DNA from: Promethearchaeota archaeon | GTDB taxonomy: Archaea > Asgardarchaeota > Lokiarchaeia > Sigyniarchaeales > SOKP01 | Direction of reading: 5' to 3' | Assembly (NCBI GenBank): GCA_030599585.1 | Contig: JAUVNS010000001.1 | Span: forward strand, 192,001-256,000 | Length of the DNA: 64,000 nucleotides | Part shown: one piece after another, positions 1-64,000 of the stretch | Layout: each line of letters begins with the position of its first letter | Numbering within the stretch: the stretch's first letter is position 1 | The notes under the pieces: generated by a model | Database searches by the model: none | What the model was told of the DNA's origin: nothing | The model's input: the letters and a program-made list of their open reading frames with translations, nothing else | Position numbers and translations under genes: made by a program

Positions 1-541
1 CGTTAGTCAAAAATTGTTGGAAGATATTTTTAACTAAAAAATTTACATCACTTTTAATGTTCAAGAAAGATTTAGCTGCCTTATTTAGGTCTAATTCAGT
101 ACAAAATACATGATCTTGCGGTATGTTTAAATTTTTTGCAACGGTGTTAGCAAAATGTGTATAACTTGTCGATATAATGTATATATCCCATTTCTTCTTA
201 AGAATCTTCATTAATTCTGTACACCCCGGTAGCAGTCCTAAGTTCTGTTCTGCTAAACTAATTAGTTCCTTATCTGAAAAACAAGACATATATAAAGGTG
301 CAACTAATCTTAAGGTATCGCCCGGTTGGTAATCATCAATATTTAATTCTTCTTTTACGCCCGGAATCTCAATGAGATAATCGTCATACTCAGAAAGCAT
401 CTCGAAAAGTGCGCCGAAGTCAAAATCTTGTAATTCGAGAATAGGCTTTTGGTTTAATAATCGACTCAACTCCGCCGCGAAGTCCAATGTGCTCACAGGA
501 CCTTCCAAGTCCCAGCAACAAACGTTTTTAACCTTCAACAT
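1..541 (-). CDS. HAD-superfamily hydrolase, COG4030/EhaR-like (partial, runs off the window start)
   Basis: Not in the ORF track. Manual translation from ATG at 541 gives MLKVKNVCCWDLEGPVSTLDFAAEL...YDDYL...YQPGDTLRL...IISTSY, with the D-x-E-G-P HAD motif I typical of COG4030. Confidence 0.7.
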   Translation of the reverse strand, partial: MLKVKNVCCWDLEGPVSTLDFAAELSRLLNQKPILELQDFDFGALFEMLSEYDDYLIEIPGVKEELNIDDYQPGDTLRLVAPLYMSCFSDKELISLAEQNLGLLPGCTELMKILKKKWDIYIISTSYTHFANTVAKNLNIPQDHVFCTELDLNKAAKSFLNIKSDVNFLVKNIFQQFLTN

Positions 542-662
542 TGATCAATTTTAGTGTTAATAAGGAGAATGTAAAGATTTAGGCTATATGAGGTTTGCTA
601 AGAATATTATTAAGGATTTATTATATACAAGAGAAGACGATAAAAATGGTTTAAGTGGGAGA

Positions 663-1154
663 TTACTTTGATGTTTTAAAAATATCCTGAATCGATCGTT
701 CTTTTTGATTCCTTATTACAATTTCACGCCAATTAGGTTGAATTATATCAAATGCATTTTGAGCTAATTGAAGAAGTTGATCATCTGAGGAATTTAAATA
801 GTGACTTACGAATTCTAAAGCTCTTTTATCCTTAATTCGAGTTAAACTTTCAAGAATAAAAATAATCCTTAGTTTATCTGATTCACTTTCTGATTTTTTC
901 ATTTCGATTTCAAACTTTTCTAATATACCTAATGTGGCTCTACCGTCTCCAATTCGACCTAACGCTTCTATGATTCTGTTAACTACATTTGGGTTTGTTT
1001 CAGTTTTTAACGCACGACATAATAGGTTAACAGATCTACCATCTCTAAGAAAGCCTACTTGTCTTGCTGATTCGGCTCTTTTCTCAGAATCCTTGTCGTG
1101 AAGCATCTGTTTTATTAGATTATTAAAATTTTTGTTCTTAGCATGCCAAGCCAT
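663..1154 (-). CDS. HEAT/PBS-lyase repeat protein
   Basis: Repeats such as VVNRIIEALGRIGDGRA and IIFILESLTRIKDKRA. Confidence 0.75.
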   Translation of the reverse strand: MAWHAKNKNFNNLIKQMLHDKDSEKRAESARQVGFLRDGRSVNLLCRALKTETNPNVVNRIIEALGRIGDGRATLGILEKFEIEMKKSESESDKLRIIFILESLTRIKDKRALEFVSHYLNSSDDQLLQLAQNAFDIIQPNWREIVIRNQKERSIQDIFKTSK

Positions 1155-1252
1155 AATCTATGTAGATTTAAAATCGAAATTATTATAATTTGATCTTTAT
1201 AATATATAATTCTGCGAGTAATTTATCAGTATTTCAATATTTGCGTCAGACG

Positions 1253-2575
1253 CTATTGTAAGAGAGAGTTCATGTGATCTATCCTTTTTTGTAGTAGCTT
1301 TGCCGTTCCAATATCTTTTCTGTAAAATAGTTTACCACTAATGCATCCAACTCCTTGTTCAGCAACCTTTTCAGCGCTTTCTAAATCGTTAGCAACCCCA
1401 ATAATCCCCATGGCTCTCGATGATGTAGTGTAAACATTTCCTCCTTCTCTGTAAACAGATGCGTAGTAATACTTTGCACCAAGTTGTTTCAGTTTCTCCT
1501 TATTTATTATTACTAGTTCATTCTTTTGTGGAGACATAGGGTATCCTTTGGGAGCTAAATACTTGCAAACTGTAGCTTTATTTTCAAATTGGATGTCAGA
1601 TTTTAAATTACCATTAATAATTCCCATACAAATATCGATAAAATTGGTTTTTAACAGAGGTAATATGTTCATTGCTTCAGGATCTCCAAGCCTTGCGTTA
1701 AATTCAATTAATTTAATACCTTTAGCAGTTTTAATATAGCCCCCATACAGAAATCCTTTATATTCAACTCCTGTTTCTGCCTTAGTTGCTGCTACTACTT
1801 TCTTCATATCTTCTATTGCTTCGTCTACATCTTCCTGAGATATAAAGGGCATCAGATGGTTTTCCATTGAATAACTACCCATACCTCCGGTGTTTGGTCC
1901 CGCATCGTCTTCATATGCTCTCTTATGATCTTGAACTAAGGGAGTAGCTACTACATTTTTTCCATCAACAAATGTTTGAAGAGTAAATTCTTCTCCATCG
2001 ACTTTTTCCTCGAGTAGAATAGAAGCCTTTTGATCGATTAAAGTTTGACAGTAATCTAAAATATCTTGCTTAGAAAAAAGATGATCTCCATAGACCTTTA
2101 CACCCTTTCCTCCAGTCAGGCCATCTGGTTTAACTACAATATTTTCTTCACCTAAATCTTTAATGAAACTCTCTATATTTTCCATTGATCTGAAGCTTTT
2201 ACTTACAATATTGGATGTGATTTTGTATTTTTCCAAAAGATTACGTGTAAATATTTTCGAACCTTCTAATTGAGCGGCCTCAATTCTAGGACCGACGCAA
2301 GGAATTCCGCTCTTTTCCAAAGCATCAACAACACCAACGACAAGAGGCGCTTCTGGACCAATAACAGCGAAATCTATATTATTTTTTTTAGAAAATTCAA
2401 TAATTTCACTGAAATCTGTTTCAGAGTGAATTTTTATCTTTCCTTGGCTTAAGTCTTCTAAACCCGCGTTTTTAGAACTCATGAACGCGTATAAAATTGC
2501 TCCATCCCTTACTAAAGTCTCTCCTAGTACATGTTCTCTAGCTCCATGTCCAATTATAAGAGTTTTGACTGTCAA
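1253..2575 (-). CDS. purD: Phosphoribosylamine--glycine ligase
   Basis: GxGAREH, IGPEAPL, LEGSK, VKPDGLTGGKGV, QDHKRAYEDDAGPNTGGMG, EFNARLGDPE. Confidence 0.97.
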   Translation of the reverse strand: MTVKTLIIGHGAREHVLGETLVRDGAILYAFMSSKNAGLEDLSQGKIKIHSETDFSEIIEFSKKNNIDFAVIGPEAPLVVGVVDALEKSGIPCVGPRIEAAQLEGSKIFTRNLLEKYKITSNIVSKSFRSMENIESFIKDLGEENIVVKPDGLTGGKGVKVYGDHLFSKQDILDYCQTLIDQKASILLEEKVDGEEFTLQTFVDGKNVVATPLVQDHKRAYEDDAGPNTGGMGSYSMENHLMPFISQEDVDEAIEDMKKVVAATKAETGVEYKGFLYGGYIKTAKGIKLIEFNARLGDPEAMNILPLLKTNFIDICMGIINGNLKSDIQFENKATVCKYLAPKGYPMSPQKNELVIINKEKLKQLGAKYYYASVYREGGNVYTTSSRAMGIIGVANDLESAEKVAEQGVGCISGKLFYRKDIGTAKLLQKRIDHMNSLLQ

Positions 2576-2686
2576 ATTTTTTACTCTCCTTTATTTGAAT
2601 TTCTTTTGAGTATTAAGATTATAATTGAATTTAAATTGTTTTGCATCAAATTTAAAGTAATTATTAATCAAAGATTATGAAGTCTA

Positions 2687-3337
2687 CTACGCTGACTTCT
2701 CGCTTAAAAAATATAAATATTTGTTATCAATCTTTTTTTTAACAATTACATCGTATTTTTCAAGGAGGATGAGATATTTTGCAAGAGTGTTCATATGCAT
2801 ATTTAATTTTTGCGATAAATTCGTTTTTGTAATCCCTAAATTGTCTTTTTTCATGAAGCTAATAATCTTCTGACTTTTTTCTTTCGTAGTAAAATAAGTA
2901 GAGCTTATGTCTTCAATTTCTGTGGTTGCATCAAAATATATCTCGTGGTTCTCTAAGATTTTTTTGGAAATGAAATCGAATTTCAATAACATACTTAGGT
3001 GCCAAACAACGATGTGGTTACCATAATTTAACTCGTGGAGAATTTTGTTAAAATAAGTTCCTGGATTTTTGATGATAAATTCGTAAATTTCCTTCCGCTT
3101 TTCATTATTCAATATCTCACCCTTAATTAACTTAGAGCCTTCTACAATTAATTTTTTGTTTGTAAGAGATATCAAAATTTTCCTAACTCCCTCGTTGCTA
3201 ATATTTATAGAACTCAGTCTAATTCTTGAATTTATATACGGAAGAATTTCTTCAAACGTGAATTGACGATTTTTATTCAAATAATCGTGGACAATGGCTA
3301 AAATGATTTTTTCTTCTTCAACCAGCTCTAGTACCAT
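2687..3337 (-). CDS. Multi-winged-helix transcriptional regulator (COG3398/ArsR-like)
   Basis: RKEIYEFIIKNPG...VWHLSML plus further HTH modules. ATG at 3337, just after the upstream stop, is preferred over the ORF-track start at 3367. Confidence 0.75.
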   Translation of the reverse strand: MVLELVEEEKIILAIVHDYLNKNRQFTFEEILPYINSRIRLSSINISNEGVRKILISLTNKKLIVEGSKLIKGEILNNEKRKEIYEFIIKNPGTYFNKILHELNYGNHIVVWHLSMLLKFDFISKKILENHEIYFDATTEIEDISSTYFTTKEKSQKIISFMKKDNLGITKTNLSQKLNMHMNTLAKYLILLEKYDVIVKKKIDNKYLYFLSEKSA

Positions 3338-3338
3338 A

Positions 3339-4718
3339 TTATGTATAAAGCCTCTTAGTATCGTCAAGTCTACTTTTCTTCTGTTGCTCAGATTTATTTA
3401 TCATTTCTTTGAAGACTGCATCTCTTTCCTCTGGGGTTAAAGCTATCATTTCTCGGATAAAATCTATTAAATCGTCCTCTTCCCAATCGAAAGTATTGAT
3501 AACTTTGAAAAAATCTTCTGAGAGTGCTGTTGCTTTTATATCCTCAATGTTTGATATGTTGTCAGCTGATAATTCTTTTAATTGAAATAATAGTCGTTTA
3601 TTATCGAGTAAAGCATCTAATCTTTTCGAATCATATTTCACATTACTGAAAGTTCCATCGATAATTTTATTAGTATCTAGTTCCTTATAATGGCCTGAAA
3701 AAATACGCTCCTTGTAGTGAATTACAGTATAACCAATGCTTATACTCAGCGAGCTTAATATGGCTATTAAAATGAATAGGAATAGCGGATTATCGATAAT
3801 ACTCTTAATTTTAAAAATACCTGCGATTCCTACCTTAGGATCGTGATAAATATGTGTACCTCGAGGGTAGACAAGATAGACTTTTTGCTCGTCTCCGTCG
3901 TAATCGTCAACATCTAAATCACTCATTAATACTTCTTTCGAAATTCCGTCAATAGTAGCGTTATTTTTCCACGTAAAAATTCCTGTAAAATTATTCATTT
4001 CAGAGATGAGTCCCTTCTCGTTAGTAGCATATTCCCTTATTTCGTCTTCTGTTTCTTCTTCCTCTTCATAATCATTTTCAGATTCTAAAGAAGTATACAA
4101 TGCAAGTTGAGAACTAATGTTGATATAAGAAAAATTTGTTATTTCTATGTCTATTTTCGATTGAACAGGAGTTATTAAAGTACCATTGACTATGTGAAAT
4201 TCTTCGGAAAAGTAAATATGAGCGGTGAAAACTCCGTTTGTTGTATTAATAACAAAATAATGAAGGACAGTATTATCAGTAATATTTATCTGAGTATATT
4301 TAACTGGTAGAAAATCGGTCAGATTAAATTCCTGTATTGTATCATCAATTACGGGATCGTATATAGAATTACTATCTATATCAACAAATTCAACGAGTTT
4401 CCGAAAGATTATTCCAAATTCTAATTCTAATTCAGTAGAAGCTATTTCAGATTCATAACTGACTTCTATGCTCAATCCTTCGCTGTCCATTATTACTTTC
4501 AGCTGGATTTCGTCTATTCGATCTCCGCTTCTTAAAGACGATTCAATTTGAATTTGACTAGTCTCTATTTCAATGCTAATGTCTCTTTTATTTAGATCTT
4601 CAAAGTCGTCATCAATTCCATCGTCATCATCGTCAGAAGCAGCAGCATAACTAAAATTGAGACTTAATAATGATATTCCAATTAGAATCATTACAAAAAT
4701 GTAACTTTTCTTGCTCAA
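3339..4718 (-). CDS. Acidic membrane-anchored surface protein with extra cytoplasmic C-terminal domain (paralog of 4868-5896)
   Basis: Signal peptide, DDDDDGIDDDFE, YHDP before a TM helix, ~120-aa cytoplasmic tail. Confidence 0.7.
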   Translation of the reverse strand: MSKKSYIFVMILIGISLLSLNFSYAAASDDDDDGIDDDFEDLNKRDISIEIETSQIQIESSLRSGDRIDEIQLKVIMDSEGLSIEVSYESEIASTELELEFGIIFRKLVEFVDIDSNSIYDPVIDDTIQEFNLTDFLPVKYTQINITDNTVLHYFVINTTNGVFTAHIYFSEEFHIVNGTLITPVQSKIDIEITNFSYINISSQLALYTSLESENDYEEEEETEDEIREYATNEKGLISEMNNFTGIFTWKNNATIDGISKEVLMSDLDVDDYDGDEQKVYLVYPRGTHIYHDPKVGIAGIFKIKSIIDNPLFLFILIAILSSLSISIGYTVIHYKERIFSGHYKELDTNKIIDGTFSNVKYDSKRLDALLDNKRLLFQLKELSADNISNIEDIKATALSEDFFKVINTFDWEEDDLIDFIREMIALTPEERDAVFKEMINKSEQQKKSRLDDTKRLYT

Positions 4719-4867
4719 TTTTTATTACACTCTCACGAATTATTTTTTCATTTCAATTTTTTTGATAAATCTCATAAATCGGCAACTTTAATTTTATTTT
4801 TACAGACTTGATTAAAAACCTTTAGCTTAAATAAAATAATAAAAAAAAATTATGTTGTGTTAGGTAT

Positions 4868-5896
4868 TTATTTGATGTTTCGTCGTCGTCTGAGTACTAC
4901 AACTAATATAGCGCCAACTATTCCTACAATTGATATAATAGATACAATGACTACAATAGGCAATTCAAATGGTGCTGCAGGAAATTCCATAACTCCCATT
5001 ATAGGATCGTGATATATGTGACTACCGCGAGGATAATTCAAATACATTTTCTGTTCATTTTCATCGTCGTCATCTACTTCAATAGGACTTCCTAAAACTA
5101 CTTTAGAAACGCCATCAATTGTAGCATTTTCGGTCCAAGTGAAAAATCCAGCAAAATCAGTACCATATATGATTACCCCCGTTTCATCAGAGGCGTGTCC
5201 TTCTTCTTCATTTTCAGTGTGCTCATCTTCTTCATATTCCACTTCAGATTCTAATTTCGTATATAAAGCAAGTTGAGAGGATCCGTTGATATAATTAAAG
5301 TCAGTAATTTCAATATCAATCTTCGTTTGCGTAGGCTTGATGAAAGTTCCATTAACGATATCAAATTCTTCTACTAAGTAAATGTGAGCCGCAAATACGC
5401 CATCGGTCGTGTTAACAATGAAATAGTGAAGCAATGTATCACCAGATATATTTATTGGAGTGTAAATAGCAGGTTGGAAACTGTCTAAAAGAACCTCTTG
5501 GATTGTATCATCAATTGATGAATTGTAAATCCCATTATCATCCATATCAACGAATTCGATTAATTTTCGAAAAGTTACTTCAAATTCTATTTCGAACTCA
5601 GTTGAATTTTCCGAAGTCATTTCAGATTCATAACTAATTTCTACACTTAACCCTTCGCTTTCAAACGTTAGCTTTAATTGAATTTCGTCTTTTTTAGCCC
5701 CATTTCTCATGGAGGACTCAATTTGGATTTGATTTGGTTCAAATTCAATGCTGATATCCCGCTTATTTGATTCCTCGAAGTCATCGTCAATTCCGTCATC
5801 GTCATCATCGCTAGCAGAAACTAAACTCGATGCGCTCGTAAGAACTAAAATACCTAAAAGTACTATCCCAATTAGATTGTAATTCTTTAATTTCAT
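4868..5896 (-). CDS. Acidic membrane-anchored surface protein (putative Ca-binding)
   Basis: Signal peptide, DDDDDGIDDDFE, DMDDNGIYN, YHDP, C-terminal TM followed by RRRR. Confidence 0.7.
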   Translation of the reverse strand: MKLKNYNLIGIVLLGILVLTSASSLVSASDDDDDGIDDDFEESNKRDISIEFEPNQIQIESSMRNGAKKDEIQLKLTFESEGLSVEISYESEMTSENSTEFEIEFEVTFRKLIEFVDMDDNGIYNSSIDDTIQEVLLDSFQPAIYTPINISGDTLLHYFIVNTTDGVFAAHIYLVEEFDIVNGTFIKPTQTKIDIEITDFNYINGSSQLALYTKLESEVEYEEDEHTENEEEGHASDETGVIIYGTDFAGFFTWTENATIDGVSKVVLGSPIEVDDDDENEQKMYLNYPRGSHIYHDPIMGVMEFPAAPFELPIVVIVSIISIVGIVGAILVVVLRRRRNIK

Positions 5897-6295
5897 TATA
5901 ATTTTCTCCTAATTTCAATTTTTAATATAGATGTCATTATAAAATAGATCTTCAGATTCCTCTAATAAAGCAACATGGTAAAATTGTGAACTACGATATT
6001 ATCAACAAGGTCTTTCAAGCTAACCATTATTCCCAAGCAAATAGTTATCTTTTATTTATGCTTGTTTTTCTAAAAATAATTACAGAATTGAGTTAATAAT
6101 ATTTTAATTTGAAAATTGATTTCTAAAAGGAAAATTAGGAAGAAAACCCTTATAATTTGAAAAATTTGGTTATTAAATAACTAATCTGACTCTTTTTAAA
6201 GGAGAAAGTAATTAAATATTTAATTAAAGTCTTCATTTAAAACTTTGATATAGGAATTATCTATGTAAATTTAAATTTAGGATGACTGAAGTATT

Positions 6296-8929
6296 ATGAA
6301 AGCTAAAGGTATTCTCGCTCTAACAGACGAAAAATTAAGATGTTCTGCTATGCCATTAGGAGGAATAGGTACAGGCACAATTGCACTTGGAGGAGATGGA
6401 CTTCTAAAGCAATGGCAAATAACAAACACAGTAAACCATCGCGCCTTCGTGCCTAACAGTTTTTTCGCTGTAAGAACTCGTACATTGAGTAGCTCGAATG
6501 AAAAATCAATTTCACGAGCGCTTATATGTACTAAACCTCACGATGCTATTGATTTTATACCCGCTAAATCTGTTAGTGATCATATAATCACTAAAAATAT
6601 GAAAGAGTTCTTTGGTAAATTACCTCAAGTTGAAAATATTATTTATGATGGCGAATACCCCTTTTCATTCTTAAAGTTTGAAGATTCTAAACTTCCTGTT
6701 GAAATCAGATTAACCGCATTTAACCCTTTTATCCCCTTAGATGCAAAAAATTCGGGATTGCCTTTAATTGTATTTCAATTTCGCATTAAAAATATCTCAA
6801 ATGAGCCAATTGAAGCAATTATTTTAGGAAATTTGTTTAATTTCTTAGGATGGGACGGTTTGAAAACTATTAGAGGTGAATCTCATCCCCTTTTTGGTGG
6901 TAATTATAACATTCATAAGAAAATAGGTGAGTGGAACGCTATATATATGAGATCAAAAATACTTCTTAAATCAGATAAGCGATATGGTAATTTAACACTT
7001 GCAACCGATCAACAACATGTTTCGGTATCACCTCAATGGGATAATTTGGATAATTTTTGGTCCAACTTTATAGAAAAAGGTACTCTGTTAAGAAGCGAAT
7101 TAGAAGAAGCAAGTGATATTGGGAGAACTTGGACTGGAAGTCTAGCTGTTAAAAAAAAAATGAAACCTAACGAGGAAAAAGTGATCACATTTTTTATTGC
7201 TTGGAGTTTTCCAAATCGTCTTGTTGACTGGCATCTCAATTCTGCATTAATTAACGATTTTCAATCTGAGTTTTGGATTGGAAACCAATATAATAAGTGG
7301 TTCAAGAATTCTTCAGAAGTTATCAAATATGTTAAACTCAATTTTCAATACCTTTCGAATTACACTTCCAAATTCCACGATGCGTTTTTTTCCAGCACTT
7401 TACCGCCTGAAGTTTTAACTTCAATTTCCGCTAATTTTTCGACAATCAGAACGCCTACTTGCTTGTGGATTGGAGATGGATCTTTTCACGGATTTGAAGG
7501 ATGTCATGGGGCTTCTACGGGTGGAAAGTCTGGAGGATGTTGCCCATTAAATTGCACCCATGTATGGAACTACGAGTTTAGCTTAGCTCATTTATTTCCT
7601 ACTTTAGAAAGGTCAATGAGAGAAACAGAATTTAAAACCCAACATAAATTGGGGTATTTACCACACCGTACTGTTATTCCTTTATACTTACCTCAATTTG
7701 GGGAAACACCAGATTTCGGTGATGTTCCACCTGCAATTGATGGAATGTTTGGTATGATTCTTAAAATTTATCGCGATTATTTAATAACTAGAGATCTTGA
7801 TTTTCTAAAAAATTCATGGAGCTACATTCAAAAATTAATGGAGTATATCTTAAAAGAATATTATGTTGATTTTGAAGGAACAATAACTCGCGCACAACCT
7901 AACACTTATGACTGCTCTATCTACGGTTTCAATACTTTTGTAGGATCACTTAATCTTACTGCGCTACTTGCCTGCGAGAAAATCGCTTTAGAGTTAAATC
8001 TTCTTGATTGGGCGGATAGATGTAAGAAATTATATAATTTTAGTCAACAAATTGTAGATAAGGAGTGTTGGAACGGTGAATTTTACATCCAAAAGTACGA
8101 CGAAAAGAAGGTTAAAGAGTTTCAATATGGCATTGGATGTTTCTCAGATCAATTACTTGGGCAATGGTGGGCGTTTCATTTAGGCTTGGGATTTATATTT
8201 CCTAAAGAACATGTCCAACAAGCTATAAAATCAATTGTCAAATATAATTATAAAGAAACTCTTAATGGATTAAAACAAACTCCGAGAGAATTTGCTTCTA
8301 ATTATGATTCGGGTTTGCTGACTTGTAGTTGGCCAAATGGAGGTAAGCCTGAAACCCCAACACTGTACACGGACGAAGTTTGGACAGGGATTGAATACGA
8401 AGTTGCTGCGCTCTGTTTTTACATCGGAGAAATTGAGTCGGGTTTGAAAATAGTAAAAGCAGTTAGAGATAGATACGATGGAACTCATCGGAATCCTTGG
8501 AACGAGGTAGAATGTGGCGATCACTATGTAAGAGCTATGTCTTCTTGGACCTTACTCCATGCTTTAACAGGAATATCGTATTCTTCAAAGTTAAATCAAA
8601 TATCCTTATCTCCTAAATTAAATCAGCGAGAATTTCAATCGTTTTTTATTACTAAATCAGCTTGGGGTAGAGTATTTCAAAAAATTACGCAAAAAACGCT
8701 TGTTTGCTCCATAGCAATCTCTTACGGAACTTTGAAGTTGAGTTCGATAAAGATTGATTTAAAAAACGATTTTAAGGACGTAAAAATAAGTAAATCTACC
8801 ATTATTTCAGAAGGATTTTCTCAAGACGTAAGTGTAACGCAAATTTTCAATAGTTCGATTATTGAAATTTCATTTGATGAACCCTTGAATCTAAACGAAA
8901 AAGACCAACTTCGTTTAGAATTTGAATGA
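6296..8929 (+). CDS. GH116 glycoside hydrolase (GBA2/glucosylceramidase-like)
   Basis: MPLGGIGTG, NPFIPLD..NSGLP, FEGC, NCTHVWNY, QPNTYD, EVWTGIEY, NPWNEVECGDHYVRAMSSW. Confidence 0.92.
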   Translation: MKAKGILALTDEKLRCSAMPLGGIGTGTIALGGDGLLKQWQITNTVNHRAFVPNSFFAVRTRTLSSSNEKSISRALICTKPHDAIDFIPAKSVSDHIITKNMKEFFGKLPQVENIIYDGEYPFSFLKFEDSKLPVEIRLTAFNPFIPLDAKNSGLPLIVFQFRIKNISNEPIEAIILGNLFNFLGWDGLKTIRGESHPLFGGNYNIHKKIGEWNAIYMRSKILLKSDKRYGNLTLATDQQHVSVSPQWDNLDNFWSNFIEKGTLLRSELEEASDIGRTWTGSLAVKKKMKPNEEKVITFFIAWSFPNRLVDWHLNSALINDFQSEFWIGNQYNKWFKNSSEVIKYVKLNFQYLSNYTSKFHDAFFSSTLPPEVLTSISANFSTIRTPTCLWIGDGSFHGFEGCHGASTGGKSGGCCPLNCTHVWNYEFSLAHLFPTLERSMRETEFKTQHKLGYLPHRTVIPLYLPQFGETPDFGDVPPAIDGMFGMILKIYRDYLITRDLDFLKNSWSYIQKLMEYILKEYYVDFEGTITRAQPNTYDCSIYGFNTFVGSLNLTALLACEKIALELNLLDWADRCKKLYNFSQQIVDKECWNGEFYIQKYDEKKVKEFQYGIGCFSDQLLGQWWAFHLGLGFIFPKEHVQQAIKSIVKYNYKETLNGLKQTPREFASNYDSGLLTCSWPNGGKPETPTLYTDEVWTGIEYEVAALCFYIGEIESGLKIVKAVRDRYDGTHRNPWNEVECGDHYVRAMSSWTLLHALTGISYSSKLNQISLSPKLNQREFQSFFITKSAWGRVFQKITQKTLVCSIAISYGTLKLSSIKIDLKNDFKDVKISKSTIISEGFSQDVSVTQIFNSSIIEISFDEPLNLNEKDQLRLEFE

Positions 8930-8977
8930 TTAGAAATAAAAAATATGATTGGATATTTTTTTCGAGGTTTGTGCGTC

Positions 8978-9565
8978 TTACTCTAATTTTTGGCCACAAC
9001 TTGCACAGAATTTAGCTTCCATTGCTAATTCAGTTCCGCAATTCTGACATTTTTTATTCTCCGGAACATCCTGAACATCTTGTGTTTCCTGAGTTTTTTT
9101 TTCTATACTCGAACCACAATGTGGGCAAAACTTGGCATCTTTATCAATTTCATCTCCACAATAAGGACAATTAACTTTCACGATGGGTGTTTCAATTTGA
9201 GTCGCTGACGCTAAAGAGATAGGTTTTGTTATCGTTTGAACAGTTCCTACTTGAACCGAAATTGGAAGAGTTATGTTGTGTCCTTTTTTAGTTAATAAGT
9301 TAGCTGTTAAAGTAAAGACGCCGTTTTCTTTAGGTAGTATTGAAAAGAGCCGATTACGGCTATTTCGCTTTGCGATTCCACCATAAAATTCTCTTTTTAT
9401 TAAAATTTTAACTTCTGGCGGCCCAGTTAAACTTACTTTAACTTGTGGCATATAACTATCAGTAAGATTTTGAACAGTAATGTAGAATTCTTTCCGTTTA
9501 TTTAAACTACAATAGAGCGCTTCTACATTTCCCTTTAAACTAATATGAAAATCTGTTTCAGACAT
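8978..9565 (-). CDS. Beta-rich N-domain plus double zinc-ribbon protein
   Basis: CPYCG...FCPHCG and CQNCG...FCASCG. Confidence 0.8.
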   Translation of the reverse strand: MSETDFHISLKGNVEALYCSLNKRKEFYITVQNLTDSYMPQVKVSLTGPPEVKILIKREFYGGIAKRNSRNRLFSILPKENGVFTLTANLLTKKGHNITLPISVQVGTVQTITKPISLASATQIETPIVKVNCPYCGDEIDKDAKFCPHCGSSIEKKTQETQDVQDVPENKKCQNCGTELAMEAKFCASCGQKLE

Positions 9566-9765
9566 AATTAATCTCGTTATTCTTTTTCTTCTTTAAGGTA
9601 ATTTGACTATATATTTTTTTACATTATTTCAAAAATTAAAGGAATCAAACAGAATTTAATGTATAATATAAAAATAGGTTAAGTAAATATATAACATTTG
9701 GAGACCAATTTTTCGTAAGAGATAAAATAATCGGGAAAATTACTAAATTATGTTTTTGAATGGTT

Positions 9766-10341
9766 TTAGCTCATTATTTTCTGTTTGAAGATATCGATTG
9801 TTTCCGAAATTTCATTTAGACGCACAGAAAATTCTTTTGGTTTTAACTTTTTCAACTTTTCAAAATCACGGATAATTTCTTTGAATTCGCTAATCCAAAT
9901 TTTCATAAGTATCTCGTTCTCTTTTCCTTCGACTTGCTTATTAATGATTCTACTGATAGAAGAATCAACTTTATCCATAAATTTCTTTTCATTTATTGTA
10001 TAAGAGATTTTTAAAACATCTTGTTGAGTTTTGAGGATTTCAATATCTTCGTTCATTGATGATTTATGTTGTAATAATTCTTCATTAAACTTATTTATCA
10101 TAGCCATGATGATTTCTTCTTGAGTTCTAATAGTTTGTTCAATTCGTTCTTGACTCGATATAATATCACCCCTAAGGGATGTCATCTCTTGTTTTACGAA
10201 CTTCATATCACCTTCTAAATTAGAAACTTGCTCATTTAGATTTTGAATCGTTTTAGTGTTAGACTTAATCATATTCATTTTGGATATGGTCTTTTCGAAT
10301 TGGTCTGCTAGATGGTGCAAGCTTTTTGGGACATCTTTCAT
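9766..10341 (-). CDS. Coiled-coil protein (may start at ATT 10434)
   Basis: Heptad-rich; the frame stays open upstream to a TGA inside a GGTGA RBS. Confidence 0.7.
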   Translation of the reverse strand: MKDVPKSLHHLADQFEKTISKMNMIKSNTKTIQNLNEQVSNLEGDMKFVKQEMTSLRGDIISSQERIEQTIRTQEEIIMAMINKFNEELLQHKSSMNEDIEILKTQQDVLKISYTINEKKFMDKVDSSISRIINKQVEGKENEILMKIWISEFKEIIRDFEKLKKLKPKEFSVRLNEISETIDIFKQKIMS

Positions 10342-10477
10342 AGAATTGAAATCTTTTTCGAGTTTATCAACTTGTTCAATTAAATGTTGAAAATCTTTGG
10401 GAGTAATTTCTTCAATATTTTCTTTCTTAGGAATTCTATTTCACCATTAATGTTCTAATATGTTTGCATAATAAATT

Positions 10478-11449
10478 TTAATTATTCTTATCCGACTTCT
10501 CAAGCTCTAAAATTGAATCTAACTTTATTTCAAAATCATTATGCAGATTTGATAAATCTTCTAATGTTTTATCAATATTATCAATTAGAGAACTGATTGG
10601 AGTTTTTTTTAATTCCAAAATTAGCTCAGAAATAGCAACTAAATTGTTCTTAAAAGCACTAAATATATTTTCTTTAATTTTATTTTTATCAATATCAAAC
10701 TCTCTGATTTGTTTTAGATCCCTGATTTCTTTAAGAGGAAAATGGTCTTTATCGGTTAATTTTATATTCTTTTTAATAATTTTGGGAGTGATTTTCTTAT
10801 GAAGTGTATTTGAATCAATTTCATTAATGTTAATAATTAAATCGCTTAACTCATCTTCAGATTTACCCACTGATGCTAAAAAATCCTTAGGTATACCTTG
10901 AAATTCTGTTTTATTACCACTTTCCTCTAATTTTTTTAAAAAATCAAAAATTACAAGTGTAAATAGCTCTACAATATTATCTTGGGTTTTGGCAGACACA
11001 AATATTATTGGAAATCCCTGAATTTGATATTTTCTTATATTATTTAATAGAATTTCAGAATCTTCAGGTTTTAGTAAGTCAGATTTATTTCCCACTAAAT
11101 ACATAATGCATTCAGGAGAATGCTTTGATAGGTTTTTAAGATACGTTTCGATTATTTCTTGGAGAGACTCTTTTGGGTTACTCAAGTCAAATAATAGTAG
11201 AGCTGAATCCAAATTACTGAAAAACACGGGGTTCAAAGGGTTGAAGCTTCTTTGCCCCCCAATATCCCATATATTTAATCGAATATGATTATTTTTTAGT
11301 TTATATTCCTTTCTGGCAATGTTACTTCCAATAGTGGGGATATACATCGAAGGAAAATCTTTTCCCACGAAGGTATTAACCATGGATGTTTTACCGACAC
11401 CCCATTGACCCAATACCGTGAGTTTAATATTGATTTCAGAGACTAGCAT
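10478..11449 (-). CDS. Rab/Ras-like small GTPase with C-terminal helical extension
   Basis: G1 GQWGVGKT, G2 YIPTIG, G3 WDIGGQ, G4 NKSD, G5 SAK. Confidence 0.92.
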   Translation of the reverse strand: MLVSEINIKLTVLGQWGVGKTSMVNTFVGKDFPSMYIPTIGSNIARKEYKLKNNHIRLNIWDIGGQRSFNPLNPVFFSNLDSALLLFDLSNPKESLQEIIETYLKNLSKHSPECIMYLVGNKSDLLKPEDSEILLNNIRKYQIQGFPIIFVSAKTQDNIVELFTLVIFDFLKKLEESGNKTEFQGIPKDFLASVGKSEDELSDLIININEIDSNTLHKKITPKIIKKNIKLTDKDHFPLKEIRDLKQIREFDIDKNKIKENIFSAFKNNLVAISELILELKKTPISSLIDNIDKTLEDLSNLHNDFEIKLDSILELEKSDKNN

Positions 11450-11559
11450 GAGCAGTAATTAAAATAATATTGACAATTTATTAAACTATAAAAAAAGGTC
11501 TATATAAATATACTTTATCCATGAGCAGAATCTAATATAAGAAAGTAGCAAATACTCTT

Positions 11560-12156
11560 CTAATTAGAAGGATTATCGTTATTTTTCCCTGAAAATTTTT
11601 TAAAGGCGAATATCAATCTTTGAAGAACTGTTACATTAGTGCCAATGGCAAGAATGACCATTGTCCACCAGATTGCGGTGGGAAACCAGATTTGAAATAT
11701 TGAACCTATAAAAAGGATAGGTACTCTGTCCGTTCTTTCTAGCAAACCTACACCGTATAAGTTTGGAACTCCTAAGCTTTCTATTTTGGCTCTCGTATAC
11801 GAAGTTAAAAATGCCCCAGCTAAAGTAATTAGTCCAATATAGATGTTAGTATACCCACCAAGAATAATTCCAAAGAAAATGAAGATATCTCCTATTCTAT
11901 CTAAGGTAGAATCTAAAAAAGCTCCTAATTTAGTAGGTCCTTGTAATCGAGCAACTACGCCATCTAATTGATCAAAAAATTCAACTATAAATAGCGTTAT
12001 AATAATGAAAACTAGATTTTGGACCAAGAAACTCAAAAGGGTTAAAAACGCGAAAAAAAGACCTAAAGCAGTGATAACGTTAGCGGGTACTCTTTTTATC
12101 TTTTTCCCCAATGGAAGTAACAGTTTTTCTGAGAATTTTTTTACTCCTAATAACAT
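11560..12156 (-). CDS. CDP-alcohol phosphatidyltransferase (archaetidylinositol-phosphate synthase-like)
   Basis: DQLDGVVAR...GAFLDSTLDRIGD signature, SYTRAK, ERTDR. Confidence 0.92.
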   Translation of the reverse strand: MLLGVKKFSEKLLLPLGKKIKRVPANVITALGLFFAFLTLLSFLVQNLVFIIITLFIVEFFDQLDGVVARLQGPTKLGAFLDSTLDRIGDIFIFFGIILGGYTNIYIGLITLAGAFLTSYTRAKIESLGVPNLYGVGLLERTDRVPILFIGSIFQIWFPTAIWWTMVILAIGTNVTVLQRLIFAFKKFSGKNNDNPSN

Positions 12157-12263
12157 CTTGCTTTACAATCTTAGATTTAGTGGGTTATATTTTTTTCCAA
12201 ATATAAGGCTTATCATAATTTATCATAATGAATCAATGAGAAAAAAAAATATAAAATAGAATT

Positions 12264-13769
12264 TTACACACGATAGATTGGGTAAAATTTCTTTTCTAAA
12301 TACTCTATGAAATAGTCAGGGTTTAAGTCTTCTCCCGTCACACTAGTAATTAAGTCTTTAGCTTGATAGATTCTGCCGTATTGATGGATGTTTTCTCTTA
12401 CAAATGTTAATAAGTTAGAAAAATTACCTTTTTCATACTCTTCTGGCAAGGAAGGATGGTCTTTAAGCGCTTTTTTATAGAATTGTGCTCCATACAAGTT
12501 TCCTAAATAGTAAGTCGGAAAATAGCCAAAAGCTCCGCCAGACCAATGTACGTCTTGTAGTACGCCATCTGCATTGTTTGGAGGTGTTATCCCTAATAAA
12601 TCCTCCATTTTTGAATTCCAAATTTCTGGTAATTCACTAACATTAACATTTCCCTCGATAATATCTCTCTCTAATTCGAACCTTAATATTACATGCATAC
12701 CGTAAGTAACTTCATCAGCTTCTACACGAATCAGGGATGGTTGAACCGTGTTAATACTTCGATGAAAATCTTCTACAGAGATATTTTTTAAATTTTCTGG
12801 AAAACTCTTTTCTAATTTAGGATACCAATATTTCCAAAATTCTTTACTGCGCCCTACCATGTTTTCCCACATTCTCGATTGACTTTCGTGAATGCCCATT
12901 GAACAGCCATTTGCTAAAATGTTATCGTGAATTTCTTTTTTAAATCCCATATCGTATAAGGCGTGACCACATTCGTGAATCGACCCAAAAACGCACGTTG
13001 AGAAGAAATTTTCGTCAATTCGAGTGGTAAATCTTGTATCCGAAGAAGAAAGAGAGGTTGTAAATGGATGAGCTGATTTGTCTTGGCGTCCTTTGTTAAA
13101 ATCATAATTTAATCCCTTTATGACTTCAATACTAAAGTCCCATTGCTTATTTACGTCCCATTTCTGAGTAATGATGGAAAAATCTGGTTTATCGGTTGAA
13201 TTATTCAATTTTTTTATGATTTTATTAAGATCTTGTTTTGATTTGTTGAATATTTTCGCAATCCAATCGTATGTGGCACCAGGTTCGTAGAGATCGATGA
13301 GTGTTGAATAAGGATCAGGATGCGTATCCAATTTCTCTGCAACCTGAATTTGAAGCCCGATCATCTTTTCTAATAGTGGTTGAAATAGAGAAAAGTCATC
13401 ATTTTTTCTGGCTTCAACCCATTTAGCGTGACCTAAAGAGGCAGTTTTCGAAACTTCTTGGACCAATTTCGTTGGTAATTTGACTTCTAGATCGTAATCC
13501 CTTTTAGCTTCTCGTATGAAAGCAGCATCAATTATATCTAAATTATCTAACTTCTCACATTCCTTGATTAGACTTCCTATTTTATCAGAAATTAATCGTT
13601 CATGAACAATTTTACTCATGAGAGCACTTTGTTCTGCTCTACCTCCAAAAGATCCGGGGGGTAAATTTACTTGTTGATCCCATCCTAACAAAGACCGGAT
13701 ATAGTTAAGTCGAGTAATTTCACTAAATTCCTTCTTAAGCTTTTCTATTGGATTCATATTTTTAAACAC
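12264..13769 (-). CDS. Carboxypeptidase Taq family (M32)
   Basis: HPF, HECGH, HESQSR, IRVEADE, LQDVHW, GYFPTY. Confidence 0.96.
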   Translation of the reverse strand: MFKNMNPIEKLKKEFSEITRLNYIRSLLGWDQQVNLPPGSFGGRAEQSALMSKIVHERLISDKIGSLIKECEKLDNLDIIDAAFIREAKRDYDLEVKLPTKLVQEVSKTASLGHAKWVEARKNDDFSLFQPLLEKMIGLQIQVAEKLDTHPDPYSTLIDLYEPGATYDWIAKIFNKSKQDLNKIIKKLNNSTDKPDFSIITQKWDVNKQWDFSIEVIKGLNYDFNKGRQDKSAHPFTTSLSSSDTRFTTRIDENFFSTCVFGSIHECGHALYDMGFKKEIHDNILANGCSMGIHESQSRMWENMVGRSKEFWKYWYPKLEKSFPENLKNISVEDFHRSINTVQPSLIRVEADEVTYGMHVILRFELERDIIEGNVNVSELPEIWNSKMEDLLGITPPNNADGVLQDVHWSGGAFGYFPTYYLGNLYGAQFYKKALKDHPSLPEEYEKGNFSNLLTFVRENIHQYGRIYQAKDLITSVTGEDLNPDYFIEYLEKKFYPIYRV

Positions 13770-13885
13770 TTATTTTAATTTTCTTGAAATTTATATAAAC
13801 GAGATAAATCTAAGTATATAAAAAAAATTTGCTTTTTTGGTTCACTGCTCCATTCTCTTATAATGTGAAATGCAAATCAAAACTT

Positions 13886-15412
13886 CTACAATGAATCGTG
13901 TCTTACAAAAAAGGTAGCTGCAGATTCGAGATCCTCCACTGTGAGAGGTCTTGCTAAAGTTTTCTGTAGTTCTGTTATTAATTGAGAGCATAACTTTAGA
14001 CTTAATGTACTTCCACTTTGTTCAATCAATTTTTGAAGCATTTCAGGATAAATTGCTTCGCTTTCACTCTCACTTTGCTCTAACGTTGGGCGTTTCTCTT
14101 CGGGTATAACTTCGTCTATATGGAGCGTGATGTCTTCTTTATCTATATCTTCTGCTTCTGAAGCATCCGACATTGAAAATAACAATAAATCCTCTGTCTC
14201 TTGCTTAGCTACTGGCGATCGTGAAGCCTTAATCGTAGTTCTAGGTATTTCGATGGGGGGTGGTTTAATTTGAGATTTATTGGATGGTAGTGGTGCCACT
14301 TGAACTCGTCGCGTAAATTGAATTTTTCCTGGTATCTCGAATTTCCTTTTACTTTCTATTTGTTTCCTCATTTTAGTTTGTTCGTCGATATGTTCTTGTA
14401 ACTTCGTTATTTTTTCCTTAAGAGTCGAGATGTAAGTAAAATCTTGATAGTCATTAGAAATTTTTATGAGTTCCTTGTATTTAGCAATTGCGAGTATTAA
14501 ATTCCCGTCTTTTTCAATGCTTTTAGCTTCATTAAGCGATTCAATAAAATGATGAGGCAAAAGTTTTTTTAGATTGAGGGTTTTAGCGATTAAGAGTTTG
14601 ATTTTTTCTTGCATTCCCGTTTCAATTAATGAGATTTCTTCAAAATCAGAAAGGTCTAGCTCGTTTTTTATAATTTTCAAGTCGTTATTATCAATCAATT
14701 CCCGTTTGTTTCCAAGAATAAGGAGCTTGGAAAATTTGCTTTCTTGCTTCTGCAAGTCTAAAAAATGGTTAATTACTCGGATATGATAATTAGATAAATC
14801 AAATAATAAAACTACCAAGTCAGACCCTTGTATGAATTTTGACCACAAGAGCGAAAAATTATCTTTTAATTCAAAATCCCAGAGATCGAACTTCAAATTA
14901 TCTACAGCAAAAATCGATGCTTTTGCGAAATTCATAATTTGACGTACTTGGTCGCTTTTTATCATGTTGAATAATTGAGTCTTACCAGAATTAATAGGTC
15001 CAACAATAGTAATTTTTGAATGTAAATTGTGCTGCTGTTCTCTCAAAAAATCGACAAATTCTCGTTTGTTATCATCTGGTTTACTCACATCTGTCGGATT
15101 TGAAAACAATTCATGAAACTTTTTTATTGTGTTTTCTAATATTGGGGATATATATTCAAGACTATCAACCAAGTCTGTAATAAATAAAAATAATACCTTC
15201 TTCTCTGTTTTGTGGAATATTTGGAAGTTTTCTGAGACAGGGCGATGAAAAATTTTACCTCTCTTAGGCATATCTATGAACGACTGGATTACACCCCTAA
15301 CGTTGTTCAACTCGCCATCTCCTAGAGCGAGAGCGTATGTGTGATTATAAATATTTTTTCCAGAATAAAATATATGGATTTGCCGAAGTATTTTTATCTC
15401 CTCTTTTTTCAA
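13886..15412 (-). CDS. Longin-like domain, divergent small GTPase domain and helical/low-complexity tail
   Basis: GPINSGKT, LWDF, GNKRE; N-terminal longin-like pattern. Confidence 0.75.
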   Translation of the reverse strand: MKKEEIKILRQIHIFYSGKNIYNHTYALALGDGELNNVRGVIQSFIDMPKRGKIFHRPVSENFQIFHKTEKKVLFLFITDLVDSLEYISPILENTIKKFHELFSNPTDVSKPDDNKREFVDFLREQQHNLHSKITIVGPINSGKTQLFNMIKSDQVRQIMNFAKASIFAVDNLKFDLWDFELKDNFSLLWSKFIQGSDLVVLLFDLSNYHIRVINHFLDLQKQESKFSKLLILGNKRELIDNNDLKIIKNELDLSDFEEISLIETGMQEKIKLLIAKTLNLKKLLPHHFIESLNEAKSIEKDGNLILAIAKYKELIKISNDYQDFTYISTLKEKITKLQEHIDEQTKMRKQIESKRKFEIPGKIQFTRRVQVAPLPSNKSQIKPPPIEIPRTTIKASRSPVAKQETEDLLLFSMSDASEAEDIDKEDITLHIDEVIPEEKRPTLEQSESESEAIYPEMLQKLIEQSGSTLSLKLCSQLITELQKTLARPLTVEDLESAATFFVRHDSL

Positions 15413-15586
15413 GGAATTCTTTAATCGCTTTCTTTAATAATATATATTTAATCTCTCATTAATATATTTTACAATTCCAAGTACTTTCAGTTAGTCAGTT
15501 TAAAACTCAATAGAAAAGTTTAGAATTAGTGTTAAATGTTATCAAAATGTATCTTATGATTTTCTAAACTAAAATATTACTAAAAA

Positions 15587-16522
15587 ATGCCACTCCAGCC
15601 CGAACATACTGCTAAATTTTTAGACGAGGATGTAGATTTGAAGTTCAAGTCAGAATTACTTGAACTTTTGAGTGAAAGAATCGATAGATTATGTTTCAAG
15701 GACTGTGAAATTGATCGAATCCAATGCACATTAACTCCTTTGTGTACACAACGATTTTTAATTAATTTACGGATTAAAAATGGTTTGACATTAAATGATT
15801 TACCAAAATTTTGCTATAAAGTTCATAGAGATGTAATCGAAAGATATTTTTGGCATAAAACAGTAATATATAAGCCATTTGATACTTATTTGTATTTAAT
15901 AGACTTCTTTTCCGTTTATTTTAGAGGAGATTATCGAGCTCTGAATAAATTTTTTTCAAAAGGAGATTTTAAAGGAGCACGCAAGATTTTTAATGATAGA
16001 ATAAATAACAGGGACGAAAATTTTCGATATCTTTTAACTAAAGAATACGATTTCATGATATTTAAATACGATGAAAAAATTCATGTGTGCTTCATAAACG
16101 AGAATTATGCGTTGTGTAATGCAAATAGAGAAAAAATTCCCGATTTGAAACTTTTATTTGGTGTGAGTAAACTCTTTGCTCAAATATATTTTCCTGAGGT
16201 TAAGCTAAAACTAATTCCGGACGAATGCGTAGAGATTACAACTTTTATCCCAAAAGATATGCTTTCTTCCATTAGCAATGAAGAACCAAAAGATGAAGAT
16301 TCTAAACGAGATACCTACATTTGGAACGTTTTACCTAATGACTTAGATGTTTTAAGCCAATTTTGTAAAGAAATTAATATATTTGTTGACAGAAAGCAAA
16401 ATTTAGCAATAAAACTAAGCATAGCTGTAAAAGCAAAACTTCGATACCGAGATTTACGTTTAGTGTTTAACATTCTATTTCGCTTGTATAACGATTTTTA
16501 TGTATTACATATTTTAAATTAA
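15587..16522 (+). CDS. Hypothetical protein with N-terminal Cys cluster
   Basis: 311-aa ORF with CFKDC...CTLTPLC...FCY; 28 bp before the next gene. Confidence 0.65.
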   Translation: MPLQPEHTAKFLDEDVDLKFKSELLELLSERIDRLCFKDCEIDRIQCTLTPLCTQRFLINLRIKNGLTLNDLPKFCYKVHRDVIERYFWHKTVIYKPFDTYLYLIDFFSVYFRGDYRALNKFFSKGDFKGARKIFNDRINNRDENFRYLLTKEYDFMIFKYDEKIHVCFINENYALCNANREKIPDLKLLFGVSKLFAQIYFPEVKLKLIPDECVEITTFIPKDMLSSISNEEPKDEDSKRDTYIWNVLPNDLDVLSQFCKEINIFVDRKQNLAIKLSIAVKAKLRYRDLRLVFNILFRLYNDFYVLHILN

Positions 16523-16550
16523 GATAAAAAAATAAGATGGTTGACGAAAA

Positions 16551-18014
16551 ATGGCCGAAAGTAACCAAAATAATCCAGAAATAATTAAAATTAAGGATTT
16601 TGTGAAGGATGATAGATTAGATGACGCAGTTAAAATAATTGCTTTATACCTTGGAGACTCAAATCAAGATAATTATTTGAACAGATTAGAGAACATTTTC
16701 GAGATGCTACTTTCCCTTCATGGAGGGAGGATGGTATTGAGATTTTTAATAGAGCAACTCATAATAGATATTCCTTCATTACTAGAACATCTCTCTAAGC
16801 GTGATTCTGTTCTTCGATATTCATTTTTGTTACTCTTGAAAACTCTTTGTGAAAACGAATGCGATTTGTTCCTCCCCCACAGTGAAGATTTATTAGATTC
16901 TCCTGACCCAAATGTTAGAGAAGCCGACTTACAGCTTATTATTTTTATGGCAGGAGGAGAAACAGATATTGAAGATGAATCTCTCGTTAATAAAATCGTG
17001 GCTACTCTAGCTGACGAAAAAGATTTTGTAATTGAGAAAGCTATACAAGCGCTAATAACAATTGGTCGAAGACATCCATCTTTAATTACAAAAGCAGTTA
17101 CTAATTTTGTTAAAGAACAGCCAGAAAACGAAAAAATGAAAACTGCTATAGATACTGTGCTAAAGTCAGTAGTCACTGTTGAAAAAATTGATGAATTAGT
17201 AGAAGAAAGCCATAAAGAAGCAATATTGGACGAGAAATCATTAGAAAAGGAAAAAATTGAGAGAATCGATAAGAAGTTAGATTTAAAGAAAAAAGAAATT
17301 GAAATCAAGATAAAAAAATTAGAATTGAAAGAAAAAGAGAAGGACTTAGAAGAAAAAATAACCCAAGAAAGAGAAAAAACACTAAAACTTAAGGAAGACA
17401 TTCACGAACAAGAAACTACAGTAGGGCCTGACTTAGAAATCCTCCCTAAAAAAGTTATAAAACAATTAAAAAAGGAAGAAACTGAGATAATCGATAAGGA
17501 ATTAGAATTAAAGAAAAAAGAAATTGAAATCAAGAAAAAAAAATTAGAATTAGAAGAAAAAGAGAAGGATTTAGAAGAAAAAATAATCCAAGAAAGAGAA
17601 AAAACGTTAAAACTTAAAGAAGAAATTCTCGAACAAGAAACTATAGTTGGTTCTGACTTAGAAATCCTCCCTAAAAAAGTTATAAAACAATTGGAAAAGG
17701 AAGAATCTCACATCATAGACAGGGAGATAGAATTAAAGAAAAAAGAAATTGAAATCAAGAAAAAAAAATTAGATTTGGAAGAAAAGGAACGGGAAATTGA
17801 AGAATTTGCTATTCAAGAAAAAGAGAAAGCTTTGAAAATAAAGGAGGAACTAATTGAAAAAGAAACAGAACTATCTAACGTAGAAATTGAACTTCATCAG
17901 AAAAAAATAGAGGAAAAAGAACAAAGAATCATGGAAAACGAACTTGAGAGAGCAGAAGAGAAAATAAAAGAGCTGAAAGAAGAGGATTTTAACGACTCTG
18001 ACGAAGACAGTTGA
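16551..18014 (+). CDS. HEAT-repeat head, E/K-rich coiled coil with 75-aa repeats, acidic tail
   Basis: LLDSPDPNVRE and LADEKDFVIEKAIQAL HEAT motifs; repeated LKKKEIEIKKKKLEL. Confidence 0.75.
   Translation: MAESNQNNPEIIKIKDFVKDDRLDDAVKIIALYLGDSNQDNYLNRLENIFEMLLSLHGGRMVLRFLIEQLIIDIPSLLEHLSKRDSVLRYSFLLLLKTLCENECDLFLPHSEDLLDSPDPNVREADLQLIIFMAGGETDIEDESLVNKIVATLADEKDFVIEKAIQALITIGRRHPSLITKAVTNFVKEQPENEKMKTAIDTVLKSVVTVEKIDELVEESHKEAILDEKSLEKEKIERIDKKLDLKKKEIEIKIKKLELKEKEKDLEEKITQEREKTLKLKEDIHEQETTVGPDLEILPKKVIKQLKKEETEIIDKELELKKKEIEIKKKKLELEEKEKDLEEKIIQEREKTLKLKEEILEQETIVGSDLEILPKKVIKQLEKEESHIIDREIELKKKEIEIKKKKLDLEEKEREIEEFAIQEKEKALKIKEELIEKETELSNVEIELHQKKIEEKEQRIMENELERAEEKIKELKEEDFNDSDEDS
17265..17850 (+). 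repeat. Intragenic tandem repeat, 225-bp unit, ~2.6 copies
   Basis: Unit starts at 17265, 17490 and 17715; gaaatcctccctaaaaaagttataaaacaatt occurs at 17436 and 17661. Confidence 0.9.
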
Positions 18015-18043
18015 ATAATAAGAAAGTTAAAACAACTCAAATT

Positions 18044-19054
18044 CTAATTGATTTTATCTTCCGTAATTGGTGCGGTGTATAATCGCTTCACTATTTTTCG
18101 AATCTCGCCAACCTTAATGCTATCCGCCGGTAAACTTTTTTGTATGGCCTTAGCGAGTCTATAAGCAAGCTCGATATATGCTAAATCTTCCAAGAATTCA
18201 ACAATCTGTATTTTATAATCGCTATCCTCTACGCCTTCTCCGTATTCCATTAGTTTTTCTTTCAGTAAGAGATCAATCTTATCCGTCCTTTCAATAAAAC
18301 GCACTTTTTTAACTAATTGTTTAAAAGAATTAAAAATGTTGTAGAGCTCTGAACGAGGATAATCATCAATATTCTTTAATACATAGAATATAAAGAGCTC
18401 CGCTTTTTCGTAGCGTTTAATTTTCAAACTCACTTCTAAGAGTGCAAGAAGTGCTTGTTCGTAAAGAAATTTACTTCCTATATTTGGGACAATTTTTTCG
18501 AATATCCAATCAATTAAATTAGGTTGATCAAATCTTTCTATGATGTCAATAAGTAGTTTGATAACAGAAAAATATAACTTGGCATTTTCAGTTTTGGTTC
18601 CCGATAAGAACGATACTAAAGCATATTTAATCCTTCCCATCGCATCCTCCATATTAATTGGAGTTTCTGCGAATTTGTAAAACGCTGATTCTAAAATCGG
18701 TTGAATTTTTTCTCTATTTTTAAATTCGTAGATGAAATATTCACCCCAATTCGGAGCAATTTTTTTTGAGGTTGCCTTATCTTTCGTTTTTGGACTGGAT
18801 TTTGTAGGTGTTCTTGGTTTTGATTCTTTTGCTTTTACAATTTGATTTTTAGCATCTTCCTCTGTTAATAATTCTAAAATAATCTTATCTTTTTCTTTTG
18901 GAACTATTATTCTGAAGAATGCTTCTTTCTCTTCATTGAATAACGCTTCTCTTAGTTCTTTAGGGAAAGTGATACCTGTTTTAGTCTTTTTTATAATGTC
19001 TTCAAAAAAAACTTCTTCTTCTTTTTCTTCTTCAGATTTCTTCTCTTGTGCCAT
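18044..19054 (-). CDS. Hypothetical protein: AbrB/SpoVT-like N-domain plus alpha-solenoid C-domain
   Basis: TGITFPKELREAL resembles the AbrB GxITIPKxIRE motif; helical-repeat-like C-terminus. Confidence 0.55.
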   Translation of the reverse strand: MAQEKKSEEEKEEEVFFEDIIKKTKTGITFPKELREALFNEEKEAFFRIIVPKEKDKIILELLTEEDAKNQIVKAKESKPRTPTKSSPKTKDKATSKKIAPNWGEYFIYEFKNREKIQPILESAFYKFAETPINMEDAMGRIKYALVSFLSGTKTENAKLYFSVIKLLIDIIERFDQPNLIDWIFEKIVPNIGSKFLYEQALLALLEVSLKIKRYEKAELFIFYVLKNIDDYPRSELYNIFNSFKQLVKKVRFIERTDKIDLLLKEKLMEYGEGVEDSDYKIQIVEFLEDLAYIELAYRLAKAIQKSLPADSIKVGEIRKIVKRLYTAPITEDKIN

Positions 19055-19142
19055 ATTTATTGGTAAAACTAACTGTCTTTATTCTATGTTGAATGTAATT
19101 AGATTAAAATATTGGAATTATCTACTTATGTACCGTAACAAA

Positions 19143-19736
19143 TCATCCGGTAATATTTACGAGTTCTACCCCCCTAATATCATAGTTTTTATCGATGAAA
19201 CAAAGAATCGCATGACCCTTGTGCATATATACAAGAGGTACGGGGTAAGATTCAGCGTTTTCTATAAAACTTTTTTTTACAATGATAGGAAGGACAGCAT
19301 TACATACCATGCATGGTACTTTAAGCTCTTTTACTGTGTCAAGTTCGTTAAAGCCCGCAATAATGGCTTCAATATTTTCATTAAATGGATTAAGCATTGC
19401 AGTAGAAAAATTGCCATAAGAGATGTATGACTCAACGTCATATTTCATATTAAACTCTATACTCACTTTTTCTATTAAAGCTTCAAGTAATTGAAATTGA
19501 ACTTTATTATTAGAACCTGCAGTGTATATCAAGTTATTTATTCGAATATGCACAATTTTCATGTTACCCTTGAAGATATGGAAAAAAATATTACTCGCAG
19601 GATTTTGTTTAACAATATTCAAGTCAAGTATAAAACTTTTATATGATCTTGGAGGTTTCCATTCAAAAATAGTAAATTTATCAGTACTGATGTTAATAAA
19701 CTCGAGATTTTGTAATATTTGAGAATATTCAACCAT
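19143..19736 (-). CDS. Longin-like domain plus C-terminal CxxC/His metal-binding domain
   Basis: CMVC...YPVP..MHKGH....IDKNYDIRG. Confidence 0.6.
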   Translation of the reverse strand: MVEYSQILQNLEFINISTDKFTIFEWKPPRSYKSFILDLNIVKQNPASNIFFHIFKGNMKIVHIRINNLIYTAGSNNKVQFQLLEALIEKVSIEFNMKYDVESYISYGNFSTAMLNPFNENIEAIIAGFNELDTVKELKVPCMVCNAVLPIIVKKSFIENAESYPVPLVYMHKGHAILCFIDKNYDIRGVELVNITG

Positions 19737-19914
19737 TTATCTCTACGCTCTGGATTTTTTTGTGCTTTATGAAATTATTCAAATGTGTGAATCTTTCTGA
19801 TTTAATCTTGAAAGTACTAATTTTATAACTAATAAAAATAAATTAAATATTTATATATTACATGTTAATTCTGGTAAATATATTTGAGTTTTAAAAAACT
19901 AATTAGATGAAATT

Positions 19915-21609
19915 ATGAAAGATTATTCTACTTGGGAGCCTATATATAATTTTGAAACTGAGTCTCCTTATCTTGAAAATTTAAATCGTCCGTGGCTAAA
20001 ATTCAGAACTCCTAATATTCCTAAATCAATAAAATTTGATCCTATTCCAGTTCACGAGCTTATAGGATTATCTGCTAAGAATTTTCCAAATAATGTCTGT
20101 GTCTTTCACATATCAAAGAATAAAAACTACACTTTTCGCGAATTAACCTATATTTCAGATAAAATTTCCAATGCATTGTATAAGTTAGGTACAAAAAAAG
20201 GTGATGCAGTGGGTATCATGACAGGAAATTGCCCTGAATTTTTATTTTGTTGTCTTGGAATTATGAAAACTGGCGCTGTAGTCATCCCAATTAATCCATT
20301 ACTTAAGGAATCGGATGTATCTCATATTATCAAAGAAACTGGAGATGTAAAAACTGTTTTTGTTCACAAAAAAAATTTTAGAACAATGAAAAAAGCACAA
20401 AAAGATGTGAGGGTAGATAATATTATCCTTTTGGAAGCAGACATAGCCAAAGAAGGGACCATAACTTTAGAGGAGTTTATCGAAGGCGTGGCACCCATTC
20501 GACCAGATGTAGATATAAATCCCTCTATCGATCTTGCTGCTCTTCTATTTACAGGGGGGACTACGGGATTACCAAAAGGCGTGATGTTAACTCACACTAA
20601 TTTAGTTTCCTGCACGCTCTCAACCTTATTAATGGCTGGTGAACCAGAAGAGGGAGAAGATAATTTCGGTAAAACAGTAAATTTATCAATTATACCTTTG
20701 TGCCATTCTTTTGGATTCTTAGTAATGATTGCAGCAGTTTTCGGGGCAGCAATGATAGTAATGTTTCCTTCCTTTAACGCTTCTGAAGTTCTTAAAGCCA
20801 TTGAGCATTACAAAGTTACTAATTTTGTTGGAGTCCCAGTTATGTATCAAATGTTAATAAATAATCCAGATTTCACAGAACGAGATCTTTCCAGTCTTGA
20901 AGAAGCTAATTCCGGTTCAGCCGCCCTACCTCCAGAATTAGCTAAAAAATGGGAAGTAGTTGTTGGAATTAAAGTTGGTCAAGGCTTTGGTTTAACAGAA
21001 ACTTCACCTATTACTCACATGGCTGCTCAATGGATGCCAGAGATTCGTTCTGAGAGTATTGGCGTTCCGATAATCGATACCGACGCTAAGATTGTTAATT
21101 TTGAAACTTTAAAAGAACTAGAACCTAATGAAATTGGAGAGCTTTTAATAAAAGGCCCCCAAATAATGAAGGGGTATTGGAAAAGTCCAGAAGAAACAAA
21201 GAAATCGATTATTGATGGTTGGTTAAGAACAGGAGATCTAGCAAGGATGGATGAACAAGGCTATTTTTATATTGAAGGTCGCGCAAAGGACATAATTAAA
21301 TATAAAGGATATAAAGTAATGCCACGTGAGGTCGAAGAAAAATTATATGAACATCCAGCAATTCTCGAAGCTGGTGTTGTATCGGCACCAGATCCAAACA
21401 TTGGAGAAACCATCAAAGCATTTGTAGTTTTAAAACCAAAATTTAAGGATAGTGGTATAACTGAGAGGGAAATTATTGAATGGGCAAAAGAAAGATTAGC
21501 AGGTTATAAATACCCCCGTCAAATAGAATTTATAAATATATTGCCTAGAACTTCAGTAGGTAAAATATTTAGGAGAAAACTAAGAGAAAGAACAGCAAAA
21601 GAGCAATGA
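19915..21609 (+). CDS. Long-chain fatty-acid--CoA ligase (AMP-binding)
   Basis: FTGGTTGLPKG, GFGLTET, RTGDLA, PRTSVGK. Confidence 0.93.
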   Translation: MKDYSTWEPIYNFETESPYLENLNRPWLKFRTPNIPKSIKFDPIPVHELIGLSAKNFPNNVCVFHISKNKNYTFRELTYISDKISNALYKLGTKKGDAVGIMTGNCPEFLFCCLGIMKTGAVVIPINPLLKESDVSHIIKETGDVKTVFVHKKNFRTMKKAQKDVRVDNIILLEADIAKEGTITLEEFIEGVAPIRPDVDINPSIDLAALLFTGGTTGLPKGVMLTHTNLVSCTLSTLLMAGEPEEGEDNFGKTVNLSIIPLCHSFGFLVMIAAVFGAAMIVMFPSFNASEVLKAIEHYKVTNFVGVPVMYQMLINNPDFTERDLSSLEEANSGSAALPPELAKKWEVVVGIKVGQGFGLTETSPITHMAAQWMPEIRSESIGVPIIDTDAKIVNFETLKELEPNEIGELLIKGPQIMKGYWKSPEETKKSIIDGWLRTGDLARMDEQGYFYIEGRAKDIIKYKGYKVMPREVEEKLYEHPAILEAGVVSAPDPNIGETIKAFVVLKPKFKDSGITEREIIEWAKERLAGYKYPRQIEFINILPRTSVGKIFRRKLRERTAKEQ

Positions 21610-21697
21610 AATTAGTTTAGTTTTTTTACATGAAACTTAATTTATAATTTATATATATGCCTACCTTATTTTATTGAACTATATATAATTTTTTAAT

Positions 21698-23125
21698 GTG
21701 AATAACATGAATAAAGAAGAGATATGTTTTATGTCTGCAATCGACATGTTCGAGGCGATAAGAAGGCAGGAACTAACTTCAGTAGAAATAACGGAAACAA
21801 TTATTGAAAGAATTGAAAAAATCAATCCAATTACAAACGCTTATTGCACAACAACATTCGATTTAGCTCGAAAGATGGCAAGAGAAGCAGATGATAAAGT
21901 TAAAAAAGGAGAAAAATTGGGATTATTAAACGGTATCCCGACATCAATTAAAGATTTAAATCCTGTAAAGGGAATTAGAACTACGTATGGCTCTAAAATT
22001 TATGAAAATCATATTCCGGATTATGATGACATCGCTGTTCAAAGATTAAAAAAAGAAGGATGCGTCATCTTAGGAAAAACTAATACACCAGAATTTGGTT
22101 TCAAGGGAGTAACAGATAATTTAATTTTTGGGCATAGCCGCAACCCATGGAATTTAGACGTCACAACGGCAGGATCTAGTGGTGGAGCAGCTTCAGCAGT
22201 TGTTTCAGGATTAGGTCCTTTAGCGCAAGGTTCAGATGGGGGTGGCTCAATAAGACATCCTGCAAGTTTTTGTGGTGCATATGGTCTTAAACCAAGTTTT
22301 GGAAGGGTACCTCGATATCCCAAGCTATATCCGATGGCTTTGGATATAGCAGTCATCGGTCCGATTGTTCGCCATGTTAAAGACGCAGCATTGATGTTAG
22401 ATTCAATGAAAGGTCCATTCGAAGGTGATAAAACCTCATTACCCAAAGATGGATTTAGATACATCGATAAAATCGGTGAAGTTCCTGAAAAAATAAAAAT
22501 TGGTTACTCGTTAGATTTAGGGTACGCAAAAGTAGTAGACGATGAGGTAGAGAAGAGTATTTTAAATTCTGTAGAACTTTTTGAGAATTTTAGTTGGGAT
22601 GTCGAACCAGTTAAAATGAAACTGCGTAAAGCTCCACTTTCATTTAACACGATCTGGACTTCAGCGTTAGGGTACAATCTAAAACCGTATTTAAAAGAAT
22701 GGGAAGATAAAATGGACCCCGATTTAGTAAAATTAATTAAAGCAGGTTTGGGTTACGATGGAATGTCGCTACCAAGAGCGTTAGCCATTCGCGCCCAAGT
22801 ATATGCAACAATTTACAAGGTCTTCAAAGATTACGATATTTTGATAACTCCATCTACTGCCGTTCCCGCTTTTAAGTTGGGGGTTATGTTTCCTTCGCAG
22901 ATAAATGGACTTAATGTATCACCAACTGCTTGGATGGCGTTTACGTTCCCATTTAATATGACAGGTCACCCCGCAGCTTCTATTCCATGTGGTTGGACTA
23001 ATGACGGTTTACCTATCGGGATGCAAATTGTTGGGAAAAGATTCGATGAACTCACTGTCTTACAAGTTTCTAAAGCGTTCGAAGAAGTAGCTCCTTGGCA
23101 AGATAAAAGACCAAATTTTAGTTAA
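21698..23125 (+). CDS. Amidase-signature family amidase
   Basis: SIKD, GKTNTPEFG, GSSGG, GSDGGGSIR, GLKPS. Confidence 0.95.
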   Translation: MNNMNKEEICFMSAIDMFEAIRRQELTSVEITETIIERIEKINPITNAYCTTTFDLARKMAREADDKVKKGEKLGLLNGIPTSIKDLNPVKGIRTTYGSKIYENHIPDYDDIAVQRLKKEGCVILGKTNTPEFGFKGVTDNLIFGHSRNPWNLDVTTAGSSGGAASAVVSGLGPLAQGSDGGGSIRHPASFCGAYGLKPSFGRVPRYPKLYPMALDIAVIGPIVRHVKDAALMLDSMKGPFEGDKTSLPKDGFRYIDKIGEVPEKIKIGYSLDLGYAKVVDDEVEKSILNSVELFENFSWDVEPVKMKLRKAPLSFNTIWTSALGYNLKPYLKEWEDKMDPDLVKLIKAGLGYDGMSLPRALAIRAQVYATIYKVFKDYDILITPSTAVPAFKLGVMFPSQINGLNVSPTAWMAFTFPFNMTGHPAASIPCGWTNDGLPIGMQIVGKRFDELTVLQVSKAFEEVAPWQDKRPNFS

Positions 23126-23185
23126 TTCTTCCTAATCACTTTTTTTTTTATTACTCTAAACCAAAATTTTTTACTACTAGTTAAT

Positions 23186-24067
23186 TTGCTAATCATGGAT
23201 AATAGGAATTTTAACGAAAACAAAATGAATAAGAAACAACAGAAAAAAGAACTATCGAGTTTTAGAAGGAGTCAATTAGCGCCTGAATATACTAATTTAG
23301 AGTTTTCAGTAATACTGAATAAACCGGAACATGCAGCAAACATTGGTGCAATAGCTAGACTAATGAAAAATTTCAATTTCGAGCACTTGATTATCTATAA
23401 TCCAAATGAAAAAGCAGAAAAAATTCGAAGTTACCATACGCAAGGTTTTGCAATGCACGGTAAGGAAATTCTCTTTAACGCAGAAATTATAACGATTGAA
23501 AACCAAATTGACCACCTATCTGGCTTTAAAGAATTGATGAATAGATTCGATATAAAATTTGCTACGACGGCCAAAGGAATGCATTATACGAATATAAGAA
23601 GATTGGCTACTTTCCCGGCAGAATTAACAATCCCTGTATCAGAAGAACCACTTAAAATTGCCTTAATTTTTGGAAGAGAATCTCACGGTCTTACGAATGA
23701 CGAAATCGAGATGACTGATCTAGTCTTAAGGATACCATCTAGCGAGGAGTACCCTACACTAAATCTATCTCAAGCTTGTGGAATTATTTTATATGAGTTA
23801 TATAAAAAAATACACAATCTAGAAATTGGAAGAGGTCCCAAACCAGTTTTACTTGCAAATAAAAACGATAAGCAAATGTTTTACAATTTAATTAAAAATT
23901 TAATTACTAATATTAGAATTCGCACTTATAGGGAAGAAAATGTATTTTTCGCCTTTAAAAATGTATTTGAGAGAGCTTTCGTATCTAAAAAAGAATTAAA
24001 CCTTATTATTGGGGTATTTTCAAAGTTGAATTCGTATTTAAAAAAAAGAGATAAGTATGAAGACTAA
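23186..24067 (+). CDS. trmJ: TrmJ/SPOUT tRNA 2'-O-methyltransferase
   Basis: NIGAIARLMKNF, FGRESHGLTNDE, YPTLNLSQA. Confidence 0.88.
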   Translation: MLIMDNRNFNENKMNKKQQKKELSSFRRSQLAPEYTNLEFSVILNKPEHAANIGAIARLMKNFNFEHLIIYNPNEKAEKIRSYHTQGFAMHGKEILFNAEIITIENQIDHLSGFKELMNRFDIKFATTAKGMHYTNIRRLATFPAELTIPVSEEPLKIALIFGRESHGLTNDEIEMTDLVLRIPSSEEYPTLNLSQACGIILYELYKKIHNLEIGRGPKPVLLANKNDKQMFYNLIKNLITNIRIRTYREENVFFAFKNVFERAFVSKKELNLIIGVFSKLNSYLKKRDKYED

Positions 24068-24086
24068 ATGTAAGAGTTTAATCGCT

Positions 24087-24305
24087 TCAGGTAGCTTGAT
24101 AATATCTAGGTTTGCGACTATATACAACTATTAGTTTATCAGGTGTTTCGTTAACAATTCTTCTAATCACTTTAGCCAAAGCATTATGAGTTTCGTATCC
24201 CATCGCACTAGCCCATTCACTGGCAGTAGATTTGCCTAATTCCTTCAATTTGTCTAAACACATTTGTTCATACGTCCTTGAAATTACTTTTTTTGCTTTT
24301 AACAT
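24087..24305 (-). CDS. Small winged-helix protein
   Basis: 72 aa with helix-helix-helix-wing pattern; GGAGGT RBS upstream. Confidence 0.7.
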   Translation of the reverse strand: MLKAKKVISRTYEQMCLDKLKELGKSTASEWASAMGYETHNALAKVIRRIVNETPDKLIVVYSRKPRYYQAT

Positions 24306-24803
24306 TAATATCTACCTCCCATTCCGTTTTTTTATTATTTAAACATAAATTTTTTATAAATTCATATTAGTAATGAATGTTTCATAGAAAATTGCTACTT
24401 TCACCGCACCTAACTGTAAGAACAGTGGCTTTCAATTCCAAGTTTTATTCTGATAATTTCTCCTAGTATTCTAATAAATTCTATCCTAAAAAAAAATTAG
24501 ATGAGAGGCTATTTAAACCATGATGTCAGACATTTGTAAACGAATACATATAAAATGTATAAGGATTCAAATTTATCCGTTGTACAAACCAAAAACATAG
24601 CTTACAAAATAACTAACAAAAATAGAGTTTACTTGACAAAAACGTATTTTAAATAAGTAAAAAACGATAAGGGAAATAAAGTTGATAAGCTTTAAATTAA
24701 ATATTAAAGAATCTTGAATCTAGTTATATTTTTGGGATTAGGAGTGCACCACTAATAAGATTTTATTTCATAATTTTTACTCATTTATATATATCTTCAT
24801 AAT

Positions 24804-24924
24804 TGGGAATGCTTTCCCATTATAAAAAGCGAGATTTTTATGATTTAGTAATTAATGCGTTAACATTAATGAAAAAAATTATGGTTTACGGTAAACCACA
24901 TAAGTGAAAAGATTTAAATAAATC
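24804..24924. promoter_or_regulatory. Cluster of four inverted repeats (putative operators)
   Basis: TGGGAA-n4-TTCCCA, ATTAATG-n6-CATTAAT, TGGTTTAC-G-GTAAACCA, GATTTA-n2-TAAATC. Confidence 0.4.
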
Positions 24925-24999
24925 TCAAGAGTTTGTTATTGTAGATAGACCTAATGTAAGAAAATTTAAGTAATATAGGGAAAAAATATAGTCAAAAAA

Positions 25000-25114
25000 G
25001 ACTCCTGCGCCACCCTGGATTTTTGTCTTTTGGTAACGCGAAATTTTCGCGTAATTCGCCATTCTTACCCTATATTAATTCGGACCTTATTTTTAGGTCT
25101 TGGCGACAGGAGTC
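25000..25114. ncRNA. Candidate structured non-coding RNA of unknown class (strand uncertain)
   Basis: Ends pair as GACTCCTG-CGCCA / TGGCG-A-CAGGAGTC; internal hairpins ACGCGAA/TTCGCGT and GGACCT/AGGTCT; GC-rich patch in an AT-rich spacer. Confidence 0.5.
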
Positions 25115-25382
25115 AACCTTTCTAAATGAAATAGGTATATTAGTAAAAGCTCAATTTATGATTAAATTTCTGCTACATAAAATCTTTTTTCACCAAGAAA
25201 TAGACTTGTGAATCATTCTATTATCCATTAAATGGACCTATTCACTTGTTTTAGTTAACTTAAACCTTATTACATAAAACATGTATTCCATCAATATTCT
25301 ACGGTAATGTTATCCACAAAATGTGAGCTTACCTTTAAAATAAAAAGATATATATACGCTATTATGGTATTTTTAATTAACC

Positions 25383-25847
25383 ATGTCTCAATCGTATAAA
25401 GATTTTTTAGATAAATACAAAATCGACGATTTTAAAACGAGTTTAAAGCTTACGGGACGCACAAAAGTAGATTTTTACAACGATATCGATAAACTATTAA
25501 AAAGTATGAGTACAATATTCGACAAACTGGCAACAATTGCTCCTATGAGGGGTGCCCATGTATTAATGGCAATAGCAAAACTAACAGGACCAGATAAAGT
25601 AGTAAACAAAACGGATGTTATAAGGTGCTTACATATTGAAAGATTAGAGAAGATTAAATCTGCAATTGATTATTTAGAAAAAGCGAAGTATATTACGATT
25701 GAGAAGAAAACAGAAAAATTCCACATTATAAAGTTAAACGAAGGAGATAACCCCGATTTAGCAGTCTTTAGAGAAATCGTTCAGAAATATTGGAAATCCC
25801 CTCGAGAAGAAGTAGAACAAGCTAAGAAATGGAGCCAAGAAGGATGA
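25383..25847 (+). CDS. Winged-helix domain protein
   Basis: VNKTDVIRCL...IKSAIDYLEKAKYITIEK wHTH pattern. Confidence 0.7.
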   Translation: MSQSYKDFLDKYKIDDFKTSLKLTGRTKVDFYNDIDKLLKSMSTIFDKLATIAPMRGAHVLMAIAKLTGPDKVVNKTDVIRCLHIERLEKIKSAIDYLEKAKYITIEKKTEKFHIIKLNEGDNPDLAVFREIVQKYWKSPREEVEQAKKWSQEG

Positions 25848-26845
25848 GAAATTCTCTGAAAAGCGTAGTAGAACTCAAGTTTGAAGATGAACAGAGTTTA
25901 GAAGATTCTGTTAAGATTATAAGATCAGAGTACATTAAAAAAGCGATAAAATCACTAATGTATATCGCTATCGTTTTATCTGTAGCACTAACCTATTTAT
26001 TGTATGGTTATTTACCGTATATCGAAAGCAATTTTTTCACTAACTTATTAGCTACTGAGAGTTTTAGTCCAGGAGGAAACGGTTTTCCTTTGAATTTAAC
26101 TTTAAGTTGGACGCTTTTTAGTACATGTATTTTCTTAATAGTGTATTTTTTTCGATCAAGTCAAAATAAATTTACACCCTCTTTAATTAAATATATCGAA
26201 CAAGAAACCAAATATGCTGGATTTGAATTCATAAAGAAGATTGAGAGCGTTGGATTATTTATGGTTTTGACAGCGGTCTCTATCGCAATTTTCTTCTATA
26301 TAGATCTTAGGTTTATTCAATTTAATAACACTTTCTGGAGTATTTTCTTTCAACATTCATTTTTCTTCTATTTATTAGTAAGTTTAGTTCTCCCAATCGT
26401 TTTCATATATAGAAACGATAAATTTGCTATAAAAATAAAGGATAATGTTTTCGTTCTTTGTAATCTGCATTATAATCTTCGGAAAAATAAGAATTACGAT
26501 CCTAGTTTATTAGGAATAATTCTCACATCAAATCGCTTGTGTTCTAAGTTTGATAAATCAGGAAAATATGTCTATTCTAAAATTTCAGAAGATAGATGGC
26601 TACTTCGTAACGAACCTTCTACTATGTCGCCATTTCTTCATTTTGAGGAGTTTTCCGTCCCATTTAACTTCCAAAAACAATTTTTAAACATTGTTTTAGC
26701 TCTTAATGAGTGGGAAAATAATTATGTTTCAAACCTCGCTTCAATGAATTACTACCTTTCAAACTCTTTTCCAAGTTATAAATACGAGATGAAGAAAAGC
26801 GACAAATCAGACCAACTTATCTATTTGAAGTTTTTAAATCACTAA
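25844..26845 (+). CDS. Hypothetical membrane protein (~4 TM)
   Basis: Four hydrophobic segments; ATGA overlap with the upstream stop supports a start at 25844. Confidence 0.65.
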   Translation: MRNSLKSVVELKFEDEQSLEDSVKIIRSEYIKKAIKSLMYIAIVLSVALTYLLYGYLPYIESNFFTNLLATESFSPGGNGFPLNLTLSWTLFSTCIFLIVYFFRSSQNKFTPSLIKYIEQETKYAGFEFIKKIESVGLFMVLTAVSIAIFFYIDLRFIQFNNTFWSIFFQHSFFFYLLVSLVLPIVFIYRNDKFAIKIKDNVFVLCNLHYNLRKNKNYDPSLLGIILTSNRLCSKFDKSGKYVYSKISEDRWLLRNEPSTMSPFLHFEEFSVPFNFQKQFLNIVLALNEWENNYVSNLASMNYYLSNSFPSYKYEMKKSDKSDQLIYLKFLNH

Positions 26846-27053
26846 CACTATTTTTTCTGTAAAGAATTATACAATAAGTCTAGGGATTAGTAAGATTCGA
26901 CTTAATATCTAAATATTTTAGAGGACTTAACATTTACATTAAAGATGGTTAATAAGAATGACCGATGAGACGCAGAAAAGATTAGAATGTTGCTGTATTA
27001 TAGTATTAGTAATTTTAATGATAATTTTTGGTATAATAACGAACCTGTCATCA

Positions 27054-28043
27054 TCATCCTATTAAAATATAAGTAGATAAAATTTCGATAAATATCAAGA
27101 TTATGATAAAAATAGTCGCTCCTGATATAAAATAATAGGGGCGCCCTTTCTCTTCTTGTGGAATTACTTCTCGGACTATTATATAGAGAATTATACCCGA
27201 AATAAAAGCGAAACATTGAAATATAACAAATGAGGATAATGGGTAAATAATTTCGAGGACTAAGCCTACTACAACGCCGGTTAAGACGGAAGTGATTGAT
27301 AATATTTTTATAAAATTATGTTCTTCGATTTTTGTATGAATGTTAATATCGAAGATTTTTATATGTCTGTTTGAGGTATTCGAAATTGTTGCTTTCAAAA
27401 TAGCAAAAAATGAGAATAATATCCCTGAAAATAAATCTTCTTTAAGCAAGTTAAATATAATTAATCCAACAATGATATGATAGAAATAGTTAATCACAAT
27501 ATGAACTCTCTCTAAATCCTTATTCAAATTCGATTCAAGTTCCATTTTAATCTCTTTTTCATGCTCCTTGAGTTCTTTATCTTTCTCGTTTAAACCTGTT
27601 ATATTTTCAGCTAATTTTCTTACTGTGATTTTGTCCCATTTTTCTCTATCGAGTTCTACATTTAATTTACGCTCTGTTATCTTTCCTTCAATCTCTAACT
27701 GCTTTTTTTTTATTACTAAATCTTTAATTATTGTTCTGCATTGATTTCCAACGCGTTTTAGAATCATTTTTTCACTTAAGTGTATAAAACAAAAACCAAC
27801 AAAGATAGCAGAATAAGTAAAAATTTCTTGATTATAATGAGATAATTCTTGAAATATCTCTGGTAACAGTTTTAAGAAAAAATATGCTATTGAAAATCCC
27901 GCAATTATGGAAACTTGCTTTTCTTTTGATTTAGGTCCTTTACATTCAAAACAGTACTTTTCGTGATAAAATTCGGTTAAAAGGAATAGGACACCAATGA
28001 CTAGTCCTAAAACTAAGGCGATAACTATATTTACTTCTGACAT
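27054..28043 (-). CDS. ZIP-like metal transporter with coiled-coil insertion
   Basis: AGFSIAYFFLKLLPE and AFISGIILYIIVREVIP ZIP-type motifs. Confidence 0.7.
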   Translation of the reverse strand: MSEVNIVIALVLGLVIGVLFLLTEFYHEKYCFECKGPKSKEKQVSIIAGFSIAYFFLKLLPEIFQELSHYNQEIFTYSAIFVGFCFIHLSEKMILKRVGNQCRTIIKDLVIKKKQLEIEGKITERKLNVELDREKWDKITVRKLAENITGLNEKDKELKEHEKEIKMELESNLNKDLERVHIVINYFYHIIVGLIIFNLLKEDLFSGILFSFFAILKATISNTSNRHIKIFDINIHTKIEEHNFIKILSITSVLTGVVVGLVLEIIYPLSSFVIFQCFAFISGIILYIIVREVIPQEEKGRPYYFISGATIFIIILIFIEILSTYILIG

Positions 28044-28160
28044 CTTAAGATTTTAGGAACCAACGCCTCAATATAAGTTTGATTTTTATAAATCATTAAA
28101 ATGTTAACTCGAAAGGAAAGTGTGAATTTTAGGAAGAATTAGAGTAAAAAAAAGATTATA

Positions 28161-28802
28161 TTATATGAAGTATTTTTGCTGAAGCATAACATATTTGTTG
28201 TGATCGATAAACTCTTGTTCGACAAGTCTAAAAACTATATCGTACAACTGTCGAAAGAGTTCTTCAGGGAATGCTTTGTGCTCAAAAACTATGTCACATA
28301 CTAATTCCTCTGTTAATATTTGCGAATTAACCGCTTTGTTATACAATAAGAATTTCATCATGGCAGCGTCTATTTTCGATTTTACAATATTTTTAATGAT
28401 TTCTAAACTTAAGTCTCGCTCTGGGTCAAGAAAGTATGGGAAATTCATATCGTCTAGAATTTTAATGTATCCAAAACGAGAAATTATTTTGTTAACGCAA
28501 TATTCTAGCGAACTTATTTCTAAATTAAACTTTTTACAGAAACTTTTTTTACTTTCGTGGGCTGGAAACGCAAAGGGATGTCTTGTCACAATGTAATAGC
28601 CAGCAATAAAAAACTTGTACAGATTGTGCGGAATTTTACTATTAGCTCTTAAATACCTATACACTAAAGAAACAGTATCTAAAACAAAATTTTTATCTAT
28701 GTCAAATTGAGTCAAGAAATCTTCTCCATCTTTAATTAGATCGATTGTGATCCTATCTTTAGTATTTATTATTTCGACTTCAAGAGGGTATAATTCTATC
28801 AT
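28161..28802 (-). CDS. Divergent cyclin-fold/TFB-repeat-like protein
   Basis: FFIAGYYIVTR...SKKSFCKKFNLEISSLEYCVNKI aligns by eye to the TFIIB repeat AAAALYIA...TQKEIA..AGVTEVTV. Confidence 0.5.
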   Translation of the reverse strand: MIELYPLEVEIINTKDRITIDLIKDGEDFLTQFDIDKNFVLDTVSLVYRYLRANSKIPHNLYKFFIAGYYIVTRHPFAFPAHESKKSFCKKFNLEISSLEYCVNKIISRFGYIKILDDMNFPYFLDPERDLSLEIIKNIVKSKIDAAMMKFLLYNKAVNSQILTEELVCDIVFEHKAFPEELFRQLYDIVFRLVEQEFIDHNKYVMLQQKYFI

Positions 28803-28841
28803 TTCTCACATGACACCTTATCTCTTCAAATTTTTTAAGGA

Positions 28842-28923
28842 AATATCGAAATATCACTTCGATATTATATGAATAACACTAATACTATTTAAAGGTGATG
28901 CAACTTGCATCACATCGATGCAA
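28842..28923. promoter_or_regulatory. Palindromic operator sites in a divergent promoter
   Basis: AATATCGAA-n7-TTCGATATT; GTGATGCAA-C-TTGCATCAC plus a third GATGCAA; TATTTAAA between them. Confidence 0.6.
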
Positions 28924-29003
28924 AATTCGCAATATTTAAATATCCAAACTATTTCTATTAAGATAGAATTATCAAAATTTCGACAATAATAAGAGAAGTT
29001 GTT

Positions 29004-29459
29004 ATGCCACCCGACAATACCGAAAATGCTAAAAAACGGATAACTGTCAATCTAGAAAGCATAGATTATAAAATCATAGATGCTTTAGAAGGTGTTATAG
29101 CGAATTCGAAAGCTGCAGTAATATATCAAATGATAAAAGAGTGGATAAATCAAAATTCCGAACGCATCATGAAGACATGGGAGATTGATTTCGCCGGCAT
29201 AAGACGACAGGTTTTAGCCGAAACAAAAGGATTGTCAATCAAGGAAGAATTGAAAGATTTAGATAGAGAAATAATCGAACAGCTACCTATGCTTTTTGAA
29301 ACAATTTCGAGTATTAATTCAAAAGAACTCGCAGAAATTCTTGAAGTTAATCAGAAAACGCTCCAGAGAGTTATTTTTGGATATAGAAAGGAGTTATTAA
29401 AGTTAGGCTTAAATTTAGGATATGAAGATGGTTTAATCACCAAAAAGGAATCTAAATGA
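29004..29459 (+). CDS. Ribbon-helix-helix plus HTH DNA-binding protein
   Basis: KRITVNL..IDYKIIDAL...SKAAVIYQMIKEW (RHH); SKELAEILEVNQKTLQRVI (HTH). Confidence 0.7.
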   Translation: MPPDNTENAKKRITVNLESIDYKIIDALEGVIANSKAAVIYQMIKEWINQNSERIMKTWEIDFAGIRRQVLAETKGLSIKEELKDLDREIIEQLPMLFETISSINSKELAEILEVNQKTLQRVIFGYRKELLKLGLNLGYEDGLITKKESK

Positions 29460-29487
29460 AAAAAATCAAATATTAAAGTTGATGTAA

Positions 29488-29691
29488 TTGGCTTTACTGA
29501 AAATAGATACAACGCACAATTCTTTAGCTCCTAATATCGAGCGTTTTGGACCAGGTTTAGATGAATCAGACATTTATTCCGGTAAAGAAGTAATTAGTTT
29601 TAATAATCGACATCCAATCTTTAAAACACTTATGAAATTAGAATTTGAAGAAGTTCTTCGAAAATATCATAAAATAACAATAATTAAATGA
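29488..29691 (+). CDS. Small protein, IIPF/DIYxG family (member 1; start uncertain)
   Basis: SDIYSGKEVISFNNRHPIFKTLMKLEF. Confidence 0.6.
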   Translation: MALLKIDTTHNSLAPNIERFGPGLDESDIYSGKEVISFNNRHPIFKTLMKLEFEEVLRKYHKITIIK

Positions 29692-29718
29692 AAAAAAAAA
29701 GAGTAGAGCGTGTCTTAG

Positions 29719-29934
29719 GTGGCTATTGAAAAAGTTAGAGAAGCAATTAGACTAAGGTTAGAAGAAATATACGAAGTAGAGTCAGAATATCAACAGGCTC
29801 TATCCAAGGTTGTAATTCCATTTTCTGAAATCTTTAGAAAATCAAGTTCTTCTGAATTCATTTCAAAAAATAACGACATCCCTTTTAGTAAATGGGATAA
29901 AAAATTTAAACAAATCCTGCTAAAAGAATTATAA
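29719..29934 (+). CDS. Small protein, IIPF/DIYxG family (member 2)
   Basis: SKVVIPFSE...DIPFSKWDKKFKQILLKEL. Confidence 0.65.
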   Translation: MAIEKVREAIRLRLEEIYEVESEYQQALSKVVIPFSEIFRKSSSSEFISKNNDIPFSKWDKKFKQILLKEL

Positions 29935-30045
29935 TAATTACGAACTGAGCGATTTCGCTACTAGATCTTAATCCTTTTTTAATAAATCTAAAAACTTAAA
30001 AATCCATTCTTTACATATTACTTAATATTGACTAATTAATTTTAG

Positions 30046-30420
30046 GTGAGTCGTTTGACAGAAGAAGAAGAAGAAGAAGGGTTTGCATTAGATCCAGAGC
30101 AATTAAACGTATTTTACGAGGTCCTTTTCAAAAGGATTATGGATGTAATGGATAATCCTAATGTTAATGTTAATCCCTTTGAGGATATGGTAAAAATTTT
30201 AAGCCGGTTAAGCGAAATATTTAGTTTTAAAAGCATGATAACAATCATTCCTGAATTAATAGGTTACGCAATAAAGTACGGTATGATGGTAGAAAAATCT
30301 TACGATGAAATAGGATCAAGTTTAGAAGAAGACGAACAAGGTTTTGGCCAAGACGAGGAAAAAGCTAAGAAAAGATCCGTAATTAAGAAAGATGTCGACA
30401 AACTTAGAATGTTTTTATGA
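30046..30420 (+). CDS. Acidic helical hypothetical protein
   Basis: 124-aa ORF with coding-like composition. Confidence 0.6.
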   Translation: MSRLTEEEEEEGFALDPEQLNVFYEVLFKRIMDVMDNPNVNVNPFEDMVKILSRLSEIFSFKSMITIIPELIGYAIKYGMMVEKSYDEIGSSLEEDEQGFGQDEEKAKKRSVIKKDVDKLRMFL

Positions 30421-30585
30421 CTAAAATTTATTTTTCTATTTTTATTTGATCAATTTCAAAAGAAATAAAAATATTGTACGAATTTCAGATTATTCCGTAT
30501 GTTTATTATTGAATGTAGCCTAAAAGAATATTAAAACTTAGTAAAATTTTAAAAGACAATTAATTATTTATAAACTAAGAAATCA

Positions 30586-31488
30586 GTGATAAATACCATG
30601 AATGAATTAAAATCCGAAGGTATTCCTTTTTATATAGTTGATGTATTTGCTGAAAGAAAATATTCGGGCAACCAACTCGCCGTTGTAATAAGCAGAAATA
30701 AACTTAACGGCGAAGAAATGCAAAGAATAGCCAAAGAAATGAATTACTCCGAAACTACATTTATTACATCTGTCGAGAATTACGATGTTAGAATCTTTAC
30801 TCCTGAAGTAGAGTTACCTTTTGCGGGACATCCTACAATTGGAACAGCTTACATATTACAGCAGGAATTCATGAAAGAAAAAGCTAAAACCATGTCTATA
30901 AACTTAAAAATTGGCCAAATTGCAATTTTATTCAAATATAAGGGTGAAATTCTTTCAGAAACATGGATGGTACATAATGAACCTGCATTCAGCGGGTTTT
31001 TTGCTCCTGATTTGATAGCCGATGTCTTAGGTATAAACGAAAAAGATATCGATGGCAGATTTAAAATTCAAGAGGTTTACAGTGGTATTTCTACTATCAT
31101 CGTACCTTTAAAATCATTAGATGCAATAAAAAAGGTAAGGATTAATAATGAAAACTATACCCACCTGATTCAAAATACACAAGCTAAAACTATATTGGTC
31201 TTTTGTCCTGAAACTTACGATAAAAAAAACGATTTAAATGTGCGATTTTTTGCTGATTACTATGGAGTTCCAGAAGATCCAGCCACTGGCTCTGCAAATG
31301 GTTGTTTAGCGGCTTACTTGGTGAAGCATGATTATTTTGGTAAAAAGAAAATCAATATTCGAGTTGAACAAGGCTATGAAATAGGGAGAAAATCGCTACT
31401 TCTTTTAAAGGCTGAAGAAAAAGAAGGAAAATTCTATATCACTGTTGGCGGCAAGGTTATACTAATTGCTAAAGGAACATTACTTTAA
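30586..31488 (+). CDS. PhzF family isomerase/epimerase
   Basis: VDVF...GNQLAV, NYSETTF, RIFTP..ELPFAGHP, EDPATGSA, EQG. Confidence 0.93.
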   Translation: MINTMNELKSEGIPFYIVDVFAERKYSGNQLAVVISRNKLNGEEMQRIAKEMNYSETTFITSVENYDVRIFTPEVELPFAGHPTIGTAYILQQEFMKEKAKTMSINLKIGQIAILFKYKGEILSETWMVHNEPAFSGFFAPDLIADVLGINEKDIDGRFKIQEVYSGISTIIVPLKSLDAIKKVRINNENYTHLIQNTQAKTILVFCPETYDKKNDLNVRFFADYYGVPEDPATGSANGCLAAYLVKHDYFGKKKINIRVEQGYEIGRKSLLLLKAEEKEGKFYITVGGKVILIAKGTLL

Positions 31489-31572
31489 CAGTAAATTGCA
31501 CAACGCCCGGTAGGTAAATTAACTAATTAATTGGAATAAATCTATTTCTTTAAATAATTTAGTTTAAAATTA

Positions 31573-31938
31573 TTGGTAAATTGCTCTATCGATTTAATAT
31601 TGGAAATAAAGATTTTAGATAATTGGAGAAAAGATCATCAGATTATCCTCGAGAAAATTATTTCTTTTGCGGAATTACCTGATAATAGAGAAATCCAGAA
31701 AAAAAAATTCTCGCTGTTGACTGAACTATTTTTAAAACTTTGTACTAATAAGAACTACGCAAGCAATTTTAGAAATTTTTCAAGCTTAATTTTAATCCTT
31801 CTCAACCTATACAAAAAGAATTATCCTGTTGATATTTTCTCCAAAGGACAGCTTAAAAATCCTGAAACTAAGAGAAATTCTTTTGAATTAAAAGATATTT
31901 TAAAACAAGAACTGCAGGATAGTAGCCCATTACTTTAG
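31573..31938 (+). CDS. Hypothetical helical protein; C-terminus weakly resembles the small-protein family
   Basis: PVDIFSKG...ELKDILKQEL. Confidence 0.5.
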   Translation: MVNCSIDLILEIKILDNWRKDHQIILEKIISFAELPDNREIQKKKFSLLTELFLKLCTNKNYASNFRNFSSLILILLNLYKKNYPVDIFSKGQLKNPETKRNSFELKDILKQELQDSSPLL

Positions 31939-32037
31939 TTAACAATGTACCAACGGACTATCAAATCATTAATTTTGTTGAGTCTATTTGGTTATAATTT
32001 AATAATTTAATGAGATAATAAATAGAGGGATCATAAA

Positions 32038-32238
32038 ATGAGTTCTAAAGTATCTGGAAAGAAATTTCATAAAAACTACTTAGCGCTCGAATTAGAGTTA
32101 TCTGATATAATTATCTCGTTTAAAGAATTGCTCGGTTATATTGGAGCTGAGGATATCTATTCTGGTAAAGAAGAAATACCTTTTAGAGAAAAAGTTATCG
32201 AATTTCAGAAGATAATGGTAAGTGAATTCGAAACTTAA
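32038..32238 (+). CDS. Small protein, IIPF/DIYxG family (member 3)
   Basis: DIIISFKE...EDIYSGKEEIPFREKVIEFQKIMVSEF; GAGG RBS. Confidence 0.7.
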   Translation: MSSKVSGKKFHKNYLALELELSDIIISFKELLGYIGAEDIYSGKEEIPFREKVIEFQKIMVSEFET

Positions 32239-32315
32239 ATTTTTTTTGCTACTTTTTTTAAAAGAAAAAGAAAGTTAGAGGATTTAATATCCTTTTAGAA
32301 TAACCTAACTTAAAT

Positions 32316-33704
32316 TTATAAATTTAATTCTTCTATGATTCTTTGATTTTCTGCTACTCTTTCCGTCGTGAGATCGTAATATTTCCAAAATACGAATGTG
32401 CCAATTAAAATACATATCATTGGGACTACTGCTAAGTGTATATGAATCCCAATTTTTGCTGATGCGCTATAAGGATCTACATCAAAACCAGTAAGAGCAT
32501 GGGCAAGAGTAAAACTTAACGCTTGAAAGAAAATCGCTAATCTTCCAAAAAACTGTTGAAACCCGGCATAAACACCTTCTTGACGCTTTTTAAGCTTTAC
32601 CACCGATTCATCTACGACGTCCGCTAAGACAGGAGCAATCATTGCCCAATATCCTCCTATTGATAATCCCCACACCGTTAAAGCAATTACGACAGCTATG
32701 AACTCTTCTAAAAATATCAATGGTATGGTAAAAATACCCATTAGTAAACCACAATAAACCATGATTTTTTTATTATCATTCAATTTATGAGCAGCTTTGA
32801 CCCATAAAGGCGTAGAAACTAATGCTCCTATGAGAAAACCGGCAAAGAGTGGGATGGCTGCTTTTTCGTCCAATCCAGCTAAATTATTTACGACATATGG
32901 AACAGATGCAGTCATTGATTGCACTAATGTACGATATAATGTATATGAGATGATGAAGGCAACAAAACTCTTTTGCTTTAAAGCATTACCTAACGATTTG
33001 AAAAAGGGAGGACCCTTTTCTCTTGACGTATGTGTTTCTAAATATCTATCAACAGCATTTTGATCGTCTCTTAGGCCAGGTATTGCTAAACCGAGAGCTA
33101 GCAAACCAACAATTATTACTGCCCCAGCAGTAACTACATATGTGGAGGGCACTCCTGTTGTTAAAAAAATAGGCGGGACAATCGCACCCATAGCAACGCC
33201 AACAAGACCTATTGGTATTTGTAGTCCTGTTGCAGTTCTACGTTCTTTAACAGATCTGAATTTATCAGGAAATAGCGAAGAGAAATTAACCCAGAAAACC
33301 GACGCAAATGTATCAAATAAACACGTAGTAAAAATTAACCAGGCAAACAGTAACCAAGCATCATTAACTGGATCTAAAGAGGGTGGCGTAAAGATAAGAA
33401 AATAACTTACTACAAATGGAACGCCTCCTATTATTATCCAAGGAAATCTCCTACCCCATTTTTTTGTGAATTTAAAAGGTCTGTTGGTAAGATAGCCTAC
33501 AAGAGGGTCATTTATTGCGTTGTAAACTGCGTAAACAAAGAATCCAAGACCTACTAACCAGACGTTGAGGTTAAGTTCGACCTCATAAAAAAAGAATGCG
33601 TAAGTACCAAAAGCCATTCCAACGAATTCGTTCATAAAATTACCGAAACCGTAGGAAGCCATGTTTATCTTTGAGTGTTTTATTTCACCAACTTCAGTTG
33701 ACAT
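32316..33704 (-). CDS. MFS transporter, GPH (MelB-like) family
   Basis: NAINDPLVG, WGRRFPW, LADVVDE...RQEGVY; ~12 TM. Confidence 0.9.
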   Translation of the reverse strand: MSTEVGEIKHSKINMASYGFGNFMNEFVGMAFGTYAFFFYEVELNLNVWLVGLGFFVYAVYNAINDPLVGYLTNRPFKFTKKWGRRFPWIIIGGVPFVVSYFLIFTPPSLDPVNDAWLLFAWLIFTTCLFDTFASVFWVNFSSLFPDKFRSVKERRTATGLQIPIGLVGVAMGAIVPPIFLTTGVPSTYVVTAGAVIIVGLLALGLAIPGLRDDQNAVDRYLETHTSREKGPPFFKSLGNALKQKSFVAFIISYTLYRTLVQSMTASVPYVVNNLAGLDEKAAIPLFAGFLIGALVSTPLWVKAAHKLNDNKKIMVYCGLLMGIFTIPLIFLEEFIAVVIALTVWGLSIGGYWAMIAPVLADVVDESVVKLKKRQEGVYAGFQQFFGRLAIFFQALSFTLAHALTGFDVDPYSASAKIGIHIHLAVVPMICILIGTFVFWKYYDLTTERVAENQRIIEELNL

Positions 33705-33864
33705 AATTTATCATTTTTGTTTAAATTATATTTGTTAATTTCATTATTTGGTAGAGTTATTTTTAAAGCTATAGTTTCTTTAAATAAGAAGCTATCTCGT
33801 GATTAATTAATGCGTAAAAAAGAAAAAAAATAATTTTTTTTTTAAGAAGGCTTTATTTAACTTG

Positions 33865-34257
33865 TTATTTTGCCATTTCCTGGTCGTAATAAAACCATGT
33901 AAACGCTACGAAGAAAAATAAAAAGATAACTGTTTGTAACCAGATAATAATCGGAACTGGAAACATAAATATTGAGTAAATATGAATAATTGTACCTATA
34001 GCGAGCCAGGTTATTTCCATTTGAACTATGATTTTAACATGGTGCCATTTGGTTTCTCTCCAAGCTAATAAAGAAGCTACAGCCAATCCTAAAAATATTG
34101 CTCCCAATACACGCCCAGTTACTGGATCTAAATAAGGCCATCCTGTTATACTTACATAGTATTCGACGACGAATGTAAAAATTAAACCAAAAATTACAGC
34201 TACAAAAAAGTGCACTAAAAATAGAATTTTTAATAGTTTTGAAATTTCTTCTTTCAT
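33865..34257 (-). CDS. Small 4-TM membrane protein
   Basis: Four hydrophobic segments; WPYLDPVTGRVLGA. Confidence 0.7.
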   Translation of the reverse strand: MKEEISKLLKILFLVHFFVAVIFGLIFTFVVEYYVSITGWPYLDPVTGRVLGAIFLGLAVASLLAWRETKWHHVKIIVQMEITWLAIGTIIHIYSIFMFPVPIIIWLQTVIFLFFFVAFTWFYYDQEMAK

Positions 34258-34406
34258 AAGTTTTAATCCCTCATTGTTCTAATATAGAGTATATCCAATT
34301 TCATTTTATATTTTTATTTAGAGAATTTCATTAAAGTAAGCTATTTGTTTTTGTTTATAAATCTTTCTCGATCAAGAACTAGCTTAATAATAGGCACTAT
34401 ACATTT

Positions 34407-35194
34407 TTACTTAAATTTTTGAACGAAATCTGATAAGGGCAAAAAATATTCTTGATTAAACGAGAGGATATTATTGTGACCGGCTTCTTTAATTAAAACT
34501 AATTTTTTCTCAACGCTATTGGGTAAATTTTGGTATAGCAATTGCGATTCAGAATATGGAATAATCCAGTCTTCTGTTCCATGAATTATTAAAGTTGGAA
34601 CTTGAAACTTTTGAACTCTGATGTCGTTCGAGTACTCTTTTAATGAATCTTGTGTTAAATATGGGCTATTAACACGAAATAAATTAGTCATCATATTAAA
34701 GATGCTAGCGAAACCACTCTCAAAAATAACACCCTTTAATTTGGACGGATTATGTGCTCCGATTTCTGCTGCACAAACGCTTCCAAGAGATCTGCCTGTA
34801 CGAATAGAGAATCGAGATAATTCATTTCAGCCAACCAATCTCTAAAAGCGTCGTAAATAGGCATCGCATCAGAAATTAAACTCGTAAAGTATGGTTCGCC
34901 TGAACTAAATCCATACCCTCTGAAATCAACAACGGCGAGATTTACATTAGATTCCAAAAATAAATGCGAGATATATTGATAATCAAAAGCAATCTCTCCG
35001 TTCCCGTGGAACAATAGAATTGTTGGATTTTCTGTCTTGGTTCCAAAAAAAAACCCTCCTATCGAGATATTATCAGAGATATCACATTTAAGAACTTTAG
35101 TATTTGATTCTAACTTGTCAGGTATTTTCATTTTTCGAGGATAAAAGACCACATTTGAAATCGTAGGATTGTCAATTAATAGATTTTTTTTCAT
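34407..35194 (-). pseudogene. Alpha/beta hydrolase (ABHD17/Bem46-like) split by a 1-nt frameshift near 34796
   Basis: FHGNGE and DFRGYG in the 5' frame; GRSLG, ESGF, IHGTED and AGHN only in the shifted frame. Confidence 0.85.
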
Positions 35195-35395
35195 AATTAG
35201 ATAAATATTCCAGTATCTTATTAAACTCTTTTTTCACCTTATGACTTTTTTGATAAAATAGCCTTTTAAGTAATAAAAAGACTTATTTAAGCGATTTATT
35301 ATTATTAAATCATATTAGATTTCACAAATGCGACGTGAACAATAATTTTCTTTGAAAGATACGCAATTCTCTTTGATAAATTTAATCGGAGCTAC

Positions 35396-36004
35396 ATGGT
35401 TTCAATAGGAGTTTTCATCCCCTTTTTTACAATCTCGCTTTCTACATTTTTATATATCTCAAGTGACTCGCCATTTAGTGTTTTTACGCATTATTTGAGT
35501 CATTTAGGAATCGGCCCGAATGGATCTAATATTGTTTTTAATTTAGGAAGCATGTTTTCAGGCGTCGTTATGGTGTTTTTTTTTTTAAACCTAAGCGTTT
35601 TTCTAATTAAAAAGGAAGTGCCGAGATATCTTGTTAATATATCTTTTATCGCTAGTTTGATATCGTCTATAGGAATTTTTATGATAGGGTTATTTCCTGG
35701 TGATGGATCGCAAGTTTTACATAATGTCGTATCAAGTCTTTTCTTTTTAGGTGGTTTAGCTTATTGCATACTTTATGGAATTGCAGAGTGGAAAGCTAAA
35801 GGTATTTCTAAGCTTCAAGCGCTATCAGGATTCGTAGTAGCTTTTTTTTTTATCGTGTTCATCTTTTTTACTGCTCTAATTTATTACAATATTGAAATAG
35901 CATTTGATCTTTCTCATTTTTTAGAGTGGATTCTTATGGCTGCCCTATTGTTTTGGATTATCGGACATGAAATTTCTATGATAAAGGACAAAAAATTAAC
36001 GTAA
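35396..36004 (+). CDS. DUF998-like membrane protein (may start at ATT 35345)
   Basis: HYLSHLG, FN.G, GLFP, LH...S..FF, EW motifs. Confidence 0.7.
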   Translation: MVSIGVFIPFFTISLSTFLYISSDSPFSVFTHYLSHLGIGPNGSNIVFNLGSMFSGVVMVFFFLNLSVFLIKKEVPRYLVNISFIASLISSIGIFMIGLFPGDGSQVLHNVVSSLFFLGGLAYCILYGIAEWKAKGISKLQALSGFVVAFFFIVFIFFTALIYYNIEIAFDLSHFLEWILMAALLFWIIGHEISMIKDKKLT

Positions 36005-36038
36005 AAAATCGTTTTTTTAATAATATTACGAAGCACAA

Positions 36039-36791
36039 TTAAGCCTTTCCTTGATTTGCAACGGCTTCAGTTGCTTTTTTAACAGCTTCTGGATCGCCTA
36101 AGTAGTAGTGCTGTATAGGCTTAAGATCATCGTTAAGTTCATATATTAATGGAATACCGGTAGGAATATCTAACTTTACTATTTCGTCTTCAGATATATT
36201 GTCCAAATATTTAACTAGAGCTCTTAAGCTATTACCGTGTGCTGATATTATCACATTTTTCCCACTCCTAATGGTTGGGGCAATTGTATCGTGCCAATAG
36301 GGTAAAAATCGTTCTACAGTATCCTTCAAGCATTCTGTTAAGGGAATATCTTTGGATTCAAGATCATTGTATCTCTTATCATTTCCGGGGTATCTTGGGT
36401 CTGAAGTATTAAGAGCTGGAGGAGGCGTATCATAACTTCTCCGCCAAATTAACACTTGTTCTTCTCCTATCTCGGCTGCTAACTTAGATTTGTAAAATCC
36501 TTGAAGAGCACCGTAATGTCTTTCGTTTAATCTCCACGATCTAAATACCGGTATCCACATTAAATCCATTTTATCTAATACGATCCATAAGGTTCTAATC
36601 CCTCTTTTAAGAAGCGAAGTATACGCAATATCAAAGGTATAATTGTTATCTTTAAGTATATTTCCCGCTTCCTCAGCTTCGATTACCCCTTGAACTGAAA
36701 GATCTACATCCGTCCATCCAGTAAATCTGTTCTGTTTGTTCCATTCGCTCTCTCCATGGCGTAGTAAAACTAATTTTTTCATTTTTATCAC
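36039..36791 (-). CDS. gpmA: 2,3-bisphosphoglycerate-dependent phosphoglycerate mutase
   Basis: [42 protein letters not shown]. Confidence 0.96.
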
Positions 36792-36883
36792 TATAGCTAT
36801 ATTAATTTAGATTTTTAAATTAATTTCAATTATAATAATTACCAATTGTAATGTAATTTTAATATAGAAGACCATACTTTTAG

Positions 36884-37561
36884 GTGTTATGTAAAGTGGA
36901 TGAAAAGGGTATTTTAAAAGGCGCCAATCGTAAAGAAGCGATGTGGAATAAAACTAAGCTTGGAGAACCGTTTAAAAAGGCTCTTGAGCGGTTTAGAAGT
37001 GATGTCATACCTCGTAGTGATTTTGACCCAACCTCGTTATTACAATTTGGATTGTTCATGTCTATGGCTGTCATCACTATTTTACAAGATGTCGAAAAAA
37101 AATTAGGTGAAAAAGGTCAAAAAGTAGTCATCGATGCTTTAATCAAAACTGGATATACCATGGGGAAGCAGATTCTTGAAGACGTACAAATTCCCGCAGA
37201 AATTTCCGATATAGAACTAATGAGTTTCTTAGCAACGATCGTAAATACTCAAGCTTGGACTTCGATTGAAGATCCACGAATTGACAACAAGGAACAATGT
37301 TCTTTTGACATACTTTGGTGCCCTCTGCAGGATGTTTATAAAGCCTTTGATTGTAGGGTTCAAAGATATTTAGTTCAAGGAATAATTAATGCCTTTAAAG
37401 ATTCTGGCGTATTACAACACGAGTATCAAGTAGAATTTAAAAAAACCATCCCAGCGGGAGCTAAGACTTGTTTGTTTCATATAACTAAGAAGAACCCAGA
37501 TGAAAAAGACAAATGGGAAGAATACTCAAAAGAACTCGAAAAGAAAGCGTTAGACAAGTAA
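36884..37561 (+). CDS. V4R/ATC-hydrolase-like protein
   Basis: WCPL...FDC...TIPAGAKTCLFHI. Confidence 0.65.
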   Translation: MLCKVDEKGILKGANRKEAMWNKTKLGEPFKKALERFRSDVIPRSDFDPTSLLQFGLFMSMAVITILQDVEKKLGEKGQKVVIDALIKTGYTMGKQILEDVQIPAEISDIELMSFLATIVNTQAWTSIEDPRIDNKEQCSFDILWCPLQDVYKAFDCRVQRYLVQGIINAFKDSGVLQHEYQVEFKKTIPAGAKTCLFHITKKNPDEKDKWEEYSKELEKKALDK

Positions 37562-37675
37562 CACGCGATTAAGGACTCAATATCAATACTAATTTGATTA
37601 TTAATTGTCTAGACTTAAATATTTGAAAAGAGATATTTTATATACAATTCTTCACCCTTTAATGAAATTAAAAAA

Positions 37676-38380
37676 ATGAGCCAAAAAAGATTTATAACTT
37701 CAATTGCAGTCCTTTGCTTAATTTTACTATCAATATTTCCTCTTTTTTCACTTGGTAGTACTACTTTAGGAGAGTCTACATTTCCTATTGAAGAAGAAAA
37801 TGAAATAATATGGGAAAGCGTAAATGCAACTGAATCGTGGTACATGGACGTTGAATATGTGAGATTCACCGCTTCAAAAATTTTTAACGAAACTTTTAAC
37901 AATAATAATTATCTATTTCTGAATTACACCTTAGAGTTCTACCACCGATTCTCTTGGGTACCACGCTATACAAATTCTTTTTACATGGCATATAATAAAA
38001 CGCTAAATTATTTGAACTGGTCTTCCGAAGGATTTCTGAAAGGCAATTTATTTTTATTTCCCACTCCACTTAATTTATCGCTCATAGGTGAAGCGGTGAA
38101 AAATGAAGGAATCCTAAACTATTCTATAATTGGAGAAAAACTCGTTTTAGAACACGATGGAAACAATACCATAATTGAACTATCCATTAATTCTTCAGGA
38201 GTATCTACAATTATTGAAAGAATTACAAACGGAACAACTATCTATAGATGGGAATTAAACGAAGAAGATATCATAATTAAAGTTCCATTTGGGAGCAATT
38301 ATTTGATAATTACAATCGTTTGTATAATTCCTCTTGTTATCCTTACGAAAAAAAAGATTACGAACTTTAGAAACCATTAA
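37676..38380 (+). CDS. Secreted, C-terminally membrane-anchored protein
   Basis: Signal peptide, several N-x-S/T sequons, VPFG followed by TM and KKK. Confidence 0.7.
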   Translation: MSQKRFITSIAVLCLILLSIFPLFSLGSTTLGESTFPIEEENEIIWESVNATESWYMDVEYVRFTASKIFNETFNNNNYLFLNYTLEFYHRFSWVPRYTNSFYMAYNKTLNYLNWSSEGFLKGNLFLFPTPLNLSLIGEAVKNEGILNYSIIGEKLVLEHDGNNTIIELSINSSGVSTIIERITNGTTIYRWELNEEDIIIKVPFGSNYLIITIVCIIPLVILTKKKITNFRNH

Positions 38381-38457
38381 CATTTAACGAAAATTTATGT
38401 ATTGTTTAATTTTTTCTTCAATTATAATTAGATTAAATTAGCAAAAGATGAAAAAGT

Positions 38458-39987
38458 GTGAGTGAAGAATTTTTTTGGTGGAATGACGAACAGAAAGCTA
38501 TCTATAAAGATGTGAGACAATTTGTCGAAGATAACTTCGAAGAAGCTGAAGAATACTTCTGGAATACCAAATTTCCGTGGCCATTAGTAAAGAAGGTAGC
38601 TGAAAAAGGCTATTTTGGAGTTGGAGTTCCAAAAGAGTACGGTGGTTTAGAATTAGGCGCTACTGGGAGTTGTATTGTGGCAGCACAACTGGGGAGACTT
38701 TACGCTGTAGGCCACGTATTTACCGTAAGCATGCTAGCTGGATTGGAACAACTATTGAGGTTTGGAACTGAGGAACAAAAGAAATCATGGCTTCCCAAAA
38801 TCGCAAGCGGAGAAGAATTAGGCGCTTTATGTATTACTGAACCGTTTGCAGGATCAGATGCCGCAAATGTTTTTACTTCCGCGACCAAAGATGGAGACGA
38901 GTGGATCCTAAATGGTAAAAAACGATTCATTACAGGAGCAGGAGTTTCTGATAGGTATTTTATTTACGCAAAAACTAGCGATGATAAAGATACTCGTAAG
39001 CAATATGGGCATATTACATCCTTCGTAGTGGAAAAAGGCAGACCAGGATTTAGTTTAGAAAAAATTAATCCATTGATTGGGTTTGATAACGTTCCTAACG
39101 GGTATATAGACTTTGATCACGTTAGAATTCCTGATGTTAATCGTATAGGTGCAGTTGGAAATGGATGGAACGTGATGATGGCTGGATTAAACTTTGAACG
39201 CTTAATTGGGGCAGCTGTTTTTAGTGGGTTATTTGAAGACGTAATAAATTTGTTATTTCACTTCACTAAAAGACGAGTTCAATTTAGAAGAACGACGAAT
39301 CAATTTCCGGGAATACAAGAAAAAATTGCTGAAATTATAACTAAAGCAAAAGTTTCAAGGTTGTTTTCTTATCACTGCGCAAAATTAATAGATAATGGGG
39401 GCGAACCGATGGTTGAAGCTTCGATAGCTAAAATGATTAATACTGAATACGCTAGAGACATAGGTCTTAAAGCTATTCAAGTTTTAGGAGGAGATGGGCT
39501 TACTAAATTCTTACCTGCTGAAAGAATTTTACGTGAGGCTAAAATAGGAGAAATTGTGGCAGGAACGACCGAAGTTCAGAAGATGATCATCTACCGGTTC
39601 TGTGCTATGCTTCCTTCCTACAATAAACCTATGAGATTGAAATGGAACGATAAAGTTAATGCACCCATTATTTCAAAGAAAGAGTCCCAATTCAAAGGAA
39701 TGGATATAACCGAAGAAAACGTGTTAAAAGTTATCTCTCACGATTATAAAGTTAATCCAGGCTTGTACATGACTCCTGACGATGTACGAGAAGATATAGG
39801 CGGGGGTAGATCTGAGTTGCGAAAGATTTTCGAACAACTGGAAGAACAAAAATTAATCGTTATTCATCGCGATCGCTCGGGAAAAACTGCCTTAGTTAAA
39901 GCTACTTACGAGGGATTACAAAAATCATTTCCAAAAGAATACTATCAGTGGTTTCCAGAATGGTATGAAAACGTTGATAAGTTTTAA
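38458..39987 (+). CDS. Acyl-CoA dehydrogenase with C-terminal winged-helix extension
   Basis: ITEPFAGSD, LNGKKRFIT, RRVQF, QVLGGDG, IVAGTTEVQ. Confidence 0.92.
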   Translation: MSEEFFWWNDEQKAIYKDVRQFVEDNFEEAEEYFWNTKFPWPLVKKVAEKGYFGVGVPKEYGGLELGATGSCIVAAQLGRLYAVGHVFTVSMLAGLEQLLRFGTEEQKKSWLPKIASGEELGALCITEPFAGSDAANVFTSATKDGDEWILNGKKRFITGAGVSDRYFIYAKTSDDKDTRKQYGHITSFVVEKGRPGFSLEKINPLIGFDNVPNGYIDFDHVRIPDVNRIGAVGNGWNVMMAGLNFERLIGAAVFSGLFEDVINLLFHFTKRRVQFRRTTNQFPGIQEKIAEIITKAKVSRLFSYHCAKLIDNGGEPMVEASIAKMINTEYARDIGLKAIQVLGGDGLTKFLPAERILREAKIGEIVAGTTEVQKMIIYRFCAMLPSYNKPMRLKWNDKVNAPIISKKESQFKGMDITEENVLKVISHDYKVNPGLYMTPDDVREDIGGGRSELRKIFEQLEEQKLIVIHRDRSGKTALVKATYEGLQKSFPKEYYQWFPEWYENVDKF

Positions 39988-40012
39988 AATCATTCTTTTC
40001 TTTTCTTTTTGG

Positions 40013-40363
40013 CTAGTCTTCTATTTTGAAGTCTTTAAGTAAACCAACTTTCTTATCAAGATCTATAGTTACAGCTAATAGTATTGTCTCTTCTGAGTCC
40101 TCAAACTCGGGATCGATCATTACAAAGTAAAATATTTTGTCGTTCGTATTGTATCCCATCTCTAATTCACCGCATTCTTCTGGTAGAATTTTTAACAGAT
40201 CATCAGAAGCGTTATTTCTCAATACCTCGTAGATCGAATTTTCGACGTTTGATTGACTCTGCCGTATTTCTTTAATCTTTGTAAAATCAAATTGACCCAT
40301 TGATTCTCCAGCTTTAATATTTAACTCGTTCCATTCTTGAAATAAGTCATTTAATTCTGTCAT
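40013..40363 (-). CDS. Hypothetical protein
   Basis: 116-aa acidic ORF. Confidence 0.65.
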   Translation of the reverse strand: MTELNDLFQEWNELNIKAGESMGQFDFTKIKEIRQSQSNVENSIYEVLRNNASDDLLKILPEECGELEMGYNTNDKIFYFVMIDPEFEDSEETILLAVTIDLDKKVGLLKDFKIED

Positions 40364-40464
40364 AATTTCTTTATCTTGAGAATAAAGATAAAGATTATTA
40401 TTATTCTATGAATAAAAAATGATTATCTCATTCTTTAAATTGAAGCTAATAATAATAATGTTTA

Positions 40465-41463
40465 TTGAACTACATTCTTAGAAAATATGTAAGAAAAATT
40501 ACGAGGAAAGGTTATCAAAAAATGAAGAAAAACAAAATCATTTTTAAAGGGAACAATCTTGCTCACACATATTCTATCGTGGCAAGAGATACTAAAACCG
40601 GCGAGATGGGTGTGGGTGTCCAGAGTCACTATTTCTCGGTTGGAAGCATCGTCTCGTGGGGCGAATCTGGAGTTGGAGTCGTGGCTACTCAATCGCTCGT
40701 GAATGCGTCTTTTGGTTTACGAGGGTTAGAATTATTAAAGCAGGGTAAATCTCCGGAAGAAGCTTTAAACTTTTTAATATCTGAAGATGAAGGTAGAGAG
40801 GTAAGACAAGTCGCAATTTTAGACGCTCAAGGAAGGGTTGCCACTCATACTGGTTCGAAATGCATTATTCATGCAGGTCACATAACAGGTAATAACTTTT
40901 CAGTTCAAGCTAATATGATGCTTACTGATAAGGTCTGGTCCACAATGGCTAAAAGCTTTGAATCAAACGCTAATTTACCCTTAGCTGAGCGAATTATAGA
41001 AGCAATGAAAGCGGCAGAAACTGAAGGCGGCGATATCAGAGGAAAACAATCTGCAGCGATTTTACTTGTAGGCGGTAAAGAAGCTAAAAATAAGTGGGAA
41101 GATAAACTCATTGATTTAAGAGTAGAAGATAACGAGAAACCTGTAAGGGAACTTGAAAGGTTATTAAAACTTTATAGAGCTTATAAACACATGGATAAAG
41201 GAGATTTAGAAATGGAACATGATGATATGGAGTCTGCACTTAAAGAATACGATTCTGCTCTAAATATGTTTCCCAACAATCTTGAAATGAAATTTTGGAC
41301 TGCCGTCACCTTAGCTAATAATCAGAAAATTAAAGACGCATCAAAAATCTTTAAAGAAGTCTTTAATAAAGATAATAATTGGAGATTACTTGCAGAAAGA
41401 CTTCCCAAGAGTGAGTTATTAACCGTTTCTAAAGATGATTTGAAAAAAATCTTATCATTATAA
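40465..41463 (+). CDS. DUF1028 (Ntn-hydrolase-like) protein with C-terminal TPR; start probably ATG 40522
   Basis: HTYSIVARD, VATQS, GGDIRGKQSAA, DLRVED. Confidence 0.88.
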   Translation: MNYILRKYVRKITRKGYQKMKKNKIIFKGNNLAHTYSIVARDTKTGEMGVGVQSHYFSVGSIVSWGESGVGVVATQSLVNASFGLRGLELLKQGKSPEEALNFLISEDEGREVRQVAILDAQGRVATHTGSKCIIHAGHITGNNFSVQANMMLTDKVWSTMAKSFESNANLPLAERIIEAMKAAETEGGDIRGKQSAAILLVGGKEAKNKWEDKLIDLRVEDNEKPVRELERLLKLYRAYKHMDKGDLEMEHDDMESALKEYDSALNMFPNNLEMKFWTAVTLANNQKIKDASKIFKEVFNKDNNWRLLAERLPKSELLTVSKDDLKKILSL

Positions 41464-41465
41464 CT

Positions 41466-41969
41466 TTAATGACGATACAAGTTGTCGAAATCATTTTTGT
41501 TAAGCGAAAAATTCATTATTTTCTTATTATATTGTTTAATGATTACATCCCCCATGTATTTCATCCCAGAACGTTCTGCTACTAGCCATCCTCTCTTGTT
41601 ATCTTGGTTGATATAGGCATTAAGTGTATCTATCTTTAAGGTCGAAAATACGAATTCAATAGATTTTTTAAGAGCTTCTATTGCGTAACCATTTCCCCTG
41701 TATTGAGGAAACAATATAAAATAGCATTCCATTTCACGACTGGTATTCAGGGGTTTTAAAAAAATAAGACCTAAAAGTTGCTCATTAACTTTGTGAGTAA
41801 TCGTAAAAATCAGTGTATTCCTTTGAAAATCTGTAGAAAAGCTTGTCTGGGCTGTATAACTCTTAAAAATTTGACGTAATTCGCTATTGCTTTTATAAAA
41901 CTCCATCAGATTAATCTGCTTGATTACGAGTCGTTTTGTTTCTAGCGTATTAAGAATTTCAGGATTCAA
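41466..41969 (-). CDS. RimJ/RimL-type GNAT acetyltransferase
   Basis: LETKRL, YRGNGYAIEA, N..G..VAERSGM. Confidence 0.85.
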   Translation of the reverse strand: MNPEILNTLETKRLVIKQINLMEFYKSNSELRQIFKSYTAQTSFSTDFQRNTLIFTITHKVNEQLLGLIFLKPLNTSREMECYFILFPQYRGNGYAIEALKKSIEFVFSTLKIDTLNAYINQDNKRGWLVAERSGMKYMGDVIIKQYNKKIMNFSLNKNDFDNLYRH

Positions 41970-42045
41970 TTGAAACGCACTACTTAAGTCGTTTTTACTT
42001 TAGTAATAATGCATGAACTAATAAATATTTCCTTCTAACGAATGA

Positions 42046-42432
42046 CTAATCAACTAATAGTTTTACTCCTTTTACGAGCTGTTGCGGGCTAATTCCGTAA
42101 AGAAATGCCGAATGAAGTGTTTTAATGTCGTTTTCTATATTATTTATGTTTTCATTTTGCTCCCTATAACTCTTTGCAATCTCCTCAAGTTTTGAAAACG
42201 ATAACTCTTTAGAATTATTCATTTTCCCAAAATATCCTCCAAACGCTTTAAACATATTATGCATCAACTCGATTTCTTCATCATTAAATGTTTTCGTGCA
42301 TTCTTCACATACAGTTCCAAAAGAGTTTCCAATTTTTTTAATCTTCACGCCTGATTTAGTATCATTTCGACAAAGAACGCATTTGATATAACTTAGAGTA
42401 GTTTTCTTTTTCGTATATTCTGAGACAATCAT
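42046..42432 (-). CDS. Zinc-finger hypothetical protein
   Basis: CVLC...VCEEC; AFGGYFG. Confidence 0.65.
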   Translation of the reverse strand: MIVSEYTKKKTTLSYIKCVLCRNDTKSGVKIKKIGNSFGTVCEECTKTFNDEEIELMHNMFKAFGGYFGKMNNSKELSFSKLEEIAKSYREQNENINNIENDIKTLHSAFLYGISPQQLVKGVKLLVD

Positions 42433-42589
42433 AAATTACTAATTTTTTCTGTTTATTTAAAAGAAAAATATACGGTTCTGAGTATCGTAATTTCCTTTCT
42501 ATAAAACAGCTTGGTAAAATCGTTTTAGAAAAATGTTAGGGTTTAATAATATAGGTGTTAATTATTTGGTGATTCTAAGTGCTTGAATT

Positions 42590-43411
42590 ATGATAATACC
42601 TAAAAAAAAAGAAGCGGAATCATTTGAACATCTTAGAATAAAAGAACATTTCTATTCCTTCCTACCGTTTGACAACAAAATTGACATAATTAAGAAAGAA
42701 TATCCTATCGGTAATCGAATTGCTGATGTTTATTGTAAATTAAGTAATGGTAGAAAAATAGTGGTAGAAATACAACATTCAATGATTCTTGTTAAGGATT
42801 TAATACAACGGACAAAAGAATACAACGAGAATAATTGCTTTGTGTTGTGGGTATTCAACGGTAGTTCGTTTGAACGTTACCCTAAAATTGATGATAATGT
42901 AAGAATATTAGGGTTTGAAAAATGGTGTCACTTGCTTTATCGTGGCCGCGTATATTACATTAATATGACTAAATCCGGTATCCATAGCCCAGTTTATCCA
43001 GCGCATTTTGCAAATTATTACGAACTAAAATATGCTAAATCTGGATTCCAGTTCTATCATAGGGCTTTATCTAAAAAAAGTTTTATCCCGACTTTTATCC
43101 CATCACTAAAAATTAAAACATTTAAAAATATGGGATTTAACTTAGCTTGTTTTTATGACGATAATGTAAGAAAATCGTGCTTAGGTGAAATTACTCAATT
43201 TTTAGAAAATTATAGTATCATTGAACCAGAAGTAAAAAAAATAAAAAAAATGAGTCGAAATCAAAAACTACTATACTTAATTATTGGTATTTACGGCGAT
43301 AAGTATGGATTAAACTTATTATTTAATATATTAAATTACCTTAAAGTCGTTTCTAAAAAAGACTACCGCTATATGAGCGTTATATATCGACACCTAACTA
43401 AGAAGGAATAA
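42590..43411 (+). CDS. CoiA-like PD-(D/E)xK nuclease-family protein
   Basis: ESFEH, EYPIGNRIADV, VVEIQHS, RTKEY, VLWVF. Confidence 0.8.
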   Translation: MIIPKKKEAESFEHLRIKEHFYSFLPFDNKIDIIKKEYPIGNRIADVYCKLSNGRKIVVEIQHSMILVKDLIQRTKEYNENNCFVLWVFNGSSFERYPKIDDNVRILGFEKWCHLLYRGRVYYINMTKSGIHSPVYPAHFANYYELKYAKSGFQFYHRALSKKSFIPTFIPSLKIKTFKNMGFNLACFYDDNVRKSCLGEITQFLENYSIIEPEVKKIKKMSRNQKLLYLIIGIYGDKYGLNLLFNILNYLKVVSKKDYRYMSVIYRHLTKKE

Positions 43412-43430
43412 CCAAACATAAATTCCGGAT

Positions 43431-44006
43431 TTACTCTACTTTTTGAAATATGTAGGCATCGTAGAATGAAGTTTTCTTAATTTCTAACGACAACTTATGA
43501 ACGCTGTTATATTCCCTGGGATCAACCGCATCTGGATGATCTGCGAATTTTTTTTCCCTTATGACTCCGACGGCACGAAGATTTGGTTCGAAAATACAAA
43601 TTTTACCGTTGTTTTTTATCACTCGAACACTTTCATTGTAAGCTGCTTGACCATCTTCAATGTGATGAAGAGCTCCAGAAATAAATACAACATCAAAAGA
43701 TTTGTCTTCAAATGGCATCTTCTCCGCATTAAAAGGAGTGTAAGTAATTAGATGATCGACTTCTGCTTTTTTAGCTGATTTTAACCAATTTTTTTTAGCG
43801 TATTTGGATTCGTCGCTCTCCAATTCTCCAGTTAGCACGTGATAGTCATTTAATGCGAGAGCTATTGCCATTCTACCCTCACCAGTTCCGACATCTAAAA
43901 TTTTAGATTTTTTTTCCAATTTTAATTCTTGAATAATAGGATCGATATTATCAAAAATAAGACTAAACTCTCCCCCTAAAAGCTTTTTAGCATCAATTTT
44001 ATCCAT
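43431..44006 (-). CDS. Class I SAM-dependent methyltransferase
   Basis: LDVGTGEG, MPFEDKSFDVV, ALHH, RVIK..G. Confidence 0.9.
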   Translation of the reverse strand: MDKIDAKKLLGGEFSLIFDNIDPIIQELKLEKKSKILDVGTGEGRMAIALALNDYHVLTGELESDESKYAKKNWLKSAKKAEVDHLITYTPFNAEKMPFEDKSFDVVFISGALHHIEDGQAAYNESVRVIKNNGKICIFEPNLRAVGVIREKKFADHPDAVDPREYNSVHKLSLEIKKTSFYDAYIFQKVE

Positions 44007-44184
44007 TTTATTATAACTCCGTGGTTTTACAGTAAGATTATTATTTTTACATTAGATAATAAGAGAGAATAATAATAATTTCCCCCTATAATTTAGAGAT
44101 GAGATACCATTTTTTAGAATCTTAAAAAATCGTTAATTTTTGGTAGTCCTATCTTTTATTTTACATGAGCTGATTTTCTTAATT

Positions 44185-44319
44185 ATGGAAAAAGTAGCGA
44201 CAAAATTTAAATGGGAACAAGGTTTCGATCCAAAAGTCTTACACTCAATCGAAGTTCCCGATTTAATCTTTAAAGATTGCCTTAGATTCTTAAAGTCTAT
44301 GCATGTGAAGATCGATTAA
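44185..44319 (+). CDS. Possible 44-aa small protein or gene remnant
   Basis: MEKVATKFKWEQGFDPKVLHSIEVPDLIFKDCLRFLKSMHVKID; below the ORF-track cutoff. Confidence 0.3.
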   Translation: MEKVATKFKWEQGFDPKVLHSIEVPDLIFKDCLRFLKSMHVKID

Positions 44320-44394
44320 TAGGAGTTTTATTAGAATTAATATCATAATTTCTATTTTTTTTTTTGAACATAAAAAACAGTACGCTTCACAGAT

Positions 44395-45510
44395 TTAAGA
44401 CGGTCTTCTTGAACATCGTGGTAGGATACCTCCTTCATTAAGAAGGTGAATGGGTTCATTTTCGGCGCATTCCTTAGGATCACAACATGTGTGGCATACT
44501 CTCTTATAAGCATTGAATTCAATTAACTTGATGTCTTTTGAAAGGTATTTATCTCTTACTGGTTCTTCTCTTAATAAATCCGTGCTTAAGTATTTTTTGT
44601 TGTCGTCAGCAAACACAGTAACCACAATTGCGTCTTTTCCTAGTTTCTCTTGAACTTTCAACGCACCTAGAAAGTTAGCACCAGATGATATTCCAACCGC
44701 AATACCTAGCTCATACGCTAGTTTTTGCGCCATTATGATCGAATCACCATCATCAACTCCAATGATACCGTCAAGTTCCTCCAAATTTACGATAGGGGGT
44801 ATAAATTCGTCAGATATTCCTTGTATTCTATGCTTTCCTAGCTTACACCCCGTAGAAAGAGTAGGGGAATTTTCTGGTTCTAACGCGTATAATCTGATCT
44901 TGCTATGCTTTTCTTTCAGGAAACGACCTGTTCCCATGATAGTCCCTCCAGTCCCAACTCCAGCAATAAATGCATCAGGATAAAGAGAGTGAAATCGTAG
45001 CTGCCACCAAATTTCTGGAGCAGTTGAATTGTAATGAGCTTCAAGATTATCGTTATTAGAAAATTGTCTTGGGAGAAAAGCACCTTCGGTTTCTGCTAAT
45101 TCTTCTGTCATTCGAATACTTCCTAAGAATCCACCTTCATCTTTACTAACCAAAGTAATTTTAGCCCCAAGGCTTTGGATTAAGTTAATTCTCTCGTTGC
45201 TTAACCAGTTTGGCATGAAAATTCTCACTGGATGACCCATCGCTCTTCCTATTGCTGCTATAGATATACCGGTATTACCGCTAGTAGCCTCTGCAATTAA
45301 TTGACCGGGAACTAATGTTCCTTTTTGATAGGCTTTTCTAAAAATATACAACGCCATCCTATCCTTTATACTACCTGTCATATTAAGGTATTCTGCTTTG
45401 GCATATAATTTCCGGACTTCTCCTTTGTAAGTAAAGCTTATTGCTAAGAGAGGTGTATTTCCAACGAGTGACTTTAGTCCATTAATTTGCCTTTCAATGT
45501 TCTTATCCAT
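44395..45510 (-). CDS. PLP-dependent cysteine synthase family protein with Cys-rich tail
   Basis: [40 protein letters not shown]; start at 45510 has a GGAG RBS. Confidence 0.9.
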
Positions 45511-45708
45511 AATTAAACTCCTATAAAACAGAAAATTTACTAATATAATTAGAAAGGTTTTCAATTTAATATATCTTGATTAGGTTTTATCTAGTCGCTA
45601 ATACTTCACAAAAAAACTTCATGTATTCTGTATATATTAGCGATATATTCCCGCATTCTATCGATATTACATTATTTAATATAGACAAAAAATCCGGTAG
45701 AATTTGTC

Positions 45709-46107
45709 ATGACCGAATTTTTGTTTGATTTTTTTGTCCTCGCTCAAGGAGGTAAAGTAATTTTCAGCCATTTTAATCTCTTAAAATGCGACGATCAGCT
45801 TATTGGAGCATATTTTCACGCAATCAATTCGCTATATAACGTTTGTTTCGATAGGGATATGCAAAAAGTTTCAATGAATAACTATCGACTTCATTTCACT
45901 AAAATTGAACCCTTCTTCTTTATAGGAATCTCACCTATGAGCCTTAAAAATAAGGCTGCAAACGAGCATTTTGAATCGTTAGCCCATTCTTTTTACGATA
46001 AATACTGCAATAAACTGCCTCAACATTGGGAGAGCAATGTAGCCTTGTTTAATGGTTTTAACTCCGGCATTGACAAACACGAAAAAGGAATTACTTTGCG
46101 TAGTTAA
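45709..46107 (+). CDS. Stand-alone longin-like domain protein
   Basis: FFVLAQGGKVIFS...DDQLIGAYFHAINS...F...Y pattern typical of Asgard longin-like proteins. Confidence 0.7.
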   Translation: MTEFLFDFFVLAQGGKVIFSHFNLLKCDDQLIGAYFHAINSLYNVCFDRDMQKVSMNNYRLHFTKIEPFFFIGISPMSLKNKAANEHFESLAHSFYDKYCNKLPQHWESNVALFNGFNSGIDKHEKGITLRS

Positions 46108-46224
46108 CACTTTTAACACCATAGAAAATCTTTAGGTATCGTTTTTTCTTTTATATATCCTCTAGTAGTTACCGCTGTAACTTAAATTAATCTCAACAAA
46201 CACAATAAAAACAGATGATTATTA

Positions 46225-47091
46225 ATGTTCGTAAATCAAAAAATGAACACATGGACTCCAGCGTATTGGGAACACATTATTAGGAACATCGGACCCATTA
46301 CATTTGAAGAACAAGAACTAATCAGAACTTCACGCATCGCAGTACTCGGAGTAGGCGGTCTAGGCGGTCCACTCGCAGAGAATCTCGTCAGATCAGGCTG
46401 TCAAGACTTAGTGATTTGTGATTTTGATGTGTTCGACGAGTCAAATTTGAATCGGCAAATTTGCACTACTGAGGATCTTGGTAAGAGAAAAATTGATGTT
46501 GTAGAAGTTTTTTTACAGAAGATCGATTCTGAAATAAGCGTTAGGAAGTTTTTTAAAATAACTCAGCAAAACATTGATGAGGTCCTTAAGGATGTGAGAG
46601 TGATCGCGTTGACCTTAGACGATCCCGTCACCTCAATCTATATCGCTAGAGAAGCTCGAAAGCGGGGAATACCTATGATCGAGTCCTGGGGCGTACCATT
46701 CTTGTTTACTTGGTGGTTTACTCCCGAGAGCATAGATTACGAGAGATGTTACGGTCTTGAAACTGAGAAATTCAATTATTTCGAATTGTCTAATCTTAAA
46801 AAGGAAATTAACCTAGCCACTTATCAAGCATTGTTACCAAAAGTGTTTACGATGCCTGGAGTCAGAGAAAAATACGATAGAGAACCTGGAGCGTTCGAAG
46901 AAATGATGAAAGGTTCAATTGGTGCACGATCTTTTGCCCCCTTCGTGAGAATCACATCCGACTTACTGTCGGTAGATGTTATTTTCTCAGGTATTCTCGG
47001 AATAAAACCAAAACACTTAGCTCCTCACTTGAAAGGGTTCGACTACATCAACATGGAAGTCCAGGAAGCTAACCTAACAAATAATAACTAA
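46225..47091 (+). CDS. ThiF/E1-like adenylyltransferase
   Basis: GVGGLGG, DFDVFDESNLNRQ, GKRK; lacks the MoeB Zn CxxC motifs. Confidence 0.85.
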   Translation: MFVNQKMNTWTPAYWEHIIRNIGPITFEEQELIRTSRIAVLGVGGLGGPLAENLVRSGCQDLVICDFDVFDESNLNRQICTTEDLGKRKIDVVEVFLQKIDSEISVRKFFKITQQNIDEVLKDVRVIALTLDDPVTSIYIAREARKRGIPMIESWGVPFLFTWWFTPESIDYERCYGLETEKFNYFELSNLKKEINLATYQALLPKVFTMPGVREKYDREPGAFEEMMKGSIGARSFAPFVRITSDLLSVDVIFSGILGIKPKHLAPHLKGFDYINMEVQEANLTNNN

Positions 47092-47110
47092 ATTTCTTTC
47101 TATTTTTATT

Positions 47111-47515
47111 TTATTTGTCTCTATTCAAACCTTCGTCCTCAACAGAAGCGTTATTCTTTCTTTTTAACACAAACCCATTAATTCTATCTGCTACTGTTTC
47201 TAGTAATTTGTTCTTCTCTAAAATTTCTTCCCTTAGTTGAGATTCCACTTTGGTGGGTGAAGAAGTTTGCTGTGTATTTCTTAGGATTTGCATTAGTTTT
47301 TTAGACCTCTTTTCCGCAAAGAAAAAGCCAAAATCCGTTATTTCTTCTACCATGCGACCTCGACATTGAAGTAACAAGTGCTTCAACTCTTTTCCACTGA
47401 TTTTTCCCTCCGTAAAATTTCTTATCGCAATCTTGAGCTCTTCTAATTCATCATCGTTGAAGATTATTTTTTCTACTACATGTTCAAAATTCGCTAACTC
47501 TTGACTTTTTTCCAT
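47111..47515 (-). CDS. Small helical protein, last gene of the membrane operon
   Basis: TAATG overlap with the stop of the 1257-aa gene. Confidence 0.7.
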   Translation of the reverse strand: MEKSQELANFEHVVEKIIFNDDELEELKIAIRNFTEGKISGKELKHLLLQCRGRMVEEITDFGFFFAEKRSKKLMQILRNTQQTSSPTKVESQLREEILEKNKLLETVADRINGFVLKRKNNASVEDEGLNRDK

Positions 47516-50500
47516 TAAATTCCCCCCAAATCACCCTCAATGTATTGTCTGAAACCATCGAATATTGTGGAATATATTTCGAAGATATCTTTACAGGTTT
47601 CGGCTACTTTGGCCTGATCGTTTACTTCTATCTTTTCACAAGAAGTTAAAAATTGCTTTAGATCATCCACTGTAAACGGAAACCCTTCGACTTTACCGAA
47701 ATTTTTTATAAATCTACTAATATCTTCTGAAGTTATTGCGTAATTCACGCTATAATATTCTTTGTAAACGCTGTGTAAAAATTTAGGGAATAAATCCCTA
47801 CCAGTCTTTATCACTTTCTCGTATTTTTTGTGGTTTAAGTTTTTGTGCATGGTAAAATATTCGTAATATAGAATAGGAGCAAAATTTTTAGAGAGGGCAC
47901 TTCTTAGATTAATAGGATTCAGCGCCTCTGCTGCAGAAGGTTGTGTAGATTCCAGTTCAACTGGTTCATATGTGATGATCGAACTATCTCGCGAATCGTA
48001 ATAGTCTTTTAAAACTCTTTGGTAATGAGGTCCGACCGCAAAGGATGTTTGCATGGACTCCGAACCGCTGGCTCTTCGGGGGTGAGTTTCTGTTAAATAT
48101 TGTTTGTTTACTAAAATCCCAAAAACTTTGTCAATAATTTCTTTCTCTCTCTTCTTTTCTTTTGTAATTTTTGCGATGTAAGGCTTCAACACTTCTTGCA
48201 GCTCTTCTCTCACTTTTTTTTTGTAGAGATTACCTACTTTATCAACCGCTTGGATATTATTTAAAAATTTAATAATGCCCTCTATCAAGTCACTATACCC
48301 GGCGAAATCGCTTTCGAATAGAGTAGTTTGAGCTCTTTTCATAATTTTTTTCTCAGTTTTTTCTAAATCGTAACCTTGATCTCCCATATATCTAACGATC
48401 TCTTGCCACGATAGAGGTTGAATTTGTTGTAATTCTTCGAAGTCAAGTTGCACGGGGAAGGATTGATATATATCCTCCCGTTTAACCACAGCCTCGTTTT
48501 GTTTCATCGCTCCGATGTATCTCGTCTGATATGCTTCATTCCTCCGACTGCTGTAGTAGCCGACTCCGTGTAGGTTCTCTAAATTCATCTGTCCGTTGAG
48601 TACCGCCACATCTTTTTTATCGGATGTTCGAAAAGTTACGATGTTATCGAAGTAATTAAACACGTTCGGGTGCAAATATCTTATTTGCGAGGCAGAACTT
48701 AAAGTTCCAAAACCTTTGTTAACAAATGGGGCAAAAAACTTATCGATCTTGCCGTATTGAATTTTCTTGTCTAAGAAAAAACCGTCAAAAACTATGTCGA
48801 TGTGTGGCAATACAAGAAATTTTGGAGTAAACGATTCTCCAGTCTTCAAATAATGAATCATTTTAGACAATACCACAAACATAAAATAGCACTGTTTGTC
48901 GTAATCTTTTACATCTGAAAGATCTATTATTACAGTTTTGTCGTCAGTGATGAACTCGTGCGCATGGGCAGATTCAAGATTCTGAGGTTGTTGGCGCTGG
49001 ATAAACGAAGACTCTTGGGGAGTGAACTCCTTAAAGAAGGATAGTAACGCTTCCGTGACAGAAGATTTCTCCCAGTCTCGTTGGGAAGTTAAGTCTAATA
49101 CAAGCGTAGAAATATCAATATCGGGATTTCGAAGTATTGTGTTTTTGAACATCTCAATGGTCCGTTCGTCCTTCTTAAAGCACATCGCATACGCGTCAAA
49201 CATGTAGTCTAAATAGGCAAGATTGTTTTTATCGTAGGGTATCTCTGATCGAAGTGGGTTGATCACGATAGTTTTGCCTAGTTTGTGGTAGATAAACTGA
49301 TTTTCGTAGATAGAACCTTGAAAAATTTTTATAACCTTAGACCAATTACCCGTAAAATCGAATACTACTGAAGGATAGCCCACTTTAACCAACTCTACCA
49401 CGATCTTTTGCGCAAGGAGCTCTCGGCTAGTGTTCGTGCCGTTAGTAACGAATAAATTCCGTACTTGCTCGATTAAAAATCCAGCGGGTACTTCTGTTTC
49501 TAAATATTCCGTATTAATAGTTGAGCCAACCGCAATCTCGTTTTTAAGCTGTAAGGGAGTGTTAAATTCTGCGGCTAACCGAGTTTCTACTCCTTTTTTG
49601 AATTGATCGGAAATCGTGGTCAAAAATTGTAAAGTTTTACCTTGATATAGCATATAATTAAGATGAGTACCGTTCCTTCTGAAAAATTTGTTTTTAAGCG
49701 CTTCGAATACTAATCCTGATTCCAATAGATTGTTCCGTAACGGTTTTATTCTAAAATTCAAAAAATTATTCCCAAAAGCAGATTTTAAAACTGCGAATTG
49801 CCGTACTAACCGCCTTTCAATCTCGTCCATCGTTTCAAGAGTGAGTGATGGCGAGTTAGAAACTACCGAAGTAGAATAAGTAGCAATAACGCTCCAGATA
49901 CCTGCTTTTTGTCTGAGCCAATTGTCACGTTGTACTGGATTGCTTCTGCGTTTCATTAAGTAAAATTTTTCTCGTTCATTTAAATATTCAAACCCTTCAG
50001 AGTCAAATTTTTCGAAGTTTAAGGGTCCTAACTGGAAGGTAACCGTAAAAGACATCCCTTCTTTATTTAGCGACTCGTAGAACTTACCGGGATTACAATA
50101 CGGTGGCGGGCTGCAAAAGTAGAGGTTTGCTATTTTAATCCCTCCCGTAGTTTTTCCTTCAATCTGGTAAAAAATGGTCTCTGGCGTTTTTCTCGACTTA
50201 AAAAACTCTATTCTGGTAAAAGGATCGATTACGTTAATCTCCTTAGATTTGAACAGTTTACTTTTTGACAACTGAAAGAACAATTCCTGCCACCACACAT
50301 TTATTAACAAAATAATTATTCCGCTATTGAGTAAAAACCTATAAATTAGAGGTAAGTTGAAAAATAATAGCGATAAATCTAATAAAACTACCAACGCTAC
50401 GATATAGCTCGCTTTTGTGATTGATGTGCTTAACTTAGGGCGCACGGTTTTACAAGTGATTCTTTTCGAATTGGGTTCTATTGGAACATCTCGTTTCAGA

Positions 50501-51288
50501 ACAGTGCTTCGAAACGCTTTTATTAATTGTTGATCGGTCAGGGATGATACATTAAAGTGGTGAAAATTTGACGAAAAACCAGTTTTTAAGGCAATAGTGT
50601 TTAGCCGAAGCTCTTCTACCAATTTAGTTAACTTCGATTTAGTTATTTTCCCGTGTATTTTATAATAGGTGGAAAACAAAATCACCGTCTCAAAAGTCGA
50701 GTTTTTGTCGTAAACTTTACTATCAGTTATCTGAAGCGGTTTGTGGACGACTTGAAAAGTATACGGAGTGCGATTTTTGTTTAATCCTTTGATAAAAGTA
50801 AGTAAATTTGCTGAAACATTTTCGGCCATGACTTCAACTTTTAAGGTACTAACGCCAGTAGTTATCATATCTCTGCGATTAGTATAATATAATACTGACT
50901 TATCGTAGTCGGTCTGCCAAAAAGTTAAATTTTGAAAGGGGTTAAACGCTCCAAATTCCAATAAGTGGCGCAAACCAAAGAAACTTTTCCGAAATACCAA
51001 TACGAAACTAACTCCAACTAATACGGTTGCGCTAATAGAGAGCATAATATTGACCGTCGTTAGCATTAGTGAAGCGAACAAGACAAACTCAATTACCACT
51101 AACGAGATCGCTTTTTTGAGCGTGTCGGTATTATCTATATCCTTATAAGAAGGAAAAGAGTTCCAGACGCTATAATATGGGTCCTCGTCTGTATTCTTAT
51201 CGTTTCTTTTCCCACTTTCGTTTTTTTCTTTCCAGTCCTTATTCTGATTATTATCTTTGTTCAAAAATTCTCCATATGATTTTACCAA
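47515..51288 (-). CDS. Membrane-anchored VirB4/HerA/FtsK-superfamily protein with degenerate ATPase motifs
   Basis: IAVG, NLFVTNGTNTSRE at Walker A position, VVFDFTGNW, INPL, VIIDLS, FLVLPHID at Walker B position, SASQ, FRTSDKKD; two N-terminal TM hairpins. Confidence 0.75.
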   Translation of the reverse strand: MVKSYGEFLNKDNNQNKDWKEKNESGKRNDKNTDEDPYYSVWNSFPSYKDIDNTDTLKKAISLVVIEFVLFASLMLTTVNIMLSISATVLVGVSFVLVFRKSFFGLRHLLEFGAFNPFQNLTFWQTDYDKSVLYYTNRRDMITTGVSTLKVEVMAENVSANLLTFIKGLNKNRTPYTFQVVHKPLQITDSKVYDKNSTFETVILFSTYYKIHGKITKSKLTKLVEELRLNTIALKTGFSSNFHHFNVSSLTDQQLIKAFRSTVLKRDVPIEPNSKRITCKTVRPKLSTSITKASYIVALVVLLDLSLLFFNLPLIYRFLLNSGIIILLINVWWQELFFQLSKSKLFKSKEINVIDPFTRIEFFKSRKTPETIFYQIEGKTTGGIKIANLYFCSPPPYCNPGKFYESLNKEGMSFTVTFQLGPLNFEKFDSEGFEYLNEREKFYLMKRRSNPVQRDNWLRQKAGIWSVIATYSTSVVSNSPSLTLETMDEIERRLVRQFAVLKSAFGNNFLNFRIKPLRNNLLESGLVFEALKNKFFRRNGTHLNYMLYQGKTLQFLTTISDQFKKGVETRLAAEFNTPLQLKNEIAVGSTINTEYLETEVPAGFLIEQVRNLFVTNGTNTSRELLAQKIVVELVKVGYPSVVFDFTGNWSKVIKIFQGSIYENQFIYHKLGKTIVINPLRSEIPYDKNNLAYLDYMFDAYAMCFKKDERTIEMFKNTILRNPDIDISTLVLDLTSQRDWEKSSVTEALLSFFKEFTPQESSFIQRQQPQNLESAHAHEFITDDKTVIIDLSDVKDYDKQCYFMFVVLSKMIHYLKTGESFTPKFLVLPHIDIVFDGFFLDKKIQYGKIDKFFAPFVNKGFGTLSSASQIRYLHPNVFNYFDNIVTFRTSDKKDVAVLNGQMNLENLHGVGYYSSRRNEAYQTRYIGAMKQNEAVVKREDIYQSFPVQLDFEELQQIQPLSWQEIVRYMGDQGYDLEKTEKKIMKRAQTTLFESDFAGYSDLIEGIIKFLNNIQAVDKVGNLYKKKVREELQEVLKPYIAKITKEKKREKEIIDKVFGILVNKQYLTETHPRRASGSESMQTSFAVGPHYQRVLKDYYDSRDSSIITYEPVELESTQPSAAEALNPINLRSALSKNFAPILYYEYFTMHKNLNHKKYEKVIKTGRDLFPKFLHSVYKEYYSVNYAITSEDISRFIKNFGKVEGFPFTVDDLKQFLTSCEKIEVNDQAKVAETCKDIFEIYSTIFDGFRQYIEGDLGGI

Positions 51289-51296
51289 ATTTTATT

Positions 51297-52151
51297 TCAC
51301 CTTTTTCCGTAATACAACTTGTTGATAAAAATTAAGACTACGATAACACCAAAACAAATAAGGGTGGTATTGCTAATAGACACCGATAAAACGCCATACA
51401 TAAAAGATTCTACTAAAAGTATCGCCCCTATCATAGCAAATAAAATAATTACGCTAAAGATCATTAGCTGACCAATATTTTCCTTTGATTGACGATACGA
51501 TATATTATCCTTTAAAGCCCCCGATATTGCAATCTTTCCTCTCGATTTTTGCTCCAAATTCTTCCTTACTGTTTTTAAGTGCAAAATCTTTTCGAAAGCG
51601 TTTTTATCGAATTGGTGGTCGAGTTGAATTTGAAGGGCCTTTTCCTCGTCTTTAATCCTTTGCATTAATATCGGATTAAGCGCATTGTCACTTTTTCTCC
51701 TTTTAGATTGGCCACCTGAAAGAAAAGAAAACATAGATACTGTACGATTTCGGTTTAACATTTCTGAGTTGATATTTTCGTGTAAGTTCGGAACTTCTAG
51801 TTTCCGAAGCTCGTAATACGCTTCAATTACGCTCTTCACCTGCTCAAGATTTATATCCCCTTGTCGTTTCAGAAACAAAAGCTCTATTTGAGACAAATAC
51901 TGTATCATTTCGGGCTTGAACACCGCTACATTGAAATTAAGGGCAAAAATTTTATTTACAAGTTCCATGTATTCAAAAATATTCTCGCCAGAATCCTTTT
52001 CCCTTGTTCGCATGCCTAATTTAATCCCTATTTCGCCAACTGCGTTGCTTACGAGTACAAAACTTACCACCGCTAGCTTTTTATAGTTGCCTGTTTCTTT
52101 GCAGAGTTGTATCAGTCGTTTTAGCTTTAAATCTAAAAGTTGCTTGCTCAC
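51297..52151 (-). CDS. Helical N-domain plus two C-terminal TM helices
   Basis: GTGA overlap with the upstream gene; two hydrophobic helices at the C-terminus. Confidence 0.7.
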   Translation of the reverse strand: MSKQLLDLKLKRLIQLCKETGNYKKLAVVSFVLVSNAVGEIGIKLGMRTREKDSGENIFEYMELVNKIFALNFNVAVFKPEMIQYLSQIELLFLKRQGDINLEQVKSVIEAYYELRKLEVPNLHENINSEMLNRNRTVSMFSFLSGGQSKRRKSDNALNPILMQRIKDEEKALQIQLDHQFDKNAFEKILHLKTVRKNLEQKSRGKIAISGALKDNISYRQSKENIGQLMIFSVIILFAMIGAILLVESFMYGVLSVSISNTTLICFGVIVVLIFINKLYYGKR

Positions 52152-52900
52152 TTTCGCCCCCTCGTAGATAAAAAATCCTCGTAAATTTGCTCTACTTCAT
52201 TTTTAGACTCATTTTTCTGCTTCCTTTGAGAGGATTCAATCTCCAATTCTTCTTGAGCGATTAATTTGTCTAAATCGAACGGTTCTTTCACATTTTCAAT
52301 GTATGATTTTACAACTTCTGCGGGAGCATATTTTGCCTTTTCGAAAGTATTTATTACCGATAAATTGAACAATGCATAAGGAAATGTACATCCAAAGGAA
52401 GCTACTTGAAACCAATATCCTGGACCAATCGAATAATAAAGCGTGAGGCTTAATTCGCTATCGTAATAAACCATAAAAGGATAATAAAGATCGTTTGGTA
52501 ATAAAAAAAACAACGGAAATATCAACACGAAAAATCCAATTAAAACAATTAACGAAAGCGTGATAAAATTAAACCTCTTTACTTTAAGCAGGTTGTCACC
52601 CTTTTCCAGATCGTGAAAAAGCGTTGAATAAGCTGAAAGGAAGACTGCAACGATAAGAACTATCACAATGACAACGGGCATAGTAGCATTTTGGGGTTTA
52701 TAAGATTCATTAAACTGGTTCCCTTCTGTAAATGGGGTGCTCCACCCGAACAAGGTGTTGTAAATCCACAACATTATAGGCTCTCCGCTGTTGTTAAGCA
52801 CACCCTCGAGGTAATACCAATCTAAAAACACCGACGCGAAGCTGAAGATAAGGCCTATTAAAAAAATGATTTTATATCCTGATTTTATATTTATCGACAT
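52148..52900 (-). CDS. 4-TM membrane protein (claudin-like topology)
   Basis: TM1-DWY...FGW loop; last TM preceded by GPGYWF. Confidence 0.7.
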   Translation of the reverse strand: MSINIKSGYKIIFLIGLIFSFASVFLDWYYLEGVLNNSGEPIMLWIYNTLFGWSTPFTEGNQFNESYKPQNATMPVVIVIVLIVAVFLSAYSTLFHDLEKGDNLLKVKRFNFITLSLIVLIGFFVLIFPLFFLLPNDLYYPFMVYYDSELSLTLYYSIGPGYWFQVASFGCTFPYALFNLSVINTFEKAKYAPAEVVKSYIENVKEPFDLDKLIAQEELEIESSQRKQKNESKNEVEQIYEDFLSTRGRK

Positions 52901-52969
52901 GTTACATTAAACTCTATTTGTTTTCACTTATGGAGCCTAAAATCGCCGTGAATTTATAAAGAAAAAAAA

Positions 52970-54781
52970 TTAGGAGTCATCTAAAAACGATGAATATTTG
53001 CTGTTGTATTTTGTTGTTAAATTACTAACGGATTCCCCTTTTGTTTGCTCAAGTTCAAACAAATTTTGGAATTCAGGCTCACTTCGTTTTTCTTCTACGT
53101 TGTGTTTTAATGTGTTTGCTTCACTTCGCTCAATTACTCCATACTTAGCATCTTTACTTAGACATTCGTACCCGAATTGAGTCAATAACTCGTCTGTGAG
53201 TTCTTCCTTAAAATCTAAAAAATCTATCTCGCTAAATTCCAATTTTTGTAAGTAGTAAGGTGTTTTGAATTGAGTAGCTAATCGCTTTTTAGTCCGGTAA
53301 AAATTGTAATAGAAAAAAGTTAATAAAGAGATGTAAATCCCTACAACAGCAAACCCGATGGTGTTAAGCAGTCGCAATAGGAAAAAAAGCTCTGCGAAAT
53401 AAATAACTAAAAGCGCCACTGAGTATCCGAAGATTGGAATTGAAGTATATCGAACTCTTGTACGAAGCGTCTCCTCCGCTAGTCTTAACCCTTTAACTGA
53501 GCTTGTCTTTTTCGTTCTCTTCTCGATCATCCGATATTTTTTTTCCAAGAACCTGACCAAAGGAGCTAATTCGGCTCTGGTAACGGCGTGAAGATTAGTG
53601 CTTTTTTGGTATGGGAAGGTGAGCGTTTTTTCCATGCTTCTGGGAGGGTTATAGCATAACAAGATAGGTTCGATAAACACCTTGTATTGAGTAGTTCCCG
53701 AAAGAAATATCACACTTTTGTTTCCGAACCCTTTTTCTAAGGAAAGGCTAATTTGTAAATATTTTTGGAAAAATGTGAGAATACCTTGGTTAGTTGCTAT
53801 ATCTTTATACATCGAATCTCTGACTTGCAATAAACTTTTAGCAATTTGCTCTATATCGCAATAAGCTCCAAGATCAGTTTTGCTCGAATGCGACTTTAAT
53901 TCTATCTTACTCTCGTCAACTAACACCGTTCCTTCATGATCGAACCGTTTCACAGGAAACAGGAACAGAATTCTAAGGTCGTCCGAAGCTTTCACTAACT
54001 TACACCCGAGGTAATCAAGGCCAGTAGTAAATTGTTTTAACGATTCTAACGAGCTAGGGATTTCGTAGCACCCAGCATCCTTAAAAGAGTCGGCAATTTG
54101 TTGGTGTACGATACTCTCGAAAGTTCTATCTCTAGGATATTCGAAATTGATATTCGTTGGTTCTGCTGGAGTAGAATCAAAGTTTTCTTCTTCTATTGTG
54201 TTTTTTTGTTCAAGTTGCTCCCGTTCTATTTGAATTTCAGGAATAATTTCTTGTGAAGATTCTTCTTCTTCCTCCTCAACAGTATTGCTAGAGTTATTAA
54301 CCCTTTTTGATATTGGGGTGTATGACGCTGTCAATCTCGAATAATTGTATTTATCGGATAACCATTTTGGATCAGTTTGCGACTGGTCGAACTCTTCTTC
54401 CCCTTCTGTTTTGGGTTCTTCACTGGTTTCTTGGGCCTCATCTACGATTACTTGTTCAACTTCGTATTGTTTGATAGGGATTGGTGTAAATTCAACCTTT
54501 GTTTCCCTTTGAATTTGAGTAGATTCGCTTACAAAATCTTCTTTTTGAGAACTTTCCAAATGATTTTTAGCTGCCGTAATAAATTTCGTAGCAGTCACTA
54601 ACCCAATTCCAGGAGTTTCTGAAAGCTTTTCTGGTGTCATCTCAGCGATCTGTCTAACTGATACGATTTTTGCGTTGTATAATTTTTCTGCTGTGGTAGA
54701 GCCAATCCCTTTAATCTCGGTTAGATTATCACGGGAAAGCTCGCTAATTTTTTGTTCTTGGGTTCCATATACATCTGTCAT
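52970..54781 (-). CDS. Helix-hairpin-helix DNA-binding membrane protein
   Basis: LTEIKGIGSTTAEKL and LSETPGIGLVTATK tandem HhH, acidic linker, globular domain, 2 TM. Confidence 0.8.
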   Translation of the reverse strand: MTDVYGTQEQKISELSRDNLTEIKGIGSTTAEKLYNAKIVSVRQIAEMTPEKLSETPGIGLVTATKFITAAKNHLESSQKEDFVSESTQIQRETKVEFTPIPIKQYEVEQVIVDEAQETSEEPKTEGEEEFDQSQTDPKWLSDKYNYSRLTASYTPISKRVNNSSNTVEEEEEESSQEIIPEIQIEREQLEQKNTIEEENFDSTPAEPTNINFEYPRDRTFESIVHQQIADSFKDAGCYEIPSSLESLKQFTTGLDYLGCKLVKASDDLRILFLFPVKRFDHEGTVLVDESKIELKSHSSKTDLGAYCDIEQIAKSLLQVRDSMYKDIATNQGILTFFQKYLQISLSLEKGFGNKSVIFLSGTTQYKVFIEPILLCYNPPRSMEKTLTFPYQKSTNLHAVTRAELAPLVRFLEKKYRMIEKRTKKTSSVKGLRLAEETLRTRVRYTSIPIFGYSVALLVIYFAELFFLLRLLNTIGFAVVGIYISLLTFFYYNFYRTKKRLATQFKTPYYLQKLEFSEIDFLDFKEELTDELLTQFGYECLSKDAKYGVIERSEANTLKHNVEEKRSEPEFQNLFELEQTKGESVSNLTTKYNSKYSSFLDDS

Positions 54782-55035
54782 GAGAATCTATTCTTATGAA
54801 AAGTCGTCTGTATTTAAAGAAAAAATCGCTTCTCATTTCATAAATGCTTTCAAATAAGCCAATCGAATGTGAAATTATCTTTATTTCTATTGATGAAGGT
54901 AGTGAACTATTGAATTATTTTGTCTTTGTGTTAGATTTATTTTCTTTTTGTTTTTTCCTTTAAATTTGCTCTATTTCAAATGCTATTACAACAATGTGAT
55001 TACAATAATAACTTTTTTAAAAACAATCGCAAACT

Positions 55036-57570
55036 ATGTCCCTTACTAACTACACCAACTCAAAGAAATCGCAAGTCGAAGAAGGAATTGAGGAGGAAAT
55101 ATTTGAGTACGTTCAAGACGAACGCATCCTTCGAGTATTGTTCGAGCAAAAGATATTCAAACTTCGGCAAATTCAGAGAGAGGCGATCCAAAAGGGATTA
55201 TTCTTTCGAAAGTCGTTCCTAGTATGTGCGCCTTCGGGGAGCGGTAAAACTCTAGTAGGAGAAATTAGTGCCGTAAACAACGTGTTTCAAAAGTTCGGTA
55301 AGTCAATATATTTAGTTCCCTATAAAGCTCTTGCCACCGAAAAATACATCCATTTCAAAAAGAGTTACGAGCGGTTTGGAATTACAACCGAGCTGTCAAT
55401 AGGAGATTACGACGTAGACGATTCCCGATTAGCTAAAGCAAATATTATTGTAACCACTTACGAGAAAATGGATTCAATTTTGCGAAATTTTAGCGAAAAA
55501 GAATGGATTTTCGATATTTCGACTATTATCATTGACGAAATTCACATTTTAGGAGAATCAAGCGGTTCTCGAGGTCCAAGGTTAGAGTCTCTAATAGTTC
55601 GGTTAAACGAGTTCTTACACCAACCGCAACTAATCGGACTTTCAGCTACCATAAAAAATCCTGAATTCTTTAATGACTGGCTTTCTTCACTCGGAAACAA
55701 TAACACGCTAATTTTTTCCGATACCAGGCCTGTTCCTTTACATTATAGAATAGAAATTACTCAAAATAAAAATTCCACTATTAAGAAAATAATGAGGACG
55801 ACTTTAAATGATAGAGGGCAGGTTTTAGTATTCCTAAATCGAAGGAAAGCCACTCAACAAACCGCACAGAACCTTAAAAATTTAGTGAAAACGCAACTAA
55901 CTGAAAACGAGTTAAAAGCGTGTAAAAAGGTAGAAGAGAAGCTCAACAAAATAAAAGGAAGAAACACTGAGTTAAAGAAAGCAGTTAAATGTGGAGTAGC
56001 GTTTCATCACGCTGGACTGCTCCCAAAAGAACGTAAACTTGTAGAAGACGCCTATCGAAAACATATAATCAAGGTAATATGTTGTACTACTACCTTAAGT
56101 GCCGGTGTTAATGTCCCCGCTCGAGTAGTCATCGTAAAAGATTTCAAACGATATGTGACTTCAGGCCACAACATTAAAAACTTTTCTGGATACTATGAGA
56201 ACGGAGACGGATTTTCATACTTTATGCCGTTTTCTGCCAATTCCGTTTTTCAAATGCTCGGTCGAGCAGGAAGACCGGGGCTTGATTCAGAAGGTTTTGG
56301 CTATATACTTGCTAGTAATGTCGATGAACGGGATTGGATCGAAGATCATTACTTCCAGAACGCCGTTCCAGTAGGAGTTTATATTCCTAAATACAATAAT
56401 TTAACTTCTGGACTCAATAAACTTAACACTTTGAAAGAGCAAGTGCTTTTGCGGATTTACGAGGAGAAAAATATCACCTTAGAAAAATTAAAAGAATTCT
56501 TCCAAAAAACTTATTTTTGGTACGGTATCAAACAAAACAAAACAAAAAATCGACAGATTCCCATTGATCAGCTTTTGATGATTAAAGAAATTACCCCTAT
56601 TAACATCTTGAAACTGCACTCCGACCCGAAAAAAGTAGAAAGGTTATCGAATAATCACCACCAGATTAAAATAACAAAGTTGACGAAGTCAAATGTATCG
56701 GGCTACATAAAAACGGATTTTGGAGTATTCTTTGCGGAATTCGATATCGATGTTGGGATACGATGCTCGTGTGGGTTTGAAAACGGGATATCTAACAATT
56801 ACTCAGACGATCAATTCTCTTTCGAATTTTGTGACCACATCACTGCACTTTTACTACACCTAATCGGGATTCCCGACCAGAACTTCCAAAAATATGTCCA
56901 GGACATAGTTCCTAAATCGGTAAAAAATCAATATGTTCTCAATTACTTGTTCGAAAAAGGGTTAATCATTAAACGGGACGATAACACCATAAAATGCTCG
57001 CAGTTCGGAAAACTCATTATCCGATTGTATCTATACCCCGTTTCAGGAGTCTTAATACGATATAAACTCGAAAATGCTTCGATTGAGACCTATCAAGATG
57101 TCGTAAAAGAAGCCTACGAGGTGCTCAAAGCGGAATTAAAAGTACGAAACTACAAAATGCTTCAACCCCTCTTGGAGTGGTGCGACGAAGAGTCAATTGA
57201 CGACATTTTGGAGAGACACAAGATAATGGCAGGCGATCTTTATACCACTAAGGACAACTTAGAACGAATTATTACTTTTATTGGGATTATCGCAGTTCAT
57301 TTAAGCGAGTCTGATCCAGACATAGCTGAGGCTATGGTTAAAGTAGCTGAAATGTCCGAAACGCTTAAAATTCGAGTGCATTACGGAATTAGCGAAGAAT
57401 TATTTGATTTGGTCTTAAGATTAGACAATGTGGCAAGAGCGAGAGCGAGGATATTGTATAACGCAGGATATCATACTGCTACTAAGGTAAAAAAAGAAAA
57501 TCCTTATGTACTTAATCGAAAAACGGGATTAGGGATAAAACTCTGCAAAAAGATTGTTGGGAAGAATTAA
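55036..57570 (+). CDS. Ski2/Hel308-like SF2 helicase with inserted SWIM zinc finger
   Basis: APSGSGKT, TYEK, DEIH, SAT, HHAGL, LSAGVNVPA, QMLGRAGRPG; CSC-x19-CDH; C-terminal HLH. Confidence 0.9.
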   Translation: MSLTNYTNSKKSQVEEGIEEEIFEYVQDERILRVLFEQKIFKLRQIQREAIQKGLFFRKSFLVCAPSGSGKTLVGEISAVNNVFQKFGKSIYLVPYKALATEKYIHFKKSYERFGITTELSIGDYDVDDSRLAKANIIVTTYEKMDSILRNFSEKEWIFDISTIIIDEIHILGESSGSRGPRLESLIVRLNEFLHQPQLIGLSATIKNPEFFNDWLSSLGNNNTLIFSDTRPVPLHYRIEITQNKNSTIKKIMRTTLNDRGQVLVFLNRRKATQQTAQNLKNLVKTQLTENELKACKKVEEKLNKIKGRNTELKKAVKCGVAFHHAGLLPKERKLVEDAYRKHIIKVICCTTTLSAGVNVPARVVIVKDFKRYVTSGHNIKNFSGYYENGDGFSYFMPFSANSVFQMLGRAGRPGLDSEGFGYILASNVDERDWIEDHYFQNAVPVGVYIPKYNNLTSGLNKLNTLKEQVLLRIYEEKNITLEKLKEFFQKTYFWYGIKQNKTKNRQIPIDQLLMIKEITPINILKLHSDPKKVERLSNNHHQIKITKLTKSNVSGYIKTDFGVFFAEFDIDVGIRCSCGFENGISNNYSDDQFSFEFCDHITALLLHLIGIPDQNFQKYVQDIVPKSVKNQYVLNYLFEKGLIIKRDDNTIKCSQFGKLIIRLYLYPVSGVLIRYKLENASIETYQDVVKEAYEVLKAELKVRNYKMLQPLLEWCDEESIDDILERHKIMAGDLYTTKDNLERIITFIGIIAVHLSESDPDIAEAMVKVAEMSETLKIRVHYGISEELFDLVLRLDNVARARARILYNAGYHTATKVKKENPYVLNRKTGLGIKLCKKIVGKN

Positions 57571-57592
57571 CCCTCAGTAAAGAAATATTAAG

Positions 57593-58693
57593 TCATTTTT
57601 TATTACCAGCAATATAGAGATTACAACACCCAATATTACATATTGGCATAAATTTATTTTTTTCCATATAAGCTCGAAATTTAGTATACTTTTCTCCATA
57701 CCAAATTTCATCAAAGCTATTTTCCTTAAGATTGCCTAAAACAAAATCGTGATATATATGACAAGGGGCAACATCTCCAGAGGCAGTGATTTCAGTCCCG
57801 ATCCATGGAATTGAACATCCATCATATAGATCAGTCATGTTTTGCCAATCTGCTTTCAAATATGCAGAAAGATTTTCAGGGGAATAGGTAGGGGGTTGTA
57901 AAAAATTGGTAATATTGCGTTTTTTTAACTCCTCACATACTTTATTTACCTGATCAGAAACAACAGGCACATCTATATCTTTAAAATTATCAGTATTTCG
58001 AACAAAACCATTCCATTTATTTTCACTATAGATTTCAAACTCTGTATTAAGGAAATTCTCAAATTTCAGTCCCATTTCTTCAGTGATAAAATTCTGCATT
58101 TCAATTTCAACATGATTAAGAGATTCGAGATTCAAATCGGGATTATTTAGAAAAAAATCTTCCATTGATTGATAGTTATTTTTAGTTATAGTGAACAATA
58201 TCGCAATACGGGGTGTTTTGCTTCCTAATTTCTGCTTTTCTTCATGGAGTTCATTGATTCCGTTTATGGCTCTTTCATAACTACCTTTACCCCGCTGATA
58301 ATCGTTAATATCCTTGGTTCCATCGAGAGATACGCGAACTTGGTCAAATCCTGTCCGAACGAGCATCTGCGCTTGATCAGCCAGAAAAGTGCCATTTGTA
58401 GGAGTGTCTACAACTGCCTTAGCAGCCTTTATTTCAAGAATTAGTTCTTCCAAATCGGGATAATTAAGTGGCTCTCCTCCAAATAAAGAATACCATGGTT
58501 TTGGTCTTGAAGTAGCTAATTCTTTAATTAATCCTTTAAGTATGTCAATATCAAGTACTTTTGGTTTATTTCCATGTTTAATATACGCACCGGATTCTCC
58601 CCAGAAATAACACATTTTACATCGAAGATTACACGCTTCTGTTATGTGCAATATAACGCTTTTTGGGTATCTTAATTTTTTTACAGGACACAT
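57593..58693 (-). CDS. Radical SAM protein with SPASM/twitch domain
   Basis: CNLRCKMC, GGEPL, TNG, SLDG, C..PW...GDVAPC, LGNL, ICNIGCC. Confidence 0.9.
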   Translation of the reverse strand: MCPVKKLRYPKSVILHITEACNLRCKMCYFWGESGAYIKHGNKPKVLDIDILKGLIKELATSRPKPWYSLFGGEPLNYPDLEELILEIKAAKAVVDTPTNGTFLADQAQMLVRTGFDQVRVSLDGTKDINDYQRGKGSYERAINGINELHEEKQKLGSKTPRIAILFTITKNNYQSMEDFFLNNPDLNLESLNHVEIEMQNFITEEMGLKFENFLNTEFEIYSENKWNGFVRNTDNFKDIDVPVVSDQVNKVCEELKKRNITNFLQPPTYSPENLSAYLKADWQNMTDLYDGCSIPWIGTEITASGDVAPCHIYHDFVLGNLKENSFDEIWYGEKYTKFRAYMEKNKFMPICNIGCCNLYIAGNKK

Positions 58694-58838
58694 TTTTAAG
58701 ACTTCATCCTCATAATTTATAGCTTAATCTAAGATATGAGGATTTTTAACATTTTTGGCTAATTCTTGATTTTTCGCTATAGTTCTATCAAGGGCAAAAT
58801 TTTTCCTTTTTAACAGTTCGTGTGTTACTATCTTTATA

Positions 58839-59120
58839 ATGGATTCTGATTCCGAAAACGATCCATTCGACCTGAACTTCTCAAAAAAAGTAAGGATTAA
58901 AGAATTCTTAGTCTTTATGGAATCTGAGGAAGATCAAGACTATTATGTAATTAAAAAGTTCGAAAATACAAAAGAACAAAACTTAGAAACTCTTGAGTTT
59001 ATTCAAAAAATCATAAAAAGCGACCCAGAGATAAACTCCGACCGGGTTAAGGGATATTTAAAGCGCCAACGCTTGTTCATAAAACTCTATTTAAAAGAAG
59101 TAAACAAAGATCAAGGTTAG
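58839..59120 (+). CDS. Hypothetical protein
   Basis: 93-aa ORF leading a + strand cluster. Confidence 0.55.
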   Translation: MDSDSENDPFDLNFSKKVRIKEFLVFMESEEDQDYYVIKKFENTKEQNLETLEFIQKIIKSDPEINSDRVKGYLKRQRLFIKLYLKEVNKDQG

Positions 59121-59170
59121 GGAATTTTTTTTTAAATACTCAAAAAACTTCAACATAATTACTTACAAAG

Positions 59171-59443
59171 GTGAGTGATGAGAGTATGGAAGTTTCTAAA
59201 AAAGAAAAACACGATCCAGTAGTTATAAGAATTATGGACTACGATAACCTCGAAGATGTGTTATCGAAAATTATTATCCCTTTCTCTGAAGTAATGAAGG
59301 ATTCACATGTTCCAGATGTATACACAGGATACGAGAAAATACCGTTTGAGAAGCGATATCCTCTCTATCAAATCATTATGAGACAAGAGTTTGCGGACGC
59401 GATGATAGTAATAAAAAACGGCATCTCAACAGAAGCTAAATAA
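59171..59443 (+). CDS. Small protein, IIPF/DIYxG family (member 4)
   Basis: SKIIIPFSE...PDVYTGYEKIPFEKRYPLYQIIMRQEF. Confidence 0.7.
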   Translation: MSDESMEVSKKEKHDPVVIRIMDYDNLEDVLSKIIIPFSEVMKDSHVPDVYTGYEKIPFEKRYPLYQIIMRQEFADAMIVIKNGISTEAK

Positions 59444-59584
59444 TAAGTTATTAAAAAAATAATAATTAAGATTTTAGCTTATTGTTTAAACCTGAGAAAA
59501 ACTTCAATTTTATACCAATTGACTTTTTATTTGAATATTTAGGATTTAATTATAAAGATATAGTTTTATAAAAAGGTTTTAATC

Positions 59585-59797
59585 ATGAGTTCTCAAACAG
59601 TAGAAAAAAAGGGACCAATTTTTCCTATTTACGATACATATATAGAAGATTCCATTAATTTTGATGATATCATAATTCCGTTTTCAGATTTTGTAATTTC
59701 AAAAAATCTTTCATATACTTATAATGGAGACGAAGATATCAACTTTAAAGAAAGACACCCTGTATATCAAAAACTTTTTTTAGATGAGTTTCTGTAG
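59585..59797 (+). CDS. Small protein, IIPF/DIYxG family (member 5)
   Basis: DIIIPFSD...YTYNGDEDINFKERHPVYQKLFLDEF. Confidence 0.7.
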   Translation: MSSQTVEKKGPIFPIYDTYIEDSINFDDIIIPFSDFVISKNLSYTYNGDEDINFKERHPVYQKLFLDEFL

Positions 59798-59810
59798 AGT
59801 TTTCTGAAAC

Positions 59811-60323
59811 TTATCGTGAATAGTAGTAGTAGTCATCTTTCTTGATCACCATCCCACTTTTTTTAGCGTTTCTAATTAGGGTTTTTAATTCTATCGCAGG
59901 AATTCCATAATCTTCAGACATGATTTCGAGCATATACTTCGGAAACCGCTTGTAAAGTTTTGAAAGCTCAAACAACATCTCGGTAAACTTTTGCTTGTAA
60001 TCATTTTCTTGATTTTTGTTTTTCAAATCGTTTTTCCTGATTTTAGGTCTAACAACACTATGAGTAGCAACAACAAAATCGTTTCTCGAACGAAATTCCG
60101 GCGTTGCTAACTCGTTCTGTTTTCTTTTTACGGTATTCAAAGCTTCCGTCATGCCAGATACTACTTCACCTTTTTTCAATATATCTTGCACTTGGTGTTT
60201 TCTACCACATCTCAGACACTTTTTGGTCTTTTGAACGGTTTTTACATAGAAAAATCCCCCACACTTTTTGCATGCGAAGATTAGATATGGAGTTTCGTCT
60301 CTTTTAATCGTTAAATCTTCCAT
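59811..60323 (-). CDS. DUF1922-like zinc-ribbon protein with C-terminal wHTH
   Basis: YLIFACKKCG..Y....KTKKCLRCG; starts 3 nt after the hef stop. Confidence 0.7.
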   Translation of the reverse strand: MEDLTIKRDETPYLIFACKKCGGFFYVKTVQKTKKCLRCGRKHQVQDILKKGEVVSGMTEALNTVKRKQNELATPEFRSRNDFVVATHSVVRPKIRKNDLKNKNQENDYKQKFTEMLFELSKLYKRFPKYMLEIMSEDYGIPAIELKTLIRNAKKSGMVIKKDDYYYYSR

Positions 60324-60326
60324 TGA

Positions 60327-62579
60327 TTACAAAACACCTTCGTTTTTTACGTGTAGATAAATATTTTTTAGAATAAAATATAATTCTTCCGAAAGATCGA
60401 TGTTAATAGCTTGGAGTTTATTGTCATCACCCCAATCGGAGAACTTTTTCTTGAGTAACTTCTCTTCGTTGTCAAATTCTTGTTTAAAGTCTACAAAGTC
60501 GAAAACTGAGACGATAAGGTTATATTTTTTACTTAACAGAATATATTTTTTAAGAAGAGTATCTCCGTCAAATCCTCGAGGATCAATTATTTGGACCAAA
60601 ACTTTATCGAACAGGGTTAAATCAAGGATTGACTTTACGATTTCAAACGAAAACCCATCTTTATGAAATTTTTTCCTCAAACCAAATTTAACAGGGAAGG
60701 ATACGTTTATTTTGATGTCAGATTTAATTTTTTTTGGTTTGGGAGCGATCGATTTGCCCTGGGAAAAAGCGCTTAAACTCGATTGAATTTCTCTTTTATT
60801 ACGTACTTTGCTAATTTTTTTATTATTGTCAATGTTAACTTTTTTCTCGGAGGTAATTATTTTTTCCAACGGCCTCTCAATATATGAGAACTTAGGTTCA
60901 TTTTTTTCTACTTGAATATTTTTAAGTTCTTTAATTCTCGGTATATTTTGAGGCATCTTATTGGAATAGACTGTGTGTAGCTGTTTTTCGCCTTTCAAGT
61001 TCACATTCATCTTCTTGAGTTTAGTTAGGGCGATATGCATATATATTTCGTCGTGAGTGCCTTTACAATAAAGGATAATTACTTTTCCTTCGCGATGGCG
61101 AGCAGTCCTCCCTTTTCTCTGAATAAACCGAATTTCAGAAGCTACTACGTCGTAAAACACCACAAGATCGCACTCAGCGATATCCAACCCCTCCTCTCCT
61201 ACATTGGTGCTAACTAAAACATTGTATTGACCTCGTTTAAACTGCTCTAAAATCTCTAACTGTTGCTTCTGCGACATCCCCTTATCGTCTTGAGATTTTG
61301 TAGATTGACCCACAAATCGAGATGGTTTAATAGCGTTATTTTCGCTTGCTTTTAACTTGTGTACGATATTTTTAACTGAGTCGCGCAACTTTACGAACAC
61401 CAGTACACGAGAGCCAGGATTGTTTTCAAATTCTTGAATCAACAATGATTCGAGCGTGTAATATTTGGGATGGATGAGCTTTTGAGGAGAAAAATCTTCG
61501 TTCTTTTTCAGTTCAATAAATATTTGGTTTAGTCTGTGATCTCTGGCCAGAACTTTTAAGGCTTTAGAACTGGTTTTCTTGCGAGCCTTGGCTTTCATTT
61601 TGGTTAGGTAGATCAAAAGTACATCTAAACCTTGCTGTTCAATTAATTCAAGCATATGAAACAAAATTAACCCTTGAGCGTTTATGGAAAGCGCACTGTA
61701 GACCCCTGTTTTGTCTCCGTCGCTATTGACTAATCTAGTTAGTTCTCCGTTTAACTTTAATAAATCTTTTCGAATAATTTTAGTATGCAATTTTTCTGAC
61801 TTTGAATTTAGGAAGTTTAGCTGAGAAAGATATTGTAAGCGCACCTCCAAAAGAATTTGAACCGCATAGTATGCGTCGGCCATAAGTTCGGTTAAATTAA
61901 CGCCTATCTTATGTACATCCATTGGTTTTAGGTAATTTTTCACGTCTTCGTCTTTTCGAGTGCGAGTATGGATGTTCTCTAACGGAACATATAAATTTTC
62001 ACAAAGAGTCCTAATTTTTTCTTTGGAAGCACCTGGACTGGCCGTCAAACCTAAGATTACCCCATCCGGATTTTGTTCTACAAACTTATCTGCGATTAAT
62101 GTATAAGCGTAATCTTTGCTGGCGTGATGGGCCTCATCAAATATTACTAGACACGTGTGTTCTAAGGAATATTTTAAGTTCACCAAATCATTTCTTAAGG
62201 TTTGAGGCGTGTAAAATATTATCTGGTGGGTTTCGAACAGCTCCACTCTACTATCTGCAGGAGTTTTTCCCGTCAACACAACGAACTCATTTTCCGGAAT
62301 AGACATTAAATTTACAAATGATTCGTAATGCTGATTTATCAACGGTCTTGTAGGCGCTAACACGATAATTTTACTTTTCTCTGGGAATTTTTCTAAGGTA
62401 AGCGCTGCCACGAAGACGCCAATAATAGTTTTTCCCAGACCTGTAGGGAGGACGACTAGCGAATTTTTTGAAGCACAAGCTCTAGCTATTTTTAATTGGT
62501 AATCTCTTTTCTCGATGGATTTTTCTTTCAAGTAAGCGTTATTAATCATCGTTCTACCTTCTCTCTCGCTTTCGATCAC
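60327..62579 (-). CDS. hef: Hef/FANCM/Mph1-type SF2 helicase with degenerate C-terminal ERCC4-like domain
   Basis: RDYQ, LPTGLGKT, PTRPL, TPQ, DEAHH, TASPG, RFVGQ, EEGLDI, IQRKGRTAR. Confidence 0.88.
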   Translation of the reverse strand: MIESEREGRTMINNAYLKEKSIEKRDYQLKIARACASKNSLVVLPTGLGKTIIGVFVAALTLEKFPEKSKIIVLAPTRPLINQHYESFVNLMSIPENEFVVLTGKTPADSRVELFETHQIIFYTPQTLRNDLVNLKYSLEHTCLVIFDEAHHASKDYAYTLIADKFVEQNPDGVILGLTASPGASKEKIRTLCENLYVPLENIHTRTRKDEDVKNYLKPMDVHKIGVNLTELMADAYYAVQILLEVRLQYLSQLNFLNSKSEKLHTKIIRKDLLKLNGELTRLVNSDGDKTGVYSALSINAQGLILFHMLELIEQQGLDVLLIYLTKMKAKARKKTSSKALKVLARDHRLNQIFIELKKNEDFSPQKLIHPKYYTLESLLIQEFENNPGSRVLVFVKLRDSVKNIVHKLKASENNAIKPSRFVGQSTKSQDDKGMSQKQQLEILEQFKRGQYNVLVSTNVGEEGLDIAECDLVVFYDVVASEIRFIQRKGRTARHREGKVIILYCKGTHDEIYMHIALTKLKKMNVNLKGEKQLHTVYSNKMPQNIPRIKELKNIQVEKNEPKFSYIERPLEKIITSEKKVNIDNNKKISKVRNKREIQSSLSAFSQGKSIAPKPKKIKSDIKINVSFPVKFGLRKKFHKDGFSFEIVKSILDLTLFDKVLVQIIDPRGFDGDTLLKKYILLSKKYNLIVSVFDFVDFKQEFDNEEKLLKKKFSDWGDDNKLQAINIDLSEELYFILKNIYLHVKNEGVL

Positions 62580-62592
62580 ATCTCAGTCCCCT

Positions 62593-63168
62593 TTATACTA
62601 TTTGGATGATAAAGTCCTCAATCTCTAATTTTGATATAGCCTTTTTGCTTCGGTGGTAAGACTGGATGATCATCCCAGCCTCAACTGCTAGTTTTGAAGG
62701 ATAGATCAGACCATTTCCTCTATGTTCGAAAAAAAAAGGATGGGAACGGTTAAAGTGCTTTACTTTCTTAGAAAGTTCTGTTGTGTTTCTATTAATGTTG
62801 AAGCCCTTCCCAATCTTTACGTGTTGGAAATAATATATAATATCGCTCAATAAGTTCACTTGGGTTCGGTTGATCTCTACTTCTTTCAGGTCAGATAAAT
62901 CGTGAATTGAAACTTCGGATTTTGGTTTTAGAATTAAATAGCATTTATCTTCTCTCCACTTCTTACACAAAACAAAACCGGAAATCACAGAATTGAAAAG
63001 GTTCTGAAACCGAAACACGAGTTCTAACACCTCTTCTAAATCTCGCCCGGACATATTGAGGAAGTTGGCCAACTTATCAAGACTAAAGAGACTGTTTTTC
63101 CGAGTTTGGAACTTTTCCAAAGCTGAAACGATTTGATGTAATTGTTTAATTTTAGTACCTTGTGTCAT
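62593..63168 (-). CDS. Tandem winged-helix-like protein upstream of hef
   Basis: FSLDKLANFLNMSGRDLEEVL; GNGLIYPSKL. Confidence 0.6.
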   Translation of the reverse strand: MTQGTKIKQLHQIVSALEKFQTRKNSLFSLDKLANFLNMSGRDLEEVLELVFRFQNLFNSVISGFVLCKKWREDKCYLILKPKSEVSIHDLSDLKEVEINRTQVNLLSDIIYYFQHVKIGKGFNINRNTTELSKKVKHFNRSHPFFFEHRGNGLIYPSKLAVEAGMIIQSYHRSKKAISKLEIEDFIIQIV

Positions 63169-63249
63169 TACAGCTTATATTTATCGTAGTAATAAAAAGA
63201 AAAAATTTTATTGACGGAGAAAAAATGAAAAAAAAGGAGAAAAAACTAT

Positions 63250-64000
63250 TTATTTTTTTGAGGATTGCTTACTTTTGAATTTTTTAGAGCGAATTGCTTT
63301 ATAAGTACCAAGTAAAGGTATCGTAGCGGCGCCTACCATCCCGAATGCTAAAGGAAGGGTCACGGTAGCATCTCCCCCGTATAGGTTATTAGGATCGTCC
63401 TCAGGATCTGGGTCGGGATCTGGATCTGGATCCGGAGTGGTGTTAGGATCTTTGTAGTCAAAAGTAGCAGTGCAGATAAACTGAGGATTGGAGAGATAAG
63501 GATCGTTAAGGTAGAATTCAAAGGTATAGTTTCCGAAATAAATCGGTGAATAATTAAAAGTGAACATCGAGTTCTCTAAGTTGTGAGAGGTTAACAAATC
63601 GATAACATCCACGTAATCACCGTCGCGATATATATTGGCATACATCGAGCCTCCGAAAATTGGTTCGTTTCCTGAAATAAATATATGGCGCCCATAAACA
63701 TTAACTTCAATCCGAGATTCAGTCTTTGCGATCGAATAGGTAAACTGAGAATCAAATTCGGTGCTAAAAGAGAAAGGAACGCTTCCTTTTTTTATAGCAC
63801 CATCATACACACATAACTCCCCTTCGACAATCGGATAATTAGCTGTATCAATGGGGATATATACTTCTTTTTGATAGGTATAATTTCCTAATTGATCCAG
63901 TACGATATTTCCTAACTGTGCCGACTCGATTTTAACCGTGGTATATTGTCCAAAATCTGAAAGAATGAGATTTACAAGTTCAACAGTAAACAAATTGTTA
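63250..64000 (-). CDS. Beta-rich surface protein with PD linker and C-terminal membrane anchor (5'-partial)
   Basis: Frame is open to the window end; PDPDPDPDPDP, hydrophobic helix, basic tail. Confidence 0.7.
   Translation of the reverse strand, partial: NNLFTVELVNLILSDFGQYTTVKIESAQLGNIVLDQLGNYTYQKEVYIPIDTANYPIVEGELCVYDGAIKKGSVPFSFSTEFDSQFTYSIAKTESRIEVNVYGRHIFISGNEPIFGGSMYANIYRDGDYVDVIDLLTSHNLENSMFTFNYSPIYFGNYTFEFYLNDPYLSNPQFICTATFDYKDPNTTPDPDPDPDPDPEDDPNNLYGGDATVTLPLAFGMVGAATIPLLGTYKAIRSKKFKSKQSSKK
63403..63435 (-). repeat. Pro-Asp dipeptide repeat linker
   Basis: Degenerate 6-bp repeat encoding PDPDPDPDPDP. Confidence 0.8.

Follow-up and report, generated by a model that had tools for sequence, protein, structure and literature searches.

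A predicted membrane module of Asgard archaea pairing a HerA/VirB4-fold pseudo-ATPase with a SWIM-Hel308 helicase

Organization of the locus

The window, i.e., the whole 64,000-nucleotide stretch of DNA that was analysed, contains a five-gene operon and a divergently oriented helicase gene. The open reading frames (ORFs) and the spacer between the two transcription units were located as follows:

47111-47515, minus strand: gene 5, 134 aa
47515-51288, minus strand: gene 4, 1257 aa, TTG start
51297-52151, minus strand: gene 3, 284 aa, GTG start
52148-52900, minus strand: gene 2, 250 aa
52970-54781, minus strand: gene 1, 603 aa
54782-55035, no strand: divergent spacer between gene 1 and the helicase gene, 254 bp
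55036-57570, plus strand: SWIM-Hel308 helicase, 844 aa

From gene 1 to gene 5, successive ORFs are separated by 69 bp, overlap by 4 bp, are separated by 8 bp and overlap by 1 bp. The ORF coordinates thus agreed on all points with the first-pass annotation, in which five tightly spaced co-oriented genes and a 254-bp divergent spacer had been described. Both promoters, that of gene 1 and that of the helicase gene, presumably lie inside this spacer. The block had also been judged by eye to be rich in G+C and CpG. A comparison with equal-sized windows found both to be higher than in the genome, only modestly so: GC was 0.363 vs 0.326 for the genome (95th percentile among equal-sized windows), and the CpG o/e was 1.26 (93.5th percentile).

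The neighbourhood of the operon was scanned from 40 to 64 kb, and the following genes were recorded:

42590-43411, strand not given: CoiA_nuc gene
58839-59120, plus strand: small ORF
59171-59443, plus strand: small ORF
59811-60323, minus strand: DUF1922 protein
60327-62579, minus strand: Hef-like helicase

The four entries at 58839-62579 flank the helicase, and their membership in the module is uncertain; this set of genes recurs beside the helicase at three related loci (L001, L003 and L004). Attention had been drawn earlier to the Hef and CoiA-like neighbours. Both genes are real, but the CoiA-like gene is incidental: it was found near the operon in no related locus and was therefore ruled out as a conserved part of the module. 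Further neighbours are housekeeping genes (ThiF, a PLP enzyme and a radical SAM enzyme), and there is no defence island. As had been noted from the sequence, no relaxase, integrase or pilin family was matched by Pfam or NCBIfam among the genes scanned at 40-64 kb; no capsid gene was found among the domains of this interval, and the 64-kb window contains no tRNA. The same operon-flanking genes recurred across genera. The operon is chromosomal and syntenic rather than an ICE or provirus, in agreement with the original view that it is not a standard conjugative element.

Gene 1 encodes an HhH membrane protein

In the gene 1 product, an (HhH)2 domain is joined through an acidic disordered linker to an alpha/beta domain (residues 221-422), which is followed by a long transmembrane (TM) helical hairpin (residues 428-506) and a helical C-terminal domain. 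The first of these was located as follows:

54566-54727, minus strand: (HhH)2 domain of gene 1, residues 19-72 (HHH_5, Pfam E 7e-11)

Hydropathy gave two TM segments, and the description of the first gene as HhH plus two TM was thereby confirmed. More than 120 homologues carrying HHH_5 were found. In the structure model (pLDDT 70), the best fold matches of the HhH domain were the N-domains of RadA/Rad51 (30-36% identity, rmsd about 1 Å). The possibility that gene 1 is a RadA paralogue with a decayed RecA core was ruled out, since the model does not show the alternating alpha/beta RecA fold and the likeness to RadA is confined to the HhH domain. Fold searches with the middle domain (221-422) gave no clear match, and ESM Atlas feature and shape searches with gene 1 returned nothing usable. 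K/R-rich segments were read from the sequence at both ends of the TM hairpin, and an N-terminal signal or anchor is absent. Both termini and the HhH domain are thus predicted to be cytoplasmic; therefore, the protein would not be a ComEA-like outer DNA receptor, and the K/R flanks, as a guide to topology, argue against an external HhH domain of the ComEA type.

Genes 2, 3 and 5 encode putative membrane and adaptor proteins

The hydropathy profile of gene 2 contained three clear TM segments and a probable fourth, so that of the four TM segments first ascribed to this protein three stood and one is only probable. N-glycosylation sequons are present in one of its outward loops, and the protein ends in a charged tail. 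The N-domain of gene 3, about 225 aa long, is helical and cytoplasmic, and a hairpin of two TM segments forms the C-terminus, in line with the initial description of this protein as helical plus 2TM. No useful match was obtained for gene 2 in Pfam, NCBIfam and PDB sequences or profiles, nor for gene 3 in Pfam, NCBIfam and PDB profiles. Orthologues of gene 2 occupy the same position in L001, L003, L004, L005 and L014, and those of gene 3 do so at all related loci.

A VirB6/CedA-like polytopic partner was not detected in the operon with Pfam, NCBIfam and PDB profiles of genes 2 and 3. Gene 2 encodes the only polytopic partner, with about four TM segments vs six or seven in CedA. A pilin-like VirB2/CedA1/TedC partner was not detected either: the operon has no small two-TM protein, and its only protein with a C-terminal TM hairpin is the 284-aa gene 3 product with its large cytoplasmic domain.

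The gene 5 product is helical and adaptor-like. In relatives, this N-terminal module bears variable C-terminal additions; it is 57% identical to the N-terminus of a 297-aa protein in another copy (C12), and its counterpart in L003 is fused to an NYN/Zc3h12a nuclease domain.

Gene 4 encodes a HerA/VirB4-fold protein with degenerate ATPase motifs

In the gene 4 product, a TM-hairpin plus alpha/beta module occurs twice and is followed by a pseudo-ATPase domain, a winged helix and a family-specific C-terminal domain that extends to residue 1257:

50434-51120, minus strand: module 1, first TM hairpin and alpha/beta domain, residues about 57-285 (module 2 profile)
49609-50421, minus strand: module 2, second TM hairpin and alpha/beta domain, residues about 290-560 (hydropathy, profile)
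48373-49593, minus strand: HerA/VirB4/TrwB-fold P-loop domain, residues 566-972 (VIA-align)
49420-49443, minus strand: degenerate P-loop NGTNTSRE, residues 616-623 (alignments)
48004-48291, minus strand: winged helix, residues about 1000-1095 (aligns with the C-terminal wHTH of split forms)

Hydropathy gave two TM hairpins. The profile of module 2 matched residues about 113-188 (E 4e-4) and 199-267 (E 7e-5), and the repeat of the two modules was likewise present in both other copies within the assembly. In split forms, module 2 is a separate protein of 250-350 aa, and the C-terminal wHTH has HTH_34 and DUF4423_like matches. Neither single-sequence nor profile searches of Pfam, NCBIfam and PDB gave a match for gene 4, and each of its more than 130 full-length homologues is named "hypothetical". 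A full-text literature search found no description of the gene 4 family or of the operon.

An ESM feature search connected gene 4 with DUF87/HerA_C/TrwB clusters at 0.90-0.91. When a structure model of residues 345-1010 (pLDDT 79) was searched with Foldseek, the top match was full-length TrwK/VirB4 (E 1.3e-13), with HerA also at E 1e-13. With VIA-align, model residues 222-628 matched HerA 4d2i (Z 23.8, rmsd 4.3, 317 aligned), the VirB4 C-domain 4ag6 (Z 23.4, rmsd 4.1, 328 aligned), DndH-C 7es4 (Z 23.4, rmsd 4.1, 327 aligned), TrwB 1e9s (Z 20.9, rmsd 4.0, 336 aligned) and FtsK 6t8o (Z 14.7, rmsd 3.8, 218 aligned). In the predicted structure, the core thus has the RecA-like P-loop fold common to HerA, VirB4, TrwB and FtsK, which upholds the assignment of the large protein as HerA/VirB4-like. 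Full-length TrwK aligned loosely over model residues 5-629, module 2 included (Z 16-17.6, rmsd about 8 Å); HerA alignments started at model residue 224, and the N-domain had no HAS-barrel match.

At the Walker A position, only G617 and R622 were invariant, in 37 fused as well as in 23 fused and split sequences. The GxxGxGK[ST] motif was found in none of the gene 4 relatives examined, Arg standing where Lys is expected. In the fused forms, the Walker B region reads hhhPxhDhhF, D831 being its only invariant Asp; the acid pair of hhhhD[DE] was absent in every relative examined, and this column varies between fused and split forms. With neither the Walker A Lys-Ser/Thr nor the Walker B acid pair left in any relative examined, the gene 4 product is unlikely to be an ATP-driven motor, and the earlier proposal of a VirB4-like ATPase driving translocation in the way of CedB, TedB or VirB4 is weakened. 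The term "ATP-dead" refers to the motifs; the invariant P-loop Arg could still bind nucleotide.

These results bear on the idea of a domesticated translocon derived from a type IV secretion system (T4SS), similar to Ced/Ted, in which the VirB4-like protein would power DNA import or export through a channel of partner proteins. Fusions of VirB3 to VirB4, in which a TM hairpin precedes the VirB4 body, exist, and the hairpin before the VirB4-like body of gene 4 is reminiscent of them. The top Foldseek match and the loose N-domain alignment point in the same direction, as does the position of Ted loci beside HerA and Rad50 genes (PMC9905601). However, the catalytic residues of such a motor are missing, the VirB6/CedA-like and VirB2/CedA1-like partners were not detected, and the operon proteins are barely exposed outside the cell. 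Moreover, VirB4, HerA, DndH and TrwB cannot be told apart by their fold scores; therefore, the T4SS descent that had been inferred is unproven. A translocon of this type was considered quite unlikely.

The divergent helicase represents a putative Hel308 subfamily

The Pfam domains of the helicase are DEAD, Helicase_C and Helicase_dom4_arc (a Ski2-like core and domain 4). It had been called Hel308-like, which fits its match to NCBIfam PRK02362 (E 2.5e-122), though at 409.6 bits it is under the 887-bit cut-off. The match to helicase_Hel308 was 326 bits (cut-off 1200). Since it falls below both curated cut-offs, the protein was rejected as a canonical Hel308/Hjm. It carries the following additional element:

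56764-56838, plus strand: SWIM-type zinc finger CxC-x19-CxH, helicase residues 577-601 (motif alignment)

CxC..CxH was present in all linked helicases checked, except a 608-aa reading from family f8 (L025), and in neither of two canonical Hel308 proteins checked; the four SWIM ligands were invariant in the helicase alignment. A profile of the Thorarchaeota operon helicase scored the window's helicase at 480 bits vs 227 for the genome's next helicase. On PRK02362, the canonical Hel308 of Thorarchaeota scored 822 bits vs 352 for the operon copy. Judging from these sequence comparisons, SWIM-Hel308 is a distinct Hel308 subfamily and the probable dedicated partner of the gene 4 family.

Conservation of the operon and its linkage to the helicase

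The five-gene order is kept in L001, L003, L004 and L005, and this assembly has two additional copies that keep it as well; co-conservation, as first supposed, thus extends across one Lokiarchaeial family. Simpler forms of gene 4, either split or about 785 aa long, are present in at least 13 Asgard families and almost always adjoin the SWIM-zinc-finger Hel308 paralogue. Within the window's family, at least 18 genomes have the gene 4 family member and the helicase on the same contig within about 10 kb, and in at least 21 Thorarchaeota genomes the helicase is directly downstream. The linkage was also found in families f19, f12, f15, f9, f8 and f26. The tie to a Hel308-like helicase, first noticed at this locus, proved far stronger and wider than a single locus could reveal.

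The two genes were also paired in their phyletic distribution. Among 40 genomes of the window's family, 24 had both, 10 neither and 6 only one; at the family level, both were present in eight families (helicase E 1e-36 or better) and neither in eleven. A quarter of the genomes in the window's family yielded no copy of the module, and it was likewise not found in many Asgard families.

In Thorarchaeota, the gene 4/helicase pair belongs to an operon of 15 genes, which also contains divergent RadA, XPD-like, FEN1-like and RadB-like genes and encodes another three membrane proteins. These linked repair genes are extra divergent paralogues, canonical copies being present besides. In the window's genome, the distance from the helicase to the RadA and FEN1-like paralogues is 21-29 kb, which puts them beyond the window and makes the link looser than in Thorarchaeota. 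No homology between the Lokiarchaeial and the Thorarchaeota accessory proteins was detected with hhalign in shallow alignments (probabilities ≤1.7).

Presence of the module was patchy within one genus and family, and some genomes hold several copies. This distribution suits an accessory role, e.g., defence, as well as DNA exchange. Specifically, a pseudo-HerA scaffold at the membrane might hold the helicase and exchangeable nucleases against incoming phage or plasmid DNA, by analogy with HerA-Sir2, HerA-DUF4297, Hachiman (with its Hel308-like HamB helicase) and Zorya. The variable C-terminal effector of gene 5, NYN nuclease included, and the slightly unusual GC of the block would fit such a role, and the helicase matched the HamB models of PADLOC-DB 2.0 at E 1e-45, over the generic core only. 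On the other hand, the models of this database matched none of the five operon proteins, save for a chance-level LmuA match on gene 5 (E 0.0045). The SWIM-Hel308 marker is nearly universal in Thorarchaeota (40/43), the gene order is fixed, recombinase paralogues are atypical of defence systems, and the neighbours are housekeeping genes. Defence was therefore regarded as unlikely.

A function outside DNA metabolism, such as protein export or membrane remodelling, with the helicase acting on RNA or other substrates, appears highly improbable. Proteins of the HerA/VirB4 fold serve in protein secretion too, and four of the five operon proteins have no assigned function, but HhH and wHTH domains are part of the module, and in many lineages Hel308, RadA, XPD-like and FEN1-like paralogues are linked to it.

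Predicted contact between the winged helix and the helicase

Complex modelling was performed with a Thorarchaeota pair, not with the window's own proteins. The score was 0.67 vs 0.00 for the best of three controls; of 80 solved complexes, 58 passed the mark applied to this score, as did 2 out of 110 mismatched pairs, counts that are only approximate here because the alignments were self-made. Three runs had at least 85% of contacts in common, with a partner pLDDT of at least 67. In the modelled interface, wHTH residues 710-769 meet helicase residues 503-533 and 567-650, flanking the SWIM finger. The model supports docking of the Thorarchaeota winged helix, a homologue of that in gene 4, on SWIM-Hel308, a pass at this mark not being proof of binding.

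Proposed mechanism and comparison with known systems

The explanation that was preferred starts from the observed fold, degenerate motifs, gene linkage and phyletic pairing, and from these we infer ring formation, topology, DNA binding and biological role. With some reserve, the operon may be regarded as probably the Lokiarchaeial form of an Asgard-wide membrane module, a pseudo-ATPase platform that recruits its own helicase for DNA exchange or recombination. The gene 4 product would be held in the membrane by its two helical hairpins, with all large domains cytoplasmic, and would form a HerA/VirB4-type ring which, the hydrolysis residues being lost, would be a platform rather than a motor. 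According to the complex model, its C-terminal winged helix may recruit the dedicated SWIM-Hel308, which would provide the DNA-translocating activity. The HhH protein would tether DNA at the inner membrane face, the gene 2 (4-TM) and gene 3 (2-TM) proteins would complete the membrane part, and gene 5 would supply an adaptor, nuclease-bearing in other copies. DNA worked on at the membrane would then pass to recombination proteins dedicated to the module, namely RadA, RadB-like and FEN1-like paralogues. The likeliest setting would be DNA exchange or uptake, and DNA import is possible. A bolder version, in which the module would be the Asgard DNA-exchange apparatus, driven by the helicase without pilus or T4SS, and would carry DNA either across the membrane or along it for recombination by a private RadA/RadB/FEN1 set, is speculative and rather doubtful.

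Ced of Sulfolobales and Ted of Thermoproteales are DNA-import systems that arose as domesticated T4SSs (PMC9905601). Like the module, they are chromosomal archaeal sets of a membrane-bound VirB4/HerA-fold protein and small membrane proteins, associated with homologous-recombination genes. Unlike them, the module has a degenerate P-loop, no detected channel or pilin of the VirB6/CedA or VirB2/CedA1 type, nearly no extracellular parts, and a dedicated SWIM-Hel308 and HhH membrane protein; the component sequences are not similar. Bacterial competence (ComEA, ComEC, ComFA and RecA/DprA) follows a comparable logic, with DNA bound by an HhH protein and with membrane proteins, an SF2 helicase on the inner side and a recombinase, but the homology is limited to generic domains, the HhH domain of the module is predicted to be cytoplasmic, and there is no ComEC-like channel.

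HerA hexamers act with effectors in end resection (HerA-NurA) and in defence (Sir2-HerA and DUF4297-HerA). HerA 4d2i was the best fold match of gene 4, and in some copies of the module the downstream partner gene has a nuclease domain. Unlike these complexes, gene 4 is anchored by TM hairpins and has no recognisable HAS barrel or ATPase motifs, and the module has no NurA, Sir2 or DUF4297 partner, Pfam giving no NurA family in the operon.

In FtsK/SpoIIIE, as in gene 4, TM segments at the N-terminus are followed by a P-loop ring domain of the FtsK-HerA superfamily and, at the C-terminus, by a winged helix. However, gene 4 has no FtsK_SpoIIIE Pfam match and neither Walker A nor Walker B, and its winged helix is predicted to bind the helicase instead of reading DNA. 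Sulfolobus PINA, a hexameric ring protein, is reported to bind Hjm (Hel308a) via its C-terminal domain (PMC6061704), an arrangement like that proposed here. PINA is an active ATPase, however, soluble, equipped with PIN and KH domains and unrelated in sequence, whereas the ring protein of the module would be membrane-bound and ATP-dead and its helicase is a SWIM-bearing paralogue.

Both parallels could suggest a housekeeping chromosome-membrane tether or an FtsK-like segregation or repair platform serving the cell's own chromosome. The FtsK-like architecture, the cytoplasmic placement of the DNA-binding domains and the reported binding of Hel308/Hjm by the ring ATPase PINA during fork and junction processing (PMC6061704) would be in line with this. 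Such a role seems very unlikely considering that the module was not found in many Asgard families and part of the window's own, that the linked repair genes are extra paralogues, and that motor activity for moving DNA is unlikely.

The module preferred here pairs an inactivated secretion/HerA-type ring protein with a private helicase, to which Thorarchaeota add a private recombinase set. To our knowledge, no route of DNA exchange or uptake is known in Asgard archaea, the lineage of eukaryote origin, and neither Ced/Ted nor conjugation has been described in them. Since the module occurs across many Asgard lineages with its private helicase, it is a concrete and testable candidate for membrane DNA handling. 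Two new groups are also defined by the comparisons, the Arg-P-loop HerA-like pseudo-ATPases as a protein family and SWIM-Hel308 as a subfamily of Hel308, and the predicted contact between them is open to bench test.

Organization and conservation of the operon

Five tightly coupled, co-oriented genes divergent from a Hel308-like helicase had been proposed in the first-pass annotation. The coordinates bore this out, with a 69-bp gap, a 4-bp overlap, an 8-bp gap and a 1-bp overlap between successive genes and a 254-bp spacer between the first gene and the helicase gene.

Genes of the operon and the divergent helicase gene (TM, transmembrane segments)
52970-54781, minus strand: gene 1, HhH protein, 603 aa, 2 TM (ORF table, hydropathy)
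52148-52900, minus strand: gene 2, 250 aa, ~4 TM (ORF table, hydropathy)
51297-52151, minus strand: gene 3, 284 aa, 2 C-terminal TM (ORF table, hydropathy)
47515-51288, minus strand: gene 4, 1257 aa, two TM hairpins at residues ~60-105 and 295-335 (ORF table, hydropathy)
47111-47515, minus strand: gene 5, 134 aa (ORF table)
55036-57570, plus strand: helicase, 844 aa (ORF table, Pfam, NCBIfam)

A Pfam search found HHH_5 in residues 19-72 of the 603-aa protein (E 7e-11) and DEAD, Helicase_C and archaeal helicase domain 4 in the helicase. The remaining four operon proteins had no Pfam match, and NCBIfam agreed with Pfam. The nearest NCBIfam model for the helicase was indeed Hel308, yet the score was 410 bits against a curated cut-off of 887. 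The enrichment in G+C and CpG that had been noticed by eye was real (G+C 0.363 vs 0.326 genome-wide, 95th percentile; CpG o/e 1.26, 93.5th percentile), and the block was no compositional outlier.

The order of the five genes was the same in four distant loci, in which the large protein shared 33-39% identity, as expected if the genes are co-conserved. Three of these loci also kept a divergent helicase of 828-846 aa, followed by small ORFs, a DUF1922 gene and a Hef-like helicase gene. In the window, a radical SAM/SPASM gene (57593-58693) lies between the helicase gene and the conserved small ORFs; in L001, L003 and L004, which are related loci, this place is unoccupied. The CoiA-like gene of the earlier reading proved to be genuine (CoiA_nuc, 42590-43411, E 2.8e-12) but was not found near the operon in related loci; the genome holds one paralogue, on contig C34. 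A 132-aa ORF with a weak longin match (45709-46107; Fuz_longin_1, E 0.002) adjoins a ThiF-family gene (46225-47091). The lack of relaxase, integrase and pilin genes noted from the sequence was borne out, domains of these kinds and capsid domains being absent from 40-64 kb of the window, and no tRNA was found in the window; therefore, the operon does not lie in a recognisable provirus or integrative and conjugative element.

The assembly contained three copies of the entire region, each with its own helicase, in blocks collinear over more than 40 kb with 75-88% protein identity (C20:236-283 kb, which includes the window's copy, C12:20-64 kb and C49:8-53 kb). The G+C content of C12 (0.362) and C49 (0.350) was also above that of the genome (0.326). 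Because the estimated contamination was 8.9%, the three copies may be co-binned relatives instead of paralogues. Two or three diverged copies were present in other, cleaner genomes. In the C49 copy (L015 14184-16378), the 4-TM gene is broken into ORFs of 130 and 177 aa, and the other strand encodes, between this split gene and the HhH gene, a 427-aa ORF with ~7 TM for which Pfam gave no match.

Fold and architecture of the 1257-aa protein

More than 130 full-length homologues of ~1260 aa each were found, with identity down to 33%, in metagenome-assembled genomes labelled Lokiarchaeota/Promethearchaeota and related ones; every one was unnamed. A structure model of residues 345-1010 (pLDDT 79) was built from 37 homologues. 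When this model was used in Foldseek, TrwK/VirB4 and HerA were matched with E ~1e-13, and VIA-align delimited a HerA/VirB4-type domain at residues 566-972 of the protein.

VIA-align comparison of the modelled domain
HerA, 4d2i: Z 23.8, rmsd 4.3 Å, 317 residues aligned
VirB4 C-domain, 4ag6: Z 23.4, rmsd 4.1 Å, 328 residues aligned
DndH-C, 7es4: Z 23.4, rmsd 4.1 Å, 327 residues aligned
TrwB, 1e9s: Z 20.9, rmsd 4.0 Å, 336 residues aligned

The HerA/VirB4 likeness of the large protein was thus upheld by the model and by both searches, and the predicted core has the fold of the FtsK-HerA superfamily. Because the scores of HerA, VirB4, DndH and TrwB were tied, they do not fix the branch within this superfamily. 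Full-length VirB4 also extended across the preceding domain, loosely (Z 16.3-17.6, rmsd ~8 Å).

The motifs followed the order of the superfamily in degenerate form. At the Walker A position the sequence is NGTNTSRE, in which only Gly and Arg were invariant in the alignment, and a single Asp was retained at the Walker B position. The Gly...Arg pattern was kept in distant split forms (GGSHKERT, GESEPRRRT). The protein combines a HerA/VirB4 fold with a P-loop that is degenerate. Considering this degeneracy and the tied fold scores, the element of the original reading with the weakest support was the motor derived from a type IV secretion system.

The N-terminal half consists of a duplicated module: a profile built from its second copy (TM hairpin plus alpha/beta) matched residues ~113-188 (E 4e-4) and 199-267 (E 7e-5), and the same duplication was detected with this profile in both other copies of the assembly. 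Residues ~1000-1095 aligned with the winged helix found at the C-terminus of split forms.

HhH protein and fifth gene

In a model of the HhH protein (pLDDT 70), the (HhH)2 domain best matched the N-terminal domains of RadA/Rad51 (30-36% identity, rmsd ~1 Å). It was followed by an acidic disordered linker of ~140 residues, an alpha/beta domain (residues 221-422) without a convincing match in fold and ESM Atlas searches, a long helical TM hairpin and a helical C-domain. Since both hairpin ends carry Lys/Arg-rich stretches and a signal peptide is absent, the HhH domain is probably cytoplasmic. By the same charge reasoning, the large domains of the 1257-aa protein would all be cytoplasmic.

The product of the fifth gene has a constant N-terminal module of ~125 aa and a variable C-terminus. 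Nothing follows the module in the window copy, and in both C12 and C49 it is followed by ~170 unrelated residues. In the related locus L003 (13806-14642), the homologue was fused to an NYN/Zc3h12a-like ribonuclease domain (E 1.8e-10). Because the C-termini differ by copy, this protein appears to be an adaptor module carrying different effectors.

Distribution of the family and its pairing with SWIM-Hel308

A profile of the pseudo-ATPase and winged helix matched 3179 proteins (E <=1e-3) in 1.8 billion representatives, and all named matches carried Asgard labels. Three architectures were distinguished (~1260 aa, ~750-920 aa and ~500-545 aa). In the split forms, a 250-350-aa protein consists of one TM hairpin and an alpha/beta module, and a separate 480-540-aa protein contains the pseudo-ATPase and winged helix. 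At E <=1e-20, the family gene was detected in 75 of 200 sampled genomes of the phylum. These included 29 of the 40 genomes from the window's family, 24 of the 43 from Thorarchaeota and all 6 from family f19. A role in defence fits this uneven occurrence, the presence of several copies and a nuclease that can be exchanged, but the five operon proteins matched no PADLOC model above chance level.

A distant full-length homologue (1295 aa; L006 1-13888) lacks the three membrane genes ahead of it and faces a cluster of AAA_23 (Rad50/SMC-like) and AAA ATPase genes.

Within the window's family, at least 18 genomes had the family gene and a Hel308-like gene on the same contig within ~10 kb, mostly in divergent orientation. 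In at least 21 Thorarchaeota genomes, the two genes were direct neighbours on the same strand, and the stop codon of one overlapped the start codon of the next. The pair was also linked in families f19, f12, f15, f9, f8 and f26.

Judging by its sequence, the linked helicase is a distinct Hel308 paralogue. With PRK02362, the canonical Hel308 of a Thorarchaeote scored 822 bits vs 352 for the operon copy, and a profile of the Thorarchaeota operon helicase gave 480 bits for the window helicase vs 227 for the next best protein of this genome. A SWIM-type CxC..CxH insert was found in the window helicase (56764-56838) and in L001, L003, L004, L017, L020, L023, L036 and L039, and was absent from the two canonical Hel308 proteins checked (Thorarchaeote L042 and C35:38603-41284 of this genome). 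Its four ligands were invariant across families in the alignment, and the single f8 helicase reading checked (608 aa) lacked the motif. The insert defines a Hel308 subfamily across Asgard lineages.

Among the 40 genomes of the window's family, 24 had both genes, 10 had neither (two of these with contig-end fragments) and 6 had one only, at least one of the six being a contig-end artefact. At the family level, eight families had both (helicase E <=1e-36) and eleven had neither. The presence and absence of the family gene and SWIM-Hel308 thus follow each other, and the pairing is phylum-wide.

Predicted contact between the winged helix and the helicase

The 736-aa helicase of the Thorarchaeota pair was modelled in complex with the last 195 residues of the partner protein. 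The score was 0.67, and the best of three controls reached 0.00; the mark was attained by 58 of the 80 complexes with a solved structure and by 2 of the 110 mismatched pairs, which is a rough guide only, own alignments having been used. Three runs shared at least 85% of contacts, with a partner pLDDT of at least 67. In the predicted interface, winged-helix residues 710-769 meet two segments of the helicase, 503-533 and 567-650, that lie on either side of the SWIM finger (538-553). The model supports binding of the winged helix to the helicase in this pair. To our knowledge, no such complex has been solved.

Recombination gene paralogues and possible role

In ten Thorarchaeota loci, the pair lies within a tightly packed operon of ~15 genes.

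Gene order of the Thorarchaeota operon
Start: two unknown genes, RadA paralogue, two unknown genes
Next: XPD/Rad3-like helicase, 2-TM protein, ~100-aa protein, family protein of ~785 aa
Next: SWIM-Hel308, ~500-aa 2-TM protein, KaiC/RadB-like ATPase
End: 4-5 TM protein, RadB-like protein, FEN1/XPG-like nuclease

The recombination genes of this operon are extra copies; in the genomes checked, canonical RadA and Hel308 were encoded elsewhere and scored far higher. Given the HerA/VirB4 fold with its degenerate P-loop, the conserved operon and the SWIM-Hel308 pairing, we infer a membrane platform that would recruit its dedicated helicase, hold DNA through the HhH domains and feed a private recombination set. 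A role in DNA exchange or uptake fits the presence of recombinase paralogues and the parallel with the Ted loci, which adjoin HerA and Rad50 genes (PMC9905601). No description of the 1257-aa family or the five-gene operon was found in the literature. New here are the detailed make-up of the five-gene form in Lokiarchaeia, the table that pairs presence and absence of the family gene with those of SWIM-Hel308 in sampled genomes, and the predicted winged-helix/helicase contact.

Profile-profile comparison detected no homology of the Lokiarchaeial accessory proteins to those of Thorarchaeota. In this genome, a RadA paralogue, a FEN1-like gene and a trio of membrane, small and KaiC-like proteins were located 15-29 kb past the helicase, outside the window. 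The RadA paralogue (L093 15934-17082; C20:270934-272082, 15 kb past the window) carries HHH_5 at its C-terminus (324-372), not its N-terminus, and has equivalents on C12 and C49. The trio (L093 6885-8719; C20:261885-263719), found in all three blocks, comprises a 4-6 TM protein, a small protein of 117 aa and a KaiC/AAA_25-like ATPase of 237 aa and is reminiscent of the stretch of the Thorarchaeota operon with membrane-protein and RadB-like genes.

In f19 (L016 5223-11947; L017 5368-12045), the split pair follows genes for a RadA paralogue, an ~885-aa M28-peptidase-like protein and a 150-aa membrane protein, and SWIM-Hel308 is encoded ~8 kb upstream.
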